From an uncultured Candidatus Saccharibacteria bacterium (GTDB taxonomy: Bacteria; Patescibacteriota; Minisyncoccia; Minisyncoccales; CAYZYK01), in contig CAYZYK010000001.1 of the NCBI GenBank assembly GCA_964482615.1, positions 2,144-66,143 on the forward strand: a stretch of DNA of 64,000 bases, in the 5' to 3' direction. Positions 1-64,000 of the stretch are shown here, piece after piece. The notes below the pieces were generated by a model. It was not told the DNA's origin. It worked only from the letters and a program-made list of their open reading frames with translations, and made no database searches. Numbering within the stretch: position 1 is the first letter of the stretch; every line of letters begins with the position of its first letter. Position numbers and translations under genes: made by a program.

Positions 1-875
1 ACGGAAAGACTGAACATGGGACTCTTTATAACTCAAATCCCCAAATTCAAACTACCTTTAGAAAATATATAGAAAAACTTTTTGGTATTTCTACTAAATT
101 AGTTAAAAGAAAAACAGGATATAAAATTGTAAACAAAGGCTGGAAAACAATGACTAGATTCCTGGTTGATATTGCGGATTTTCCATTAGAGAAGAAGAGT
201 AAAAAAATAAAATTTCCAGAATTATTTTGGACCCCCTCTTTTAGTAAAGGATTTATAGCCGGATGGTTTGATACAGATGGTTATATTTCTCAATCTAATC
301 ATTCCATTGAATTTGTCTCAAAAAGCCAAATATTAGTTAAAAAGATTTCTATCTATCTTTTATATTTTGGTATTCACTCTGCAATATATAAGAATAGGAA
401 AAAAGCTCCTGGTTGGAACAAAAAAAAGACATATTTTTCTCTAAGAATTGCTAATAAGCCTTATCTGTTGAAATTTTTTAAAAATTTTCCAGTGAAACAC
501 CAAAAAAAGAAAGAAAAAATTAAAGAAGCTTTATCAAAGACTTCGACTAGTCGGATTTTTGACCTAACTCCACTTCCTGGTAAAAACTTAAAATCTTTTT
601 ATATTGATGAGCACTTATTTCCGTATTTTTCTAAATATCGCTCTTATGAGTTTTTATCCAGACATTTTTTGAAAAAATTATTAAAATGGAAGAATAAAAT
701 TGTTCTTCCGGAAATATTTTCTTTGCCAGCAGTGAAAAACCTACTTAATCCTGGAGAAATTAGTTGTGTGAAGGTAAAAAATAAAAAAAGAATTGAAAAT
801 AAATCTAAGTTTGTCTACGACCTTACTGTTTCTGAGTCACATAATTTTGTAGCTGAGAGGATGTTTATTCATAAC
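1..875 (+). mobile_element. Intein (C-terminal portion with homing-endonuclease domain) inserted between K and T of the GKT P-loop of IF-2. The intein N-terminus lies upstream of the window.
   Basis: The intein terminal HN (codons ending at 875) is followed by a +1 Thr. Host extein resumes as TAILDYIR, which corresponds to GHVDHGK|T SLLDYIR in canonical IF-2. A LAGLIDADG-like motif FIAGWFDTDGYIS and the C-terminal splicing block are visible. Confidence 0.8.
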
Positions 876-2288
876 ACAGCGATTTTAGATTATATTAGAA
901 AATCTAATATCATAGCAGGGGAAGCAGGAGGAATTACTCAACATATTGGAGCTTACGAAGTTGAACATAAAGGGAAAAAGATTACTTTTATTGATACTCC
1001 GGGACATGAAGCTTTCTCTGCCATGAGATCCCGGGGAGCCAAAACAGCAGATATCGCTATTTTAGTGGTTGATGCTGCAGAAGGAGTCCGAGAACAGACC
1101 AAAGAAGCAATTTTAGCTGTCAAGAAAGCAGAAATTCCTATGATAGTTGCTTTGAATAAAATAGATAAGCCCAAAGCAGATCCAGAGAAAGCAAAAAGAG
1201 AATTGTCAGAGAGTGAAGTTTTGGTAGAATCTATGGGGGGTGATATCCCCTCTGTTGAGACCTCAGCAAAAACCAAAGAAGGTATTGATGAACTTTTGGA
1301 ACTAGTCTCTTTGGTTGCTGAAATGGAAGAACTCAAAAGAGATACAGAATCTCCTTCTGAGGGTACAGTAATTGAAGCCCATTTGGATCATTTCAAAGGT
1401 CCTATGGCAACTTTAATTTTAAAAAAAGGAACCTTAAAAGAAAAAGATATTATTGGAACTCATACAACCTATGCTAAAATTAAAAGTTTGGAGGATTTTC
1501 AGGGAAAAAGAATAAAAGAATCTTTTCCTTCCCAGCCCGTTATTGTTTTAGGGTTTGAAAAAGTCCCTCAGATAGGAGATAGATTTAAGGTCTACTCTTC
1601 TGTTGAGGAGGCCTTAGAGAGGATAGAAAAAGAGAAAGGAACTCCTTCTCAAGTGTTTGTAAAAGAAGAAAACAAAGAGGTTCTTAATATAATTTTGAAG
1701 GCAGATGTCTCTGGTTCTTTAGAGGCAATTGAAAATGTTTTAAAAAATTTACCCCAAGAGAAAGTAACTTTAAGGATTTTAAAAAGTGAGGTTGGGGAAA
1801 TTACAGACTCTGATGTGAAATTAGCTGAAATGTCAAGTGCTTACATTGCGGGGTTTAGGGTAAAAGTAAATCAATCAGCAGAAAAAGCTCTCAGAAAATA
1901 CAAAGAAAAACCGAAGATAAAAACATACGATATTATTTACGAATTAATTCAGGGAGTAAGAGGGGCCATGGAGAAAAAAATAACTCCAAAAATAGTAAGA
2001 GAAGACCTAGGGAAGGTTAGGGTTTTGGTAATCTTTAGAACCAGGAAAACCCGTCAGATAATAGGTGGTAAAGTAATAGAAGGGGAGGCAAGAAAAGGAG
2101 CTAAGATAGAGATTGTCAGAGACGAAGAAAAAATTGGAAAAGGTAAGGTTGTTAGTCTCCAACAAAACAAAAGAGATGCAGAGAAGTTAAAAAAAGGAGA
2201 AGAATGTGGAATATTGTACGAAGGAGATACTAAAATACAGAAGGGAGATACCTTGCTTTTATACACAGAAGAAAAAAAGAAAATTTAA
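1..2288 (+). CDS. infB: Translation initiation factor IF-2, 5'-truncated at the window edge. The reading frame is open from nt 3. The first ~290 codons in the window are the C-terminal part of an intein inserted in the P-loop.
   Basis: After the splice junction the protein reads ...FIHN|TAILDYIRKSNIIAGEAGGITQHIGAY...FIDTPGHEAFSAMRSRGA...LNKIDKP..., a canonical IF-2 G domain, followed by IF-2 domains II-IV. The upstream part has LAGLIDADG-type endonuclease character (GWFDTDGYIS) and the intein C-terminal block VYDLTVSESHNFVAERMFIHN. rbfA follows immediately, which is the conserved order. Confidence 0.9.
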   Translation, partial: GKTEHGTLYNSNPQIQTTFRKYIEKLFGISTKLVKRKTGYKIVNKGWKTMTRFLVDIADFPLEKKSKKIKFPELFWTPSFSKGFIAGWFDTDGYISQSNHSIEFVSKSQILVKKISIYLLYFGIHSAIYKNRKKAPGWNKKKTYFSLRIANKPYLLKFFKNFPVKHQKKKEKIKEALSKTSTSRIFDLTPLPGKNLKSFYIDEHLFPYFSKYRSYEFLSRHFLKKLLKWKNKIVLPEIFSLPAVKNLLNPGEISCVKVKNKKRIENKSKFVYDLTVSESHNFVAERMFIHNTAILDYIRKSNIIAGEAGGITQHIGAYEVEHKGKKITFIDTPGHEAFSAMRSRGAKTADIAILVVDAAEGVREQTKEAILAVKKAEIPMIVALNKIDKPKADPEKAKRELSESEVLVESMGGDIPSVETSAKTKEGIDELLELVSLVAEMEELKRDTESPSEGTVIEAHLDHFKGPMATLILKKGTLKEKDIIGTHTTYAKIKSLEDFQGKRIKESFPSQPVIVLGFEKVPQIGDRFKVYSSVEEALERIEKEKGTPSQVFVKEENKEVLNIILKADVSGSLEAIENVLKNLPQEKVTLRILKSEVGEITDSDVKLAEMSSAYIAGFRVKVNQSAEKALRKYKEKPKIKTYDIIYELIQGVRGAMEKKITPKIVREDLGKVRVLVIFRTRKTRQIIGGKVIEGEARKGAKIEIVRDEEKIGKGKVVSLQQNKRDAEKLKKGEECGILYEGDTKIQKGDTLLLYTEEKKKI

Positions 2289-2294
2289 GTTTCT

Positions 2295-2639
2295 ATGTCA
2301 GATAGAATTAGGAAAGTAAACGAATTGATAAAAAGAGAGCTTTCGGATATAATCTTGGAGAAAGCAAGCTTTCCCAAAGATGTTTTGGTTACTTTAACTA
2401 GAGTAGAAACCTCACTTGATTTAAACAAAACTAAAGTATACATAAGTGTTATACCAGAAAAACACTTTGAGAATATTATTAAATTTTTGAATCAAAACAG
2501 GAGAAAACTGCAAAAAAAATTAGGCAAAAGAATAAAAACAAAGCAAACCCCTAAAATTGAATTCAAAGAAGAGAAAAAAACAAGAGAAGCAGATAGAATT
2601 GAAAAGATTCTAGATAAGATAAAAAAGAAGAAAAAATAA
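2295..2639 (+). CDS. rbfA: Ribosome-binding factor A
   Basis: 114 aa; MSDRIRKVNELIKRELSDII...VTLTRVETSLDL...KVYISV is the typical RbfA N-terminal region. Position immediately downstream of infB. Confidence 0.85.
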   Translation: MSDRIRKVNELIKRELSDIILEKASFPKDVLVTLTRVETSLDLNKTKVYISVIPEKHFENIIKFLNQNRRKLQKKLGKRIKTKQTPKIEFKEEKKTREADRIEKILDKIKKKKK

Positions 2640-2650
2640 AATAAAAATAA

Positions 2651-2678
2651 TTGAAAAAAGGGTTGAAAATGCTAAAAT
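2651..2678 (+). promoter_or_regulatory. Candidate sigma70-type promoter (TTGAAA-16-TAAAAT) for the tRNA-Cys/tRNA-Leu pair
   Basis: -35 TTGAAA at 2651-2656, -10 TAAAAT at 2673-2678, about 8 nt upstream of the tRNA-Cys 5' end. AT-rich background makes false positives likely. Confidence 0.3.
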
Positions 2679-2686
2679 TAAAAGGT

Positions 2687-2758
2687 GGCGCGGTAGCCAA
2701 GTAGCAAGGCATCGGTTTGCAAAACCGACATACGCGAGTGCAAATCTCGCCCGCGCCT
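2687..2758 (+). tRNA. tRNA-Cys (anticodon GCA)
   Basis: Acceptor GGCGCGG/CCGCGCC, anticodon stem TCGGT/ACCGA with loop TTGCAAA, T-stem GCGAG/CTCGC; 72 nt. Confidence 0.8.
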
Positions 2759-2762
2759 CAAA

Positions 2763-2850
2763 GCCCGGGTGCTGGAATTGGCATACAGGGTTGACTTAAA
2801 ATCAACTGGGATTATATCCCATGTGGGTTCGAGTCCCACCTCGGGCACCA
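2763..2850 (+). tRNA. tRNA-Leu (anticodon UAA), long variable arm, CCA encoded
   Basis: Acceptor GCCCGGG/CTCGGGC (one G-U pair), anticodon stem GGTTGA/TCAACT with loop CTTAAAA, variable arm GGGATTATATCCCAT, T-arm GTGGG-TTCGAGT-CCCAC, 3' ACCA. Confidence 0.8.
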
Positions 2851-2995
2851 AAGAGTACTAAGTTAGTACTTTTTATTATAAAAAGAATATATCTCAAATA
2901 TTTCTTCAAAATATTTAATTTTACCCATTTTTACTTAAAATATTTTTTCCACTTTGGGGGTCTTGACATTAATCTATTTTTTGAGATAATAGGTA

Positions 2996-3022
2996 TATCC
3001 CGCCTAAAGCGGGATTTTAAGA
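2996..3022 (+). other. Stem-loop (ATCCCGC-CTAAA-GCGGGAT followed by TTTTAAG). Possible terminator for the upstream tRNAs, or a 5'-UTR structure of the next gene.
   Basis: Perfect 7-bp inverted repeat with a 5-nt loop and a short T-run. It lies 14 nt before the ATG at 3036 and just after a TTGACA-17-ATAATA promoter-like motif (2964-2992). Confidence 0.35.
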
Positions 3023-3035
3023 TATAAGGCTATTT

Positions 3036-4433
3036 ATGGTTGGTTCAAACAAAAAAACAAAGAAAAACGGTTCAAAAAGAAGTAGAAAGAAGAAAAGACC
3101 CCTCAAAAGATTAAAACTAGGATTTGAGGGAGAATTTCTGATTTTAGATGAAAAAGGCAAACCAGCTAACAAAGCTGATCTCTTGCTTAAAAAAGTTAAT
3201 CCAAAAAAGAGCAAGACAGGAAACGAGATTAGAAAAGAATGTGGGAAAAGCGAGATAGAAATCGGAAGTTATCCTAGCCACGAAGTTACAGATACTGCTA
3301 AGACCTTCCTTGATAATTTGAAAAACCTTCTTTATGTTGCCGAAAAAGAGAATTTAACACTTTGTCCCTTGGGAACTTATCCCGGCAAATTTGTTCCCAA
3401 AATGAGAAAAAAAGAATATAAGGTTGCAGCAGGGTTGTTTGGAAGAAAATTTATTAGATCTGGGCGTGTTTTCGGTTATCATTGTCATTATGTTCTCCCC
3501 AGGGGTACATTTAACAGTAAAAAATTAACCCTAAAGAGAATGATTGGTTCTAAGGTTCAGAAAACCCTAGTTGATTCTTATAATTTCCTGATTGCTGCTG
3601 ATCCCGCTTTGACCACTTTCATGCAATCCTCTCCTTTTTATCAAGGATATCACTTTGCTAAAGATGCAAGAGCAATAATTTACAGAAGAGACGAATGTTT
3701 AAAACCAAGTGGAGGAGTTCCTTTTAGATTCCAATTTGATTCTCCTATGTCCAAAATATTACCTTCCTACCAAAGAACAGTTACAGACATACTTCATTTT
3801 ATTGAAAATCTTTACGAAGATAGAACGAGTTCATGCAAAGAGGCGGGATTTAAACCAAATTATAAGTCGAAACTAATTACAAACTGGACACCAGTCAAGG
3901 TTAATACTCATGGCACCTTAGAACAAAGAGGTATGGATATGAACCACCCCATGAATATAATGTCTGTTTCTTTTCTTGTTAAATCAATACTTAAGACAAT
4001 CCAACAGGGATTTTATAAAGTTAAAGTTTCAGAAGTAGCCATTAAAAGACCTTTCTATTTGAAGAGAAAGACAATTCATATACCTCCTTTTTCTTATGTT
4101 AAAAAAACCCTCCAGAGGGCTTCAGTTTTAAAGGGGTTTGATGAAAAAATTATTCTTAATTATTCCCAGAAATTATTTGATTTAGCTGAATCTTTCACCC
4201 TCAAAAAGAAAAGAAAACTTTTGGGTCCCTTAGAGAAAATGTTAAAAGACAAGAAGACGCTTTCTGATGAAATTATTTGCGAAGCCAAAAAACTGGGACA
4301 CAAAAATCTTAAAGAAAGATTATCACAAAATATTGCTTCTAAAATTGCCTTTAACCATTCCAAGAAGCTCTTCAAAGAAATAGTTTTAGTTCAGAAATTA
4401 GTTGAAGAAGTTTCTTTATTAAATGGATCTTAA
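3036..4433 (+). CDS. Carboxylate-amine ligase, glutamate-cysteine-ligase family 2 (YbdK-like), with a 25-aa K/R-rich N-terminal extension
   Basis: 465 aa; LGFEGEFLILDEKG, EIEIGSYPS and GYHCHY resemble GCS2/YbdK conserved blocks. Recognised from motif memory only. Confidence 0.55.
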   Translation: MVGSNKKTKKNGSKRSRKKKRPLKRLKLGFEGEFLILDEKGKPANKADLLLKKVNPKKSKTGNEIRKECGKSEIEIGSYPSHEVTDTAKTFLDNLKNLLYVAEKENLTLCPLGTYPGKFVPKMRKKEYKVAAGLFGRKFIRSGRVFGYHCHYVLPRGTFNSKKLTLKRMIGSKVQKTLVDSYNFLIAADPALTTFMQSSPFYQGYHFAKDARAIIYRRDECLKPSGGVPFRFQFDSPMSKILPSYQRTVTDILHFIENLYEDRTSSCKEAGFKPNYKSKLITNWTPVKVNTHGTLEQRGMDMNHPMNIMSVSFLVKSILKTIQQGFYKVKVSEVAIKRPFYLKRKTIHIPPFSYVKKTLQRASVLKGFDEKIILNYSQKLFDLAESFTLKKKRKLLGPLEKMLKDKKTLSDEIICEAKKLGHKNLKERLSQNIASKIAFNHSKKLFKEIVLVQKLVEEVSLLNGS

Positions 4434-4738
4434 AAGTAAATTAGAAAACTAACTATTTAATGAAATAAGACGAACCCAAGAGAGCGGTCTAGGGTTCAGA
4501 GAAAATAATATTCAAAGAAGAACTTATTAAACAATCCGAGAAATATTCCTTAAATTTAGAGGAAATAAGGTAAAATTTTTCAAGAAAAAGTTAATCATAA
4601 CGCTTTGGTTTTAAACAAAAAGCATACTACCTGTTTAACCAGAATCTCTAATTCTTATATTTCAAATATTGCTCGGGGAGGAATAGCGGTTCCTACTTTC
4701 GTGGTTAAAGAATAGAAAACAGAAAAAACAATAAAAAT

Positions 4739-4761
4739 ACCGGTATGAAACCGGCTTTTTT
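4739..4761. terminator. Bidirectional rho-independent terminator-like hairpin (ACCGGT-ATGAA-ACCGGC flanked by A-run and T-run)
   Basis: Seen in sequence. It lies 3' of the minus-strand 3D-domain gene stop at 4780. Confidence 0.5.
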
Positions 4762-4779
4762 AATTTCTATTTTAAAAAA

Positions 4780-5301
4780 TTATATCTCCAAAATCTCAAT
4801 ATGAGTTGTTTGAGCCCCAAAGTTTTTTGCTTCAGAATAAGAAGGAAACCAAATATCTATTTGATAATTTCCTTTTCTCCAGTTCATTCTATCTTCGACT
4901 GTAAATATTTTATCACCAAAAAGGTCTGGAATTTTTATCTTTGTGCCAAAGGGTAAATAATTATTTGCTACTATTCCGTCTCTAACTCTTGTTCCAGCTG
5001 CAGTAATAAAAGGGGTGTCATCGGTTTGCCAAACAGAGCTTGAATAAGCAGTAGCAATTACTCTTACTTTCTGGACGGGTTTTGAATCAGGGCTTGTAAC
5101 CTTAGATATTGAAAAAAGACTATTGTTTCCAACAAAAACTAAATTTCCCTCCGATAAAGCAAGGATTTCTTTAATATTAGAACTTACTGTATTTGCTTCA
5201 AACGTTGGCAAAATTCCCAATAAAACTATTGTTCCCATTGAAATAGTTAGGATGTATTTCAAATTGAAAAGATATTTTATATTCTTGTTCATTCTTTTCA
5301 T
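4780..5301 (-). CDS. 3D-domain protein (RlpA/MltA-like cell-wall-binding or lytic domain) with N-terminal signal/TM
   Basis: 173 aa; VIATAYSSSVWQTDDTPFITAAGTRVRDGIVANNYLPFGTKIKIPDLFGDKIFTVEDRMNWRKGNYQIDIWF matches the 3D domain signature (three conserved Asp). Confidence 0.7.
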   Translation of the reverse strand: MKRMNKNIKYLFNLKYILTISMGTIVLLGILPTFEANTVSSNIKEILALSEGNLVFVGNNSLFSISKVTSPDSKPVQKVRVIATAYSSSVWQTDDTPFITAAGTRVRDGIVANNYLPFGTKIKIPDLFGDKIFTVEDRMNWRKGNYQIDIWFPSYSEAKNFGAQTTHIEILEI

Positions 5302-5340
5302 TATATTTATCTAAAATTAACTGTCAACTCCCTTTTTTAA

Positions 5341-5366
5341 AAAAGGTTCCAAAAGGAACCCTTTTA
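5341..5366 (-). terminator. Rho-independent terminator of the minus-strand tRNA operon (GGTTCC-AAAA-GGAACC followed by T-run on the minus strand)
   Basis: Perfect 6-bp stem and 4-nt loop immediately 3' of tRNA-Gly, flanked by A6/T6 runs. Confidence 0.6.
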
Positions 5367-5374
5367 AAATTATG

Positions 5375-5446
5375 AGCGGGAGACGGGATTTGAACCCGCG
5401 ATCTTCTCGTTGGCAACGAGACGCTCTACCACTAAGCTACTCCCGC
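5375..5446 (-). tRNA. tRNA-Gly (anticodon GCC)
   Basis: Minus-strand read: GCGGGAG-TA-GCTTAGTGGTAGAGC-G-TCTCG-TTGCCAA-CGAGA-...-CGGGTTCAAATCCCG-TCTCCCGC. Confidence 0.85.
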
Positions 5447-5452
5447 CCTTTG

Positions 5453-5526
5453 TGCCGCGGATCAGACTTGCACTGATGAACCTTCGCTTTTTCAGAGCGA
5501 CGCTCTACTACCTGAGCTACCGCGGC
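5453..5526 (-). tRNA. tRNA-Phe (anticodon GAA)
   Basis: Acceptor GCCGCGG/CCGCGGC, D-arm TAGCTCAGGTAGTAGAGC, anticodon loop CTGAAAA. Confidence 0.85.
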
Positions 5527-5563
5527 ATATATAAATTGTAACAGATTTTAAAATAAATTTAAG

Positions 5564-5635
5564 TGGGCGGCATAGGATTTGAACCTATAACCTTCGCGAT
5601 GTAAACGCGACGCTCCACCGTTGAGCTAGCCGCCC
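5564..5635 (-). tRNA. tRNA-Val (anticodon UAC)
   Basis: Acceptor GGGCGGC/GCCGCCC, anticodon stem TCGCG/CGCGA with loop TTTACAT, T-arm TAGG-TTCAAAT-CCTA. Confidence 0.85.
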
Positions 5636-5655
5636 ATAAGGAATTTCTTCTCTTG

Positions 5656-5739
5656 TGGGCGAGGAGGGACTTGAACCCTCACGTCTATAAAGACCTACGG
5701 CCCTCAACCGCAGCTGTCTGCCAATTCCAGCACTCGCCC
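5656..5739 (-). tRNA. tRNA-Leu (anticodon GAG), long variable arm
   Basis: Acceptor GGGCGAG/CTCGCCC, D-arm as in Leu tRNAs (CTGGAATTGGCAGACAG), anticodon loop TTGAGGG, variable arm GTCTTTATAGAC, T-arm GAGGG-TTCAAGT-CCCTC. Confidence 0.8.
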
Positions 5740-5747
5740 ATTTAAGT

Positions 5748-6365
5748 TTATATTCTTTTTGCTCCTTTGTTATCTGTTCTTAAAATAGTTTTTATTTTCT
5801 TGCGCTTACGTTCAAGACAGGGTAAATTTCTTTTGTAATATATTTTTGAGATTAATATTTTTGATTCCTTTTTGGCATATTTTAATTGGTAAAGATAATT
5901 TTTGCTGTGTCTGCTTAAGCAATCTAAACTGCCGCTTATATGTAATAGTTTGTTTATTTTAAATCTAAGCCAGAGAATATGTTTTTTGCTCGCGGAAGTA
6001 AATTTAGTATAAAACATAAAACTGCTATTCCATCTATTGTCTCAATAACCATTACAAGAGCCATCACTATCAAAAACCCCTCTTAAAAAATCGAAAAAAT
6101 ATTTGTTGGGAATTCTTAATTTACCTATTGTTTTTGCTTTGTTTGGGGTTAAACCTATTTTCAAGAGCCGTCTATAAAGCATTACATCTCCGAGTTGGAT
6201 ATGATGATAATCTTTTTTTATTGAAAGACCGTTACTTCTTGGGCCGATTTTGTTTTTTAAATTAAGACACCTCTTAAAAGTTTTTAATAATTGAATATCT
6301 TTAGACACAAGGACTATATGATATCCATCAATAGATAAACTTCCATCTGTTGTAATAAGACCCAC
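5748..6365 (-). pseudogene. Free-standing LAGLIDADG homing endonuclease gene interrupted by a single in-frame TGA. The two ORFs 6365..6042 and 6017..5748 are in the same frame. It lies directly upstream of the tRNA-Leu/Val/Phe/Gly operon.
   Basis: First ORF carries both dodecapeptide motifs (GLITTDGSLSIDGY and FLRGVFDSDGSCNGY). The stop on the minus strand is TGA at 6044-6042. Reading through it gives ...SCNGY*DNRWNSSFMFYTKFTSASKKHILWLRFKINKLL..., 205 aa in all, the size of a single-chain two-motif LAGLIDADG enzyme. Confidence 0.65.
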
Positions 6366-6472
6366 AGCACAAGCAAGATTTAGCGACCATTTAATCTTTT
6401 CTTTTGGGTTTCATCTTTTTTTATTTCCGTCTTCTTGTCTTTGGTGGATGTTGACTCCTTTTGTTCTTTTTT

Positions 6473-6928
6473 TTATTCTGATCCTTTCTTTTCCTTTTCC
6501 TTTGGTTTTTTTTCGAGTTTTTTCTCCTTTTGTTTTTTTTCGGCTTTTTCTTTTAGCTTTTCCCAAACAAGAGTTTCTTTAAGGTCTTTCTTTTTTAGTC
6601 TTGCTCTTTTCCCTTTGGCTTTTCTTAAAAAGTAAAGTTTAGCTTTTCTTGGTTTGGTTCTCTTTAAAACCTCTATTTTTTCAATAATAGGGGAATGGAC
6701 CGGAAAGATTCTTTCAACCCCCACTCCCGATATTTCTGTTCTTAGAGTAATGGTTGATGATATTCCTTCACCATGTTTTTTAGCTAAAACAAGACCTTCA
6801 AACATTTGAGTTCTTTCTTTCTCACCCTCTTTAATCTTCTGGTGAATTCTAACAGTATCACCGGGTTTTATTTTAGGCAATCCTTCTTTTAACTGAGATT
6901 TAAGAAATGTTTTGACTTCAGCTGACAT
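6473..6928 (-). CDS. rplS: 50S ribosomal protein L19 with a lysine-rich C-terminal tail
   Basis: 151 aa; KPGDTVRIHQKIKEGEKERTQMFEGLVLAKKHGEGISSTITLR...GVGVERIFPVHSPIIEKIEVLKR...KAKLYFLR matches L19 throughout. Confidence 0.9.
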   Translation of the reverse strand: MSAEVKTFLKSQLKEGLPKIKPGDTVRIHQKIKEGEKERTQMFEGLVLAKKHGEGISSTITLRTEISGVGVERIFPVHSPIIEKIEVLKRTKPRKAKLYFLRKAKGKRARLKKKDLKETLVWEKLKEKAEKKQKEKKLEKKPKEKEKKGSE

Positions 6929-6952
6929 AATTTTGGAATTTTAATTTTATAA

Positions 6953-7663
6953 TTAAGATTTAATATTTTCAATAGCTTTATTTAATTCTTTGGGCAAAGG
7001 AGATTTAAATTCTCTTTCTTCTTTTTCAGAAACATTTATTTTAAGCAGAGAAGCATGTAAAAACATACGATTAAGACCCTTTGGAGATAGTTGATTTTTA
7101 AAACCATATTTTTTATCTCCAATAACTGGATGATTGATATAAGACAAATGGACTCTTATTTGATGTTTTCTGCCCGTTTTTGGAAAAACCTCCAATAAGG
7201 TGTATTTGTCGAATTCTTCTAAAATCTTATATCTAGTTATTGCCTCTCTTTTGCCTTTGCTTTTGGGGCCCCTGGATAAATAAACCTTTTGTTTTTTTCC
7301 GTTTCTGTTTGCTCTTCCTATCTGAGTTTTTATTTCTCTTGAAGATATCTTTACTTTTCCTGAGACTAAAGCAAGATATTTTTTTAAAACCTTTCTTTTT
7401 TTGAATTGGCCCTGCAAGAATTTTAAGATTTCGTTATTTTTTGCTATCAACAAAATTCCTGAGGTTTCCTTGTCTATTCTATGAACTAGCCCGTATCTTG
7501 GTTTTTTCCCTGCTTTTTTTAACTCCAGCCCCTCTTTTATTGCCAAATCAATTAAAGTTTTTTCTTTTGTTTTTCCTGTAGGGGAAACAACAATACCTGC
7601 GGGTTTATCAACAACTAAGATATTACTATCTTCGAAGATAATTTTCAATTTTGAATTTACCAT
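6953..7663 (-). CDS. RluA-family 23S rRNA pseudouridine synthase
   Basis: 236 aa; ILVVDKPAGIVV, catalytic block YGLVHRIDKETSGILLIAKN, and C-terminal KHQIRVHL... are RluA/RluD family signatures. Confidence 0.85.
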   Translation of the reverse strand: MVNSKLKIIFEDSNILVVDKPAGIVVSPTGKTKEKTLIDLAIKEGLELKKAGKKPRYGLVHRIDKETSGILLIAKNNEILKFLQGQFKKRKVLKKYLALVSGKVKISSREIKTQIGRANRNGKKQKVYLSRGPKSKGKREAITRYKILEEFDKYTLLEVFPKTGRKHQIRVHLSYINHPVIGDKKYGFKNQLSPKGLNRMFLHASLLKINVSEKEEREFKSPLPKELNKAIENIKS

Positions 7664-7671
7664 TTTTCCTG

Positions 7672-7745
7672 TGGGCGGTACAGGACTTGAACCTGTGACC
7701 TCCTCAATGTCAATGAGACGCTCTAGCCAGCTGAGCTAACCGCCC
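7672..7745 (-). tRNA. tRNA-Val (anticodon GAC)
   Basis: Acceptor GGGCGGT/ACCGCCC, D-arm TAGCTCAGCTGGCTAGAGC, anticodon loop TTGACAT, T-arm ACAGG-TTCAAGT-CCTGT. Confidence 0.8.
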
Positions 7746-7746
7746 C

Positions 7747-7822
7747 TGGTGCGCGTGGATGGATTTGAACCATCGACCTTTCGCTTATAAGACGAATGCT
7801 CTAACCCCTGAGCTACACGCGC
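7747..7822 (-). tRNA. tRNA with anticodon UAU (AUA-decoding tRNA-Ile), CCA encoded
   Basis: Acceptor GCGCGTG/CACGCGC + ACCA. D-stem GCTC/GAGC. Anticodon stem TTCGT/GCGAA enclosing loop CTTATAA, so positions 34-36 are TAT. T-arm GATGG-TTCAAAT-CCATC; 76 nt. Confidence 0.7.
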
Positions 7823-10800
7823 TTATTTTTTCTTCTTTTTCTTCTTGTTTTTTTGTATTTTCCGATTATATTTTCGAATTCTTCTCTTTCTATAGTTTCT
7901 TTTTCAATTAAAGTTTGAGCTAACTTATTAAGTAGTTTTTTATTTTTCTTTAAAACCTTTGTTGCTTCTTTTTCAGCAGCCTTTATAAATTTACTTATTT
8001 CTTTATCAATCTTAGAAGCTACTTTTTCAGAATAATCTTTTTGTTCTGCCATTTCATTGCCCAAAAATACCATTTCTTCTTCTGATCCGTAGGTTACAGG
8101 CCCTAGAGAAGACATACCATATTTTTTAACCAATTTACGAGCTAATTGAGTTGCTGTCTTAAGGTCGTTTGATGCTCCGGTAGTTATTTCTCCAAACTTT
8201 ATATTCTCAGCACAATATCCACCCAATAAGGTGGTGAGTTCTGCTGAAAATTCAGACTTAGTTTTCATTTTTTTCTCCTCTCTTGGCATTTTCAAAGTAT
8301 AGCCCGCTGCCATGCCCCTGGCAATTATTGATATTTTCCTAACAGGTTCTGCTTTGGGAGAGAAAGTAGAAGCTAAAGCATGTCCTGCCTCGTGAAAAGC
8401 AGCTATTTTCTTTTCTTGCTCAGACAAAACGTGACTTTTTCTTTCGGGTCCCAAGAGAACCTTTTCAATTGATTCTAATAATTCTTCTTGATGAACTTTA
8501 GATTTGTTTCTTTTTGCAGCAAGTATAGCTGCTTCGTTCATTAAATTGGCTAAATCAGCTCCCGAAAATCCTGGAGTTCTTTCTGCTACTTCTCTTAAAT
8601 TACAATCCGAATCTAAAGGTTTTCCTTTAGAATGAATTTTTAATATCTTTTCTCTGTCATTTATATCAGGTAGATTTAAGACCACTCTCCTGTCAAACCT
8701 CCCTGGTCTCAAAAGAGCGGGGTCTAAGACATCGGGTCTGTTCGTTGCTGCAGCAACGATAATAGAAGATTCTCTCTCAAAACCATCCATTTCAGTTAAA
8801 ATCTGATTCAATGTTTGTTCTCTTTCATCGTGACCCCCACCAATTCCAGCTCCTCTTCTTCTGCCAACAGCATCCAGTTCATCAATGAAAACAATGGCTG
8901 GTTGGTTCTTTTTGGCAGTAGAAAATAAATCTCTTACTCTACTGTTGTGCAAAAGAGTTGGTTTTTCTCCACCAAAGAAAGCTTCATTTTGGCAACCACA
9001 AAGATCATAAACATAGCCAGAGTAGGGTCTTTTTGTAACCTTTTTAACAATTGGTTTCTTGAGTTGATTGGGGGAATTTTTAATTTTTCTAAATGGATGA
9101 GAGGTCTTTCCAATTCTAAGAACCCAATAGGTAGTCTGAGGAAGGGGTCTGTCCTTAGTTTTTCTTCCTTTTTTAGTTTTGGCCTCTCTAATACTTGCTT
9201 GTATTCCATGCATTGCACAAAGCCAAGCTAATTCTTTGATAAGTTGATGACTCACAGAACTGACAGTTAGCCTTCCTTCTTGGGTAGTGTATCCATCTCC
9301 TCTATAAAGCCCCTTTAAATAATTTAAAAAGTAATTTTTGGGTAGTTCCCATAGGAATTCAGGAATATGCTTGTGGTGACTACCATTTCCACAATGTTTT
9401 TCAAAAAATTCTCCCAATACTTTACCAAAAAAAGCAATTCTACAACTATTGTCTTCAGTAAAAGTTACATATGGTTCTTGGTTAGTTAATAATTTATTCA
9501 TTAAAGAAATACAATCTTGATGAAGTTTTTTTTCATGGCTGCCAAATATAAATTCTACTCCATATTCAATTTTTCTTCCTTCAGCGGTATAATATCCTAG
9601 AAGTTTCATTAAAGAGGGGGTGGTTTTTATTTCCTGAGGAATTTCTCTTTCCTGATAATTCTTCGCTAACCAAAGGTCCCTAGGTTGATATTTATTTCTT
9701 TGCCAATTGCTGATTGTTGTTTGAGATACTCCAAGTTGGTCAGCTAATTCATGTTGGTAAACTTTTCCTTGTCTAGCTAAAGCAAAACTAAATTTTTCTT
9801 CTAACTCCTCAATCTCAAAATTTTTATTCCATATCGGTAGAACCTTCTTTTTTGTTTTTTTGAATTGATGAGATTTTACTTTGTGGGTTGTTCCAACTCC
9901 AGGCACAAAAGTACTTCTTACCTTGAAAGGTAAATTAACTAGGATATCTCCAGGATTTAAGTCTTTTGCTTTTTTTGGGGTAATAAGATTTCTAGCTCGC
10001 ACAAACACGCTGTGATCACCGGTGGTTTTAATTTTTCCTCCTAAATATTTAATTTCATAAATTTCATCAACTTTATGGCGATAAACACCTTTTATTTGTT
10101 GCCAACAACTTCTTCCAAAAAACTTCTTAGTTGAGTTTTTAGAAGCACTCCCAAATTTTGTATCTAAAGATTTGTATCCTAAAGTTTTTATCCCTATAAC
10201 TGGAATTACATAATCGTCTTTTTTTTGAGGGTAGAATTGATCAACAAGCTCTGAGATTGGCAAAAGCTTGGTCTCGTTTTCAGTTTTAACTAATATTGGA
10301 GTATCACCAGTTACACTGGCTCCGACTCCGACAAATAACTCAATAAATTCAGAACCAGAAATTGAATAAAAGGGTACTTTAGCTTCGTTTGCTACCGCTC
10401 TGGCTAATAAGGTTTTTCCGGTTCCAGGAGCGCCCACCAGTAGTATTCCTTTAGGAATTCTTGCCCCCATTTTTAAATATTTCTTTGGCTTTTTTAAAAA
10501 ATCAACTACCTCTTTTAATTCTTCTTTGGCGTTTTCAAGTCCTGCAACGTCGTCAAAAGTAACCTTTTCTTTAGTTCCGCCCTTGGCCCCAAACAAACGG
10601 GCTTTTGCTTTCGAAAAATCAAGAGCCTGCATAGCTCCACCCTTAGCGCGCCTTAAGAGCAACCAAAAGAAAATTCCGAAGACAGCCAGAGGTAATATTC
10701 CAAAAATTAATAAAGGAAATAACCAAGAACTTAAACTTTCTTTTTTTTCTTCAACCTCAATTGTTAATTGGTTTGATTCTGTTAATTGGTTTAATTTTTC

Positions 10801-11070
10801 TTTTTCGGTCCCATAGGTTACAAGGGCTTCAAACAGGGGAGTGTCTGATTCTTTTCGGGAGATTGCCTTTTCATCATTTTTGTAGAAAACAGTTAATTCT
10901 TCCCCCGCAACAATAATTTTTTTAACCTCTTCTTGATTAATTTTTTTTGCTAATTCTGTTATACTAATCTTATTTTCGGACTCAAAGGGCTGGGCAACTA
11001 AACTAAAAACGCCTCCGATTATGAGAAAAATCAGGATTATGAAAATAAAGTTTTTAATTAATTTATTCAT
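7813..11070 (-). CDS. ftsH: ATP-dependent zinc metalloprotease FtsH, containing a ~458-aa intein between Walker A and Walker B
   Basis: N-terminal TM plus GILLVGAPGTGKTLLARAVANEAKVPFYSISGSEFIELFVGVGA|[intein]|SRVRDLFSTAKKNQPAIVFIDELDAVGRRRG...; zinc site FHEAGHAL; C-terminal protease domain. The stop TAG at 7815-7813 overlaps the 5' end of the adjacent tRNA by ~10 nt. Confidence 0.9.
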   Translation of the reverse strand: MNKLIKNFIFIILIFLIIGGVFSLVAQPFESENKISITELAKKINQEEVKKIIVAGEELTVFYKNDEKAISRKESDTPLFEALVTYGTEKEKLNQLTESNQLTIEVEEKKESLSSWLFPLLIFGILPLAVFGIFFWLLLRRAKGGAMQALDFSKAKARLFGAKGGTKEKVTFDDVAGLENAKEELKEVVDFLKKPKKYLKMGARIPKGILLVGAPGTGKTLLARAVANEAKVPFYSISGSEFIELFVGVGASVTGDTPILVKTENETKLLPISELVDQFYPQKKDDYVIPVIGIKTLGYKSLDTKFGSASKNSTKKFFGRSCWQQIKGVYRHKVDEIYEIKYLGGKIKTTGDHSVFVRARNLITPKKAKDLNPGDILVNLPFKVRSTFVPGVGTTHKVKSHQFKKTKKKVLPIWNKNFEIEELEEKFSFALARQGKVYQHELADQLGVSQTTISNWQRNKYQPRDLWLAKNYQEREIPQEIKTTPSLMKLLGYYTAEGRKIEYGVEFIFGSHEKKLHQDCISLMNKLLTNQEPYVTFTEDNSCRIAFFGKVLGEFFEKHCGNGSHHKHIPEFLWELPKNYFLNYLKGLYRGDGYTTQEGRLTVSSVSHQLIKELAWLCAMHGIQASIREAKTKKGRKTKDRPLPQTTYWVLRIGKTSHPFRKIKNSPNQLKKPIVKKVTKRPYSGYVYDLCGCQNEAFFGGEKPTLLHNSRVRDLFSTAKKNQPAIVFIDELDAVGRRRGAGIGGGHDEREQTLNQILTEMDGFERESSIIVAAATNRPDVLDPALLRPGRFDRRVVLNLPDINDREKILKIHSKGKPLDSDCNLREVAERTPGFSGADLANLMNEAAILAAKRNKSKVHQEELLESIEKVLLGPERKSHVLSEQEKKIAAFHEAGHALASTFSPKAEPVRKISIIARGMAAGYTLKMPREEKKMKTKSEFSAELTTLLGGYCAENIKFGEITTGASNDLKTATQLARKLVKKYGMSSLGPVTYGSEEEMVFLGNEMAEQKDYSEKVASKIDKEISKFIKAAEKEATKVLKKNKKLLNKLAQTLIEKETIEREEFENIIGKYKKTRRKRRKNKRV
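8944..10317 (-). mobile_element. Intein in FtsH (Ser1 ... HN, +1 Ser) with a LAGLIDADG homing-endonuclease domain and an HTH motif
   Basis: Extein sequence FVGVGA / SRVRDLF is contiguous in intein-free FtsH. The insert starts SVTGDTPILVK and ends YVYDLCGCQNEAFFGGEKPTLLHN. Internal motifs are LLGYYTAEGR and YLKGLYRGDGY (LAGLIDADG pair) and HELADQLGVSQTTISNWQRN (HTH). Boundaries were checked at nucleotide level: codon AGT at 10317-10315 and AAC at 8946-8944. Confidence 0.8.
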
Positions 11071-11180
11071 TCTTTCTTAAAACTAATATTAGACGATTAT
11101 TTTTATCCTCTATGCCTTATACAATAGCAGAAAAATTCTCAGAAATCAACTCTAAATTATAATTAAATTAAAAAGAAAAG

Positions 11181-11945
11181 TCCCCCGCGGGATAGCGCAA
11201 GGGACTCGGGATAGACAGGGATTATAGGTTTGTAAGAGGTTAGTTGGCGTTCACGACGTTCTCCAGGAAGCTGATAGCTTTCTGGAACGTCCTAAGAATT
11301 TTATACGTGCGGTTGCCCTCGACTTTCTCCCAGAAGGCTTTCTTTCTCTGGGCAGCCTTCTGTTTGAGGTCGCTTAGGTAGATGCTCTTCTTTTCGCAGG
11401 CAAACTCCAATTCGGCCCAGGCGACGTTAAAGGCCACTTGGTCCAAGATTCGGTATCCCTCCCACACCCGGGGATACATAGCTTTGCACCTTCGCAGAGT
11501 TTCCTCGGGTATGGAACTTGCTGCGGTCCTTCGGGCCCACTCCGTCAAGGAATTGGTACCCTCGATCTCCTCGATTTCCTCAAGAGAACCGGAGATGAGA
11601 AGTTGTTCTATCTCCTTTCTCTGGTCCTCAAAAGAGCTGTAGCAGGCCCCACAGACGATGTCCTGTATTTTCTGCTTCTCCTCCCCGCAGACCGGACAGG
11701 ACCGGATTAGCTTTTCGGCCTCGTCCAGGACCGGGTTGAGCTCTTTCTCAACCCATGCGCGAAGATCTTCGCGGCTGGCGCCGTAGCCCAGATTCTGGGG
11801 AACCTGGGGGTCTTCCTGTCCGTTTATTTCTTTCACGTAAGGGCTTTGCTGATGGGTGTTGGTACCCATTTGATTCTTCCTCCTTGAGGTTGGATTGCGT
11901 CGAAACTACGCTACTGTGGACCTATCCCTATCCCTGTCTATATTA
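11181..11945 (-). mobile_element. Compositionally foreign GC-rich island (about 55% GC against ~33% background) bounded by imperfect inverted repeats sharing ATAGACAGGGAT (left 11205-11225, right 11920-11945). It contains one ORF and its own terminator.
   Basis: The GC shift is abrupt at both edges. Left end: GGGATAGCGCAAGGGACTCGGGATAGACAGGGATTATAGG. Right end is the reverse complement of CCTAATATAGACAGGGATAGGGATAGG. Hairpin AGTCCC...GGGACT (11181-11207) is followed on the minus strand by TTTTCTTTTT, a terminator for the internal ORF. No transposase was recognised. Confidence 0.55.
11240..11869 (-). CDS. Hypothetical 209-aa acidic protein with a C-x2-C-x11-C-x2-C zinc-ribbon. Foreign GC3-rich codon usage, perfect Shine-Dalgarno.
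   Basis: AAGGAGGAAGAATCAAATG start context. Codons are mostly G/C-ending (cag, ccc, ggc, cgc, ctg), unlike all neighbouring genes. Motif SCPVCGEEKQKIQDIVCGAC. No family recognised. The overlapping plus-strand ORFs in the track are high-GC artefacts. Confidence 0.6.
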   Translation of the reverse strand: MGTNTHQQSPYVKEINGQEDPQVPQNLGYGASREDLRAWVEKELNPVLDEAEKLIRSCPVCGEEKQKIQDIVCGACYSSFEDQRKEIEQLLISGSLEEIEEIEGTNSLTEWARRTAASSIPEETLRRCKAMYPRVWEGYRILDQVAFNVAWAELEFACEKKSIYLSDLKQKAAQRKKAFWEKVEGNRTYKILRTFQKAISFLENVVNAN

Positions 11946-11957
11946 GGTACTATTCCT

Positions 11958-11986
11958 ATTATAACTTAAAACAAAAAACTTGTCAA
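11958..11986 (-). promoter_or_regulatory. Consensus sigma70 promoter (TTGACA-17-TATAAT) on the minus strand, reading into the island. Its -35 overlaps the 3' stem of the rpsA terminator hairpin.
   Basis: Minus-strand read: CTTGACAAGTTTTTTGTTTTAAGTTATAATAGG. -35 at 11986-11981, -10 at 11963-11958. The rpsA terminator ACTTGTC-N9-GACAAGT+T-run (11977-12000) overlaps it. Confidence 0.45.
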
Positions 11987-12030
11987 GAGTTTAGACAAGT
12001 TAATAGAAATTTATTATTTCCAAAAAGATA

Positions 12031-13107
12031 TTATTCCTCTGTTAAAGTTAAAGTTACTCTATATTGTTCTGGTTCAATTGATAAGATTTTGAATTTGTAT
12101 TTTTTCCCTATTTCCAACGTATTTTCCATTTTTTCTTTTGTTCTAAACTCAGAAATATGACAAAGACCTTGAATTTTAGGGGTGATTTGAACAAAAGCAC
12201 CAAAAGGATTAAACTTTGTGACTTCTCCCTCAACAACATCTCCTTTTTGGTGTTCTTTCTCGAATTCTTTCCAGGGATCCTTTTTCAATCTTTTCAAAGA
12301 CAAGAAAACCTGGTTGTTTTCATCAATTTTAATAATCTGAGCTTGAATAGTATCTCCCACTTTAACTATATCTGAAGGGTCTTCAATTAGTTGCCAATCT
12401 AGTTCTGATATATGACAAAGACCTTCAATTTGAGAAGTTTCTTTTTTTTCTTCTGCTGGGAACTTTATAAACGCTCCAAAATCTGCAATACCACTTATTT
12501 TACCTTTTATTACATCTCCCTCTTTGTATTCTTTCAATACTTCTTTGATTTCCTCTTTTGTTTTTGCTTTTTCAGATAGAATTAATTTATCTTCTTTTTT
12601 GTCCAAATCAAGTATTTTAACTTCTAAAGTTTCTCCAATAAACTCTTGAAGTTTCTTGAGAATCTTTTCTTTATTTCCATCTTCAACTCTTGGATAGTGT
12701 TCTGGTGAAAGCTGGGAAACAGGTAAAAAGGCCTTAATACTTTTTACTTTAGATAAAAGTCCTCCTTTGTTTGCCCCCAGGATTTGGACATCTATAGTTT
12801 CTCCTTTTTTCTTTTTCTCTTTTAATTTTTCCCAAGCCATTTCTTTTTCAGCTTGACTCAGAGAAAGTTCTCTGTATCCATCTTCGTTTTCTAAGTCAAC
12901 TATTTTAGCTGAGACCTTATCTCCCAAATCAACCTTTTTTAAAGAGTCTCTTGCTCTTTGATACTCCCTGCCGTAGATTATACCGGTTCCGTAAAGCCCC
13001 AAATCAACAAAAACAGCAGCTCTGTCTCTAGCTATAATTTCTCCTTCAACTATCTCTCCCACAGAAGGTGGTCCTATTAAATTTTTAGTCTTTTTCATAT
13101 TTTGCAC
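12031..13107 (-). CDS. rpsA: 30S ribosomal protein S1 (short, four S1 domains)
   Basis: 358 aa with four S1-fold repeats (GEIVEGEIIARDRAAVFVDLG..., DVQILGANKGGLL..., GDVIKGKISGIADFGAFIKF..., GDVVEGEVTKFNPFGAFVQI...). Confidence 0.8.
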   Translation of the reverse strand: MQNMKKTKNLIGPPSVGEIVEGEIIARDRAAVFVDLGLYGTGIIYGREYQRARDSLKKVDLGDKVSAKIVDLENEDGYRELSLSQAEKEMAWEKLKEKKKKGETIDVQILGANKGGLLSKVKSIKAFLPVSQLSPEHYPRVEDGNKEKILKKLQEFIGETLEVKILDLDKKEDKLILSEKAKTKEEIKEVLKEYKEGDVIKGKISGIADFGAFIKFPAEEKKETSQIEGLCHISELDWQLIEDPSDIVKVGDTIQAQIIKIDENNQVFLSLKRLKKDPWKEFEKEHQKGDVVEGEVTKFNPFGAFVQITPKIQGLCHISEFRTKEKMENTLEIGKKYKFKILSIEPEQYRVTLTLTEE

Positions 13108-13230
13108 AATAATGACATAATATAATATTATTGCATTTTTTTCAAGTCAACCCCCAAATCAGAAGTTGAATTTTTGTAAAAATTTTGTTAAAATTGAAGA
13201 ATAAAACAAGAATTAAAAAACTGATATACT

Positions 13231-13881
13231 ATGAAAATTACTTGGGCAGGTCAATCCTGCTTTAAAATTATTGTTTCAAAAGGAAGAAAGAAAGTAAAAA
13301 TAGCAATTGATCCCTTTGATAAGAAAGTAGGACTTAAAACACCCTCTTTTTCAGCTGACATTTTACTTGTAACTCATGATCATCACGACCATAATAATAC
13401 AAAAGCCATAAAAGGCAATCCCTTTTTGATTGATGGTCCGGGAGAGTATGAGGTAAAGAAGATTTTTATTAAAGGCATTTCTTCTTTTCATGACGATATT
13501 AAGGGGAAAGAGAGGGGAAAAAACACGATTTATACTATCAGAAATGGGGCAATGACACTATGTCACCTGGGAGACTTGGGACAGAAAGAATTAACCGATT
13601 CACAAGTTGAGAAGATAGGAACAGTTGATATTTTACTTGTTCCCGTAGGGGGAAATTTTACTATTTCAGCCCGAGAAGCTCAAGGCATAATTTCTCAGAT
13701 TGAACCTAAAATTGTTATCCCTATGCATTACAAAATTCCTAAACTTAAAGCAAAATTGGATAGTTTAAACAAATTCTTGAAGGTCATGGGTCAGAATTCA
13801 GTAAAAAAACAACCCAGCCTTTCCATTAAAGAAAAAAAACTGCCCAAAGAAAAAATGGAAATAGTGGTTCTTCATTCCTGA
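13231..13881 (+). CDS. Metallo-beta-lactamase-fold metal-dependent hydrolase (UPF0173-like)
   Basis: 216 aa; LLVTHDHHDHNN (HxHxDH zinc motif), later conserved His/Asp, overall YtkL/UPF0173-like. Confidence 0.65.
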   Translation: MKITWAGQSCFKIIVSKGRKKVKIAIDPFDKKVGLKTPSFSADILLVTHDHHDHNNTKAIKGNPFLIDGPGEYEVKKIFIKGISSFHDDIKGKERGKNTIYTIRNGAMTLCHLGDLGQKELTDSQVEKIGTVDILLVPVGGNFTISAREAQGIISQIEPKIVIPMHYKIPKLKAKLDSLNKFLKVMGQNSVKKQPSLSIKEKKLPKEKMEIVVLHS

Positions 13882-14315
13882 TGAAAAAAAAAGAGAAATT
13901 AAAAGAATTATTAAAGAAGAGTCAGAAACTATCCAAAAGGAAAAAAGAAGCAATTTTAATTTTAATAGTTGCTATCCTGGCATTAATCCTTGGTTATGTC
14001 TGGTTAAAACAAACCAAACAAAGACTAGAAGAATTCAGAAAAGAAGATTTAAGAGGAGAATATAATATTTCATCAATTAAAAAAGAAATAGAGAAGAACT
14101 TTCAGGAAATAAATCTTCCGGATATTGGGATAGAGAAAGAGAGAGTAGAAAGATTAAGAAAATTGATAGAAGAGAACCCAGAAGAGGCAGAGCTTTTACT
14201 TGAAAGAATAAAACAGGACCCCGAGAAAACAAATCAATTAATAGAAGATTTTGAAAAATCTTTAACAGAAAACGAAGAGAAAAGCTCTGTTGAAAACGAA
14301 CTAAAAAAAGAATAA
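13881..14315 (+). CDS. Hypothetical membrane-anchored K/E-rich coiled-coil protein
   Basis: 144 aa; one TM helix ([19 protein letters not shown]) then charged low-complexity sequence. Start overlaps the previous stop. Confidence 0.4.
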
Positions 14316-14317
14316 AA

Positions 14318-16789
14318 ATGGTAAAATCTACAGAACAAAAAAACAAAATAGGCGAGGTTAAAGAGAGGAGAATAACAGAGGAGATGAAAGAAAGTTACAT
14401 TGATTATGCAATGTCTGTTATTATTTCAAGGGCTTTACCCGACGTAAGGGATGGATTGAAACCTGTTCACCGTAGGATTCTTTATGCTATGTACGAGATG
14501 GGACTGAGACACAATGGCAGGTTTAGAAAATCAGCTACTGTGGTTGGTGACACCTTGGGTAAATACCACCCTCACGGCGATGTAGCAGTTTATAATGCTC
14601 TAGTAAGAATGGTACAAGATTTTTCATTAAGATTGCCCCTTATTAGCGGCCAAGGAAACTTTGGGTCTCTTGATTCTGATCCCGCAGCCAGCATGAGATA
14701 TACAGAGTGCAGATTATCTCCAATTGGCGAGGGAATGTTAGCAGATATTGAAAAAGACACCGTTGATTTTATAGATAACTATGATGGAACAAGAAAAGAA
14801 CCCGTTGTTCTTCCTTCTCCCGTTCCTCAACTTTTATTAAACGGAGCTTTAGGAATTGCTGTTGGAATGGCAACCAGCATTCCTCCTCATAATCTATCTG
14901 AAATATGTAATGCTTGTTCTCATCTTATTGACAATCCCGATACTGAAACCTCAGATCTTTTTCAATTCATTAAAGGGCCTGATTTTCCTACTGGGGGAAT
15001 AATTTACAATAAAAAAGGAATGATTTCTGCTTACTCCCAGGGCAAAGGAAAGATTGTTTCCAGGGGAAAGGCTGATATAAAGAAAAAAAAGAAAGGTGGC
15101 GCTCAAATTGTGATTACTGAAATTCCTTATCAAGTTCAAAAGTCCAGCTTGGTTCAGAAAATGGCTGATTTAGTTTCCAACAAGAAGATAAAAGGAATAA
15201 GAGATATTAAAGATCTATCTGACAGGGAGGGTATGAGAATTTTGATAGATGTTAAAAAAGGAACTTCCCCTCGCAGGGTTTTAAATCGTCTCTACAAATT
15301 CACTGATCTTCAAAAGAATTTCTACTTGAATATGTTGGCTTTAGTTGATGGAATCCAACCCAAAATTCTTTCTTTAAGCGAAGCTCTCAATTACTTTATT
15401 GAGCATCGAAAGGAGGTTGTGAAAAGAAGAACTAAATTTGATTTGGAAAAAGCTAAGACAAGAGCTCATATTCTTGAAGGATTAAGTATTGCCATAAAGA
15501 ATATTGATAATGTTATAGCAACAATTAAAAAATCATCTAACAGGGATAAGGCAAAAACTAACTTAAAAAAGAAGTTTAAACTTTCCAACAAACAAGCAGA
15601 AGCTATTTTACAGATGAGGCTCCAATCTTTGGCCAAGCTTGAGAGAGAAAATATTGAGAAAGAACTTAAAGAAATAAAAGAAAAGATTAAAGAGTTAACC
15701 ACTATTCTAAAAAGCAAAAAGAAAATAAAAGGAATTATTAAAAAAGAACTTGAAGAAATAAAGAAAGAATACGGCGATGAAAGAAGAACAGAAGTTATTA
15801 TTGGAGGAATAAAAGAAATAAAAGAAGCAGATCTAGTCCCCCTTCAAGAAACCATTATTACTTTAACCGAAGGAGGTTATATTAAAAGATTAAAGCCCGG
15901 AACCTATAAGATTCAGAAAAGGGGAGGTAAAGGAATAATAGGAATGAAAACTATGAAGGGTGATATAGTAAAACATTTTGTCTCGGCCTCAACCCATGAT
16001 AAACTGCTTTTTTTCACCGACACAGGAAAGGCCTTTCAAACTAAAGTTTATGAGATTCCAGAAGGGAAGAGGGTAGCCCGAGGAAGAGGATTGGTTAACT
16101 TCTTGGATATTTCACCAAGAGAAAATGTACTTTCTTTGGTTCCCTTAAAGAAAGAAGAAGAGAAGGGGATAAAATATTTGGTTATGGTCACCAAAAATGG
16201 TAAAATTAAGAAAACGAAATTAGAGAAATTTAAAAACGTCAGAAGAACTGGAATCAGAGCTATAAAGTTGGGAAAAGGAGATTTGGTAAGAAAAGTCGTA
16301 AAAACAACAGGAAAAGATGAAATAATCTTAATTACCAAGAAAGGAAAATCAATAAGATTCAAAGAAAAAGAAGTAAGATCTATGGGAAGGGCAACTTATG
16401 GCGTAACAGGAATAAAACTGAGAAAGGGAGATGAAGTCATAGGTATGGATGTTATTCATAAAAAAGAAGACAAAAAGACAAAGAAGAAAAAATCAGTATT
16501 GGTAGTTACAGAAAAAGGTTATGGAAAAAGAACTAAACTTTCAAAGTACAGGACCCAAAAAAGAGGTGGAATAGGAATTAAGACAGCAAATATTACCAAA
16601 AAGACAGGAGAGATAGTTATCTCCAAAGTTCTGAGTTCAGAAGAGAAAGATCTGATTGTTATTTCTCGAAGAGGTCAGGTGATAAGAATTAAAATTAATT
16701 CTATCTCAACTCACAACAGAGCCACTCAGGGAGTAAGAATAATGAGATTGAAAGAAGGAGACGAGGTGGCTTCTGGAACCTGTATCTAA
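14318..16789 (+). CDS. gyrA: DNA gyrase subunit A (no intein)
   Basis: 823 aa; [33 protein letters not shown], active-site Tyr region, C-terminal beta-pinwheel repeats. Confidence 0.9.
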
Positions 16790-16802
16790 TTAACTCTATA
16801 TT

Positions 16803-17315
16803 ATGCTTAACCCAGAACAGGTTTTAAATAACCTTCAGTTAAAAGCAAATATGTCAGCTACAGAATTTGGTTCTGGAGCTGGAGGATTCAGTATTCCCCT
16901 AGCTAAAAGACTGAGACAGGGAAAGGTTTATGCTTTGGATATTCTAGAAGAGAAACTATCTGCTTTGAAGAATAAAGCAACCTTAGAAAAAATAGCAAAC
17001 ATTGAAACTATAATTTGTAACTTGGAAGCAGAAAAAGGATCTACCCTGCACAGAGAAAGCCAGGACATAGTTTTAATACCTAATATTTTGTTTCAAGCAG
17101 AAGATGAGGAGTCTATGATGAAAGAAGCTAAAAGAATCTTAAAACAAGGAGGTGAACTCCTTGTTTTAGATTGGAAAAAAGAATCTCCGCTTGGTCCCAG
17201 AGAGGGGAGAATTTCAAAAGAAGAAGTTAAAGAAATTGCAGAGAAAATAGGCTTGAAACTAAAGAAGGAATTTTCACCGGGTGATTACCATTATGGTTTG
17301 ATTTTTACAAAATAA
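16803..17315 (+). CDS. Class I SAM-dependent methyltransferase
   Basis: 170 aa; motif I EFGSGAGGFSIPLAK, acidic residue after beta-2 (YALDIL), LVLDW motif. Confidence 0.65.
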   Translation: MLNPEQVLNNLQLKANMSATEFGSGAGGFSIPLAKRLRQGKVYALDILEEKLSALKNKATLEKIANIETIICNLEAEKGSTLHRESQDIVLIPNILFQAEDEESMMKEAKRILKQGGELLVLDWKKESPLGPREGRISKEEVKEIAEKIGLKLKKEFSPGDYHYGLIFTK

Positions 17316-17333
17316 TTAATTTATAATATATTA

Positions 17334-17663
17334 ATGAAAAAATTAATTCTTCTTTTAATAATATTGACCGGTTTATCATTTTTTTCATTTACCGAAGCCG
17401 TTAAAATAAAGAACCCTTTAAATGTTGACACTTTTGACGATCTCATTGATGCAATCGCGGGAATAATTGAATTAATTGTTGGTTCTCTGGCTGTTTTAAT
17501 GTTAATAATTGCTGCGATTTATTTTATTACAGCAGCAGGGGATCTCAACCAGATTAGCCAAGCAAAAACTATGGTAAAATATGCCATAATAGGAGTTATT
17601 ATTGCTTCTATGGCCCGAGCTATAGGGACCGTAGTTGAATCTCTTTTAAAAACAGCTCCCTAA
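17334..17663 (+). CDS. Small secreted two-helix membrane protein, TrbC/VirB2 (T4SS-pilin)-like, array member 1
   Basis: 109 aa; signal peptide then two hydrophobic helices around loop ITAAGDLNQISQAKTMVKYA. Same architecture as members 2-9. Confidence 0.45.
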   Translation: MKKLILLLIILTGLSFFSFTEAVKIKNPLNVDTFDDLIDAIAGIIELIVGSLAVLMLIIAAIYFITAAGDLNQISQAKTMVKYAIIGVIIASMARAIGTVVESLLKTAP

Positions 17664-17774
17664 GTTATTAACAGCGCCCTGTTGATAAGTTTCTTAATAT
17701 CCTCTAAAATATTACAATATAAAACCTAAAGGTCGAAATAAAGATTTTATAAATTACAAAAATAAATATTAATC

Positions 17775-18095
17775 ATGAAAAGAATAATATCTACCTTAAT
17801 TCTCAGCAGTCTATTGGCTTTACCTGTCGTGGCTGCAGCTCAAATTGGAGAACCCTCCCCACCCACTGACATTATTGCTATTCTTCAGACAATAAAATCA
17901 ATAATCTGGGCTGCCTTCACTGTTTTTGCTATCATTATGTTTATTTATGCTGGAATACTTTTCTTTACCGCAGGTGGTGATCCCGAAAAAGCAGCCAAAG
18001 CAAAAAGCGCTGTTATTTTCGGTGTAGCTGGAATAGCAATAGCTGTGTTGGGATATGGAATAGTTCAGATCGTTATGGGTATTATGGGTGCTTAA
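17775..18095 (+). CDS. T4SS-pilin-like small membrane protein, array member 2
   Basis: 106 aa; MKRIISTLILSSLLALPVVAAAQ signal, then helix-loop (FTAGGDPEKAAKAKSAVIFG)-helix. Confidence 0.45.
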   Translation: MKRIISTLILSSLLALPVVAAAQIGEPSPPTDIIAILQTIKSIIWAAFTVFAIIMFIYAGILFFTAGGDPEKAAKAKSAVIFGVAGIAIAVLGYGIVQIVMGIMGA

Positions 18096-18235
18096 TACTG
18101 AATTTAAGCTAATTTTTCTAACAACAATGAATTCTAAGCCATGATTTTGAAGGTGGCTTAGAATTCATTTATTATGTATAATAGATTATAATAAAAGTCG
18201 AGTACCATCATTATAATAAGACACAAAGAAAAATC

Positions 18236-18556
18236 ATGAAAAGAATAATATCTACCTTAATTCTCAGCAGTCTATTGGCTTTACCTGTCGTGGCTGCAGC
18301 TCAAATTGGAGAACCCTCCCCACCCACTGACATTATTGCTATTCTTCAGACAATAAAATCAATAATCTGGGCTGCCTTCACTGTTTTTGCTATCATTATG
18401 TTTATTTATGCTGGAATACTTTTCTTTACCGCAGGCGGTAATCCAGATAGCGTTGCTAAAGCAAAAAGCGCTGTTATCTTTGGAGCAGCAGGAATAGCAA
18501 TAGCTGTGTTGGGATATGGAATAGTTCAGATCGTTATTGGCATTATGGGTGCTTAA
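18236..18556 (+). CDS. T4SS-pilin-like small membrane protein, array member 3. Near-identical to member 2 except in the inter-helix loop.
   Basis: 106 aa; first ~68 codons are DNA-identical to member 2, then GNPDSVAKAKSAVIFGAAG replaces GDPEKAAKAKSAVIFGVAG. Confidence 0.45.
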   Translation: MKRIISTLILSSLLALPVVAAAQIGEPSPPTDIIAILQTIKSIIWAAFTVFAIIMFIYAGILFFTAGGNPDSVAKAKSAVIFGAAGIAIAVLGYGIVQIVIGIMGA

Positions 18557-18714
18557 AAGAGAAGTAACACAGAGAATTCAATTGAAGTTGAATTTGACAA
18601 ATTTCAATTCAAAGATTAAATTTAGAGAATAGAAAATAATTTTAAATTTTTGGTATTCAAAAGGTCGCTAAACCCTGTTAAGGTAAAATTTAAGCTATAA
18701 AAATAAAAGAGAAC

Positions 18715-19041
18715 ATGAAAAGATTACTGTTATTTTCGGTTATTGTTTCTCTTGTGGGATTACCTTTGGTGACGGCTGCTCAAAACCCCCCTGGTTCAGG
18801 TTGGGCGTCAAGCTTTAGTGATATGTTTAATAATGTGATAGCTGAAGTATGGTTGATTTTCGTTGCTCTTGCTATTGTCCTGTTCATTTATGCGGGTGTT
18901 TTGTTTCTGACAGCATCCGGGAATCCAGAAAGAATCACCAAGGCGAAAAGCGCTTTTTTGTGGGGTATAGCTGGTGTTGCAGTGGCTATAATTGCTTTCA
19001 CAATAATTCAACTTGTGGGAAATTTGTTGGGAGCTTATTAA
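18715..19041 (+). CDS. T4SS-pilin-like small membrane protein, array member 4
   Basis: 108 aa; YAGVLFLTASGNPERITKAKSAFLWGIAGVAVAII. Confidence 0.45.
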   Translation: MKRLLLFSVIVSLVGLPLVTAAQNPPGSGWASSFSDMFNNVIAEVWLIFVALAIVLFIYAGVLFLTASGNPERITKAKSAFLWGIAGVAVAIIAFTIIQLVGNLLGAY

Positions 19042-19216
19042 CCAGAGATAAGAGATATAGAATCCCTGTTTAAAAAATTTGTTTTAATAAAGAATGAATA
19101 AGCTCTAATCCATTATAATTTTTGGATTGAGCTTATTTTATTAGACAAGATTTTTCTTTTAAGATAAAATAGAGGAAGCAAAAGGCAGAAATCAAAGATC
19201 TAAATAATATTTTAAG

Positions 19217-19531
19217 ATGAAAAAAATATTGATTACTTTAATATTATTAAGCATCTCAATATTTCCCTTGGGAGCTGAAGCCCAGATTATTATAGGTAAT
19301 ATTACTTGGCCTCAGCTTGTGCTTGGTCTTACAACAGCTATGTGGTCTGTTTTTGTTGGAGTTACAATAATAGCCTTTTTATACGCTGGTATATTATTTC
19401 TTACTGCCTCGGGAGATCCTCAGAAAATCGATAAAGCAAAAAAGGCGGTTATCTGGGGAATTGCTGGAGTAGCAGTAGCTTTTCTTGCTTATACTATAAT
19501 TAATATAGTAGGATATATGTTGGGGGCTTAA
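19217..19531 (+). CDS. T4SS-pilin-like small membrane protein, array member 5
   Basis: 104 aa; YAGILFLTASGDPQKIDKAKKAVIWGIAGVAVAFL. Confidence 0.45.
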   Translation: MKKILITLILLSISIFPLGAEAQIIIGNITWPQLVLGLTTAMWSVFVGVTIIAFLYAGILFLTASGDPQKIDKAKKAVIWGIAGVAVAFLAYTIINIVGYMLGA

Positions 19532-19572
19532 ACCCCTTAAAGTCAAAGAAACTTTAATCTAAAAGATAAAAG

Positions 19573-19884
19573 ATGAAAAAAAACTTATTTCCCATATTTT
19601 GTTTGGTATTTTTAATAATCCCCGCAATCATGTCTGCTGCTGTAGTCAGCAGTGGAAGCTCAAGTTTAGACAAAATAATTATAGGTGTTGTAAATGCGGT
19701 AGCCGCTGTAGCTACTGCAGCAGCGGTTATTAGTCTTCTTTATGCTGCAATACTTTTTCTTACTGCTTCTGGTGAACCAGACAAAATTACAAAAGCAAAA
19801 AAAGCTTTTCTTTGGGGTATAGCTGGTGTAATAATAGCAATTATAGCAAGCTCTATATTTACTATAGTTGGCTATTTTTTATAA
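19573..19884 (+). CDS. T4SS-pilin-like small membrane protein, array member 6
   Basis: 103 aa; YAAILFLTASGEPDKITKAKKAFLWGIAGVIIAII. Confidence 0.45.
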   Translation: MKKNLFPIFCLVFLIIPAIMSAAVVSSGSSSLDKIIIGVVNAVAAVATAAAVISLLYAAILFLTASGEPDKITKAKKAFLWGIAGVIIAIIASSIFTIVGYFL

Positions 19885-19902
19885 AAATAAAAAAACCAAG
19901 AG

Positions 19903-20292
19903 ATGAAAATTAAAAAAACTTTCTTTTTTCTAATCTGTGTTTTTCTTTTCTCTTTGCCTTTTGTAACTAATGGGTTAGATATTCAAGAGACAGCGCCAGG
20001 ACCCAAGCATTGGGCTTTTGTAGAGAGCGGATTGGCTAACATATTGAGTTGGGTTGCCACTATTGTGGTTTTGGGATTTCTTGTTTACGCTGCTATTTTG
20101 TTTGCTATAGCAGCAGGGGAACCAGACAAGATTTCCAAAGCAAAGAAAATGTTTCTTTATGCGATAATAGGAATAGTGGTGATCCTAATAGCGTTTATAA
20201 TTAGAATAATAACAAGCGAAACATTTAAAAACTTTACTTGGGAATTCAATGCTTGGGAGCCTATAAAAGATTTTTTAAAAGGTATTTTTTAG
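19903..20292 (+). CDS. T4SS-pilin-like small membrane protein, array member 7 (with extra C-terminal tail)
   Basis: 129 aa; YAAILFAIAAGEPDKISKAKKMFLYAIIGIVVILI plus C-terminal ETFKNFTWEFNAWEPIKDFLKGIF. Confidence 0.45.
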   Translation: MKIKKTFFFLICVFLFSLPFVTNGLDIQETAPGPKHWAFVESGLANILSWVATIVVLGFLVYAAILFAIAAGEPDKISKAKKMFLYAIIGIVVILIAFIIRIITSETFKNFTWEFNAWEPIKDFLKGIF

Positions 20293-20325
20293 TCTTAATA
20301 AATCTTTAATTTTTTATCTCTAATA

Positions 20326-20667
20326 ATGAAAATTGAAAAATATTTTTCTGTATCTATCCTCCTAATGATTTTTTTACCTTTATTACCCGCTGCAGTCATG
20401 GCAGCTTGGGGAATACAGGATGCACCTACTGCAATAGATAGCTGGAATAAAATAGGTAACGCTATTCTCCTTCCAATTTACGCTATTGCTGTGGCAACAA
20501 TAGTAATCATGTTTTTTTACTCAGCTATTTTGTTTGCTACGGCAGCAGGGGAACCAGACAAGATTTCCAAAGCAAAGAAATCGTTTCTCTGGGGATTAGT
20601 TGCCGTGATTGTTTTGATTATTGTTCCCGTTATAATCACAATAATGAGAGAGATAACAGGCATTTAA
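20326..20667 (+). CDS. T4SS-pilin-like small membrane protein, array member 8
   Basis: 113 aa; YSAILFATAAGEPDKISKAKKSFLWGLVAVIVLII. Confidence 0.45.
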   Translation: MKIEKYFSVSILLMIFLPLLPAAVMAAWGIQDAPTAIDSWNKIGNAILLPIYAIAVATIVIMFFYSAILFATAAGEPDKISKAKKSFLWGLVAVIVLIIVPVIITIMREITGI

Positions 20668-20723
20668 CCTTTAATCAAAAAATGTTAGATTTTTTAAAAA
20701 GATTAACTAAAAGCTATTTAAAT

Positions 20724-21023
20724 ATGAAAAAGACTTTACTCTTTTCAATTATTCTTGTTGTTCTGGTCTTTCCTCTTGTAACTGATGCTGTTGATGTTAC
20801 TCCGATTAAAGAAAAAATAGAAAGCGTTTCGGATGTAGCTTGGACTATTGCTGGTACACTTGCTGTTGTCATGCTTATTTATGCTGGAATTTTATTTGTT
20901 ACAGCAACAGGAGAACCAGAAAAACTAGGGAAAGCAAAAAAAGCTTTCATTTGGGGTATTACGGGATTGATTCTAGCTATTTTAGCTAATACGATAGTAA
21001 GTATGATAGTAGATAATTTATAA
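20724..21023 (+). CDS. T4SS-pilin-like small membrane protein, array member 9. ATG at 20724 (MKKTLLFS...) preferred over the track start at 20682.
   Basis: YAGILFVTATGEPEKLGKAKKAFIWGITGLILAIL. The signal peptide is only sensible from the internal ATG. Confidence 0.45.
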   Translation: MKKTLLFSIILVVLVFPLVTDAVDVTPIKEKIESVSDVAWTIAGTLAVVMLIYAGILFVTATGEPEKLGKAKKAFIWGITGLILAILANTIVSMIVDNL

Positions 21024-21034
21024 GCAAAAATTCT

Positions 21035-21115
21035 GTCCCTGTGGCGGAATGGCAGACGCGCGTGGTTTAGGACCACGTCCCGCGAGGGGTGCAGGTTCGA
21101 ATCCTGCCGGGGACA
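21035..21115 (+). tRNA. tRNA-Leu (anticodon UAG), long variable arm
   Basis: Acceptor GTCCCTG/CGGGGAC (one G-U), D-arm TGGCGGAATGGCAGACGCG, anticodon stem CGTGG/CCACG with loop TTTAGGA, variable TCCCGCGAGGGGT, T-arm GCAGG-TTCGAAT-CCTGC. Confidence 0.8.
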
Positions 21116-21146
21116 CAAAAAACCCAGTTAACTAACTGGGTTTTTA
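21116..21146. terminator. Bidirectional terminator hairpin (ACCCAGTTA/TAACTGGGT flanked by A6 and T5)
   Basis: Perfect 9-bp inverted repeat between tRNA-Leu (+) and the hsp20 gene (-). Confidence 0.55.
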
Positions 21147-21165
21147 GAATTGAGAATTCTCATTT

Positions 21166-21582
21166 CTATTTCACATCTATCTTCTGTTTTTCTTCTTTTT
21201 GAAGTTTGGGTAATTCTACTTTGAGGATTCCATTTTCCATTGAAGCATCTATCTTTGAAGTATTTACGTTTTGGGGTACTATTATTTTTCTTGAAAAAGG
21301 ACCCCAATAGCATTCTTTGTAAAAATATTTTTTATCATCTTGTTGAACGGGATTTTCTCTACTTCCTTTTATAATCAACATATCTTTTTCAACAGAAACA
21401 TTAATATCCTTTGTTGATATTCCCCCAACAGCAGCTAAAACAACAAAGCTTGAGTCAGTCTCATAAACATCGACAGCTAATTTTCCTTCTGGCTGAAGCC
21501 AGGACTTTTCTTTCCCTCCCTCTTTCTTACCGGAGGAAAGTTTCTTTTTTGGTTTTGATTTTGTTTTCTTCGAAAAAAACAT
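21166..21582 (-). CDS. Hsp20/alpha-crystallin family small heat-shock protein
   Basis: 138 aa; alpha-crystallin domain AVDVYETDSSFVVLAAVGGISTKDINVSVEKDMLIIKGSRE...ASMENGILKVELPK, with a basic N-terminal tail. Confidence 0.8.
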   Translation of the reverse strand: MFFSKKTKSKPKKKLSSGKKEGGKEKSWLQPEGKLAVDVYETDSSFVVLAAVGGISTKDINVSVEKDMLIIKGSRENPVQQDDKKYFYKECYWGPFSRKIIVPQNVNTSKIDASMENGILKVELPKLQKEEKQKIDVK

Positions 21583-21585
21583 AAT

Positions 21586-22308
21586 TTATTTTATTTTACA
21601 AACACTTTTTATTTTTTTAAGTTTCTTTAATGCCCGAGAAACAAAGAAAGCTAAAAACACAATAATGGCTACGGGGATAATAACCTTTAATGCTCCCTTA
21701 CTCTCTATTATAGAAAAATTATAAGCTCCATGCAAAAAAACAGCTAATAAAATTCCAGAGAAAAGAAACCTTTTTCTTTTTTTAATATTCAAAAAAGAAA
21801 GAGCCAAAAAGTAACCTAGGAGAGCAGAAGATAAAGCATGTAAAAAAGTAGCTGAGATGAATCGGAATACAGCCAATCCCACAGTTTGTAATAAATAAGG
21901 ATAATTAGTTAAGAAAAGAAAAATATTCTCTAAAGCGGCAAAACCAAGCCCAGCGATTATCATATAAAGCATAACATCTATTGGTTCATCAAGTTCAGAA
22001 TTTCTGAGAACTTTCCATTTAACTACTAGATATTTTAATATTTCTTCTGTGAAAGCAACCACCACAAACCAATCAAAAACCACAATTAAAGGAATTAATA
22101 AATCTAATTTGAATATGTTTTTGAATTCTACCAATGAAAATTCAACTAATATTTCTATTATTGCCGCAGGAATAGCTATTACCATCCCATAAAAAAATAT
22201 TTTAAGAATCATCCCGTTTGATTCTGGATGAACATCTGCCCTTAAATAAAATAAGAGCCAGATTATGCTGGGTAAAATCCCCAAAAGAATGTAAAAAAGA
22301 TAATCCAT
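21586..22308 (-). CDS. PrsW-family intramembrane metalloprotease (CPBP-related)
   Basis: 240 aa polytopic; conserved EExxK (FTEEILKYL), FxxxH (FLHALSSALLGYF) and HxxxN (FLHGAYNF) motifs. Confidence 0.7.
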   Translation of the reverse strand: MDYLFYILLGILPSIIWLLFYLRADVHPESNGMILKIFFYGMVIAIPAAIIEILVEFSLVEFKNIFKLDLLIPLIVVFDWFVVVAFTEEILKYLVVKWKVLRNSELDEPIDVMLYMIIAGLGFAALENIFLFLTNYPYLLQTVGLAVFRFISATFLHALSSALLGYFLALSFLNIKKRKRFLFSGILLAVFLHGAYNFSIIESKGALKVIIPVAIIVFLAFFVSRALKKLKKIKSVCKIK

Positions 22309-22316
22309 AAATAATA

Positions 22317-24491
22317 TTATTTCTTACTCTTTTTTGGTTCCGGCCACCTCTCAATTAATAATAATTCTTTTTCTTTTATTGGTAATTTCCCGTAAATCTC
22401 TTCTGTAATAAAGGGACAGAAAGGATGTAGAAGTTTCAAGGAATTAATCAGAGTATATAATAAGATCTTTTCTGTATTTTCTTTTTGTTCATCCTTTTTT
22501 AATTGTTCCTTGCTTTCTTCAATATAGTTATCACAGAAATCATGCCAGAAAAAATCGTAAAGTTTATGAGCTGCTTGTCCAAATTCAAATTCATCCAAGT
22601 CCTTGTTTATCTCTTTTATGTTTTTGTTTAATTTATTTATTATTTTCTTATCTGAATCAGTCAAGGTTTTGAAATCTAAGATTTCTTTTAAATTCTTGAA
22701 ATTAGATCCTTTAATGTTTTCCAGAAGGAAGCGAGTAGCGTTCCATATTTTGTTGCAGAATTTTTCTCCCATAGCAATATTATCTTCAACAAAACGAATA
22801 TCTTGTCCGCCCATAATTTGATAAGCTATTCCAAATCTTGTAGAGTCAGCACCATATTTTTCAATTAATTCCATTGGATCAATTCCAGTCCCCAGAGATT
22901 TTGACATTCTTCTACCATCTCTGGTTAAAATTGTTGCATGGATAATGACATCAGAAAAAGGGATTTTTTTCATAAATTCCATTCCCGAAAAGATCATTCT
23001 TAATACCCACAAATTTATTATATCTCTTGCTGTAATTAAAATGTCAGTGGGGTAAAAAGATTTTAAGTCCTTTGTTTTTTTTGGCCAACCTAAAGTAGCA
23101 AAAGGCCATAGAGCTGAACTGAACCAGGTATCCAGAACATCTTTGCTTTGAGTTGGGCTGCATCTTTTACAAATTTTACACTCTTTTGGCTTTTCAACAG
23201 AAGCGAAGAATTTTTCTTTTTTTGAATTTTCACATTTAAAAATAGGCAACCTGTGACCCCACCAGATTTGCCTTGAAATACACCAATCCCTTATATTATC
23301 CAACCAATCAAAATACGGTTTTTTAAAGTTGGAAGGATTAAATTTTATTTTGCCTTTTTTAACCGGTTTTTTTGCTTTTTTAGCTAACTTGTCCATTTTT
23401 AAAAACCACTGCCAAGAAGGAATAAACTCAATTGTTGTTCCACACCTGTAACATTTTGGGATTTTGGTTTCATAATCTTCTGTTTTTTCTAAAAGATTTT
23501 TTTCTTCTAAATCTCTTACAATTTCTTTTCTGGCTTCTTTAACATTAAGTCCTTGATATTTTTGAGGAGCATTTTTTGTTATCTTTCCTTCTTTATTTAT
23601 AACTTGGATTTTTTCTAGATTATGTTTTTCCCCTATCTTGTAATCTGTAAAATCATGAGCTGGTGTAACTTTAACAGCTCCTGTTCCAAATTCTGGGTCA
23701 ACCAAAATATCTTTAACTATAGGTATTTCTTTTTTAACTAAAGGTAAAATAGCTTTTTTGCCTACTAACTTCTTGTATCTTTTATCTTTAGGATTAACAG
23801 CAACTGCTGTATCTCCAAGCATTGTTTCTGGTCGGGTGGTTGCAACTTTAATATATTTTTCTTCAGCTCCTTTCAGAGGATAAAGGATATACCAGAGTTT
23901 CCCTTTTTTTTCTTCATATTCTAGTTCAAGATTAGATAAACTAGTAGAGCATCTTGAGCACCAGTTAACCACCCTCTTTCCTCGGTAAATCCAACCCTTT
24001 TTATGATAATGAACAAAAGCTTCTCTAACCGCCCTACTGTAATCTTTATCCATGGTAAATCTAGTCCTTGACCAGTCACAAGAACAGCCTAGTTTTTTTA
24101 ACTGGTTTAAGATAATATGGCCGTATTTTTCTTTCCATTCCCAAACTTTCTCAATGAACTTTTCACGACCAAGATCAAATCTTGTTTTGCTATCTTTTTT
24201 TAATTTTTTCTCAACCACATTTTGAGTAGCAATTCCCGCATGATCTGTTCCTGGCAACCAAAGGGTTCTGTAACCTTGCATTCTTTTCCTTCTAATTAAA
24301 ATGTCATGGATAACAGAATTTAAAGCATGGCCCATATGTAGATTGCCCGTTACATTGGGTGGGGGAATAGTAATACAATAATTTCCTTTCTCTCCAGAAT
24401 TGTTGTCTGGATTGAAAAACCCTGATTCTTCCCAAATCTTATAGATTCTATCTTCAACTTTTTTTGGATTGTAGATTTTTGGAAGTTCCAT
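22317..24491 (-). CDS. valS: Valine-tRNA ligase (short form lacking the long C-terminal coiled coil)
   Basis: 724 aa; YNPKKVEDRIYKIWEE, PPPNVTGNLHMGHA (HIGH), CP1 editing region, RMSKSLGTG (KMSKS). Confidence 0.8.
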   Translation of the reverse strand: MELPKIYNPKKVEDRIYKIWEESGFFNPDNNSGEKGNYCITIPPPNVTGNLHMGHALNSVIHDILIRRKRMQGYRTLWLPGTDHAGIATQNVVEKKLKKDSKTRFDLGREKFIEKVWEWKEKYGHIILNQLKKLGCSCDWSRTRFTMDKDYSRAVREAFVHYHKKGWIYRGKRVVNWCSRCSTSLSNLELEYEEKKGKLWYILYPLKGAEEKYIKVATTRPETMLGDTAVAVNPKDKRYKKLVGKKAILPLVKKEIPIVKDILVDPEFGTGAVKVTPAHDFTDYKIGEKHNLEKIQVINKEGKITKNAPQKYQGLNVKEARKEIVRDLEEKNLLEKTEDYETKIPKCYRCGTTIEFIPSWQWFLKMDKLAKKAKKPVKKGKIKFNPSNFKKPYFDWLDNIRDWCISRQIWWGHRLPIFKCENSKKEKFFASVEKPKECKICKRCSPTQSKDVLDTWFSSALWPFATLGWPKKTKDLKSFYPTDILITARDIINLWVLRMIFSGMEFMKKIPFSDVIIHATILTRDGRRMSKSLGTGIDPMELIEKYGADSTRFGIAYQIMGGQDIRFVEDNIAMGEKFCNKIWNATRFLLENIKGSNFKNLKEILDFKTLTDSDKKIINKLNKNIKEINKDLDEFEFGQAAHKLYDFFWHDFCDNYIEESKEQLKKDEQKENTEKILLYTLINSLKLLHPFCPFITEEIYGKLPIKEKELLLIERWPEPKKSKK

Positions 24492-24531
24492 ATTTAAGAA
24501 TATTTTAACACAGACAGTACAATTATTAAAT

Positions 24532-25701
24532 TTATTTTAATCTAAGATTTGGTTCGGCTTTTATTTCCTGCCAGGATTTTTTGTTTTCTCTGCGGAAAAA
24601 TCCCGTAACTGCTATTATTAAAGCGTTATCACCAGAATATTTAATATTCGGAACTAAAAACTCTGTTTTGGGTATTTCTTTTTTTATTTTCTCTTTGAGC
24701 TGTTTTCTTAATTCTTTGTTTGCTGTTACCCCACCACCCAAAAGAATGCTTTTTGCTTTTTTATCTTTTGCTGTCTTTATTGTTTTTTTAATTAAAACAT
24801 CAATTATTGCTTGTTGTATTTCTTTTGCCATTTCTTTGATATATTGTTCCGATTCTTTTTCCTCTTTTTTTCTTTCTTTAAAATCATACAATACAGCAGT
24901 TTTTAAACCAGAAAAACTGAAATCATAATTTTTACTGTTAATCATTGGTCTTGGCAGTTCAATTTTAAATTTAAATTTTCCTTCCTTCTTTTTTGCTTTT
25001 TTTTCAATAATAGGGCCCCCGGGATAGGGAAGACCGAGTATCCTTGCTGTTTTATCGAAACATTCACCAGCTGCATCGTCTCTTGTTTCTCCAATTATTT
25101 CGTAATTACCTATTTTTTTGCTTAAAATTAATTGAGTGTGTCCTCCACTAATAATCAAAGATATGGCAGGGAAAAGTTCATTTCTGGGTTTTCTTTTCAC
25201 AAAATTAGATAGAATGTGAGCTTCAATATGGTTTACTGGAACAACAGGTAAATTCCAACTTAAAGCTAAAGCTTTAGTGAGATTAATTCCTGTCCATAAA
25301 CAAGGATCAAGCCCTGGGCCTGTTGTTGCAGCAATTAAATCTATTTTTGGTTTTTTGGTTTTTTTAAGGAATATTTTTAAGTTATTTAGAAGATTTTTTT
25401 CTCTTTTTAAGATATTTTTTATCTTTTCTTTTTTGAGTTTTATTTTTTTCTTTGGTTTGGAAAAAAGATCAGCTTCTTTTAAGGATTTTTCAAGAACGGG
25501 GATTAAGTTTTTTTGATGTTCTCTTTTTGCTAAGGTAGGATAAACTCCACCATATTTTTTGTGGATTTCAACTTGAGAGGAAACAATATTCGATAAGATT
25601 TTAAAATCAGCCTCTTTTTTGTTTAAGACCTCAATTACAGCCACACAAGTGTCATCACAAGATGTTTCAATTCCTAATATTTTCATAAATTTAAAAAACA
25701 A
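24532..25701 (-). CDS. tsaD: tRNA N6-adenosine threonylcarbamoyltransferase TsaD (Kae1/Gcp family) with a lysine-rich internal insertion
   Basis: 389 aa; ILGIETSCDDTCVAVIE, HIEAHI, GGVTANKELR. Confidence 0.85.
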   Translation of the reverse strand: MFFKFMKILGIETSCDDTCVAVIEVLNKKEADFKILSNIVSSQVEIHKKYGGVYPTLAKREHQKNLIPVLEKSLKEADLFSKPKKKIKLKKEKIKNILKREKNLLNNLKIFLKKTKKPKIDLIAATTGPGLDPCLWTGINLTKALALSWNLPVVPVNHIEAHILSNFVKRKPRNELFPAISLIISGGHTQLILSKKIGNYEIIGETRDDAAGECFDKTARILGLPYPGGPIIEKKAKKKEGKFKFKIELPRPMINSKNYDFSFSGLKTAVLYDFKERKKEEKESEQYIKEMAKEIQQAIIDVLIKKTIKTAKDKKAKSILLGGGVTANKELRKQLKEKIKKEIPKTEFLVPNIKYSGDNALIIAVTGFFRRENKKSWQEIKAEPNLRLK

Positions 25702-25777
25702 AGAAAAAATGAGTAATATTTATGTTATCTGAGATATTGATTTTTTTCAATTTTTGAGATAAGATTAAAATATTGTT

Positions 25778-25849
25778 GGCCCCATCGTCTAACGGACAGG
25801 ACGTTTGATTTTCAATCAAGTAATAGGGGTTCGATTCCCCTTGGGGCCA
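25778..25849 (+). tRNA. tRNA-Glu (anticodon UUC)
   Basis: GGCCCCA-TC-GTCT-AACGG-ACAGGAC...; anticodon stem TTTGA/TCAAG with loop TTTTCAA; T-arm AGGGG-TTCGATT-CCCCT; acceptor TGGGGCC. Confidence 0.8.
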
Positions 25850-25850
25850 C

Positions 25851-26540
25851 ATGACCCCCAGAAATAAAAGCAAATATAAAAAGGCGTTTAATCTACGAAT
25901 TAAAGGAAAGAGTTATAGAGAAATAAAAGGAGCTTTGGGAATTCCCAAAAGCACGCTTAGTAGTTGGTTTAAAGGTCTGGAATTGCCTAAATCTGCCCAA
26001 AAGATTCTTAAAGAAAAAGACAAGAAGGGCAGAAAAAAATTATTAGAATTTAATAAAAAACGCAGCTAGAGAATCTATCTTGAAAATCAGAGAATAAGAA
26101 AAAATGTCGCTAACAGAATCAAAGATTTTTCAGAATATGAACTGTTGTTGGTTGGAAGCGCTCTTTATTGGGCAGAAGGATATAAAAAACAACAAAATAC
26201 AAATTCGTCTTGTGTTTGTTTCGTTAATTCTGATCCGGCAATGATTCTTTTGTTTTTGCGATTTCTTCGAAGGATTATCAAAGTTCCCGAAAAAAGAATA
26301 AGGCTATCAATTCAAACACACCCAAATCTTAATAAGAAATCTATTATTAATTTTTGGGCAGGTATAACTAACATTTCTCAAGAACGGATTAGAACTAAAA
26401 GGTGTAAAAGTCGGGCAAGTAAGGGGAAATGTCCCAGAAACACCCTTCCTTATGGTACAGTAGACGTAAGAGTAAGTAAGCGTCAATATTTTTTTAAGAT
26501 TAGGGGATGGATTGATGGAATTAAAAAATTCAATACCTGA
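25851..26540 (+). pseudogene. HTH-containing homing-endonuclease-like gene starting 2 nt after tRNA-Glu, interrupted by a single in-frame TAG. ORFs 25851..26069 and 26145..26540 are in the same frame.
   Basis: N-terminal HTH (SYREIKGALGIPKSTLSSW). TAG at 26067-26069. Read-through gives ...EFNKKRS*RIYLENQRIRKNVANRIKDFSEYELLLVGSALYWAEGYK... (LAGLIDADG-like ...LVGS....EG). 229 aa in total. Family assignment is tentative. Confidence 0.45.
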
Positions 26541-28107
26541 AATAAATTGGTTGTTTGTTTTCTCTTATCATCCTATGTCTAAAAAATACTTAGAAGTTGG
26601 TCATGCTCCAGACTTTGAAGATCCAAAAAGAAAAAACCTTTATCGTTTCTTTGAAATAATTCCTGGGGTTATAAGTTTGGGAACCTTAATTGGGGTTCTC
26701 GTTTTTTCTTGGATTTTGCCGTCATTTGTTGCTATTTTTATAATTCTCTTTTGTTTCTTTTATCTTTGTAAAATCTGTTATTTCTCTATCCACCAAATAG
26801 CAACCTATATTAAAATGAAGAGGAATTTGAAAACTAATTGGCAAAAAAAGCTTAAAGAATTGAAAGACAAAGACTGGAAAGATATTTATCATTTAATAGT
26901 TTTACCAACCTACAAAGAGAAACCAGAGATAATAAAAAGTAGCTTAAATGCTTTGATTGGTTCTGATCATCCTAAAGATAAAATGATTATAGTTCTTGGT
27001 CTTGAAGAAAGAGCAGGTAAAGAAGCTCAGGAAAGGGCAGATGAAATAAAAAAAGAATATGAAGATAGTTTCTATCAGTTCTTAATTACAGTTCACCCAA
27101 AAGATATTCCAGGTGAGCTTGCAGGAAAAGGATCTAATGAAAAGTGGGCTGTAAGAGAAGCGAAAGAAAAAATAATAGACAAATTAAATATTCCTTATAA
27201 AAACATTATCGTTTCAAGTTTTGATATTGACACTAAAGTTTATCCTCGATACTTTTCTTGCTTAACTTATCATTTTTTAACAGTTGAAAATCCACAAAAA
27301 ACAAGTTACCAGCCTGTTCCTGTTTATAACAATAATATTTGGAAAGCTCCTGCTTTCAGTAGATTGGTTGCTACTTCAAACACTTTCTGGCAGATGGTTC
27401 AACAAGGAAGATCAGAGAAACTAGTAACTTATTCTTCCCATTCTATGCCTTTCTGGATATTTGAAGAGGTAGGTTATCCTAACAACATGGTTTCTGATGA
27501 CTCAAGAATTTTTTGGAAATCTTACCTTTATTACAATGGAGATTACAAAGTCGTACCCTTGTATTATCCTGTTTCAATGGATGCTGTTTTGGCTGATAAT
27601 CTTTGGAAGACAATAATAAATCAATACAAACAGCAGAGAAGATGGGCCTGGGGGTGTGAAGAAATACCCTATTTGATATATGGGTTTTTAAAGAACAAAA
27701 AAATTTCTCTTCCAGAAAAATTAAAACATTTGTTTACCATATTAGATGGTTACTGGTCTTGGGCAACATCCACCCTTTTAATATTTATTTTGGGTTGGTT
27801 GCCTTTAATTTTAGGGGGTGAGAAATTCAGTAGAAGTTTACTTTCTTACAACTTACCAAGATTAACAGGGAGGATTATGACTCTTGCTATGATCGGTATG
27901 ATTGTCTCTGCTATTTTAAGTATGCTCCTTTTGCCTCCTCGGCCAGAAGAGACAAGTAAAACGAAATATTTATTTTTATTATTACAATGGGTTCTTTTGC
28001 CTGTTACTTTGATCGTTTTTGGTTCTTTTCCTGCTTTAGATGCCCAAATCCATTTAATGTTGGGAAAATATATGGGATTTTGGGTTACAGAAAAGGCTAG
28101 AAAATAG
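26512..28107 (+). CDS. Membrane-embedded family-2 glycosyltransferase (processive, QxxRW type). True start may be the internal ATG near 26575.
   Basis: 531 aa; multiple TM helices flanking a cytoplasmic GT-A domain (DxD-like SSFDID, QQRRWAWG). Confidence 0.65.
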   Translation: MMELKNSIPEINWLFVFSYHPMSKKYLEVGHAPDFEDPKRKNLYRFFEIIPGVISLGTLIGVLVFSWILPSFVAIFIILFCFFYLCKICYFSIHQIATYIKMKRNLKTNWQKKLKELKDKDWKDIYHLIVLPTYKEKPEIIKSSLNALIGSDHPKDKMIIVLGLEERAGKEAQERADEIKKEYEDSFYQFLITVHPKDIPGELAGKGSNEKWAVREAKEKIIDKLNIPYKNIIVSSFDIDTKVYPRYFSCLTYHFLTVENPQKTSYQPVPVYNNNIWKAPAFSRLVATSNTFWQMVQQGRSEKLVTYSSHSMPFWIFEEVGYPNNMVSDDSRIFWKSYLYYNGDYKVVPLYYPVSMDAVLADNLWKTIINQYKQQRRWAWGCEEIPYLIYGFLKNKKISLPEKLKHLFTILDGYWSWATSTLLIFILGWLPLILGGEKFSRSLLSYNLPRLTGRIMTLAMIGMIVSAILSMLLLPPRPEETSKTKYLFLLLQWVLLPVTLIVFGSFPALDAQIHLMLGKYMGFWVTEKARK

Positions 28108-28108
28108 T

Positions 28109-30214
28109 TTATTCAAAGTGAATTCTTTTTTCAAAATGTTTTACTCTTTCTTTTAGAACAGGGTATTTTTTTAATTCTGGGTTCTCGTCTAAGATTTCTT
28201 TGGCTGACTCTCTGGTTTTTTCAACTAGTTCTGTATTTTTTAAGTTTGCCATAGCCAAATCAGGAATTCCCCATTGACGAGCCCCGTAAAGTTCCCCGGG
28301 TCCCCTTATTTCTAAGTCTTTCTCTGCTAGTTCAAATCCATCTTCTGAATGTTTTAAAGCTTTTAATCTTTTTCTTGTTTTTTTTGTTGTAGAATCAGCG
28401 AGCAAGAAACAATAAGATTGAAATTTTGATCTTCCCACTCTTCCTCTGAACTGATGGAGTTGGGCTAAACCAAATCTATCAGCTCCCTCGATCATCATAA
28501 CGGTGGCTCTTGGAATATCAATTCCAACCTCAACCACCGAAGTCGAAACCAAAATATCAATTGAGCCGGTTTTAAAAGCTCGCATTATTTTCTCTTTTTC
28601 TCTTGTTTTCATTTTTCCGTGTAACATTCCAATTTTTAAATTAGGGAAAACCTCTTCAGATAATTTTTCATATTCTTCTTTTACTGCTTTAACATCTCCC
28701 CAGCCTGTTTTATCCTCTTCTTTTTTAGTTGGTTCAATTCTGGGGCAGATAACGAAAATACCATGTTCTTTTTCAGCTTCTTTTTTGATGAAATTATAGG
28801 TTTCTTTTCTTTTTTTAGGTGAGATAATTTTTGTCTTGACCTTTTTTCTTTCTTTGGGTAGTTCTGTAATTAAAGACAGATCAAGATCACCATAAACAGT
28901 TAAAGCTAGAGTTCTGGGGATTGGGGTTGCCGTCATAGACAAAAGATGAGGGATAAATTCTTTTTGTTCACAAAGCCTTGCTCTTTGTTCGACCCCAAAT
29001 CTGTGTTGTTCATCTACTATTACCAAAGCCAAATCCTTGAATTTAACTTTTTCTTGAATCAAAGCATGAGTTCCTATTAAAATGTTCACTTCTCCTTTCT
29101 TTAATTTTTCCAACAATCTTCTTCTTGAAATTTCCAAGACATCATTTTTTAATTTAACAGTATTTATTTTATCTTGTTTTCCAGTTAAAAATCCTATCTT
29201 CAACTTAAAATCATCTAAAAGTTTTCTTACTTCTCTGAAATGCTGTTTAGCTAAAATTTCAGTTGGAGCCATAAAAGCTACCTGATGACCGGCTTTGGCC
29301 GTGTTTAAAGCGGCCATTGTGGCAACTACAGTTTTACCGCTCCCTACATCTCCCTCAAGCAGTCTTGACATAGGGTATGGTTTTTCTAAATTTTTTAATA
29401 TTTGCCAAGCTGACTTTTTTTGAGAATCAGTGAGGGTGAAAGACAAAGAATCAGTGAATTTTTTCATTAATTCAGCATCTAAAGGACAAGAAATTGCTTG
29501 TTTTTTCTTTATTCTTAGTTTTTCTTTTAAAACAGAGATTTGAATTAAAAAAAGTTCCTCAAAAGCAAATCTCTCTTGAGCTTTCTTTGCTTTTTTTAAA
29601 GAATTAGGAAAATGAATTTGAACTAAAGCTTCTCTGACAGGGATTAAATTGTGCTTTTTCCTTTGTTCTTCTGGCAAGGGATCTTGAATCTTTTCTTTAA
29701 ATTCATCTATTAAGGGTTTAATAATGTATCTTAACCAACGGGAAGATAATCCTTCTGTTGCTGGATAAACAGGAATTATTCTCCCGGTATGAATTAATTT
29801 TTCTTTCTCAAATATTTTTTCATAAATGGGGTTGTTTAAATAAATACCATCCTTTCTTAAGCTTATTTTCCCTGCTAAACAAACAGTTGTTCCTTCCTTT
29901 AGGGTTTTTTCTAAATAAGGTTGATTGAACCATATTACCTTTAAGGGGGCTGTTTTATCTTGAACAATTGCTTCTGTTATAACCATTCTTTTTTTCCAAG
30001 TTCTGGTATTTTTTATCTCTTTTATTTTTCCTTTTATACAAACATTTTTGTTTGGTTTAATTTCTGATATTGAAGAAATATTTGAAAAATCCTCGTAGCG
30101 GTGGGGAAAATGAAAGAGTAAGTCCCGGACTGTTTTTATTCCGAGTTTTTCTAATCTTTTTTGGTATTTTGGACCGATCTGTGATATTTTTTTGATCTGA
30201 GTTGATAACTCCAT
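28109..30214 (-). CDS. recG: ATP-dependent DNA helicase RecG
   Basis: 701 aa; N-terminal wedge domain (LFHFPHRYEDFS), helicase motifs GDVGSGKT, DEQHRFGV, and C-terminal helicase domain. Confidence 0.9.
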   Translation of the reverse strand: MELSTQIKKISQIGPKYQKRLEKLGIKTVRDLLFHFPHRYEDFSNISSISEIKPNKNVCIKGKIKEIKNTRTWKKRMVITEAIVQDKTAPLKVIWFNQPYLEKTLKEGTTVCLAGKISLRKDGIYLNNPIYEKIFEKEKLIHTGRIIPVYPATEGLSSRWLRYIIKPLIDEFKEKIQDPLPEEQRKKHNLIPVREALVQIHFPNSLKKAKKAQERFAFEELFLIQISVLKEKLRIKKKQAISCPLDAELMKKFTDSLSFTLTDSQKKSAWQILKNLEKPYPMSRLLEGDVGSGKTVVATMAALNTAKAGHQVAFMAPTEILAKQHFREVRKLLDDFKLKIGFLTGKQDKINTVKLKNDVLEISRRRLLEKLKKGEVNILIGTHALIQEKVKFKDLALVIVDEQHRFGVEQRARLCEQKEFIPHLLSMTATPIPRTLALTVYGDLDLSLITELPKERKKVKTKIISPKKRKETYNFIKKEAEKEHGIFVICPRIEPTKKEEDKTGWGDVKAVKEEYEKLSEEVFPNLKIGMLHGKMKTREKEKIMRAFKTGSIDILVSTSVVEVGIDIPRATVMMIEGADRFGLAQLHQFRGRVGRSKFQSYCFLLADSTTKKTRKRLKALKHSEDGFELAEKDLEIRGPGELYGARQWGIPDLAMANLKNTELVEKTRESAKEILDENPELKKYPVLKERVKHFEKRIHFE

Positions 30215-30286
30215 GTTTTATTTTTATCCTATTTTTTAGTAAACTATATATTGTAAGATAAATCAAAGTTTAATAAACGAAATAAA

Positions 30287-31249
30287 ATGGAATTTAAAAA
30301 ACACGGTCCTGTATTAACAGCTGAAATTAAAGATAATTTTGGGGTTATATTTAATTGCGGAGCAGCAGAATACAAAGACAAAATTTATTTACTTCCCCGG
30401 GTTATTGAGAAAGGATACAAAAAAAGAAAAAAGGGAGGTTATGATAAGTATATATCAAAAGTTTATTTAGCTGAAAGTGATGATGGAAAAAACTTTAAAA
30501 TATCAAAAAACCCCTTTTTGTCTCCTGGGGAAAATTATGATAAATATGGATGTGAAGACCCACGAGTAACAAAACTGAAAGACAGATTTTTTATAACTTA
30601 TACTGCCCTCTCTCGTCCTGCTTATTCTGGAAAAGGCAAGAGAATAGGGTTAGCCTCAACAAAAGATTTCTCTGAAATTAAGAAACACGGAATCATGGGT
30701 CCGAATATTGAAGACAAAAATACTGTCATTTTCCCGGAGACTATTAAGAGAAAGGTTGTTGTCCTGCATAGAGCAGAACCAGAAATTCAGATAATATTTT
30801 TTGATAGTATTGAAGACTTAATTGCAAACAAAACAGCAGGTTTTTGGGAATCTTACCTTGAGAATATAGAAGATCATCTGTTTTTGAAGAGGGAATATAA
30901 ATGGGAGACAGCTAAAATTGGAGCAGGACCACCACCCATTAAAACAGAGAAAGGATGGCTATTGATATATCACGGTGTTGATTCTGAAGAAGTATACAGA
31001 GCGGGAGTTGTTCTTTTGGATCTTAAAGATCCCCAGAAAATAATTGCAAGAAGCCCAACTCCTATTTTGGAGCCCAGCGAAGATTATGAGAAAGAAGGTC
31101 ATGTTCCTTTTGTTGTTTTTCCAACAGGCGCTGTAATAAAAGGAGGAGATCTTTTCTTATATTATGGCGCAGCAGACGAAAAGTGTTGTCTTGCAACGTG
31201 CAATTTAGAAAAGCTAATAGACTTTCTTCTTAAAAAAAGAAATAAATAA
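30287..31249 (+). CDS. GH130/DUF377-family glycosidase or glycoside phosphorylase (beta-propeller)
   Basis: 320 aa; CEDPRV, FFITYTAL, GWLLIYHGVD, LFLYYGAADE blocks typical of DUF377/GH130. Confidence 0.6.
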   Translation: MEFKKHGPVLTAEIKDNFGVIFNCGAAEYKDKIYLLPRVIEKGYKKRKKGGYDKYISKVYLAESDDGKNFKISKNPFLSPGENYDKYGCEDPRVTKLKDRFFITYTALSRPAYSGKGKRIGLASTKDFSEIKKHGIMGPNIEDKNTVIFPETIKRKVVVLHRAEPEIQIIFFDSIEDLIANKTAGFWESYLENIEDHLFLKREYKWETAKIGAGPPPIKTEKGWLLIYHGVDSEEVYRAGVVLLDLKDPQKIIARSPTPILEPSEDYEKEGHVPFVVFPTGAVIKGGDLFLYYGAADEKCCLATCNLEKLIDFLLKKRNK

Positions 31250-31251
31250 TT

Positions 31252-31941
31252 ATGAAAAAAGATTTAATTGTAATTTCTGTTGGTGGCTCTCTTATTTTCC
31301 CAGAAAAGATCGATATTTCTTTTTTGCAATCTTTCAAAGATATTATTCTGAAACAAATAAAAAAAGGAAAAAGATTTGTTATTGTTTGTGGAGGAGGATC
31401 TTTAGCAAGAAATCTTCAATCAGCCGTTAAATCATTTGAGGGAATTGAAAAAGAAGATGCTGATTGGGTTGGAATTCAAGCCACCATCGTTAACGCTTAT
31501 CTTTTAAAAATAATATTTAAAGAACAAGCTTACCCCGATATTATTAAAGATCCTACCCAGAAAATAAATTTTAAAGAAAAAGTTCTTTTAGCAGCAGGCT
31601 GGAAACCAGGGTTTAGTACAGACCATGATGCTGTCTTGTTGGCTGAGAACTTTGGAACAAAAAAACTGCTTAATCTAACTGACATAAATTATATCTATGA
31701 TAAAGATCCAGATAAGTTTAAAGATGCTGTTCCTCTAAAAAAAATCTCCTGGAAAGACTTCAGGAAACTAGCACCGAAAGAATGGAGCCCTGGTTTGAAC
31801 TTTCCTTTTGATCCTATTGCTGCAAAAAGAGCGGAAGAATTGAACCTTGAAGTTGTTATTATTAACGGAAAGAAACTAGAAAGACTGAAAAATTACTTTG
31901 AAGATAAGGATTTTACAGGAACAGAAATAACTCCAAATTAA
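31252..31941 (+). CDS. pyrH: Amino-acid-kinase-fold enzyme, most like archaeal-type UMP kinase
   Basis: 229 aa; VISVGGSLIFPE, VIVCGGGSLARNL, GIQATIVNAYLL. Confidence 0.55.
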   Translation: MKKDLIVISVGGSLIFPEKIDISFLQSFKDIILKQIKKGKRFVIVCGGGSLARNLQSAVKSFEGIEKEDADWVGIQATIVNAYLLKIIFKEQAYPDIIKDPTQKINFKEKVLLAAGWKPGFSTDHDAVLLAENFGTKKLLNLTDINYIYDKDPDKFKDAVPLKKISWKDFRKLAPKEWSPGLNFPFDPIAAKRAEELNLEVVIINGKKLERLKNYFEDKDFTGTEITPN

Positions 31942-32067
31942 AAATTTAATCTCATCTGGATTTCGTTGCTCTGTTTCATTTCACATTTTTTGTAAAAAGG
32001 AATTAATGTTGATAAGCCTAGAAATTTAGCCAAGTCAGTAACTGTTGAGTAAAAACAATAAAATTAA

Positions 32068-32095
32068 AAAACAGAAGTAAGTTCCTGTTTTTTAA
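32068..32095 (+). terminator. Terminator-like hairpin (AAACAG-N10-CTGTTT followed by TTTT) downstream of the pyrH-like gene
   Basis: Seen in sequence; coordinates approximate. Confidence 0.35.
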
Positions 32096-32213
32096 TCTTG
32101 TGTATCTATACAACGTGGCGCAAACTCACTTTAGCAAAAATCTCTGAAAAATCCAATTCGTCCCGTCCCGCCGCCGCTCACTGACGCTCGTCAGCCCGCG
32201 AAAAGTCATGTTT

Positions 32214-32289
32214 TGGTGCCCTCGATAGGAGTCGAACCTATAGTTACTTCCTCCGCAAGGAAGCGTTTTATCCATTAAACTACGAGGGC
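32214..32289 (-). tRNA. tRNA-Arg (anticodon GCG), CCA encoded
   Basis: GCCCTCG-TA-GTTT-AATGGATA-AAAC-G-CTTCC-TTGCGGA-GGAAG-TAACT-ATAGG-TTCGACT-CCTAT-CGAGGGC-ACCA. Confidence 0.75.
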
Positions 32290-32333
32290 TGAAGCTGTGA
32301 TGTTTTACGCCTTGCACCCTATTTTCTAACTAG

Positions 32334-32420
32334 CGGAGGGGGTGGGACTCGAACCCACAAGGGTGTAAACACCCGCCGGTTTTCAAGACCGGTTCCTTAG
32401 CCAATTCGGAGCACCCCTCC
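32334..32420 (-). tRNA. tRNA-Ser (anticodon UGA), long variable arm
   Basis: Acceptor GGAGGGG/CCCCTCC, anticodon stem CCGGT/ACCGG with loop CTTGAAA, variable CGGGTGTTTACACCCTTGT, T-arm GTGGG-TTCGAGT-CCCAC. Confidence 0.8.
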
Positions 32421-32434
32421 AATATCTATAGGGG

Positions 32435-32523
32435 CGGAGGAGGTGGGACTCGAACCCACAAGCGACTTTTTACACCGCTACGGATTAGCAATCCGCTGCC
32501 TTACCAATTCGGCGCACTCCTCC
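32435..32523 (-). tRNA. tRNA-Ser (anticodon GCU), long variable arm
   Basis: Acceptor GGAGGAG/CTCCTCC, anticodon stem CGGAT/ATCCG with loop TGCTAAT, variable GTAGCGGTGTAAAAAGTCGCTTGT, T-arm GTGGG-TTCGAGT-CCCAC. Confidence 0.8.
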
Positions 32524-32566
32524 TCTTTCCTCTGTATTTTACTTTAAGAAAATCGTAAAGTCAATT

Positions 32567-33232
32567 TTATTCTTCTCTTATTAAGCTGATTCCCCAGACT
32601 TTTTTTATACCTTTTTTCTTTAAGATTTTTACTGTTTTTTCCATTAATTCTTCCTTATTATAAGTATCGTTAACTAAAAAAACCTTCTTATTCTTTATTT
32701 TCTTTAAACTTTGACTTTTTGAGGAAAAACAATTTTTTAAAACAGAAACAAAACAAGAATAATTTTTAAGACTTTTAGACAAAGATTTGGCAATCTCTTC
32801 TGCCTGGTTGAAACCCTTTCTTTTGTTTTCTTTTATGTCTTGGGGGCAGGGAATAATGACACCATTTTTGAAAACTTTCTTAAGTTTTATTCCAGACAAA
32901 AGAAGATGGTCTATTATTAAAGAAGAGAGGGGATGGGATAGCTCTTTAATATAAGGTTCTTTTTTGAATCTTGAAATTAATTTTCTAGCGAGAAAATTCT
33001 TTTTAAAAGAAAGAGCAAAATAGAGACCAGATAATTGTTTTGAAGAACACTTTTTACACTTTCCAGCTCCCTTGATTCTTTTTGGGTTTTTATTACAAAG
33101 ACAATATTGCGTTTCTAGAATATCAAGGGTTGCTTTACAATCTTCACAAAGATAAGTTCCTTCTTTTTTACAACCCAAACAGAATTTAGGAAAGAGAATC
33201 TCTTTTATGAAGTCTACAATCGAATAGATCAT
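32567..33232 (-). CDS. comFC: ComF-family protein (ComFC-like phosphoribosyltransferase with N-terminal Zn finger), competence-associated
   Basis: 221 aa; N-terminal FPKFCLGCKKEGTYLCEDC zinc-finger, C-terminal PRTase-like region (KVFLVNDTYN...). Divergent from pilM. Confidence 0.65.
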   Translation of the reverse strand: MIYSIVDFIKEILFPKFCLGCKKEGTYLCEDCKATLDILETQYCLCNKNPKRIKGAGKCKKCSSKQLSGLYFALSFKKNFLARKLISRFKKEPYIKELSHPLSSLIIDHLLLSGIKLKKVFKNGVIIPCPQDIKENKRKGFNQAEEIAKSLSKSLKNYSCFVSVLKNCFSSKSQSLKKIKNKKVFLVNDTYNKEELMEKTVKILKKKGIKKVWGISLIREE

Positions 33233-33274
33233 TTTGATTTAAAGATTACGAATTTTGAGGTATAATAAAAAAAT

Positions 33275-34339
33275 ATGTTTTTCAATCCTTTTAAATTTCT
33301 TTTTCCCAAAAAATTTGTGGGAGTTGATATTGGAACTTCAGCAATTAAACTTGTTGAAGTTTCCCGTTGGGGAAAAGGAAGAACCCTGGAAAATTATGGG
33401 GAAATAAAATCTCAAGCTCTTTTTGAGGAGCAATTTCGTACTTTTGAAAAAACAACCCATTTAATTTCAGAACAGTTTGTGGGGAGAGCGCTGAAAGCTA
33501 TTCTTAGAGAAGCTAAGATTAAAAACAAGTCAGCCATCTTTACTTTACCTGATTTTTCTACTTTTATCACCACCTTTGAATTGCCCCCAATGACAGAAAG
33601 GGAAATTCCAGACGCTGTTCGTTACACCGCTCCTCGTTATACGCCCCTTCCTTTATCTGAAACTACTTTGGATTGGAAATTAATCGGGGGAACTCCCGGA
33701 GGCAATAATCATCTTAAAATACTTTTAATTGCTATTCCAAACGAAGTTGTTGAAAAATATCAAAAAACAGCAGAATTAGCTGGTCTTGATCTTTATGCTC
33801 TGGAAGCTGAAGTTTTAGCGATAGCAAGGGCTGTGATTAAAAAAGAAAAAGACATTATTTGCTTGGTTGATATTGGGGCTCAAAGCACAACTATAAGTGT
33901 AGTAGACAAAGGTAATTTAAAAAGAAGTTACAGTTCAGAATTTTCCAGTAACAAATTGACTTTTGCTATTAGCTCTTCTTTGAATTTAGATTATGCTGAA
34001 GCAGAAGAGATTAAACAAGAGAAGGGTTTAATCTCTTCTCAAAAAGAAATTAAAAGAAGCCTTTCTCTTTTGATTGATCCTTTTTTAGCTGAGATTGAAA
34101 AAGTTTCAGATGAATTTTCCCGCAAAACAGGAAAAGAGGTTAATAAAATATATTTATCTGGTGGAGGGGCGAATTTGCCAGGATTAAGAGAATATGTGGA
34201 AAAAGAGACAGGAAAAGAAACTAAAGTTCCCAACTGTTTCTCTGATTTACTCTACCCGCCTATTTTAGGAAAAACCTTAAAACAAGTAGGACCTCGTTTT
34301 TCAGCAGCTGTTGGTGTTGCTTTACAGGAACTTCAATAA
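33275..34339 (+). CDS. pilM: Type IV pilus assembly protein PilM (actin-like ATPase fold)
   Basis: 354 aa; VGVDIGTSAIKLVEV, VDIGAQSTTISVV, SGGGANLPGL. Confidence 0.8.
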   Translation: MFFNPFKFLFPKKFVGVDIGTSAIKLVEVSRWGKGRTLENYGEIKSQALFEEQFRTFEKTTHLISEQFVGRALKAILREAKIKNKSAIFTLPDFSTFITTFELPPMTEREIPDAVRYTAPRYTPLPLSETTLDWKLIGGTPGGNNHLKILLIAIPNEVVEKYQKTAELAGLDLYALEAEVLAIARAVIKKEKDIICLVDIGAQSTTISVVDKGNLKRSYSSEFSSNKLTFAISSSLNLDYAEAEEIKQEKGLISSQKEIKRSLSLLIDPFLAEIEKVSDEFSRKTGKEVNKIYLSGGGANLPGLREYVEKETGKETKVPNCFSDLLYPPILGKTLKQVGPRFSAAVGVALQELQ

Positions 34340-34407
34340 TTAAAGTATAGGTTGGATATTTAATCTAGATTATTATATAATGAGTAAAGTAATAAAATAA
34401 ACAAACT

Positions 34408-34959
34408 ATGGCTCCTTGGTATGATTTTCTCTACAAACTAAAGACTAAAGAATATTGGTGGCTAGATTTAGTTCTTTATTTTGTTTTATCTTTGTTAGTT
34501 GCTTCGGTTATTTGTTATTTTCTCTTTGGTCTTAAAATCTCCTTTCAAAAAAAACATCTCCAAGAATTAGACCAGAAAATAGTAGAAACTGGAACGGAAC
34601 AACAAAAGGACCTGGAACAGCAGGTTTTTCGTTTTCAAAGAAAACTAGAAGATTTTACTGTTATATTTGAGGACCATAAAATATCCTCAAACCTATTTGC
34701 TTTAATTGAAAGTTCAACCATTCCTAATGTTTGGTTTTCAAGCTTTGGCCTCAGCTCCCAAGGTTATAGTGTAAGAGTAAGAGGGGACACAGATGATTTC
34801 CAAAGTTTAGCTCGCCAGATTTTTTATTTTGAAGAAAATAAATTAATTAAGGAAGTAAATACATTATCTACAACCTTAACAGAAGATGGAAATATTAATT
34901 TTAGTTTGAGCCTTTTGTTTGAACCGAATCTGTTAAGTCAATTTAAAGGAACAGAATAG
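34408..34959 (+). CDS. pilN: PilN-like bitopic pilus alignment protein
   Basis: 183 aa; single N-terminal TM, coiled coil, periplasmic domain. Placed between pilM and a PilO-like gene. Confidence 0.5.
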   Translation: MAPWYDFLYKLKTKEYWWLDLVLYFVLSLLVASVICYFLFGLKISFQKKHLQELDQKIVETGTEQQKDLEQQVFRFQRKLEDFTVIFEDHKISSNLFALIESSTIPNVWFSSFGLSSQGYSVRVRGDTDDFQSLARQIFYFEENKLIKEVNTLSTTLTEDGNINFSLSLLFEPNLLSQFKGTE

Positions 34960-35025
34960 AAAATTATATTCTTTAAAAAACCTCTTGTATCTGAAACAAT
35001 TACCCAATAAATATTATTTAAGACA

Positions 35026-35565
35026 ATGAAATTAGATAGACCAATCGCTATAGCAGTTATTGTCTTTATTATTTTAGCTGTGATCTTTTATTTCGTTTTG
35101 CCAAGATACAGAGAGATCAGAGAATTTCAAATTAAAATTGCAGAAAAAGAAGCCGAACTAAAAGGAAAAGAAGATTATTTCCGGGGGATAGCTGAAGTCT
35201 ATCAAAAGTTAGTTGAAAATGAAGAGAATATAAAGAAAATTAATACTGCTTTACCCGATAAAATAAATTATCCTGCTCTTATTTCATTTCTTCAAGAAAA
35301 AAGCCAAGAAAATGGTTTAGTCCTAAGAACGGTTAACCTAGGGGGAACTTCCCAAGCCAGAGGAAAGGAGAAACTTAACCAGACTAATTTCTCTCTTCGG
35401 GTTGATGGTTCTTATTCTGCTTTCCGTAACTTTATTTCTAGCCTGGAAAATTCATCCCGAATTATTGAACTAGATAATGTCTCTTTTTCAAGTAGAGCAA
35501 CAAGAACAGAAGAAGAACCGAATATTTATCAATTTAGTTTAGGAATAAGAGTTTATTCTTATTAA
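35026..35565 (+). CDS. pilO: PilO-like bitopic pilus alignment protein
   Basis: 179 aa; N-terminal TM (IAIAVIVFIILAVIFYFVL), coiled coil, C-terminal ferredoxin-like domain; operon context. Confidence 0.5.
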   Translation: MKLDRPIAIAVIVFIILAVIFYFVLPRYREIREFQIKIAEKEAELKGKEDYFRGIAEVYQKLVENEENIKKINTALPDKINYPALISFLQEKSQENGLVLRTVNLGGTSQARGKEKLNQTNFSLRVDGSYSAFRNFISSLENSSRIIELDNVSFSSRATRTEEEPNIYQFSLGIRVYSY

Positions 35566-35568
35566 TCT

Positions 35569-35982
35569 ATGGCTATTGTATTTATATCTCCTAAAAGATC
35601 ACAGACGGTGCTGATTTCTGCCATTATTGGAATAGTATCTTTGGGTCTTATTATCATTCTTCTTGTTGTTTTTTTAAGTAAGCCCCAGTCCATAGCACCA
35701 GAGAGAGTTTTCAAACCAAAAGAAGTTAAGATTAATTTTGATATTCTAAAATCACAGCGATTAAAGGAACTTTCTCTTTTTCCTACAGAAATAAAGAAAG
35801 AATTTAATTATATAGCAGAAACAGAAGACGGAATAGACCGATCTGGAAAAATTTTAGCCGTTTCAGAAAGCGAAGCTGAAATATTATTAGAAGAGACGGG
35901 ACTTGAGAATATTGAGATTAAGAAAACAGAAATCGGCAGAAAAAATCCTTTTGTTCCTCCTCAAATAGCAACAGAAGAATAA
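35569..35982 (+). CDS. Small membrane-anchored pilus-locus protein (PilP-like?)
   Basis: 137 aa; one TM. C-terminal GRKNPFVPP resembles the conserved proline/NPF region of PilP. Weak assignment. Confidence 0.35.
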   Translation: MAIVFISPKRSQTVLISAIIGIVSLGLIIILLVVFLSKPQSIAPERVFKPKEVKINFDILKSQRLKELSLFPTEIKKEFNYIAETEDGIDRSGKILAVSESEAEILLEETGLENIEIKKTEIGRKNPFVPPQIATEE

Positions 35983-36021
35983 AACATTAAAAAAACTTTA
36001 AGAAAACCATAAATCTTCATT

Positions 36022-37746
36022 ATGGAGGGTTTGATTAAACAATTAACCAAAGAAGGAGTAATAGACAAATCAAAAGCCAAGGATTTGCAGCTAGAGAAAA
36101 AAAGAACCGGGAAGAAAGAAGAAGATATAATTTTAGAAAAAAATATTGTTCCCGAGGACTTTTTATTTAAGCTAAAGAGTAAACTTTTAAAAATTTCTCT
36201 GAAGGAAATTGTTCCAGAGGAAATACCCCTGGAAACTTTAAAATTAATCCCAGAAAGCTCTGCTTTAAGTTATAATATGATTCCTTTATCTGAGAAAGAC
36301 GATACGGTAGAGATAGGAATGGTTTATCCAGAAGATACTCGTTCAAAAGAAGCTCTTCGATTTATAGCAAGACAGGGTAAATTTGATTACAAAGTTTACT
36401 TAATTAGTCAAAAGAATTTTGAAGAACTTTTAAAACAATACAGAACTTTAAAAAGAGAAGCTAAAACGGCTCTGGAGGCTTTGGAAGAAGAAGAAATAGG
36501 CGTTCCACCAAGAAGAGAAGAACTGCCCGACATGGAAAGGGTGGCTAAGGACGCTCCAATTGTTAAAATGACTTCTGTTGTTTTAAAACACGCTGTTGAA
36601 GGTAAGGCTTCTGATATTCACATCGAGCCCACCAGAGAAAAGCTTAAAATTAGATTCAGGCTAAATGGTATTCTGTACTCAAGCTTGTTTCTGCCCACCA
36701 GGGTTCATTCAGCTATTGTGGCTAGAATCAAAATTTTAGCCAAGTTAAAAATTGATGAAACTAGAATTCCTCAAGATGGCAGATTTTCTACAGAAATTAA
36801 TGGGAAAAAAATTGATTTTCGCGTTTCGACCTTCCCTACTGTTTTGGGTGAGAAGGTGGCAATAAGGGTTCTTGATCCCACGGAAGGTCTTAAATCTTAC
36901 AAAGAACTAGGGCTCTCTGAAAGAAACATTGAATTAGTTGAAAAAGCAGCTAAAGATCCCTTTGGTTTAATTTTAGCCACAGGACCAACAGGATCTGGAA
37001 AAACAACAACTCTTTACGCCATAATGAGATTTTTGAACAAAGATAAAGTTAACATTGTAACCCTTGAAGACCCAGTTGAATATTCTATTAAGGGTGTAAA
37101 CCAATCTCAAGTTAAGCCCGAAATTAATTATACTTTTGCTAGGGGGCTGAGACATATTTTAAGACAAGATCCGGACATCATTATGGTTGGTGAAATCAGA
37201 GACGAAGAAACAGCAGCCTTGGCAATTCACGCTGCCTTAACCGGACATCTTGTTTTATCAACCTTACACACTAACAACGCTACCGGAGTTATTCCCAGAT
37301 TAATTGATATGGGCATAAAACCATTTCTTCTTTCTCCCACTTTAAATATTGCTATTTCCCAGAGATTAATAAGGGCTCTTTGTCCTTATTGTAAAAAGAA
37401 AGTTAAAGCAGACAAAAAAATTAAAAAATACATATTAGAACAAATTGAAAAACTTCCTTCAAAAGCTAAGAAAGAAATAGATACCTCCAAAACTATTTAT
37501 GTATACAGAGCAGAAGGTTGTGATAAATGCAACTTCAAAGGTTACACTGGAAGAACTGGGATTTTTGAGGTTTTGGAAATGACAGACCAGTTATCTGGTG
37601 CTATCTCAGAGAAAATATCTCCAGAGCAAATACGAAAAAAAGCTTTAGAACATGGAATGATAACTATGGCTCAAGATGGTGTTTTGAAAGCCCTCAAAGG
37701 AGTAACTACAGTTGAGGAGGTAATGAAATCAACTCAAATAAGATAA
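36022..37746 (+). CDS. pilB: Type IV pilus assembly (extension) ATPase PilB/GspE
   Basis: 574 aa; N-terminal GSPII_E_N-like region, Walker A GPTGSGKTTTLYA, Asp box, Walker B IIMVGEIRDEETA, His box, tetracysteine CPYC...CDKC. Confidence 0.85.
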   Translation: MEGLIKQLTKEGVIDKSKAKDLQLEKKRTGKKEEDIILEKNIVPEDFLFKLKSKLLKISLKEIVPEEIPLETLKLIPESSALSYNMIPLSEKDDTVEIGMVYPEDTRSKEALRFIARQGKFDYKVYLISQKNFEELLKQYRTLKREAKTALEALEEEEIGVPPRREELPDMERVAKDAPIVKMTSVVLKHAVEGKASDIHIEPTREKLKIRFRLNGILYSSLFLPTRVHSAIVARIKILAKLKIDETRIPQDGRFSTEINGKKIDFRVSTFPTVLGEKVAIRVLDPTEGLKSYKELGLSERNIELVEKAAKDPFGLILATGPTGSGKTTTLYAIMRFLNKDKVNIVTLEDPVEYSIKGVNQSQVKPEINYTFARGLRHILRQDPDIIMVGEIRDEETAALAIHAALTGHLVLSTLHTNNATGVIPRLIDMGIKPFLLSPTLNIAISQRLIRALCPYCKKKVKADKKIKKYILEQIEKLPSKAKKEIDTSKTIYVYRAEGCDKCNFKGYTGRTGIFEVLEMTDQLSGAISEKISPEQIRKKALEHGMITMAQDGVLKALKGVTTVEEVMKSTQIR

Positions 37747-37842
37747 TTTCTCAAGTTAATTTATTTTGTAAAGGTCAGAAAAATTTAAAATTCTTTTCCT
37801 GAATATAATTAGTTTAAAAATTAATTCCTACAATCTAATATT

Positions 37843-38208
37843 ATGAAATCAATTTTATTAGTTGAAGATGACCCCTTTTTAGTGGATATCTATGTCACTA
37901 GATTAAAAGAAGAGGAGTATGAAATAAGGGTGGCAGAAAACGGAGAAAAAGCTTTAAAAGAGTTAAAAAAGAAAAAACCAGACCTTCTTCTATTAGATAT
38001 TGTTTTGCCTAAAATGGATGGTTGGCAACTATTGGAAAAGATGACAGAAGATAATAAACTCAAGAAAGTAAAGGTAGTTATTCTTTCTAATTTGGGAGAA
38101 AAAGATGAAATTAAAAAAGGCTTTGATTTGGGGATAGTAGAATATTTAGTTAAAGCAAACTATACTCCAACTGAAGTAGTTGAGGAAGTAAAAAAGATAC
38201 TCAAATAA
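37843..38208 (+). CDS. Single-domain CheY-like response-regulator receiver embedded in the pilus locus
   Basis: 121 aa; LLVEDDPFL, phosphoacceptor DLLLLDIVLPKMDG, and conserved K in the last beta-alpha unit (VVILSNLGEKDEIKKG). Confidence 0.8.
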   Translation: MKSILLVEDDPFLVDIYVTRLKEEEYEIRVAENGEKALKELKKKKPDLLLLDIVLPKMDGWQLLEKMTEDNKLKKVKVVILSNLGEKDEIKKGFDLGIVEYLVKANYTPTEVVEEVKKILK

Positions 38209-38257
38209 ATCTGATTGTGTTCTTAAACTCATAACTGAAATTTAGTTTAAACAATAC

Positions 38258-39322
38258 ATGAACTATTCTATAAAACTTAAAAACCTTTTATCTCAGGTTT
38301 TCAGAGAAAAAGCATCTGATTTACATATTTCGGTAGGTCATCCTCCAACCTTAAGGATAACCGGAAGATTAACTCCCCTGATAAAAGAAAAAGAGATTAC
38401 CCAAAAAGATGCTCAAGGTTTGGCTATCGCCTTGATGACCGATTTTCAATGGAAAAGATTCCAAGAAGACAAAGAAATTGATTTTTCTTATGGTTTTGAG
38501 CAAAAAGCAAGGTTTCGAGTTAATATTTTTTACCAAAGAGGAAATATTAGCATTGTTTTAAGGCTTATTCCTTTTAAAATAAAAAGCATTGAAGAATTAA
38601 ATCTTCCTCCGGTTTTACATGAATTTACCAGAAGACCCCAAGGGCTTGTTTTAATAACCGGCGCCTCAAGTCAAGGAAAATCCACCACTTTAGCAGCTTT
38701 GGTTGAAGAAATAAATGAAACCAAACCAGTTCATATAATAACGATTGAGGATCCCATAGAATATGTTTTTCGCGACAAACAAGCTATTGTTGATCAAAGA
38801 GAGGTCTATCATGATACTGCAAGTTTTAATAAGGCCTTAAGATCTACCTTCCGTCAAGACCCTGATGTAATTATGGTAGGGGAGATGAGGGATTTGGAAA
38901 CAATCTCAGGCGTTATTACAGCAGCAGAAACAGGTCATTTAGTTTTTGCTACTTTACACACTAATTCAGCCTCTCAAACTATTCACCGCGTTGTTGATGT
39001 TTTTCCCCCAGAGCAACAAAACCAGATAAGATATCAATTATCTGGATCACTGCTTGGGGTAGTTTCTCAAAGATTAATTCCCTCAATTGAGGGTGGTTTT
39101 GTTCCAGCTTGTGAAATAATGTTTGCCACCTCAGCCGTTGAAACGTTAATTAGAGAAAATAAGGTTCATGAAATACCAGCGGTTATTGAAACCTCTGCTA
39201 AAGAAGGAATGGTTTCTTTAAACAGAGCTTTGGCTGATTTGGTGAGAAAGAAAAAAATATCCGTAAAAAACGCTGTTAGATATTCTCTGAGGCCAGTCGA
39301 ATTAAGAAACATATTGGGTTAA
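38258..39322 (+). CDS. pilT: Twitching-motility / pilus retraction ATPase PilT
   Basis: 354 aa; ASDLHISVGHPPTLRITG, Walker A GASSQGKSTTLAA, Walker B VIMVGEMRD, AIRE-like motif. Confidence 0.85.
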   Translation: MNYSIKLKNLLSQVFREKASDLHISVGHPPTLRITGRLTPLIKEKEITQKDAQGLAIALMTDFQWKRFQEDKEIDFSYGFEQKARFRVNIFYQRGNISIVLRLIPFKIKSIEELNLPPVLHEFTRRPQGLVLITGASSQGKSTTLAALVEEINETKPVHIITIEDPIEYVFRDKQAIVDQREVYHDTASFNKALRSTFRQDPDVIMVGEMRDLETISGVITAAETGHLVFATLHTNSASQTIHRVVDVFPPEQQNQIRYQLSGSLLGVVSQRLIPSIEGGFVPACEIMFATSAVETLIRENKVHEIPAVIETSAKEGMVSLNRALADLVRKKKISVKNAVRYSLRPVELRNILG

Positions 39323-39327
39323 AGTTT

Positions 39328-40542
39328 ATGAAATTTTCTTATCAAGCAAGAGACAAAGAAGGAACATTAAAAACAGGCAAAATAGAAGCTTCCTCGGGGG
39401 AGGCAGCAACTGAGGTTCTGAGGAAAAGAGGGCTTTTTATTACTTCATTAAGGAAGGAAAGAAGCTCTTTTCTTTCTTTTGAAAAGATAAAATCAAAAAT
39501 ATTCAAAGGTGTTTCTTCAAAAGAAGTTGCTATATTCTCTCACCAATTGGGAGTGATGCTCGATTCTCGAGTTCCTATTGTTCAGAGCCTTTTGACTTTG
39601 AGCTCTCAAATGTCCAATACAAACTTTAAAGAAAAAGTATTGAAGATCAGTGAAGCAGTTGAAGGTGGAAGTTCTTTGTCCGATGCTTTTTCTGTTTACC
39701 CTGAAATTTTTGATAATTTCTATATTAGTTTACTTGAGTCAGGGGAAGCCGCAGGAAAGATTTCAGAATCATTACATTATCTGGGAGATCATCTGGAAAG
39801 GGAATACAATATTAAGAGCGATATTAAAAAAGCGATGCTCTATCCTGTTTTAGTTTTAATTGTTTTTTTGGTAGCTATCACAGTTATAGTTTTCTTCGTT
39901 ATTCCTCCTTTCAGTGAAATATTACAAGAAGCCGGGGGAGAGATTCCCCTTATTACCAGATTAATGTTTGGTTTTTATGAATTTCTAAAAAATTTCGGCT
40001 GGGTTTTAATTTTAGCTTTTGGGGGGTTGATTGTTTTTTTGATTTATTATCTGAAGACCGAAAAAGGAAGAAAAATTTACGATAAAATTATTATCAACCT
40101 TCCTTTTTTAGGTAATTTTTTCCAAAAAATATTTATGACTCGTTTTGCCGAGAATCTTTCAAGCTTAATTAAGGCTGGAATTCCCATAACCCAGGCCCTG
40201 AGAATAAACAAAAAGATAATAGGAAATTTCGTTTATCAAGAGATTTTGAAAGAAACAGAAAAGAGGGTAGCCCAAGGAGAGCAAATAAGCTATGTTTTGG
40301 TAAAATATCCTGAGGTTATTCCATCTTTTGTGACCCAAATGGTAAAAGTTGGAGAAAAAACAGGTAGATTAGAAAGTTCTTTGTCTGAAGTAGTAAAATT
40401 TTACCAAAAAGAGATACAAAGAAGCACAGAAACTTTTATGACTTTAATCGAACCCATATTAATAATTTTCTTGGGTGGTATTGTTGCTCTTCTGGCAGTT
40501 TCTGTTTTCGGGCCCCTTTATGGTATGATCGGTGGTTTTTAA
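39328..40542 (+). CDS. pilC: Type IV pilus platform protein PilC/GspF
   Basis: 404 aa; two GspF repeats each followed by TM helices. Typical PilC motifs (LSSLIKAGIPITQAL, VGEKTGRLESSL). Confidence 0.85.
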   Translation: MKFSYQARDKEGTLKTGKIEASSGEAATEVLRKRGLFITSLRKERSSFLSFEKIKSKIFKGVSSKEVAIFSHQLGVMLDSRVPIVQSLLTLSSQMSNTNFKEKVLKISEAVEGGSSLSDAFSVYPEIFDNFYISLLESGEAAGKISESLHYLGDHLEREYNIKSDIKKAMLYPVLVLIVFLVAITVIVFFVIPPFSEILQEAGGEIPLITRLMFGFYEFLKNFGWVLILAFGGLIVFLIYYLKTEKGRKIYDKIIINLPFLGNFFQKIFMTRFAENLSSLIKAGIPITQALRINKKIIGNFVYQEILKETEKRVAQGEQISYVLVKYPEVIPSFVTQMVKVGEKTGRLESSLSEVVKFYQKEIQRSTETFMTLIEPILIIFLGGIVALLAVSVFGPLYGMIGGF

Positions 40543-40545
40543 TTA

Positions 40546-40580
40546 TTCACATTGATTGCTTGATTTACTTGTAGTATAAT
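40546..40580 (+). promoter_or_regulatory. Near-consensus sigma70 promoter (TTGATT-17-TATAAT) for the major pilin gene
   Basis: -35 at 40552-40557, -10 TATAAT at 40575-40580, ~50 nt upstream of the pilin ATG. Confidence 0.4.
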
Positions 40581-40632
40581 TTAATAAATAAAGTATAAAT
40601 TTAAAGGTCGGCTATAAAATCTGTAAAATTAA

Positions 40633-41139
40633 ATGAAAATGAAAATTTTTGAGAAAAAGTCTAGAGGTTTTACTTTAATTGAACTTTTGGTGGTTATCGC
40701 AATCATTGGTATTTTAGCAGGTATTGTTTTGGTTAATGTCAGAAGCGCAAGGAACAAAGCAAAAGATGGTGCTATCAAGGCCGATATGTCTGGTTTAGCA
40801 CCAACAGCTGAGATATTTTATGACACTGCTGGAACCTACACGGGTTTTTGTTCTGATACAGAAGAACAAAGAATTGAAGGAGCAATAGCTGAATTAGTTC
40901 CCGGTGGTTCTTCTGGCGATACTTGTGCAACTACTGGGGTTGATTGTCACTGTTGGGTTGATGGTGAAACCATGGTAACTTCTGACACCGGTGAAGCTTG
41001 GTACTTTTGTGCAAGAATGAACAGTGCTGATTATTGGTGTACTGATAATACCGGAAGAGCTCTGAAGACAACAAGTTGTCCTTCTGCTCCCGCAGATAAC
41101 AATTCAGACGGTCAATTAGACTGCAGAGACCTGTTATAA
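40633..41139 (+). CDS. pilA: Type IVa major pilin (class III signal peptide, N-methyl-Phe type) with cysteine-rich C-terminal domain
   Basis: 168 aa; KSRG|FTLIELLVVIAIIGILAGIV prepilin cleavage/methylation motif with Glu+5. Eight Cys in the C-terminal 100 aa. Confidence 0.85.
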   Translation: MKMKIFEKKSRGFTLIELLVVIAIIGILAGIVLVNVRSARNKAKDGAIKADMSGLAPTAEIFYDTAGTYTGFCSDTEEQRIEGAIAELVPGGSSGDTCATTGVDCHCWVDGETMVTSDTGEAWYFCARMNSADYWCTDNTGRALKTTSCPSAPADNNSDGQLDCRDLL

Positions 41140-41221
41140 TTTTGAATTAGAAAATATTATATCCAAAACCCTGCCTGGGGCGGGGTTTTGTTTTAAGAGA
41201 AAAATATATTAGAATAGAAAA

Positions 41222-42040
41222 ATGATAGTTATTTTTTTAACAATCTTTACGTTTATCTTCGGGCTTTTTGTGGGGAGTTTTTTAAATTGTGTAGTTTACA
41301 GATTACCAAGAAAGGAATCTTCTCTAAAGGGAAGATCAAAATGTCCCGAATGTGGTCATAAATTGGACTGGCATGATTTAATTCCTGTTTTAAGTTTTTT
41401 GATTCAAAGGGGGAGATGTGGGTATTGTAAAAAAAAGATTTCCCTTCAGCACCCCTTAGTTGAGCTTATTACTGGATTGTTGTTTGTTCTAATTTTAAGA
41501 TTTTCTTTTTTTACCCTTGGTTTTTGGGGAAAAGAATTATTGATTTTTCAGAATATTATACATTTTTTCTATCTTTTAATAATCTTCTCTTTTTTAATAA
41601 TAATTTTTATTTCTGATCTTAAAAGGTTTATTATTCCAGATAGAATTATATTCCCCGCTATTTTATTAACTTTTGTTTTTCACCTTTATCTTTCTTTTTT
41701 AAGAGGAGATTTCACTGCCCTTAAAGAAAGACTATTAAGCTCTATTTTAGTGAGCTTGTTTTTTTTAATCTTATTCCTTTTCTCTCGGGGGAAATGGATA
41801 GGATTTGGGGATGTAAAATTTAGTTTCTTTATGGGGGGTTTTTTGGGGTTTCCCGGTGTTTTGGTTGCTTTGTTTTTGAGTTTCCTTATTGGTGGTATAA
41901 TAGGATTGGGACTGATTTTATCTGGTAAAGCTGGTCTGAGAACTGAGATTCCTTTCGGTCCCTTTTTAATAACAGGTACTTTTATGGCTTTTTTTGAAGG
42001 GCAAAGCTTTATTAATTGGTATTTTTCTTTAATCTTTTAA
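41222..42040 (+). CDS. pilD: Prepilin peptidase PilD (A24 family) with N-terminal zinc-binding CxxC...CxxC
   Basis: 272 aa; CPECGHKL...CGYCKK, polytopic, catalytic Asp-containing helices (FISDLKRFIIPD, GFGDVKF). Confidence 0.8.
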   Translation: MIVIFLTIFTFIFGLFVGSFLNCVVYRLPRKESSLKGRSKCPECGHKLDWHDLIPVLSFLIQRGRCGYCKKKISLQHPLVELITGLLFVLILRFSFFTLGFWGKELLIFQNIIHFFYLLIIFSFLIIIFISDLKRFIIPDRIIFPAILLTFVFHLYLSFLRGDFTALKERLLSSILVSLFFLILFLFSRGKWIGFGDVKFSFFMGGFLGFPGVLVALFLSFLIGGIIGLGLILSGKAGLRTEIPFGPFLITGTFMAFFEGQSFINWYFSLIF

Positions 42041-42044
42041 TTCT

Positions 42045-42644
42045 GTGTTTACAAAAAACAAAGGATTCACTTTAGTTGAAGTTATAGTTGTTATCTCTGT
42101 GGTTATCATAATCTCTACAATTTTAATTGCTAATTTTCCAAAGTTCAGGGAGCAAAAGAAACTTCAAATGTCAAGCCATAGATTAATTCAGGATTTAAGA
42201 AGGATTCAAGAAAGGGCTCTTTCACCCTCAGGGGACAAAGAGAAGATTTGTGGTAATACAGCATCAGTAGAGGAGATAGAAGGTTTAGTAGTAGGAGCTT
42301 TTTTTGACGAACAGAATCCTGATTTTTATAGATTATTTGTGGATTGTGATGAAAATTATATCTACAGTTCTCCCGATAAAGAACTTTCCCCAATAGGTCT
42401 TGAAAAAAAAGTAAAGATTAAAAACTTATCTCCTCCCAATCTTAACGGTAATCTACATATTGTATTTGTTCCTCCTAACCCCCAACTTTTTATTAACGGC
42501 TCTCCAGCAGACTCAGTCTTAGCTCCTGGGGTGAATGTTAGGATTGAAATTTGTTTAGATAATGGCTGTTTAGAAGACAGCTCAGATTCATTAAAAACAA
42601 GAACCATTGAAATTAACAAAAGCGGTTTGGTGGAGCTAAAATAA
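42045..42644 (+). CDS. Minor pilin / pseudopilin (GspH/FimT-like)
   Basis: 199 aa; KG|FTLVEVIVVISVVIIISTIL class III signal. Confidence 0.65.
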   Translation: MFTKNKGFTLVEVIVVISVVIIISTILIANFPKFREQKKLQMSSHRLIQDLRRIQERALSPSGDKEKICGNTASVEEIEGLVVGAFFDEQNPDFYRLFVDCDENYIYSSPDKELSPIGLEKKVKIKNLSPPNLNGNLHIVFVPPNPQLFINGSPADSVLAPGVNVRIEICLDNGCLEDSSDSLKTRTIEINKSGLVELK

Positions 42645-42663
42645 TTTAGATTAATTTATACTT

Positions 42664-43179
42664 ATGATTTCATCTTTTTCCAAAAAAGGATTTACTCTTC
42701 CTGAGGTTATAATAGCTGCTAGTATTTTATTGGCTGGTATTGTTGTTTTTTCGATTGTTTTCACAAGAATTGTCTCTTTGCTTCCCCTTATTTCTTTTAA
42801 ATTTACAGCTGCATATCTAGCCCAAGAAGGGGTTGAAATAGTAAGAAACATTCGGGACACAAATTGGCTGGAAGGTGAGAGCTGGAAAAATGGACTTACT
42901 GTTTGTTCAGCAAGTGAGGGTAATTTCTGTGAAGTTGATTATGATGACACAGAACTAACACCCAAAGATCAATCTTCCCAACTATCCTATCTTGAAACCA
43001 CAGATGGTGCCTTTTTTGCTTATAATCAAGGGGTTACAGAAACGAGATTTAAAAGAAAAATTATTATTGAAGAAATAATAGGAAAAGAAGCTTTAGATGT
43101 TACTGTTTTCGTGGAATGGGAAGTGAAGGGTAAACCATACGAGATTCAAGTAAACGAACATTTATATAATTGGTTTTAA
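42664..43179 (+). CDS. Minor pilin (PilV/GspI-like)
   Basis: 171 aa; KG|FTLPEVIIAASILLAGIVVFS class III signal. Confidence 0.6.
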   Translation: MISSFSKKGFTLPEVIIAASILLAGIVVFSIVFTRIVSLLPLISFKFTAAYLAQEGVEIVRNIRDTNWLEGESWKNGLTVCSASEGNFCEVDYDDTELTPKDQSSQLSYLETTDGAFFAYNQGVTETRFKRKIIIEEIIGKEALDVTVFVEWEVKGKPYEIQVNEHLYNWF

Positions 43180-43196
43180 TAAAATAAATTAATTTT

Positions 43197-43745
43197 ATGA
43201 GGAATAAAGCTTTTACTGTAATTGAGTTATTGGTGGCTTTTATGATTTTTTCTTTAGTCATTGGTTCCTCCATATCTGCCTTTCTTTTAATTGTCCGTCA
43301 CCAGAGAAAAGTCCTACTTAAACAAGAAATTATAAACCAGACAAGTTATGCTACAGAATTTATGAGTAGGGCTCTGAGAATGGCAAAAAAAGATGATTTG
43401 GGAGAATGTTTGAGTCAGGGGGGATTGAATTATGAAAACACAGATGAAGAAGCTTTCAGAATAAGATTTATAAACCATCTTCAAGATGACGAATGTCAGG
43501 AGTTTTTTCTTGAAAACGGTCAACTGAAGCACAAAAGGAAAATTAGTTCTGGACAAGAGACCCTTGATTTAACTTCAGACAAGTTTCAGATCAGTTCACT
43601 TGAGTTCAATATTCTTGGAGAGTCAGAGCAAGATAATTTACAGCCCAGGGTGACCTTCCTCTTGGAGATTAAAGCGAAGGGGGCAGGAGATCAACCTGGC
43701 TTAAAAGTCCAAACTACAATCTCTCAAAGAAATTTAGATATTTGA
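43197..43745 (+). CDS. Minor pilin (PilW/GspJ-like)
   Basis: 182 aa; NKA|FTVIELLVAFMIFSLVIGS class III signal. Confidence 0.6.
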   Translation: MRNKAFTVIELLVAFMIFSLVIGSSISAFLLIVRHQRKVLLKQEIINQTSYATEFMSRALRMAKKDDLGECLSQGGLNYENTDEEAFRIRFINHLQDDECQEFFLENGQLKHKRKISSGQETLDLTSDKFQISSLEFNILGESEQDNLQPRVTFLLEIKAKGAGDQPGLKVQTTISQRNLDI

Positions 43746-43753
43746 AATAATTT

Positions 43754-44671
43754 ATGATGGGAAATAAACAAAAAGGGATTTCTATTTTTATTGCTATATC
43801 TTTAATATCTATAATCCTTATTATTGTTTTAGGGTTAGTTTTAATTTTAATAAGTGAAGTTAAGATAATAAGAGAAGTGGGAGAATCTGTGGTTGCTTTC
43901 TTTGCCGCAGATACAGGAATTGAAGAAACCTATTATCAAGACAGGAAACAGGGGCCTGGAGGCGAAGTGAGCGGTCTTTGTGCTAGTTGTGTTGATAATC
44001 CTGACTGGTGTTCTGGGATTGATTGTAATTCCCAAGCTTGTACAAACTGTAATATTGAGTTTCCTACTCGTTCTTTTGATGGAAAAGAATATGAGGTTAC
44101 GATTGATATTTCTTCCCAAAATAATTTTTTGGTAACTACTATTAAATCTTATGGAAAGTATAAAAAAGCAACCAGGGCGATTAGGTTAAGATACTTAAAG
44201 AGACTTCCTTATATTGATCCCGAAGAAGATCTTTTTAATCTCGGTTTGGAATGGAATTCTACAAGTTTTGATCATTATACTGAGATAGATGACAAGATAA
44301 GACAGCCAAACATTCTTTCTTCCGGTGACGGACTGAACGATTATATCTATACCGAAAACAGCGGCAGTAGCGACTATTTTGGAATGACAACAATAGATAT
44401 TAAGGGAGATTCCATAGACGAAGTTAGGGTTTGGGTTTATGGTGAAAAAGGACTCGATGGTGGAGATGCTACAATTGATATTTTTATGGGGGGAGCATGG
44501 CAGGGATCTCAATCTTTGGGCCTGACTGTTTCTCCTTCTTGGCATAGTGTTTCTTTTCCTGGAAACTGGAATCAAACAGACCTTGATAATTTAAAAGTAA
44601 AGATTACTAGGGTCGTAGAGGGGACAGCTCAGACTCGAGTTTATGCTATGTATGCTGAAATAAGTTATTGA
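43754..44671 (+). CDS. PilX-like minor pilin with large Cys-rich C-terminal domain (candidate tip-associated protein)
   Basis: 305 aa; N-terminus MMGNKQKGISIFIAISLISIILIIVLGLVLILISE resembles the PilX N-terminal domain. C-terminus has CASCVDNPDWCSGIDCNSQACTNCN. Confidence 0.5.
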   Translation: MMGNKQKGISIFIAISLISIILIIVLGLVLILISEVKIIREVGESVVAFFAADTGIEETYYQDRKQGPGGEVSGLCASCVDNPDWCSGIDCNSQACTNCNIEFPTRSFDGKEYEVTIDISSQNNFLVTTIKSYGKYKKATRAIRLRYLKRLPYIDPEEDLFNLGLEWNSTSFDHYTEIDDKIRQPNILSSGDGLNDYIYTENSGSSDYFGMTTIDIKGDSIDEVRVWVYGEKGLDGGDATIDIFMGGAWQGSQSLGLTVSPSWHSVSFPGNWNQTDLDNLKVKITRVVEGTAQTRVYAMYAEISY

Positions 44672-44678
44672 TTTTTAA

Positions 44679-47836
<3,158 letters not shown>

Positions 47837-47869
47837 TAAGACAAAAAATGATTTTAGGTTAATTTGGGC

Positions 47870-47897
47870 TTGACAAAACTTTTAAAAAGAATATAAT
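47870..47897 (+). promoter_or_regulatory. Consensus-like promoter (TTGACA-16-TATAAT) about 260 nt upstream of rpoB
   Basis: -35 at 47870-47875, -10 at 47892-47897. Followed by a small hairpin AAATGCT-GAAA-AGCATTT at about 47934-47952. Confidence 0.35.
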
Positions 47898-48158
47898 AAG
47901 AGGGAATTCTCAAAATAATATAAACTAGACAAAAATGCTGAAAAGCATTTTAATTTTAAGTTAAATTAAAATCCCAAATATCCCTCCTTTTTCTCAAACT
48001 TTAGATTTATACTATAATTTCCCGCCATCTTCTTTTAGCTCCTAAATATTTTCCTTGATTTCCAGATTATCAAAAGCATTATAAATAGAAAGCGGGGGGA
48101 TAACCCTAATAAACAAACTTAGGGTTTTTGTGCTTTTTATTCTCTTTTTAATATTGTT

Positions 48159-51100
48159 ATGGCAGAAGATATCAACAATATCACCAAAACAAAAAGTTTC
48201 TCAAAATCAAAAGTTTCTTTTCCCCTCCCCAAACTAACTTATCTTCAAAGACAGGCCTGGAAAGATTTTTGGGAAGTAAGATTAAAGGAACTTTTCTCTG
48301 AGGTTTCTCCTATTTTAGATCATAATGGAGATGAATTTGAGCTTTGGTTTTTAGATTATAAGCTGGGCAAGTCAAAATACAAGAATGGTCTTGAAGCTAA
48401 ACTTAACGACGATTCTTATGAAGCTCCTCTAAGAGCTAAAGTTAAATTGGTAAATCTTAGGAGCAAAGAGATAAAAGAACAGGAAGTTTTCTTAACTAAT
48501 TTTCCCCTTATGACAGAAAAGGGGACTTTTGTCGTTAATGGGGTGGAAAGAGTGGTTGTTTCTCAAATTATCCGGTCTCCGGGTGCTTTCTTTACTGTCA
48601 ACAGATACAAAGGGAAAGAATACTTCGGGGCAAAAATTGTTCCCAATAGAGGAGCTTGGCTTGAATTTTCAACTGAAAGTTCAGGTTTTATTGGGGTTAA
48701 AATTAACAGAAAAAGAAAAGTTGCCGCTACCACTCTTCTTCGAGCTTTTGGAATAGAGAAAGATAAAGAGATTAAAGAAAAATTTAAAGATTTAGACAAG
48801 GGGGAGGTAAAATATATTGAGAAAACTTTAAAAAGAGACAATTCTTCTGATCAAGGTGAAGCATTAATGGAGATTTATGGCAGGTTAAGACCCGGAGCTT
48901 ATGTTACTCCAGATAATGCTAAAAGCTTGATTTTTAATATGTTCTTTAATTTCAACAGGTATGATTTAGCTAAAGTTGGAAGGTGGAAAACCTATCAAAG
49001 ATTACCACAACTTGCCCCCAAGAAGAAAAGCAAAGATATTAAAAAAGGAGAAAGGGTATTGAAAGTAGAAGATGTTGTTGAGGTGATAAGAGAAATTATT
49101 AGATTAAACAATAATCCTCAAGCAGAACCTGATCAAATTGACCATTTAGCTAATAGAAGAGTAAGGACATCAGCCGAACTTTTGGAAAACAGGCTTAGGG
49201 TGGGGATGATGAGAATGATGAGGATAATAAAAGACAGAATGTCAACTCTAGATACAGCAACTGTTACCCCAGTTCAGCTTATTAACTCAAGACCTTTTAT
49301 GGCGGTCGTTAGACAATTCTTCTTCTCTTCTCAGTTTTCTCAGTTTATGGATAACGAAAATCCTTTAGCTGAGATTGAACACAAAAGAAGAATTACAGCA
49401 ACAGGACCCGGAGGATTAACTAGAAGAAGGGCAGGGTTTGAAGTAAGAGATGTTCAGCCCTCACACTACGGTAGGATCTGCCCCATTCAAACCCCAGAGG
49501 GTCCTAATGTGGGATTAGTTAATCACCTAGCTTGTTTTGCCAGAATCAATCCTTTCGGTTTCATAGAAACTCCCTATTTCAAAGTAGAGAAAGGGAAAGT
49601 TACTGATAAAGTAGAATATCTTTTAGCTAACGAAGAAGAAAAATACAATATCGCTCCAGGATCAGTTCCTTTAGACAATAAAGGTAATATTGTTGCTAAA
49701 AAAGTGGAAGCCAGGATAAAAGGGAAACCAGGAGAGATTGAAGCTAAAAAGATTGATTTTGTTGATGTTTCTTCCAAACAATTTATTAGCGTGGCTACAT
49801 CCCTTGTTCCTTTTTTACAGAATGATGATGCAGCCCGCGCTCTTATGGGATCTAATATGCAGAGACAATCAGTTCCATTGGTTAACCCAGAACCACCTCT
49901 TGTTGGTACAGGGGTGGAAAGAAATGTTGCTCAGGATTCTGGACAACAGATTTTTGCTGAAGAAGCAGGAAAAATAAAAGAAGTAGATGCTGAGCATATT
50001 AAGATAAAAGTAAAAAACAAAAGAAAAGAGAGAGAATACAAAATTCATTCTTTTGTTCGTAGTAACCAATATACTTGTTTCCACCAAAGACCCCAAGTGA
50101 AGAAAGGACAAACTATCAAAAAGGGAGATGTTCTAGTAGATGGTGCTGCTATTTCTAAGGGAAGATTAAGTTTAGGTAAAAATATTTTAGTTGCTTTTCT
50201 TCCCTGGAGAGGAGGGAATTATGAAGATGCTATTGTGGTTTCAGAAAGATTAGTTAAAGATGACGTTTTTACCTCTATTCACATTCAGGAATTTACTTGT
50301 GATGTAAGGGAAACAAAACTCGGTCCTGAGATTACAACCTCTGACATTCCTAATGTTGGGGAAGAGAAATTGAAAGATTTGGACGAAGAGGGAATTATAA
50401 GTATTGGAGCTGAGGTGGGGCCAAACGATATTTTAGTTGGCAAAATTTCACCGAAAGGAGAAACAGAACTTACAGCAGAAGAGAGATTGCTCAGAGCAAT
50501 TTTTGGTGAAAAAGCAAAAGAAGTAAAAGATACATCCTTAAGAATGCAGCACGGAAAGAAAGGTAAAGTGGTGGGGGTTAAAGTATTTTCTAGAGAAAAG
50601 GGCCAGAGACTAGATCCCGGAGTAATAAAAAGGATAAGGGTTGAGGTTGCTGAAATCAGAAAAGTTAAAGTTGGAGATAAGATTTCTGGAAGACACGGAA
50701 ATAAAGGTGTTATTTCTAAGATTTTACCGCCCGAGGAGATGCCTTTCTTGAAAGATGGAACACCAATTGATCTTATCTTAAGTCCTCTTTCTGTTCCTTC
50801 TCGCATGAATATTGGTCAGATTTTGGAAACTCATTTGGGTTGGGCAGCTAAAAAATTGGGCTATCTTGCTATCTCACCTGCTATGCTTGGAGCAAGCGAA
50901 GAAGACATTAAAGAAGAATTAGAGAAAGCAGGCCTTCCAAGATCAGGACAAATAACCCTATATGATGGAAGAACAGGAAAACCTTTCCCCAGAGAAGTTA
51001 CCGTAGGATATATGTATATGCTTAAGCTTATTCACATGGTTGACGATAAAGCACATGCTCGTTCTATCGGACCCTATTCTTTAATAACCCAACAACCTCT

Positions 51101-51374
51101 TGGTGGAAAAGCTCAATTTGGAGGCCAAAGGTTTGGGGAAATGGAAGTTTGGGCCTTGGAAGGATATGGAGCAGCTCACTCTCTCCAGGAGATGTTAACT
51201 ATCAAATCCGATGATGTTCAAGGAAGAGGAGAGCTTTATCAGTCAATTCTGAAAGGGGAACCGATAAAAAATCCAAATATTCCAGCCTCTTTTAATCTTA
51301 TGGTAAATGAACTTAAAGCTTTAGGACTCAATGTAATATTAAAGGAAGAGGAAGAAAAAAAGAAAAAGAAATAA
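48159..51374 (+). CDS. rpoB: DNA-directed RNA polymerase subunit beta
   Basis: 1071 aa; conserved blocks throughout (PLMTEKGTFVVNGVERVVVSQ, NMQRQSVPL, GRHGNKGV, LGGKAQFGGQRFGEMEVWALE). Confidence 0.95.
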   Translation: MAEDINNITKTKSFSKSKVSFPLPKLTYLQRQAWKDFWEVRLKELFSEVSPILDHNGDEFELWFLDYKLGKSKYKNGLEAKLNDDSYEAPLRAKVKLVNLRSKEIKEQEVFLTNFPLMTEKGTFVVNGVERVVVSQIIRSPGAFFTVNRYKGKEYFGAKIVPNRGAWLEFSTESSGFIGVKINRKRKVAATTLLRAFGIEKDKEIKEKFKDLDKGEVKYIEKTLKRDNSSDQGEALMEIYGRLRPGAYVTPDNAKSLIFNMFFNFNRYDLAKVGRWKTYQRLPQLAPKKKSKDIKKGERVLKVEDVVEVIREIIRLNNNPQAEPDQIDHLANRRVRTSAELLENRLRVGMMRMMRIIKDRMSTLDTATVTPVQLINSRPFMAVVRQFFFSSQFSQFMDNENPLAEIEHKRRITATGPGGLTRRRAGFEVRDVQPSHYGRICPIQTPEGPNVGLVNHLACFARINPFGFIETPYFKVEKGKVTDKVEYLLANEEEKYNIAPGSVPLDNKGNIVAKKVEARIKGKPGEIEAKKIDFVDVSSKQFISVATSLVPFLQNDDAARALMGSNMQRQSVPLVNPEPPLVGTGVERNVAQDSGQQIFAEEAGKIKEVDAEHIKIKVKNKRKEREYKIHSFVRSNQYTCFHQRPQVKKGQTIKKGDVLVDGAAISKGRLSLGKNILVAFLPWRGGNYEDAIVVSERLVKDDVFTSIHIQEFTCDVRETKLGPEITTSDIPNVGEEKLKDLDEEGIISIGAEVGPNDILVGKISPKGETELTAEERLLRAIFGEKAKEVKDTSLRMQHGKKGKVVGVKVFSREKGQRLDPGVIKRIRVEVAEIRKVKVGDKISGRHGNKGVISKILPPEEMPFLKDGTPIDLILSPLSVPSRMNIGQILETHLGWAAKKLGYLAISPAMLGASEEDIKEELEKAGLPRSGQITLYDGRTGKPFPREVTVGYMYMLKLIHMVDDKAHARSIGPYSLITQQPLGGKAQFGGQRFGEMEVWALEGYGAAHSLQEMLTIKSDDVQGRGELYQSILKGEPIKNPNIPASFNLMVNELKALGLNVILKEEEEKKKKK

Positions 51375-51388
51375 CTTTTAGCTAAAAA

Positions 51389-54300
51389 ATGAAAGTATCC
51401 AATTTAAAATCAATAACAATAAAACTTACTTCTCCAGATGAAATAATGAACTGGAGTCATGGAGAAGTAACAGAGCCAGAAACTATCAATTATAGGACCC
51501 AGAAACCAGAGAAAGATGGTTTATTTGACGAAAGAATTTTCGGCCCGGTAAAAGATTACGAATGTGCTTGTGGTAAATACAAAAGAATTCGCTACAAAGG
51601 AGTTGTCTGTGATAGATGTGGAGTTGAAGTTACTAAATCCCGGGTGAGGAGAGAAAGAATGGGTCATATTAAACTGGCAGTTCCTGTTAGTCATATTTGG
51701 TTTCTGAGAGGAATTCCATCAAAAATGGGAATAATTTTGGATAAATCTTCTCGAAAAATGGAAAGAGTAATCTATTTTTCTTCCTATATTGTAACTAAGG
51801 TTGATAAAGAAGCCAAAAAAAGGGTATTAAAAGAGATTAAAAAAGAAGCTAAAGTCAAACTAAAGGAAGCTAAGAAAAAAGAAAAAACAAAGATTAAAAA
51901 AGCAGAAGATAAAGCTGAAAAACAACTAAAGAGTATTAAAAGATTAAAAGTTTTATCTGAACACAACTACCGTAAATTATCTTTAAAATATGGAGAAATA
52001 TTTGAAGCAGGTACAGGAGCAGAAACTGTTTATAAGATTTTTGAAAAAATGGACCTTAAAAAGAGAATTAAAAAACTCAAAAAGAAATCTAAATCTATTC
52101 CAGCCAGCAAAAGAAAGAAAATACTAAGAAAATTAAAATTATTTGAAAAAATGGAAAGGGGAGGGGTCAAACCAGAATGGATGTTTTTGAAGGTTTTACC
52201 TGTTTTACCTCCTGATTTGCGCCCCATGGTTCAATTGGACGGGGGAAGATATGCCTCTTCTGATCTCAATGATCTTTACAGGAGAGTAATTAATAGAAAC
52301 AATCGTTTAAAATATCTTCTTGAGATTTCAGCTCCAGAAGTTATTGTAAGAAACGAAAAAAGAATGCTTCAGGAAGCAGTCGATGCTTTAATTGATAATA
52401 ATATGAGGAAGGGAGTAACAACCACAGCAACCACTGGTCAAAGAAGGTTGTTAAAATCTCTAGCTGATATGCTCAAAGGAAAACAAGGTAGGTTCCGTCA
52501 GAATCTTTTAGGAAAAAGAGTAGATTATTCGGGAAGATCTGTTATTGCTGTGGGGCCTGAACTTCATTTTTATCAGTGCGGGCTTCCCAAAACAATGGCC
52601 CTTGAGATTTTCAAACCTTTTGTAATTAGAGAAATTTTAGACCAAGAACTAGCTTATAATATTAAAGGAGCAACAAGGTTAATAGAAGAACATAAACCAG
52701 AAGTCTGGGCAATTTTAGAAGAAATAGTTAAAGACAAATTGGTTCTTTTAAACAGGGCGCCAACCTTACATAGATTAGGGGTTCAAGCTTTTCAGCCGGT
52801 TTTGATTGAGGGGGAGACAATAAAAGTTCATCCCCTGGTTTGTGAAGCATTTAATGCTGATTTTGATGGAGACCAAATGGCTGTTTTCTTACCCTTATCA
52901 GAAGAAGCCCAGAAAGAAGCAAGAGAAATTATGTTATCTAGTTTGAATGTTCTTAAGCCAGCTACTGGCCGACCCATAATCGGGCCTTATAGAGAAATTG
53001 TCTTGGGAAGTTATTATCTTACAAAAACAAAAGAAGACATTGAAGAGGGTGAGAAGACAGAGGAAAAACCGAGGATATTTTCTAGTGTTTTTGAAGCAGA
53101 ATTAGCTTATGAGAACAGAGATATAGATATTAGGCAGAAAATAAAGATTCCAGAACCGAAGGCAAAAGAATCAAAACTTATTGAAACTACAGTAGGAAGA
53201 GTTATTTTCAACGATGCTTTGCCAGAAGATTATCCTTTCCAAAATAAGTTATTTACCTCAGGTAAGCTTAAAGACCTTATCAGCGATCTTATTAAAAAAT
53301 ATTCTTCTGAGAAAATACCCAAAATCTTGGACGATATTAAAGATATGGGATTTGAATATTCAACCTTATCTGGAATAAGCTGGGGGATGGATGATTTAAT
53401 TATCCCAGAAGAAAAAGAAGGATTAATTAAAGAAGCTGATAAGAAGGTTGAGGAGATTGATGGCTATTTTAAAAAAGGACTTCTCACTTACAGCGAAAAG
53501 ATTTCTCAAGAGATTTCTGTTTGGCAGAAGGTTAAAACAGAAATTGAGAAATTGTTAAAAGAGAAAACCCTTCCCAGGGATGGATCAGTTTATTCTATTA
53601 TTAGTTCTGGGGGAAGAGCTTCTTGGACCCAACCTGTTCAAATGGCTGGAATGAAAGGTCTGGCAGTTAACCCAGCGGGAGAAATAATTGAATTACCTAT
53701 CAAAAGTTCTTTTAAGGAAGGTTTTAATGTTTTAGAATATTTTATTTCCACCCATGGCGCAAGGAAAGGGACAGCAGATACTGCCTTGCGGACCTCAACT
53801 GCTGGTTATTTAAGTCGAAGATTAATTGATGTTGCCCACGATATGATAATTACAGAGAAAGATTGTAAAGAAAAAAAAGGAATGACAATTTTAAGAGAAG
53901 ATGCAGACGAAATCGAACAAGACTTCTTTTTTAAAATTGTAGGAAGGGTTTGTGCTCAGGATATAAAAGAGGGAAGAAAGAAATTAGCAAAGAAAGGAGA
54001 AGTTATTGATTGGGACAAAGCAAAGAAAATAAGCAAAGCAAAAATTAATGAAGTTCAGGTTTATTCTCCTTTAAGTTGTAAAAGTCGCCAGGGAATTTGT
54101 CAGAAATGTTACGGCTGGGATCTATCCCGCAATGAATTAGCTAAGATGGGAGAACCGGTGGGGGTGGTGGCAGCTCAATCAATAGGGGAGCCAGGAACCC
54201 AGCTTACCTTGAGAACCTTTCATTTAGGTGGAGTTGCAGGAAAAGGAGATATTACTCAGGGTTTACCCAGAGTAGATGAAATTTTTGAAACAAGAAGTCC

Positions 54301-54958
54301 TAAGGGTAAAGCACCAATAACTCAATTTGATGGGAAAATAACAGATGTTGATACAGAAAAAGGTATAATAAAAGCCCGTCCTGTTTCTGAAAAAACCCCT
54401 TCATCTAAAAAAGAAATAAGCTATAAGATTCCTGCTGACAGGGCGGTTTGGGTTCAAAAAGGAGAAGAAGTAAAAGCAGGACAGCCTCTTTGTGAGGGAA
54501 GTTTAGACCTTGAGAAGTTTTTTCGGATAACAGATAAAGAAAGAACCCAACGTTATATTGTCAAAGAGATTCAGAAGATTTACGTTTCCCAAGGAGTTGA
54601 TGTTCACGATAAACACATTGAGGTTATCGTTCATAAGATGTTTTCTCGGATGAAGATTATGAAGGGAGGAGATAGTCCTTGGACCAAAGGAGAGATTATT
54701 GAAAAACCAGTTTTTGAAAAAGAGGTTAAAAACCTTAAATCCCAGAAAAAAACTCCTCCAAAAGCTAAACAAATAATCCTTGGAATTTCCAAAGTAGCAC
54801 TTACCTCAGATAGCGTTCTTTCTGCAGCCTCATTTCAACAGACCGCTAGGGTTTTAATTAAGTCAGCTCTTGAAGCTAAAGAAGATGAGCTTAAAGGATT
54901 AAAAGAGAACGTTATTATAGGTAAACTTATTCCTGTGGGAACTGGCTTCAGAAAATAA
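51389..54958 (+). CDS. rpoC: DNA-directed RNA polymerase subunit beta'
   Basis: 1189 aa; zinc-binding CxxC cluster (CACGKYK...CDRCGVEV), NADFDGDQMAV catalytic loop, trigger-loop and bridge-helix blocks. Confidence 0.95.
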   Translation: MKVSNLKSITIKLTSPDEIMNWSHGEVTEPETINYRTQKPEKDGLFDERIFGPVKDYECACGKYKRIRYKGVVCDRCGVEVTKSRVRRERMGHIKLAVPVSHIWFLRGIPSKMGIILDKSSRKMERVIYFSSYIVTKVDKEAKKRVLKEIKKEAKVKLKEAKKKEKTKIKKAEDKAEKQLKSIKRLKVLSEHNYRKLSLKYGEIFEAGTGAETVYKIFEKMDLKKRIKKLKKKSKSIPASKRKKILRKLKLFEKMERGGVKPEWMFLKVLPVLPPDLRPMVQLDGGRYASSDLNDLYRRVINRNNRLKYLLEISAPEVIVRNEKRMLQEAVDALIDNNMRKGVTTTATTGQRRLLKSLADMLKGKQGRFRQNLLGKRVDYSGRSVIAVGPELHFYQCGLPKTMALEIFKPFVIREILDQELAYNIKGATRLIEEHKPEVWAILEEIVKDKLVLLNRAPTLHRLGVQAFQPVLIEGETIKVHPLVCEAFNADFDGDQMAVFLPLSEEAQKEAREIMLSSLNVLKPATGRPIIGPYREIVLGSYYLTKTKEDIEEGEKTEEKPRIFSSVFEAELAYENRDIDIRQKIKIPEPKAKESKLIETTVGRVIFNDALPEDYPFQNKLFTSGKLKDLISDLIKKYSSEKIPKILDDIKDMGFEYSTLSGISWGMDDLIIPEEKEGLIKEADKKVEEIDGYFKKGLLTYSEKISQEISVWQKVKTEIEKLLKEKTLPRDGSVYSIISSGGRASWTQPVQMAGMKGLAVNPAGEIIELPIKSSFKEGFNVLEYFISTHGARKGTADTALRTSTAGYLSRRLIDVAHDMIITEKDCKEKKGMTILREDADEIEQDFFFKIVGRVCAQDIKEGRKKLAKKGEVIDWDKAKKISKAKINEVQVYSPLSCKSRQGICQKCYGWDLSRNELAKMGEPVGVVAAQSIGEPGTQLTLRTFHLGGVAGKGDITQGLPRVDEIFETRSPKGKAPITQFDGKITDVDTEKGIIKARPVSEKTPSSKKEISYKIPADRAVWVQKGEEVKAGQPLCEGSLDLEKFFRITDKERTQRYIVKEIQKIYVSQGVDVHDKHIEVIVHKMFSRMKIMKGGDSPWTKGEIIEKPVFEKEVKNLKSQKKTPPKAKQIILGISKVALTSDSVLSAASFQQTARVLIKSALEAKEDELKGLKENVIIGKLIPVGTGFRK

Positions 54959-55007
54959 GAAAAATCTGTTAAAATAAGGGTAGCAGGCATATAACAAGAA
55001 ATCATCT

Positions 55008-57170
55008 ATGGTCAAAAGGAAAAAGTCAAAAAAGAAAAAGAAAAAAACTAAGGCAAAAAAAGAAAAAAAGAAAGCTATTTTAAGCCTAGCTACCAAACAA
55101 AAAATAAAGGCCTTAGTTATGTTCGTGGTTGGGATAATTTTTATTCTTTCTTTACTGGAATTGGCTGGCCCCGCCGGAGAAGCAATCGACAGGGGTTTTG
55201 TTTTTTTAATAGGCAAGGCAGTTTTTGCTGTTCCCTTGCTTTTTATAATTACTGGCTTGATTTTTCTGAAACCGAAACAGAAAGGAAAACTCTTCCCTTT
55301 AATTTTAGGTATTTTTATTTTAATTCTGGGCATGACAGGAATCTTAGGAGCTTTCGATACAATGGAAAGACAAGCTGTTAATGAATTCGTTTGGAATTGG
55401 GCAGGAAAAGGGGGATTTTTAGGAAATCTCCTAAGCTGGCCTCTATTACATTATTTTGGCGTCTTTGTAACTAATATCATTTTTGGGGCGGTTATTATAG
55501 GAGGCCTTTTAATATTCTTTCAATTTATAGAAAAAGAAATAGTAGAAAAAGAAAAACCCTCTGAAATAACCCAGAAAATAAAAAGGGCTATTACTCCAGC
55601 CGCAAGAAGAATAAAAGAAGCAGCCTCTTCAAGAAAAAAAATTAAAGAAACAGAACCCAAAATATCAAGATTTAGAGAGAAGATTGATTTGAGTAACAAC
55701 ACTTCTTCCAAAAAAGGAAAATATGTTTTACCCCCACTGGAGCTTTTAAAAGAAGAAAAAGGTAATCCTACTAGCGGAGATATAAAGAAGAACTCAAAAA
55801 TAATAAAAAAGACATTGGAGAATTTTGGTATTGCAGTTGAAATGGCTGAGGTTAATATAGGGCCAACTGTTACCCAATATAGCTTTAGGCCAGCTGAAGG
55901 AATAAAATTATCAAGAATTACTACTTTATCGCGAAATCTCTCTTTGGCCCTGGCAGCCCATCCTCTTCGAATTGAAGCTCCAATTCCTGGAAAGGATTTG
56001 GTTGGAATTGAAATTCCCAACAGCCAGAGAAGTCAAGTTCGTCTCCGCAACCTGATAGCCAACCCTACCTTTCAGAATTCTTCTTCTTCATTGCTTTTCT
56101 GTTTGGGAAGAAGTGTTTCTGGAGATCCCATGTATGCTGATTTGGGGAAAATGCCCCATCTTTTAGTGGCTGGATCTACAGGAAGTGGTAAAACAGTCTT
56201 TTTAAACAATCTGGTTTTAAGTTTTCTTTATAGAAATTCGCCGCGTAGGTTAAATTTCATTTTGGTTGATCCCAAAAGAGTAGAATTTCAGAGTTATAAT
56301 CATTTTCCTCACCTTTTAACACCTGTTATTACTAATGTTGATATTGCAATAAATGCTCTAAACTGGCTGGTTCAGGAAATGGAAAGAAGATTTGAGGTTT
56401 TTTCTACTATTCCTACTCGGAATATATCCACTTACAACAGCATGAAATCAGTCAAAGAGTCGGGGGCCCAATTACCCTATATTGTTCTTATTGTAGATGA
56501 GCTAGCAGACTTTATGGCTTCTAAGGGAAGAGAAATGGAAGCAGCGATTGTAAGATTAGCTCAAATGGCAAGAGCAACTGGAATTCATTTGATAGTTGCA
56601 ACTCAAAGACCGTCAGTTGAAGTTATTACCGGTCTTATTAAAGCGAATATAACAGCTAGAGTTACTTTTCAGGTAGCATCTCAAGTTGACTCAAGGACTG
56701 TTTTGGATATGGCTGGTGCAGAAAGTCTTTTGGGGGATGGTGATATGCTCTATATCTCCTCTCAAATGACAAAACCAAAGAGAATCCAAGGAGCTTATGT
56801 TTCAGAAAAAGAAGTAAAGAAAGTTACTCAATTTATTAAAAAAGAAAAAGACAAAGCTCGTCCTCCTTCCGATCTTTCTCAGAGTTTGAAGAACCATCTT
56901 GAGAAAGAGAAACAAAAACCTCAGAGTTTTGAGGTGGGAGAGGATGAACTTTATGAAGATGCAAAAGAATTAGTAATTGATGCCGGGAAAGGTTCAGCAA
57001 GCTTACTTCAACGGAGATTAAGAATAGGTTATGCTAGAGCAGCTCGTCTTCTGGATATGTTACAGGAGAAAGGAATAGTAGGTCCCGCTAGGGGATCAAA
57101 ACCAAGGAAAGTTTTAGCTGAAGAAGAATACGATGAAGAAGATGATTTTGGTGATGAATTAGAGTCCTAA
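55008..57170 (+). CDS. ftsK: DNA translocase FtsK/SpoIIIE
   Basis: 720 aa; N-terminal TM domain, Walker A LLVAGSTGSGKT, Walker B LIVDELADF, gamma winged-helix domain (LLQRRLRIGYARAARLLDMLQEKGIVGP). Confidence 0.9.
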   Translation: MVKRKKSKKKKKKTKAKKEKKKAILSLATKQKIKALVMFVVGIIFILSLLELAGPAGEAIDRGFVFLIGKAVFAVPLLFIITGLIFLKPKQKGKLFPLILGIFILILGMTGILGAFDTMERQAVNEFVWNWAGKGGFLGNLLSWPLLHYFGVFVTNIIFGAVIIGGLLIFFQFIEKEIVEKEKPSEITQKIKRAITPAARRIKEAASSRKKIKETEPKISRFREKIDLSNNTSSKKGKYVLPPLELLKEEKGNPTSGDIKKNSKIIKKTLENFGIAVEMAEVNIGPTVTQYSFRPAEGIKLSRITTLSRNLSLALAAHPLRIEAPIPGKDLVGIEIPNSQRSQVRLRNLIANPTFQNSSSSLLFCLGRSVSGDPMYADLGKMPHLLVAGSTGSGKTVFLNNLVLSFLYRNSPRRLNFILVDPKRVEFQSYNHFPHLLTPVITNVDIAINALNWLVQEMERRFEVFSTIPTRNISTYNSMKSVKESGAQLPYIVLIVDELADFMASKGREMEAAIVRLAQMARATGIHLIVATQRPSVEVITGLIKANITARVTFQVASQVDSRTVLDMAGAESLLGDGDMLYISSQMTKPKRIQGAYVSEKEVKKVTQFIKKEKDKARPPSDLSQSLKNHLEKEKQKPQSFEVGEDELYEDAKELVIDAGKGSASLLQRRLRIGYARAARLLDMLQEKGIVGPARGSKPRKVLAEEEYDEEDDFGDELES

Positions 57171-57175
57171 TTAAC

Positions 57176-57204
57176 TTGTCAAATTAGCTAAAATTAGCTA
57201 CAAT
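57176..57204 (+). promoter_or_regulatory. Candidate promoter (TTGTCA-17-TACAAT) ending 9 nt before the recA ATG, implying a leaderless or near-leaderless recA mRNA
   Basis: TTGTCA 57176-57181, TACAAT 57199-57204, ATG 57214. No SD-like purine tract between them. Confidence 0.3.
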
Positions 57205-57213
57205 TAAACTATT

Positions 57214-58233
57214 ATGCCAAAAAAGAAAACTAAAAACAAAGAAGAAAAAGAAAAAGAGTTAAAAGAAACCCTGGAAGGAATAAAAAGTAAATTTGGAGAA
57301 GGGGCTTTAATGAAACTTAAAGAAATACAACCAGTTGATGTTGATGCAATTCCTACAGGATCTATTTCTTTAGATCTTGCTTTGGGAGTGGGGGGAGTTC
57401 CCCGCGGAAGAGTAATAGAAGTTTTTGGTCCTGAAGCGTCTGGCAAAACAACCCTAGCTTTACATATTTTAGCTGAAGCTCAAAAGAAAGGGGGCGTAGT
57501 AGCTTTTATTGATGCTGAAAATGCTCTAGATCCTGATTATGCTAGAAAGATTGGGGTAAGAGTTGACGATATTTTAATTTCCCAGCCCGATTCAGGCGAA
57601 CAGGGATTACAAATTGTTGAAGCTTTGGTTCGTTCAGGTACAATTGATATAATTGTGGTTGATTCTGTTGCTGCTTTAACCCCCAAAGCAGAAATTGAAG
57701 GAGAAATAGGGGATCAACAAATCGGTCTTCAGGCTAGATTGATGAGTCAGGCTTGTCGTATGCTCTCTAAAATAATTTCTGATACAAAGACAACAGTTTT
57801 ATTTCTCAACCAAACCAGGATGAAAATAGGAGTTATGTTTGGTAATCCAGAAACCACCCCAGGAGGATTAGCTTTAAAGTTCTATTCTTCAGTAAGAATT
57901 AATTTGAGAAGAAGAGCTCAAATTAAACATAAAGATGAGATTATAGGTAATAGAGTGAAAGCTAAAATTGTGAAAAATAAAGTAGCTCCACCCTTCAAAA
58001 CAGCGGAATTCGACATTTATTATAACGAGGGTATTTCCAGAACAGGGGATATTATTAGAGCAGGGCTGGAGACAGGGATTCTTAAACAGTCAGGTAGCTG
58101 GTACAAATATGAAAAAAAGAAATTAGGTCAGGGGATGGCAGGAGCTAAGAAATTTTTGAAAGAAAACTCAAAGATAGCAAAAGAAATAGAAAAAAGAATT
58201 TGGCAGGAATCCCAGCAAACACAAGAAGTATAA
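57214..58233 (+). CDS. recA: Recombinase RecA (no intein)
   Basis: 339 aa; [27 protein letters not shown]2 loop region. K/E-rich N-terminal tail. Confidence 0.95.
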
Positions 58234-58248
58234 AGTTTATTTTTAAAT

Positions 58249-58279
58249 AAAAAAACAACTCTTTGGGAAGTTGTTTTTT
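58249..58279. terminator. Bidirectional terminator hairpin between recA (+) and rpsR (-)
   Basis: AACAACT-N8-AGTTGTT flanked by A-run and T-run. Confidence 0.5.
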
Positions 58280-58296
58280 GTTTTCAGGTTAAAATC

Positions 58297-58494
58297 TTAT
58301 TTGGGCATATAGGGGAAAAGGCCTAATTGTCTTGCTCTTTTAATCGCTCGGGCAACTTTTTTCTGATGATCAGCACAGAGATATGTTCTTTTTCTTGGTT
58401 TAATTTTAAAAATATCATTGGTAAATTTACGAAGTAACTCCGTATTTTTAAAATCAACCTCTTCTTTGTTCTTTTGACAGAAATAGCAAGGCAT
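58297..58494 (-). CDS. rpsR: 30S ribosomal protein S18
   Basis: 65 aa; CYFC...IDFKN.ELLRKF...RKRTYLCA.HQKKVARAIKRARQLGLFPY. Confidence 0.9.
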   Translation of the reverse strand: MPCYFCQKNKEEVDFKNTELLRKFTNDIFKIKPRKRTYLCADHQKKVARAIKRARQLGLFPYMPK

Positions 58495-58532
58495 AGTAAT
58501 AAATAAAATTAATTTTTATTCTTAATTAATGG

Positions 58533-59033
58533 TTAAAAAGGAATGTCTTCCACGTCAATTTCATCTTCGTTTTGATCGGTCTTTTTTCTCTTTGATTCTT
58601 TCTTTTTGGAAGAAGGATTATAATCTTCTTCAATGACTGGAATTTCTTCCTGTTTGGTTTTCTTTTGGGATTTCTTTGGAGTGTTTCCTGTTGCTGCAGG
58701 CCCCCATGATTTTGGAGGAAGTTGAATATTCTGAGCTACTATTTCAGTACGATATTGTCTGTTGCCTGAGGAATTTTCCCAAGATCTTGTTCTTAATCTT
58801 CCTTCAACTAAAGTAAGCGACCCTTTTTTTAAGTATCTTGAACAAATATCAGCTAGTTTTCCAAAAGCTACTACATTGTGAAATTGGCTATCTTGTTGCT
58901 TTTCTCCTGAGCTATCAGTATAGAATCTATTTGTAGCTAAAGAAAAATTAACCACGGACTGACCACTTGGTAAGGCTCTTTCTTCTGGATCTCGGGTTAA
59001 ATTTCCCAAAACAAAAACTTTATTTAAATTCAT
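58533..59033 (-). CDS. ssb: Single-stranded DNA-binding protein
   Basis: 166 aa; OB fold MNLNKVFVLGNLTRDPE...FHNVVAFGKLA...LVEGRLRTRSWE; acidic C-terminal tail ending DIPF. Confidence 0.9.
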   Translation of the reverse strand: MNLNKVFVLGNLTRDPEERALPSGQSVVNFSLATNRFYTDSSGEKQQDSQFHNVVAFGKLADICSRYLKKGSLTLVEGRLRTRSWENSSGNRQYRTEIVAQNIQLPPKSWGPAATGNTPKKSQKKTKQEEIPVIEEDYNPSSKKKESKRKKTDQNEDEIDVEDIPF

Positions 59034-59090
59034 GTTTTTAAAATTAATTATTTACTGTTTTAAGTAAAATAGACCTTTGTTTTTAAGTTT

Positions 59091-59549
59091 TTATTCTCCT
59101 AAGATCTCATCTAGTTTCTTTTCTATTTCTTCAAGTTTTTCTTTTTCTTCTTCTTTTGTTTTCTTTTCTGCTTTTTCAATAGAAGTTGCTCTGTCTGTGA
59201 TTTTAACTTCGGCTGGTTTGGTCTTGAATCTGCGTCTGGTGGTGGATATTCTTTTTCTTTCTGGTTTTTGAGAGTGTAAAATAAATCTTAAAACATTGTC
59301 ATTTTCTTTTAATCCCTTTCTTAAATCGTCTAATTTTGAAGAGTCAGTTCGCAAGTCTAAGCTGACTAAATAGGCCTGTTTTTGGTCGTTGACAGGATAA
59401 GCTAAGTCTCTTTTTATGGGTGATTCAGATTTAACTATAATTGCTTTATTTTTATCTCTTAAAAAAGAAACTATTTCTTCGGCTGTTCTTTTTGCTTCCT
59501 CTTCTGTTAATTCGCTTGAAACTAAGTAGTTTAATTGATAATAGGGCAT
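59091..59549 (-). CDS. rpsF: 30S ribosomal protein S6 with charged C-terminal extension
   Basis: 152 aa; MPYYQLNYLVSSELTEEE...RDLAYPVNDQKQAYLVSLDL. rpsF-ssb-rpsR operon order. Confidence 0.85.
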   Translation of the reverse strand: MPYYQLNYLVSSELTEEEAKRTAEEIVSFLRDKNKAIIVKSESPIKRDLAYPVNDQKQAYLVSLDLRTDSSKLDDLRKGLKENDNVLRFILHSQKPERKRISTTRRRFKTKPAEVKITDRATSIEKAEKKTKEEEKEKLEEIEKKLDEILGE

Positions 59550-59552
59550 AAT

Positions 59553-60650
59553 TTAGTAAATTTTAAATTCTATTATATCACCATCTTGGACTATATAATC
59601 TTTTCCTACTGTTTTGACTTGACCTTTCTTTTTTGCTTTTTTCCAAGAACCAGCTTGAATTAGTTTATCTGAAGAAATAACTTCAGCTTTAATAAAATTG
59701 TCCTCAAAATCAGAATGGACGACTCCTCCAGCGGTTGGACATTTTCCTCCCTTCTTTAAGGTCCAAGCTCTTGTTTCTTTACCTCCGGTGATGGTATAAA
59801 AGGTGATTAAATCAAGAGTATTGTAACAAGCAGTTATTAATGAGTCAAGCTCGGAGGTGAGTCCAAGCTCTTTTTCTTCTTCTTTTTTAAGATTAGAGAT
59901 TTCTCTTTCTAGTTCAAGATTAAGTTTTAAAAAAGAATCTTCAGAGATTGTTTCTTTAATTTTATCTTCGAGTTCCTTTTCTGTTTTTTGAGAAACGTTT
60001 AAAACGAAAACGTGGGGTTTTGAAGTTAAAAACTGAAAATCTTTTATTAAATCAATTTCCTCTTTATTTAACTCAAGACCGGTGATTTTTTTTCCTTGGG
60101 AAAGTTGATTTTTAATTTTTTCAAAGAGGTCTATCTTCTTTGTTGTCTTTTTATCTTGAGAAACACTTTCTTTTTTTAATCTGGTAAGGACTTTCTCTAT
60201 TGTTCCCAGGTCTTTCATTATCATTTCAGTTTCTAAAACTTCAATATTTTTTTTTGGTTCGGGCTTTTCCCAAAGCTGGTATTGTGGTTCTTTATCTTCT
60301 TGAGGGGGTGTTTTTTCTTGGGAGATAGAAAAGCCCCTGATTACCTCCAAAATAGCGTCACATTCTCTGATGTGGCTTAGAAACTGATTTCCCAAACCCT
60401 CTCCCTTATGAGCCCCCTTTACTAAGCCCGCAATATCAACAAATTTAATTATAGTAGGGGTTGTTTTTTCTGGCTTTACAATTTCTGAGATTTTTTCTAA
60501 TCTTTTATCGGGGACAGCAACTACTCCCATGTTAGGATCTATGGTTGTGAAAGGATAATCAGCTATATCAACCTTATTTTTAGTTAAAGCAGAAAATAGA
60601 GTTGATTTGCCTACGTTTGGCAAACCAACAATTCCTACAGAAAAACTCAT
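59553..60650 (-). CDS. ychF: Ribosome-binding ATPase YchF (Obg family)
   Basis: 365 aa; GIVGLPNVGKSTLFSALT, DIAGLVKGA, TGS C-terminal domain. Confidence 0.9.
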   Translation of the reverse strand: MSFSVGIVGLPNVGKSTLFSALTKNKVDIADYPFTTIDPNMGVVAVPDKRLEKISEIVKPEKTTPTIIKFVDIAGLVKGAHKGEGLGNQFLSHIRECDAILEVIRGFSISQEKTPPQEDKEPQYQLWEKPEPKKNIEVLETEMIMKDLGTIEKVLTRLKKESVSQDKKTTKKIDLFEKIKNQLSQGKKITGLELNKEEIDLIKDFQFLTSKPHVFVLNVSQKTEKELEDKIKETISEDSFLKLNLELEREISNLKKEEEKELGLTSELDSLITACYNTLDLITFYTITGGKETRAWTLKKGGKCPTAGGVVHSDFEDNFIKAEVISSDKLIQAGSWKKAKKKGQVKTVGKDYIVQDGDIIEFKIY

Positions 60651-60742
60651 ATATATAGATGATAACTTTGGGTTGCTTTATTGTCAACTTAGATATATTC
60701 TTTTTGTTGGAAAATTCTCAAGAAAACTTATATAATACTTAT

Positions 60743-61681
60743 ATGTCAAAGAAAATAACTACAGTCGGAGGGGGTACAGGACAGTATACTCTTTTGAGGG
60801 GGCTGAAAAAGTATAATGTTTCCCTGTCAGCCATTGTTTCTATGATTGATGATGGGGGAAGTACGGGAAAGCTGAGAGATGAATTTGGTGTTTTGCCCCC
60901 TGGAGACTTGAGAAGATGTTTAGTTGCTTTATCTCAAGAATCAAAAGAATTGAGAGAGCTTTTTGAGTACCGGCTTGGAGAAGATTGTGTTGGGAATATG
61001 ATAATCGCTGGCTTACAAGAGATTGTAGGAAAAGAAAATTATATTCAACAAGCATCAAAAATTTTAAATACATCAGGAACCGTTCTTCCTATTACCACAA
61101 ACGAGACAAATATTTTTGGGAAAACAGAAAAAGGCAAAAAACTGAAAGGACAAACAGAAGTAAGTTATAATATCAGCAAAAACGAGAAAATAGAAAAGCT
61201 TTGGTTAGAACCTAAAGCTTCTCTTTTTGGAGAAGCTAAAAAAGCATTTAAAGAATCAGATTTGGTAATAATTTGCCCTGGTGATTTATACGGCAGTATT
61301 ATTCCTAATTTTTTGGTTGAAGGCTCACCTGAAACTATTCAGAACTCTAAAGCTAAAATAGTTTATGTCTGTAATTTGGTGACTAAACAGGGGACCTATA
61401 AATTCTCTGCTAGTGATTTTGTGAAAGAAATTGAAAAATATCTGGGAAGAAAAATAGATTATGTTGTTTTAAATAAAAAAAGACCTACTCAAAAAATTGT
61501 TGATAAGTACAAAGGGGAAGATTCCTTTTTCGTTGTTCCTGACGTTAACAATCTTAAAAGGGAATTCATTGAAGGTGATCTTCTGATTGAACATAAAATA
61601 AATGGTAAAATAATTGCCAGACACAATCCAACAAAAACAGCAGAATTGATTATAAGTTTGTTAAATAAACCAGAAAAATAA
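60743..61681 (+). CDS. YvcK/CofD-family protein (gluconeogenesis-factor-like / 2-phospho-L-lactate-transferase-like). The internal ATG at 60743 is preferred over the track start at 60659.
   Basis: ITTVGGGTGQYTLLRGLK N-terminal glycine-rich motif characteristic of the CofD/YvcK (UPF0052) family. Confidence 0.55.
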   Translation: MSKKITTVGGGTGQYTLLRGLKKYNVSLSAIVSMIDDGGSTGKLRDEFGVLPPGDLRRCLVALSQESKELRELFEYRLGEDCVGNMIIAGLQEIVGKENYIQQASKILNTSGTVLPITTNETNIFGKTEKGKKLKGQTEVSYNISKNEKIEKLWLEPKASLFGEAKKAFKESDLVIICPGDLYGSIIPNFLVEGSPETIQNSKAKIVYVCNLVTKQGTYKFSASDFVKEIEKYLGRKIDYVVLNKKRPTQKIVDKYKGEDSFFVVPDVNNLKREFIEGDLLIEHKINGKIIARHNPTKTAELIISLLNKPEK

Positions 61682-61682
61682 A

Positions 61683-63023
61683 GTGTCAAAAAAACAAAAT
61701 ACAATTTTTAAAACCTATGATGTGCGAGGTATTTACCCCTCAGAAATTAATGAAAGTAAAGCTAGAAAGATAGCTAAAGCTATTGTTGAAGAGACAAAAG
61801 CAAAAGAAGTTGTAATTGGAAGAGATGCAAGAAACTCTTCAGTTCAGCTTTCTGAAGCACTGATAGAGGGAATTCTAGAGCAGGGAAGCGATGTTGTGGA
61901 TATAGGGCAAGTATCAACTGATTGTCTATATTTTACTTTGGGTTACCACGGTTATCCTGCGGGAATTATGACGACAGCCTCTCATAACCCACCAGAACAC
62001 AACGGATTTAAAATAATGAGAAGGCAAAAAAGGGGAATCTTGCCGTTTAGGGGTATTGAAATAGGAAAAAAAATAGAAAACAAGATACCTTCTTCTGAAA
62101 AAAGGGGTACTGTTCAAAAAAAAGATATCTGGGAAGATTATTTGAAACATGTGGTTTCTTTTGTTGAAACAGAGAAGATAAAGCCTTTTCGGGTGGTAAT
62201 AGATGCATCAAATGGTATGGCGGGCAAGGTTATTCCAGAAATTGTAGATAAAATACCTATTGAGATTATTCCTTTAAATTTTAATTTAGATGGAAATTTC
62301 CCCGCTCATTCTCCAAACCCCTTAAAAGAGAGTTCAACAGAGGGAATAAAAAATAGGATTAAGGAAAAGAAAGCTGATTTTGGCTTTATTTTTGATGGAG
62401 ACGCAGATAGAGTGTTTTTGATTACAGAAGAGAGTGATTTTGTTTCAGCTGATATAACTCTTCTCCTTTTGGCTAAATATTTTTTAGAGAAAAATCCTGG
62501 AGATAAAATTGTTTACAATCTTATTTGTTCTCGAGCTGTACCCGAGTTTATTAAAAAATGGGGCGGGGAGCCGGTACGCAGCCAAGTTGGTTATGTTAAT
62601 ATTTGGAAGAATATGCAAAAAAAAGAAGCAATAATGGGGGGTGAATTATCCGGCCATTATGCTTTTCGGGAAAATTTCTATACGGATTCAGGGTTTATAA
62701 GTTTTCTGATTCTCTTGGAGATAATTTCCAAATCTGAGAAAAAAGTTTCAGAGCAGGTTAATCAGCTGAGCCCTTATGCCAAAAGCCCAGAGATAAATTT
62801 TGAAATAAAAGATAAAGAAAAGACTTTAGAAAAAATTAAAAAGAAATATTCAGACGGAAAGCAGGATTTTTTAGACGGAATTACAGTAGAGTATGAGAGC
62901 TGGTGGTTTAATACTCGTCCTTCCCATACAGAACCTCTTTTGAGATTAACTATTGAAGCTGACAATAAAAACATTTTAAGAGAAAAAAAGAAAGAACTTG
63001 TTTCTTTTATTGGGGGAAGATAG
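61683..63023 (+). CDS. Phosphomannomutase/phosphoglucomutase (alpha-D-phosphohexomutase), GTG start
   Basis: 446 aa; phosphoserine loop TASHNPPEHNGFK, metal-binding FDGDADR, GELSGH sugar-binding loop. Confidence 0.85.
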   Translation: MSKKQNTIFKTYDVRGIYPSEINESKARKIAKAIVEETKAKEVVIGRDARNSSVQLSEALIEGILEQGSDVVDIGQVSTDCLYFTLGYHGYPAGIMTTASHNPPEHNGFKIMRRQKRGILPFRGIEIGKKIENKIPSSEKRGTVQKKDIWEDYLKHVVSFVETEKIKPFRVVIDASNGMAGKVIPEIVDKIPIEIIPLNFNLDGNFPAHSPNPLKESSTEGIKNRIKEKKADFGFIFDGDADRVFLITEESDFVSADITLLLLAKYFLEKNPGDKIVYNLICSRAVPEFIKKWGGEPVRSQVGYVNIWKNMQKKEAIMGGELSGHYAFRENFYTDSGFISFLILLEIISKSEKKVSEQVNQLSPYAKSPEINFEIKDKEKTLEKIKKKYSDGKQDFLDGITVEYESWWFNTRPSHTEPLLRLTIEADNKNILREKKKELVSFIGGR

Positions 63024-63083
63024 AATTTAAGAAAACAAAAAAACAACCATTAATATTTTAGATTGTTTTTTTATTTCTGTTTC

Positions 63084-64000
63084 TTATACCAACCCCATTT
63101 TTTTTCTTGTGTCAGTCATTGTTTTTTCAGCTATTTTTTTTGCTTTCTTTGCTCCTTCTTTAAGAGATTTTTCAATATATTCTTTGTTCTTTGATAATTC
63201 TTTTCTCTTTTTTCGAAAAGAAGCTAGTTTTTCAGTTAAGAGTTGAACTAATGATTTTTTAAATTCAGCGTATCCTCTATTTTTAAATTCTTTTTCTATT
63301 TCACTTATCTCTCTATTTGAAAACAGGCTATAAATTAAAAGAAGGTTTGAAATACCCGGTTTAGTTTTTGGCTTATATTTAATTTCTTTTCCAATATCTG
63401 TTTTAGCTGACATTATTTTTTGTTTTATTTCTTTTGGGGAATCAAACAAAAAGATACAGCCCTTTTCTTTATCACTTTTTGACATCTTATTCTTGGGATT
63501 TTCCAAACTCATAATTTTAGCTCCAACCTTGGGAAGCATGGCTTCGGGTACGGTGAAGGTTTCTCCGAATCTCTGATTGAATTTTCTTGCTATAGTTCTG
63601 GTCAGTTCAATATGCTGGATTTGATCTTTTCCAACAGGAACTTTTTCTGTTTGATAAATTAAAATATCTGCTGCTTGCAAGACAGGATAATTAAGGAGGC
63701 CAGCGTTTATATTCTTTTTAAATTTTCCTGACTTTTCCTTGTATTGGGTCATTCTTTCAAGTTCAGAAACAGGAGAGACGGTGTTTAAAAGCCAAGCAAG
63801 TTCAGTATGCTCTTTTATTTCAGATTGAACAAAGAAAATGCTTTTTTTGGGGTCAATTCCAACCGCAAAATGAGCCAAGACGGCTTCATAAATATTCTTT
63901 TGAAGCTCTTTGGGGTTATAAGGTACGGTTAAAGAGTGTAAATCAGCAATGAAGAAGATGCATTTATTTTTTTCTTGAAGCTTGACCCAGTGTTTTATAG
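63084..64000 (-). CDS. trpS: Tryptophan-tRNA ligase. The N-terminus runs beyond the window end; the frame stays open upstream of the track's TTG start at 63878.
   Basis: YPVLQAADIL, KMSKS (NKMSKSD). The upstream in-frame extension reads ...CIFFIADLHSLTVPYNPKEL..., matching the TrpRS N-terminal half. Confidence 0.85.
   Translation of the reverse strand, partial: IKHWVKLQEKNKCIFFIADLHSLTVPYNPKELQKNIYEAVLAHFAVGIDPKKSIFFVQSEIKEHTELAWLLNTVSPVSELERMTQYKEKSGKFKKNINAGLLNYPVLQAADILIYQTEKVPVGKDQIQHIELTRTIARKFNQRFGETFTVPEAMLPKVGAKIMSLENPKNKMSKSDKEKGCIFLFDSPKEIKQKIMSAKTDIGKEIKYKPKTKPGISNLLLIYSLFSNREISEIEKEFKNRGYAEFKKSLVQLLTEKLASFRKKRKELSKNKEYIEKSLKEGAKKAKKIAEKTMTDTRKKMGLV

What the first reader, a model, noticed from the sequence alone, without database searches (positions are those of the whole stretch)
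17775..18556. Recent tandem duplication inside the pilin-like array: two genes share ~200 identical leading nucleotides and differ almost only in the exposed inter-helix loop; a perfect 13-bp inverted repeat lies between them
Members 2 (17775..18095) and 3 (18236..18556) are DNA-identical from the ATG through codon ~68 (…ILFFTAGG). They then differ at a handful of positions concentrated in the loop (GDPEKAAKAKSAVIFGVAG versus GNPDSVAKAKSAVIFGAAG) and one C-terminal residue. Their upstream regions are unrelated.

The spacer contains GAATTCTAAGCCA-N12-TGGCTTAGAATTC (18129-18166). This is consistent with gene duplication followed by loop-focused divergence, or gene conversion, acting on a surface-exposed epitope.
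Basis: seen in the sequence. Interest (0 to 1): 0.55.

Follow-up and report, generated by a model that had tools for sequence, protein, structure and literature searches.

The report
Old pilin twins kept alike by gene conversion
Two neighbouring genes for small secretion-system pilins in an uncultured ultrasmall (CPR/Patescibacteria) bacterium are an old duplicate pair, not a recent one: copy-and-paste recombination keeps them almost identical except for a short old patch at the turn between the two helices, which is a tidy but fairly ordinary case of concerted evolution.

Summary
Genes A (17775-18095) and B (18236-18556) are identical for 204 nt (-4 to +200). They then differ at 16 positions, 14 of them within 57 nt. 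A perfect inverted repeat lies between them; it is 16+16 nt, not 13.

- **The pair is old.** The same nine-gene VirB2-like (PF18895) pilin array sits at the same chromosomal place in a relative (L001, ValRS 79% identical), with the same spacer hairpin. There the two copies are DNA-identical to each other for 296 nt but only about 76% identical to A/B. A third relative (L023) has a similar pair.
- **The divergent patch is old.** Its synonymous divergence is saturated (pS 0.57), like ortholog divergence, against 0 of 48 synonymous sites in the 5' part (Fisher p = 9e-7).
- **No positive selection.** dN/dS in the patch is about 0.14.

This is concerted evolution by gene conversion around an old, unconverted island. 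The island carries two turn types, DPEK and NPDS. NPDS is rare and lacks a lysine that is nearly invariant in the family; it recurs in L023 and in distant syntenic loci.

By homology with VirB2, the turn faces the pilus lumen or the cytoplasm, not the outside. The inverted repeat is a conserved terminator-like RNA hairpin. Independent k=31 assemblies break exactly at the repeat edges, which argues against an assembly artefact.

The parts
17334..17663 (+). Array member 1, a PF18895 pilin of a distinct, conserved orthologue type. It lies directly after the methyltransferase gene.
   Evidence: Pfam 33.1 bits. Orthologues are in L001, L023, L026, L028 and L030.
17682..17710 (+). Sigma-70-like promoter candidate for gene A (TTGATA-17-TAAAAT).
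   Evidence: Consensus scan only. The promoter count in the region is not above shuffles, so this is an inference.
17728..17736 (+). AAAGGTCGA leader motif, 47 nt before the ATG of gene A.
   Evidence: 21 hits on the pilin strand against 1 on the other strand. About 2.1 per strand are expected in 198 kb of window plus unique loci.
17775..18095 (+). Gene A (array member 2). A VirB2-like T4SS pilin precursor of 106 aa with turn type GGDPEK.
   Evidence: The AlphaFold2 model shows a signal-peptide helix at 2-23, a helix at 33-65, a turn at 66-69 and a helix at 70-103.
17771..17974 (+). 5' conversion tract, copy in A. These 204 nt are identical to 18232-18435.
   Evidence: 0 differences across 48 synonymous sites.
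17973..18029 (+). Old unconverted island in A (codons 67-85), covering the turn and the N-terminal cap of helix 2. It differs from B at 14 of 57 nt.
   Evidence: pS 0.57, dN/dS about 0.14; 89% identical to the L001 orthologues but 75% identical to B.
18030..18095 (+). 3' near-identical tract in A, with 2 differences from B (18077 and 18080).
   Evidence: pS 0.06.
18126..18169 (+). Perfect inverted repeat forming a terminator-like RNA hairpin, 30 nt after the stop codon of A. It is followed by UUUAUUAU.
   Evidence: It is conserved at the orthologous place in L001, with one A-U to G-C change and one A-U to G-U change.
18147..18175 (+). Sigma-70-like promoter candidate for gene B (TTGAAG-17-TATTAT). 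It overlaps the 3' arm of the hairpin.
   Evidence: Consensus scan only.
18193..18201 (+). AAAAGTCGA, a one-mismatch copy of the leader motif, 43 nt before the ATG of gene B.
18236..18556 (+). Gene B (array member 3). A VirB2-like pilin precursor of 106 aa with turn type GGNPDS, which lacks the family-wide lysine.
18232..18435 (+). 5' conversion tract, copy in B.
18434..18490 (+). Old unconverted island in B (codons 67-85).
18715..21023 (+). Array members 4-9, six further PF18895 pilin genes that are 25-50% identical to A/B.
20110..20148 (+). A 39-nt exact match between member 7 and member 8 (20542-20580). It lies inside a 78-nt tract of 91% identity that covers their turn; the flanks are about 45% identical. 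This is a second conversion tract in the array.
   Evidence: (family D2).
57214..58233 (+). recA, encoding the homologous-recombination enzyme needed for gene conversion.
   Evidence: Pfam RecA, E = 1e-126.

Best explanation
A and B are two old, separately transcribed paralogues in a nine-gene array of VirB2-like (PF18895) secretion-system pilin genes. The array sits on the chromosome of a CPR/Patescibacteria bacterium.

The duplication predates the split of this genome from at least two related lineages. The near-identity of A and B is maintained by non-reciprocal homologous recombination between the copies, that is, by gene conversion (concerted evolution).
- A very recent tract homogenised positions -4 to +200.
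- A slightly older tract, or the other end of the same event, homogenised the last 66 nt.

Between the two tracts, a 57-nt island encoding the helix-helix turn was not converted. It still carries the old paralogue-specific sequences.
- A has the family-typical G-D-P-E-K turn.
- B has a rare G-N-P-D-S turn that lacks the nearly invariant lysine.

The inverted repeat between the genes is the terminator-like or 3'-stabilising RNA hairpin of gene A. Gene B has its own promoter-like site and leader motif.

Shown: old age of the pair, mosaic structure, purifying selection on the island, conservation of the hairpin.

Inferred: RecA-dependent conversion as the mechanism. Selection as the reason the island persists. 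A lumen- or cytoplasm-facing position of the turn. The roles of promoter and terminator.
For: **1. Synteny.** L001 (GCA_964507665.1) has gyrA-methyltransferase-9 pilins-HSP20-PrsW-ValRS, like the window. Its members 2 and 3 share a 296-nt exact run and 98% aa identity, yet are only 72-77% aa and about 75% nt identical to A/B. Flanking proteins are 68-79% identical between the two genomes.

**2. Orthologous spacer.** The spacer between the two copies is orthologous in both genomes, with the same hairpin.

**3. Mosaic divergence.**
- Codons 1-66: 0 of 198 nt differ.
- Codons 67-85: 14 of 57 nt differ, pS 0.57, dS about 1.08. W-versus-L001 orthologues have dS of 0.9-1.0.
- Fisher test on synonymous sites, 0/48 against 8/14: p = 8.9e-7.

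**4. Island relationships.** In the island, A is 89% identical to its L001 orthologues but only 75% identical to B. No other array member is a better donor for B's island; all are 65% or less.

**5. The same turn pair in L023.** L023 (ValRS 72% identical to the window's) has a pair b2/b4 that is 87% aa identical and shares a 71-nt exact run. The pair differs at the same turn in the same way, SGDPEKVA against GGNPDSMA.

**6. Rarity of NPDS.** GNPDS occurs in only 2 of 100 pilins from the arrays examined and in 4 of 121 clade-profile hits. The position is K or R in 102 of those 121. GNPDS is also the turn of the only A/B-type gene in the distant syntenic loci L028/L029.

**7. A second tract in the same array.** Members 7 and 8 share another short conversion tract.

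**8. Recombination genes.** recA and recG are in the window.

**9. Read-level support.** Logan contigs of SRR7048220 and SRR7048218 end at 17800 and start at 18508. These are exactly the positions predicted for a k=31 graph branching at the edges of a two-copy repeat.
Against: - Only three genomes of this small clade carry a pair, so the timing and direction of conversion rest on few lineages.
- The orthology of the NPDS turn between the window and L023 rests on three or four residues. Synonymous sites there are saturated, and the nucleotide identity of B's island to b4 is no higher than to b2 (63% each). Convergence is therefore not excluded.
- L001 lost NPDS entirely, so selection for keeping both turn types is not universal.
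- L026 has a single A-type gene (DPEK), and its position in the species tree is unresolved.
- Reads were not available, so the linkage of each island to its flanks is not directly phased.
- No expression data exist for the promoters, the leader motif or the hairpin.
Confidence: 0.85

Rival explanations
1. First reader's reading. A recent tandem duplication was followed by rapid, selection-driven divergence of an exposed loop (diversifying selection on an epitope).
For: Differences are tightly clustered at the turn, and five of the six replacements lie in codons 69-84. Pilin paralogue arrays are discussed as host-adaptation or antigenic-variation devices (PMC12102498).
Against: - Eight of the 16 differences are synonymous. 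Patch pS is 0.57 against 0 in the 5' 198 nt, and dN/dS is about 0.14.
- The pair and its spacer are present in L001 and L023.
- The turn is the most conserved part between orthologues: A versus a2 has 0 replacements in the island, against dN 0.22 in the 5' part.
- The VirB2-type loop faces the lumen.
Confidence: 0.03
2. The two copies were homogenised over their whole length. B's island was then re-introduced from outside, either by homologous recombination with DNA from another strain or from an unseen paralogue elsewhere in the genome. These bacteria carry type IV pili and are probably naturally competent.
For: - The island is bounded on both sides by near-identical tracts, as expected for a short imported patch.
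- A type IV pilus cluster is present in the window.
- NPDS-type pilins exist in other lineages.
Against: - No donor was found. The best match to B's island outside A is the L001 orthologues at 79%, and the NPDS genes of other lineages are only 53-63% identical in the island.
- The equivalent DPEK/NPDS pair in L023 is explained more simply by retention.
- The 3' tract has 2 differences against 0 in the 5' tract, which fits two conversion events of different age.
Confidence: 0.09
3. Assembly artefact. Two strain alleles of a single gene were stitched in tandem, or a repeat was mis-resolved by the assembler.
For: A 204-nt exact repeat exceeds usual k-mer sizes and is near read length, so which island goes with which flank could in principle be swapped.
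Against: - The same tandem arrangement is seen in independent assemblies of other organisms from other projects: L001 from SRP141376 and L023 from JGI 3300022699.
- The unique 140-nt spacer has an orthologue in L001.
- Logan contigs of two runs break exactly at 17800 and 18508, the predicted branch points of a true repeat with two left and two right contexts.
- Both proteins are called on one 72.9-kb NCBI contig.
Confidence: 0.02
4. The inverted repeat is a recombination or inversion site (invertase or shufflon-like switch), or the pair is the template/variable repeat pair of a diversity-generating retroelement.
For: Perfect 16-nt arms lie between two near-identical genes. DGRs are common in CPR genomes (own knowledge).
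Against: - The arms are 12 nt apart, so the repeat is a hairpin rather than the ends of an invertible segment. It is conserved with pair-preserving changes in L001, one of them G-U, which favours an RNA on the gene strand.
- Similar hairpins with U-tracts follow A-type genes in L023 and L026 and follow member 4 in the window.
- The A/B differences are not adenine-specific in either direction.
- No recombinase or reverse transcriptase appeared among the window ORFs scanned. Not every small ORF was scanned.
Confidence: 0.01

Closest known systems
VirB2-like pilin gene arrays of Patescibacteria (Quinonero-Coronel et al. 2025, PMC12102498; the essential six-pilin cluster of Southlakia epibionticum, Wang et al. 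2023, as summarised in PMC12857230)
   Same: - Tandem array of 2-11 small PF18895/PF04956 pilin genes in a CPR genome.
- Each gene has a signal peptide and two hydrophobic helices.
- Members are mostly very divergent: the mean is about 40% here by local alignment and 25% in the survey.
   Different: - The survey reports a maximum within-array identity of 54%. Here one pair is 94% identical, the L001 pair 98% and the L023 pair 87%, each with long exact DNA runs. Concerted evolution inside such arrays was not described there.
- This array is not next to virB4 or virD4. None was found among the window's ORFs of 500 aa or more that have a Pfam match; one 531-aa ORF (26512-28107) has no match.
- It occupies a conserved housekeeping position, gyrA-methyltransferase ... 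HSP20-PrsW-ValRS.
Tandem trwL (virB2) and trwJIH copies of the Bartonella Trw type IV secretion system (Nystedt et al. 2008, Mol Biol Evol 25:287, 'Diversifying selection and concerted evolution...', cited in PMC2883598)
   Same: - Tandemly amplified VirB2-family pilin genes.
- Recombination between the copies makes orthology assignment difficult.
- Copy number varies between species.
   Different: - In Bartonella the copies are reported to diversify under selection at surface components. Here the only divergent patch is under purifying selection (dN/dS about 0.14) and, by homology, faces the lumen.
- The organisms differ: a diderm pathogen there, a monoderm-like CPR bacterium here.
- I did not read the 2008 paper itself, only its citation and summary.
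Gene conversion between duplicate bacterial genes such as tufA/tufB of Salmonella and E. coli (own knowledge, not checked here)
   Same: RecA-type non-reciprocal recombination keeps two functional paralogues nearly identical over long evolutionary times. Paralogues are more alike than orthologues.
   Different: Here the copies are adjacent (461 nt apart) and only 321 nt long. A defined internal island escapes conversion.
Neisseria pilE/pilS antigenic variation
   Same: Gene conversion between pilin gene copies produces mosaic pilin genes.
   Different: - That system uses promoterless partial silent cassettes that donate to one expression locus, and it varies surface-exposed regions of a type IV pilin.
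- Here both copies are complete, each with a start codon, promoter-like site and terminator-like hairpin.
- The protein family is unrelated (VirB2-like, not type IV pilin).
- Conversion here removes variation rather than creating it.

Membership tests
T4SS pilin, VirB2/TrbC-like (Pfam PF18895 / PF04956) | Match to the family profile at or above the curated cut-off | tested here: met
   - A scores 31.9 bits against a cut-off of 26.6.
- B scores 25.2 bits, just below the cut-off, but is 94% identical to A.
- Seven of the nine array members are at 31.9 bits or more.
- Member 9 also matches PF04956 TrbC at 30.7 bits against a cut-off of 27.9.
T4SS pilin, VirB2/TrbC-like (Pfam PF18895 / PF04956) | Small precursor with an N-terminal signal peptide and two long hydrophobic helices joined by a short polar, positively charged turn | tested here: met
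   - The AlphaFold2 model has mean pLDDT 76. It shows helices at 2-23 (signal peptide), 33-65 and 70-103, with a turn at 66-69.
- The turn region has net charge +1 in both A and B.
- Foldseek against the PDB gave no significant hit; simple helical hairpins are not discriminated.
T4SS pilin, VirB2/TrbC-like (Pfam PF18895 / PF04956) | Genetic association with T4SS machinery (VirB4, VirB6, VirD4) | tested here: not met
   - No VirB4 or VirD4 was found among the window's ORFs of 500 aa or more. One 531-aa ORF (26512-28107) has no Pfam match.
- The rest of the genome was not available.
- In the published survey the pilin gene was near virB4 in 1135 of 1948 assemblies, so many lie elsewhere.
T4SS pilin, VirB2/TrbC-like (Pfam PF18895 / PF04956) | Polymerises into an extracellular pilus | not testable with these tools
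   No pilus of a Patescibacteria VirB2-like protein was found described in the papers read.
Concerted evolution by gene conversion between paralogues | Paralogues within a genome are more similar to each other than to their positional orthologues in other genomes | tested here: met
   Within genomes: A-B 95% nt, a2-a3 98.7% nt. Between genomes: A/B versus a2/a3 74-77% nt.
Concerted evolution by gene conversion between paralogues | The duplication predates the divergence of the genomes compared (orthologous flanks or spacer) | tested here: met
   - Same gene order and same spacer hairpin in L001.
- In the island, A is 89% identical to a2/a3 against 75% to B.
Concerted evolution by gene conversion between paralogues | Mosaic similarity with abrupt borders and heterogeneous synonymous divergence along the gene | tested here: met
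   - pS is 0 over 48 sites, then 0.57 over 14 sites, then 0.06 over 16 sites.
- Fisher p = 8.9e-7; run-length P is about 5e-6.
Concerted evolution by gene conversion between paralogues | Homologous recombination machinery is present | tested here: met
   recA is at 57214-58233 (E = 1e-126). recG is at 28109-30214.
Intrinsic (Rho-independent) terminator | Stable stem-loop just downstream of a stop codon, followed by a U-tract | tested here: inconclusive
   - The stem is 17 bp, -23.1 kcal/mol, and starts 30 nt after the stop codon.
- The tail is UUUAUUAU, not a clean U-run.
- The stem is AU-rich and the loop is 10-12 nt, so the consensus scan (loop 3-8) did not list it.
- Equivalent hairpins with better U-tails follow A-type genes in L023 and L026.
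Intrinsic (Rho-independent) terminator | Structure conserved through pair-preserving substitutions | tested here: met
   - Compared with the window, L001 has one A-U to G-C change and one A-U to G-U change.
- In L001 the sense strand folds at -23.9 kcal/mol and the antisense strand at -19.9 kcal/mol.
- This rests on only one comparison genome.
Pilin antigenic-variation cassette system (pilE/pilS type) | Silent, promoterless partial copies that donate to a single expressed locus | tested here: not met
   Both copies are full-length ORFs, each with a start codon, a promoter-like site and the leader motif.
Diversity-generating retroelement target | Template/variable repeat pair that differs only at adenines of the template, with a reverse transcriptase nearby | tested here: not met
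   The differing bases are a mixture of all four nucleotides in both copies. No RT was seen among the scanned ORFs.

The most novel reading that the evidence does not exclude
Selection actively protects the 57-nt island from homogenisation, because the two turn types do different jobs. One type is DPEK, with the near-invariant lysine. The other is NPDS, which lacks it.

Under this reading, gene conversion keeps the helix packing surfaces of A and B identical so that both subunits fit into one filament or one assembly machine. The lumen- or cytoplasm-facing turn is kept in two forms. The forms could differ in lipid or cargo contact, or in recognition by the extraction ATPase.

This would imply a two-component VirB2-like filament in CPR bacteria, with a division of labour that has persisted since before the split of the window and L023 lineages.

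A related novel element is the AAAGGTCG leader motif. It may be a shared expression signal for filament subunits, covering both VirB2-like pilins and the type IV pilus major pilin.
Probability: 0.22. Interest if true: 0.55.

Novelty: new member of a known kind. Interest (0 to 1): 0.33.

Why it matters
VirB2-like pilin arrays are a hallmark of CPR/Patescibacteria. In the one species tested genetically, the T4SS gene cluster, whose locus carries a six-pilin array, is essential for epibiotic growth. Why there are so many copies is unknown.

The published survey describes the copies as uniformly divergent, with at most 54% identity. This locus shows that recombination between array members also occurs. 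It can erase divergence (L001), leave mosaics (the window and L023), and move short patches between distant members (members 7 and 8).

This matters for three reasons.
- Orthology and copy-number inferences in these arrays can be misled by conversion.
- Near-identical repeats of this size fragment short-read assemblies, so such pairs are probably under-counted in MAG surveys.
- The one segment that resists conversion points to the helix-helix turn, and to its conserved lysine, as a functionally discriminating site worth mutating.

The finding is a clean example rather than a new principle.

Tried and rejected
- **Exact-protein look-ups.** Look-ups of A, B and P0001 found no contig on record. 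The relatives were reached through P0002, P0003, P0007 and P0008 and through window member 1.
- **Genome collection scan.** It returned only L001 (as L002) and one distant array. The clade is rare.
- **Metagenome scan.** It returned only arrays of 47% identity or less. These were useful for statistics on the turn and the motif, but not for dating.
- **Structure and sequence comparison to the PDB.** No informative hit, because helical hairpins are too simple.
- **Rfam.** Nothing at the hairpin or in the spacers.
- **Terminator consensus scan.** It did not list the hairpin because the loop is longer than 8 nt.
- **Donor search for B's island.** No candidate among the other array members; all are 65% identical or less.
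- **DGR-type adenine-specific mutation pattern.** Rejected.
- **Invertible segment or recombination site at the inverted repeat.** Rejected because the arm spacing is only 12 nt and the hairpin is conserved.
- **L026 as an outgroup to polarise DPEK versus NPDS.** Rejected. Methyltransferase identities do not place it outside the W/L001/L023 group.
- **Taxonomy below phylum level.** Not resolved. The L001 record is labelled 'Candidatus Saccharibacteria', but the nearest named pilin is from 'Candidatus Staskawiczbacteria'.
Full report
**1. What is there**

The finding lies in a run of nine small genes (17334-21023, + strand). Their products match Pfam PF18895 'T4SS_pilin'; member 9 also matches PF04956 TrbC/VirB2.

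- The array sits between a methyltransferase gene (16803-17315, downstream of gyrA) and tRNA-Leu, HSP20, PrsW and ValRS.
- The rest of the window is housekeeping: IF-2 and FtsH with inteins, RpoB/C, LigA, FtsK, RecA and RecG. There is also a type IV pilus cluster.
- G+C is about 33%.
- The closest relative is a MAG labelled 'uncultured Candidatus Saccharibacteria bacterium'. The organism is therefore a CPR/Patescibacteria bacterium. I could not fix the class.

**2. Check of the observation**

Genes A (17775-18095) and B (18236-18556) are each 321 nt.

- They are identical from 4 nt before the ATG to gene nt 200, a run of 204 nt.
- They differ at 16 positions between nt 201 and 306. Fourteen of these lie within codons 67-85.
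- Eight differences are synonymous codon changes. Eight nucleotide changes give six replacements: D69N, E71D, K72S, A73V, V84A, M101I.
- The flanks do not align.
- This distribution is far from random. P is about 5e-6 for an identical run of 200 nt or more, and 0 of 200,000 simulations placed 14 or more differences in 57 nt.

The inverted repeat is real and longer than reported. Its arms are 16 nt each (18126-18141 and 18154-18169), perfectly complementary, 12 nt apart.

**3. The duplication is old**

Locus L001 (GCA_964507665.1) has the same gene order and also nine pilin genes.

- Flanking proteins are 68-79% identical to those of the window.
- Its members 2 and 3 are identical in DNA for 296 nt, from the ATG to about codon 110.
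- They are nevertheless only 72-77% identical in protein, and about 75% in DNA, to A and B.
- The spacer between them is orthologous to the window's spacer and contains the same hairpin.

A more distant locus, L023 (JGI 3300022699, ValRS 72% identical), has six pilin genes at the same place. Three of them (b2, b3, b4) belong to the A/B clade. b2 and b4 are 87% identical and share a 71-nt exact run. b3 and b4 share a 41-nt exact run.

Paralogues that are more alike within each genome than positional orthologues are between genomes, with orthologous spacers, define concerted evolution. They do not fit a recent duplication.

**4. The divergent patch is old and constrained**

Nei-Gojobori counts for A versus B:

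| Region | Differences | pS | Other |
|---|---|---|---|
| Codons 1-66 | 0 of 198 nt (48 synonymous sites) | 0 | |
| Codons 67-85 | 14 of 57 nt | 0.57 (dS about 1.08) | dN 0.154, dN/dS about 0.14 |
| Codons 86-106 | 2 of 63 nt | 0.06 | |

- Window-versus-L001 orthologues have dS of about 0.9-1.0 across the gene. The patch is therefore as diverged at silent sites as the two genomes are.
- The contrast in synonymous differences, 0/48 against 8/14, gives Fisher p = 8.9e-7.
- In the patch, A is 89% identical to the L001 genes, with no replacements, but only 75% identical to B.
- The patch is thus an unconverted remnant of an old paralogue difference, under purifying selection. The 5' 204 nt were homogenised very recently.
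- Between genomes, the turn is the most conserved part of the protein. The N-terminal part of the mature protein and helix 1 are the fastest-evolving part (dN 0.22). That fast-evolving part is exactly what is kept identical within a genome.

**5. Two turn types**

A has GGDPEK and B has GGNPDS.

- In L023, b2 has SGDPEK and b4 has GGNPDS. That pair differs in the same way at the same place.
- Across 100 pilins from the arrays fetched here, the turn follows G-[DEN]-P-x-K. Only B and b4 have GNPDS.
- Among 121 proteins found with the clade profile, the position is K in 95 and R in 7. GNPDS occurs four times.
- Two of those four are from distant genomes. The one whose locus I examined (P0087; loci L028/L029) is the single A/B-type gene at the same syntenic position, methyltransferase-pilin-pilin-HSP20. 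The context of the other (P0103, a 967-nt contig) was not examined.
- A related GNPEN variant occupies the syntenic position in L030.
- NPDS is therefore a recurrent, old, lysine-less turn type, not drift in a new copy. L001 has lost it: both of its copies are DPEK.
- Whether the window and L023 inherited NPDS from a common ancestor or converged cannot be settled. The evidence is three or four residues, and silent sites are saturated. I favour inheritance.
- The net charge of the turn is the same in A and B.
- The replacements cost B 6.7 bits against the Pfam profile, which puts it just under the cut-off.

**6. Where the turn sits**

The AlphaFold2 model (pLDDT 76) shows a signal-peptide helix, then helices 33-65 and 70-103 joined by a turn at 66-69. 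The A/B replacements at 69-73 are therefore at the turn and the first turn of helix 2.

By homology, and by the positive-inside rule for the membrane-inserted form, the turn faces the cytoplasm before assembly and the lumen after it. This is an inference. The 'surface-exposed epitope' idea is not supported.

**7. The inverted repeat**

- As RNA on the gene strand it forms a 17-bp stem (-23.1 kcal/mol, z = -6.7). It starts 30 nt after the stop codon of A and is followed by UUUAUUAU.
- The L001 orthologue keeps the stem with one A-U to G-C change and one A-U to G-U change. It folds better on the sense strand (-23.9) than on the antisense strand (-19.9).
- Hairpins with U-tails also follow b2 in L023, the single A-type gene in L026, and member 4 in the window.
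- It is best read as the terminator-like or 3'-stabilising hairpin of gene A.
- The consensus terminator scan missed it because of its long loop, so terminator function remains inferred.
- Nothing suggests a recombination role.

**8. Separate transcription units**

Promoter-like sites precede both A (17682-17710) and B (18147-18175). In both, a motif AAAGGTCGA (AAAAGTCGA for B) starts 17 nt after the -10-like hexamer and lies 47 / 43 nt before the ATG. A, B and member 4 thus look like monocistronic units. Members 5-9 are tightly packed and lack the motif.

**9. Other conversion tracts**

Members 7 and 8 have aligned flanks only about 45% identical in DNA. Yet they share a 78-nt tract of 91% identity with a 39-nt exact core (20110-20148 = 20542-20580) covering their turn. 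Exchange between array members is therefore not limited to A and B, and in that pair it homogenises the turn rather than sparing it. recA and recG are present.

**10. Artefact check**

- Both proteins are called on one 72.9-kb NCBI contig.
- Logan contigs are built with k=31 (own knowledge of that resource).
- A contig from SRR7048220 ends at window 17800, which is 17771 + 29.
- Contigs from SRR7048220 and SRR7048218 start at 18508, which is 18538 - 30.
- One of these contigs ends at 20139, which is 20109 + 30.
- These are exactly the de Bruijn branch points expected if the reads contain two left contexts and two right contexts for the A/B repeat, and likewise for the 39-nt repeat of members 7 and 8.
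- Together with the same arrangement in unrelated assemblies (L001, L023), this makes an artefact very unlikely.
- Direct phasing of each island with its flanks still needs reads.

**11. Comparison with what is known**

- VirB2-like pilin arrays of 2-11 genes are known in Patescibacteria. The survey reports a within-array identity of 25% on average and 54% at most (PMC12102498).
- In Southlakia epibionticum the T4SS gene cluster was shown to be essential, and its locus carries six VirB2-like pilin genes (PMC12857230).
- The pairs seen here are 94%, 98% and 87% identical. L016 also has a pair at 87% and L004 one at 76%. All lie outside the published range. Such pairs would tend to be broken or collapsed in short-read MAGs.
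- Concerted evolution of tandem virB2-family genes is known from the Bartonella Trw system (Nystedt et al. 2008, cited in PMC2883598).
- Gene conversion between bacterial duplicates is classical (tufA/tufB, own knowledge).
- The present case is therefore a new member of a known kind. The only mildly unusual feature is the persistent island with two old turn types.

**12. Verdict**

- The 'recent duplication / exposed epitope' reading is rejected.
- The gene-conversion alternative is accepted with confidence of about 0.85.
- Interest is modest (0.33). The case is clean, gives a useful caution for surveys of these arrays, and points to the turn lysine as a functional site.

Noticed in passing
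window 17728-17735, 18193-18200 (1 mismatch), 18660-18667, 40603-40610; L001 9496 and 10400; L023 5423 and 6386; L028 992; L030 4968; many other loci: An 8-mer, AAAGGTCG, lies 11-90 nt (mostly 28-67 nt) upstream of the ATG of one to three pilin genes per array. It is usually before the second gene.
- It occurs 21 times on the pilin strand and once on the other strand in 198 kb. About 2.1 per strand are expected.
- It starts 17 nt after the -10-like hexamer of both A and B.
- It also precedes the type IV pilus major pilin gene (40633-41139, N_methyl motif).

It may be a 5'-UTR or promoter-proximal element of filament-subunit genes. No Rfam match.
   Followed up: partly
window 20081-20156 and 20513-20588: Array members 7 and 8 have aligned flanks only about 45% identical in DNA, but share a 78-nt tract of 91% identity with a 39-nt exact core. 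The tract covers the end of helix 1, the turn and the start of helix 2 (AAGEPDKISKAKK). This is a second, short gene-conversion tract. Here it homogenises the turn rather than sparing it.
   Followed up: partly
window 33275-44671: A complete-looking type IV pilus cluster:
- PilM (33275-34339)
- PilB-like ATPase (36022-37746)
- PilT-like ATPase (38258-39322)
- PilC (39328-40542)
- major pilin with N-methylation motif (40633-41139)
- prepilin peptidase (41222-42040)
- three further N_methyl pilin-like genes (42045-43745)
   Followed up: partly
window 150-2288 and 7813-11070; L001 4717-8565; L023 319-4431: Inteins with LAGLIDADG domains interrupt IF-2 and FtsH in the window. GyrA carries an intein in L001 and L023 (1282 and 1370 aa) but not in the window (823 aa) or in L026 and L030. 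Intein presence therefore varies among close relatives.
   Followed up: no
L028/L029, L030/L031, L026, L023, L001 versus window 16803-22308: The position methyltransferase-[pilin array]-HSP20-PrsW is conserved across distantly related CPR genomes. The array ranges from 2 to 9 genes. In L030 the first pilin is a 274-aa protein with a long Cys-rich N-terminal extension.
   Followed up: partly
window 19293 and 19312 (in array member 5) versus L024: The Logan contig of run SRR7048218 differs from the window at two positions (T to C at each) over 1641 nt. The contig of SRR7048220 is identical to the window. This is low-level population variation between samples.
   Followed up: no
window 26512-28107 (+) and 43754-44671 (+): Two sizeable ORFs (531 aa and 305 aa) have no Pfam match. 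The 531-aa ORF has a positional counterpart in L001 (18616-20175), also without a Pfam match.
   Followed up: no
L016 2672-3438; L004 4995-5726: Other, unrelated pilin arrays from metagenomes also contain unusually similar neighbouring pairs: 87% aa with a 50-nt exact run in L016, and 76% aa with a 69-nt exact run in L004. Conversion within PF18895 arrays may therefore be widespread.
   Followed up: no
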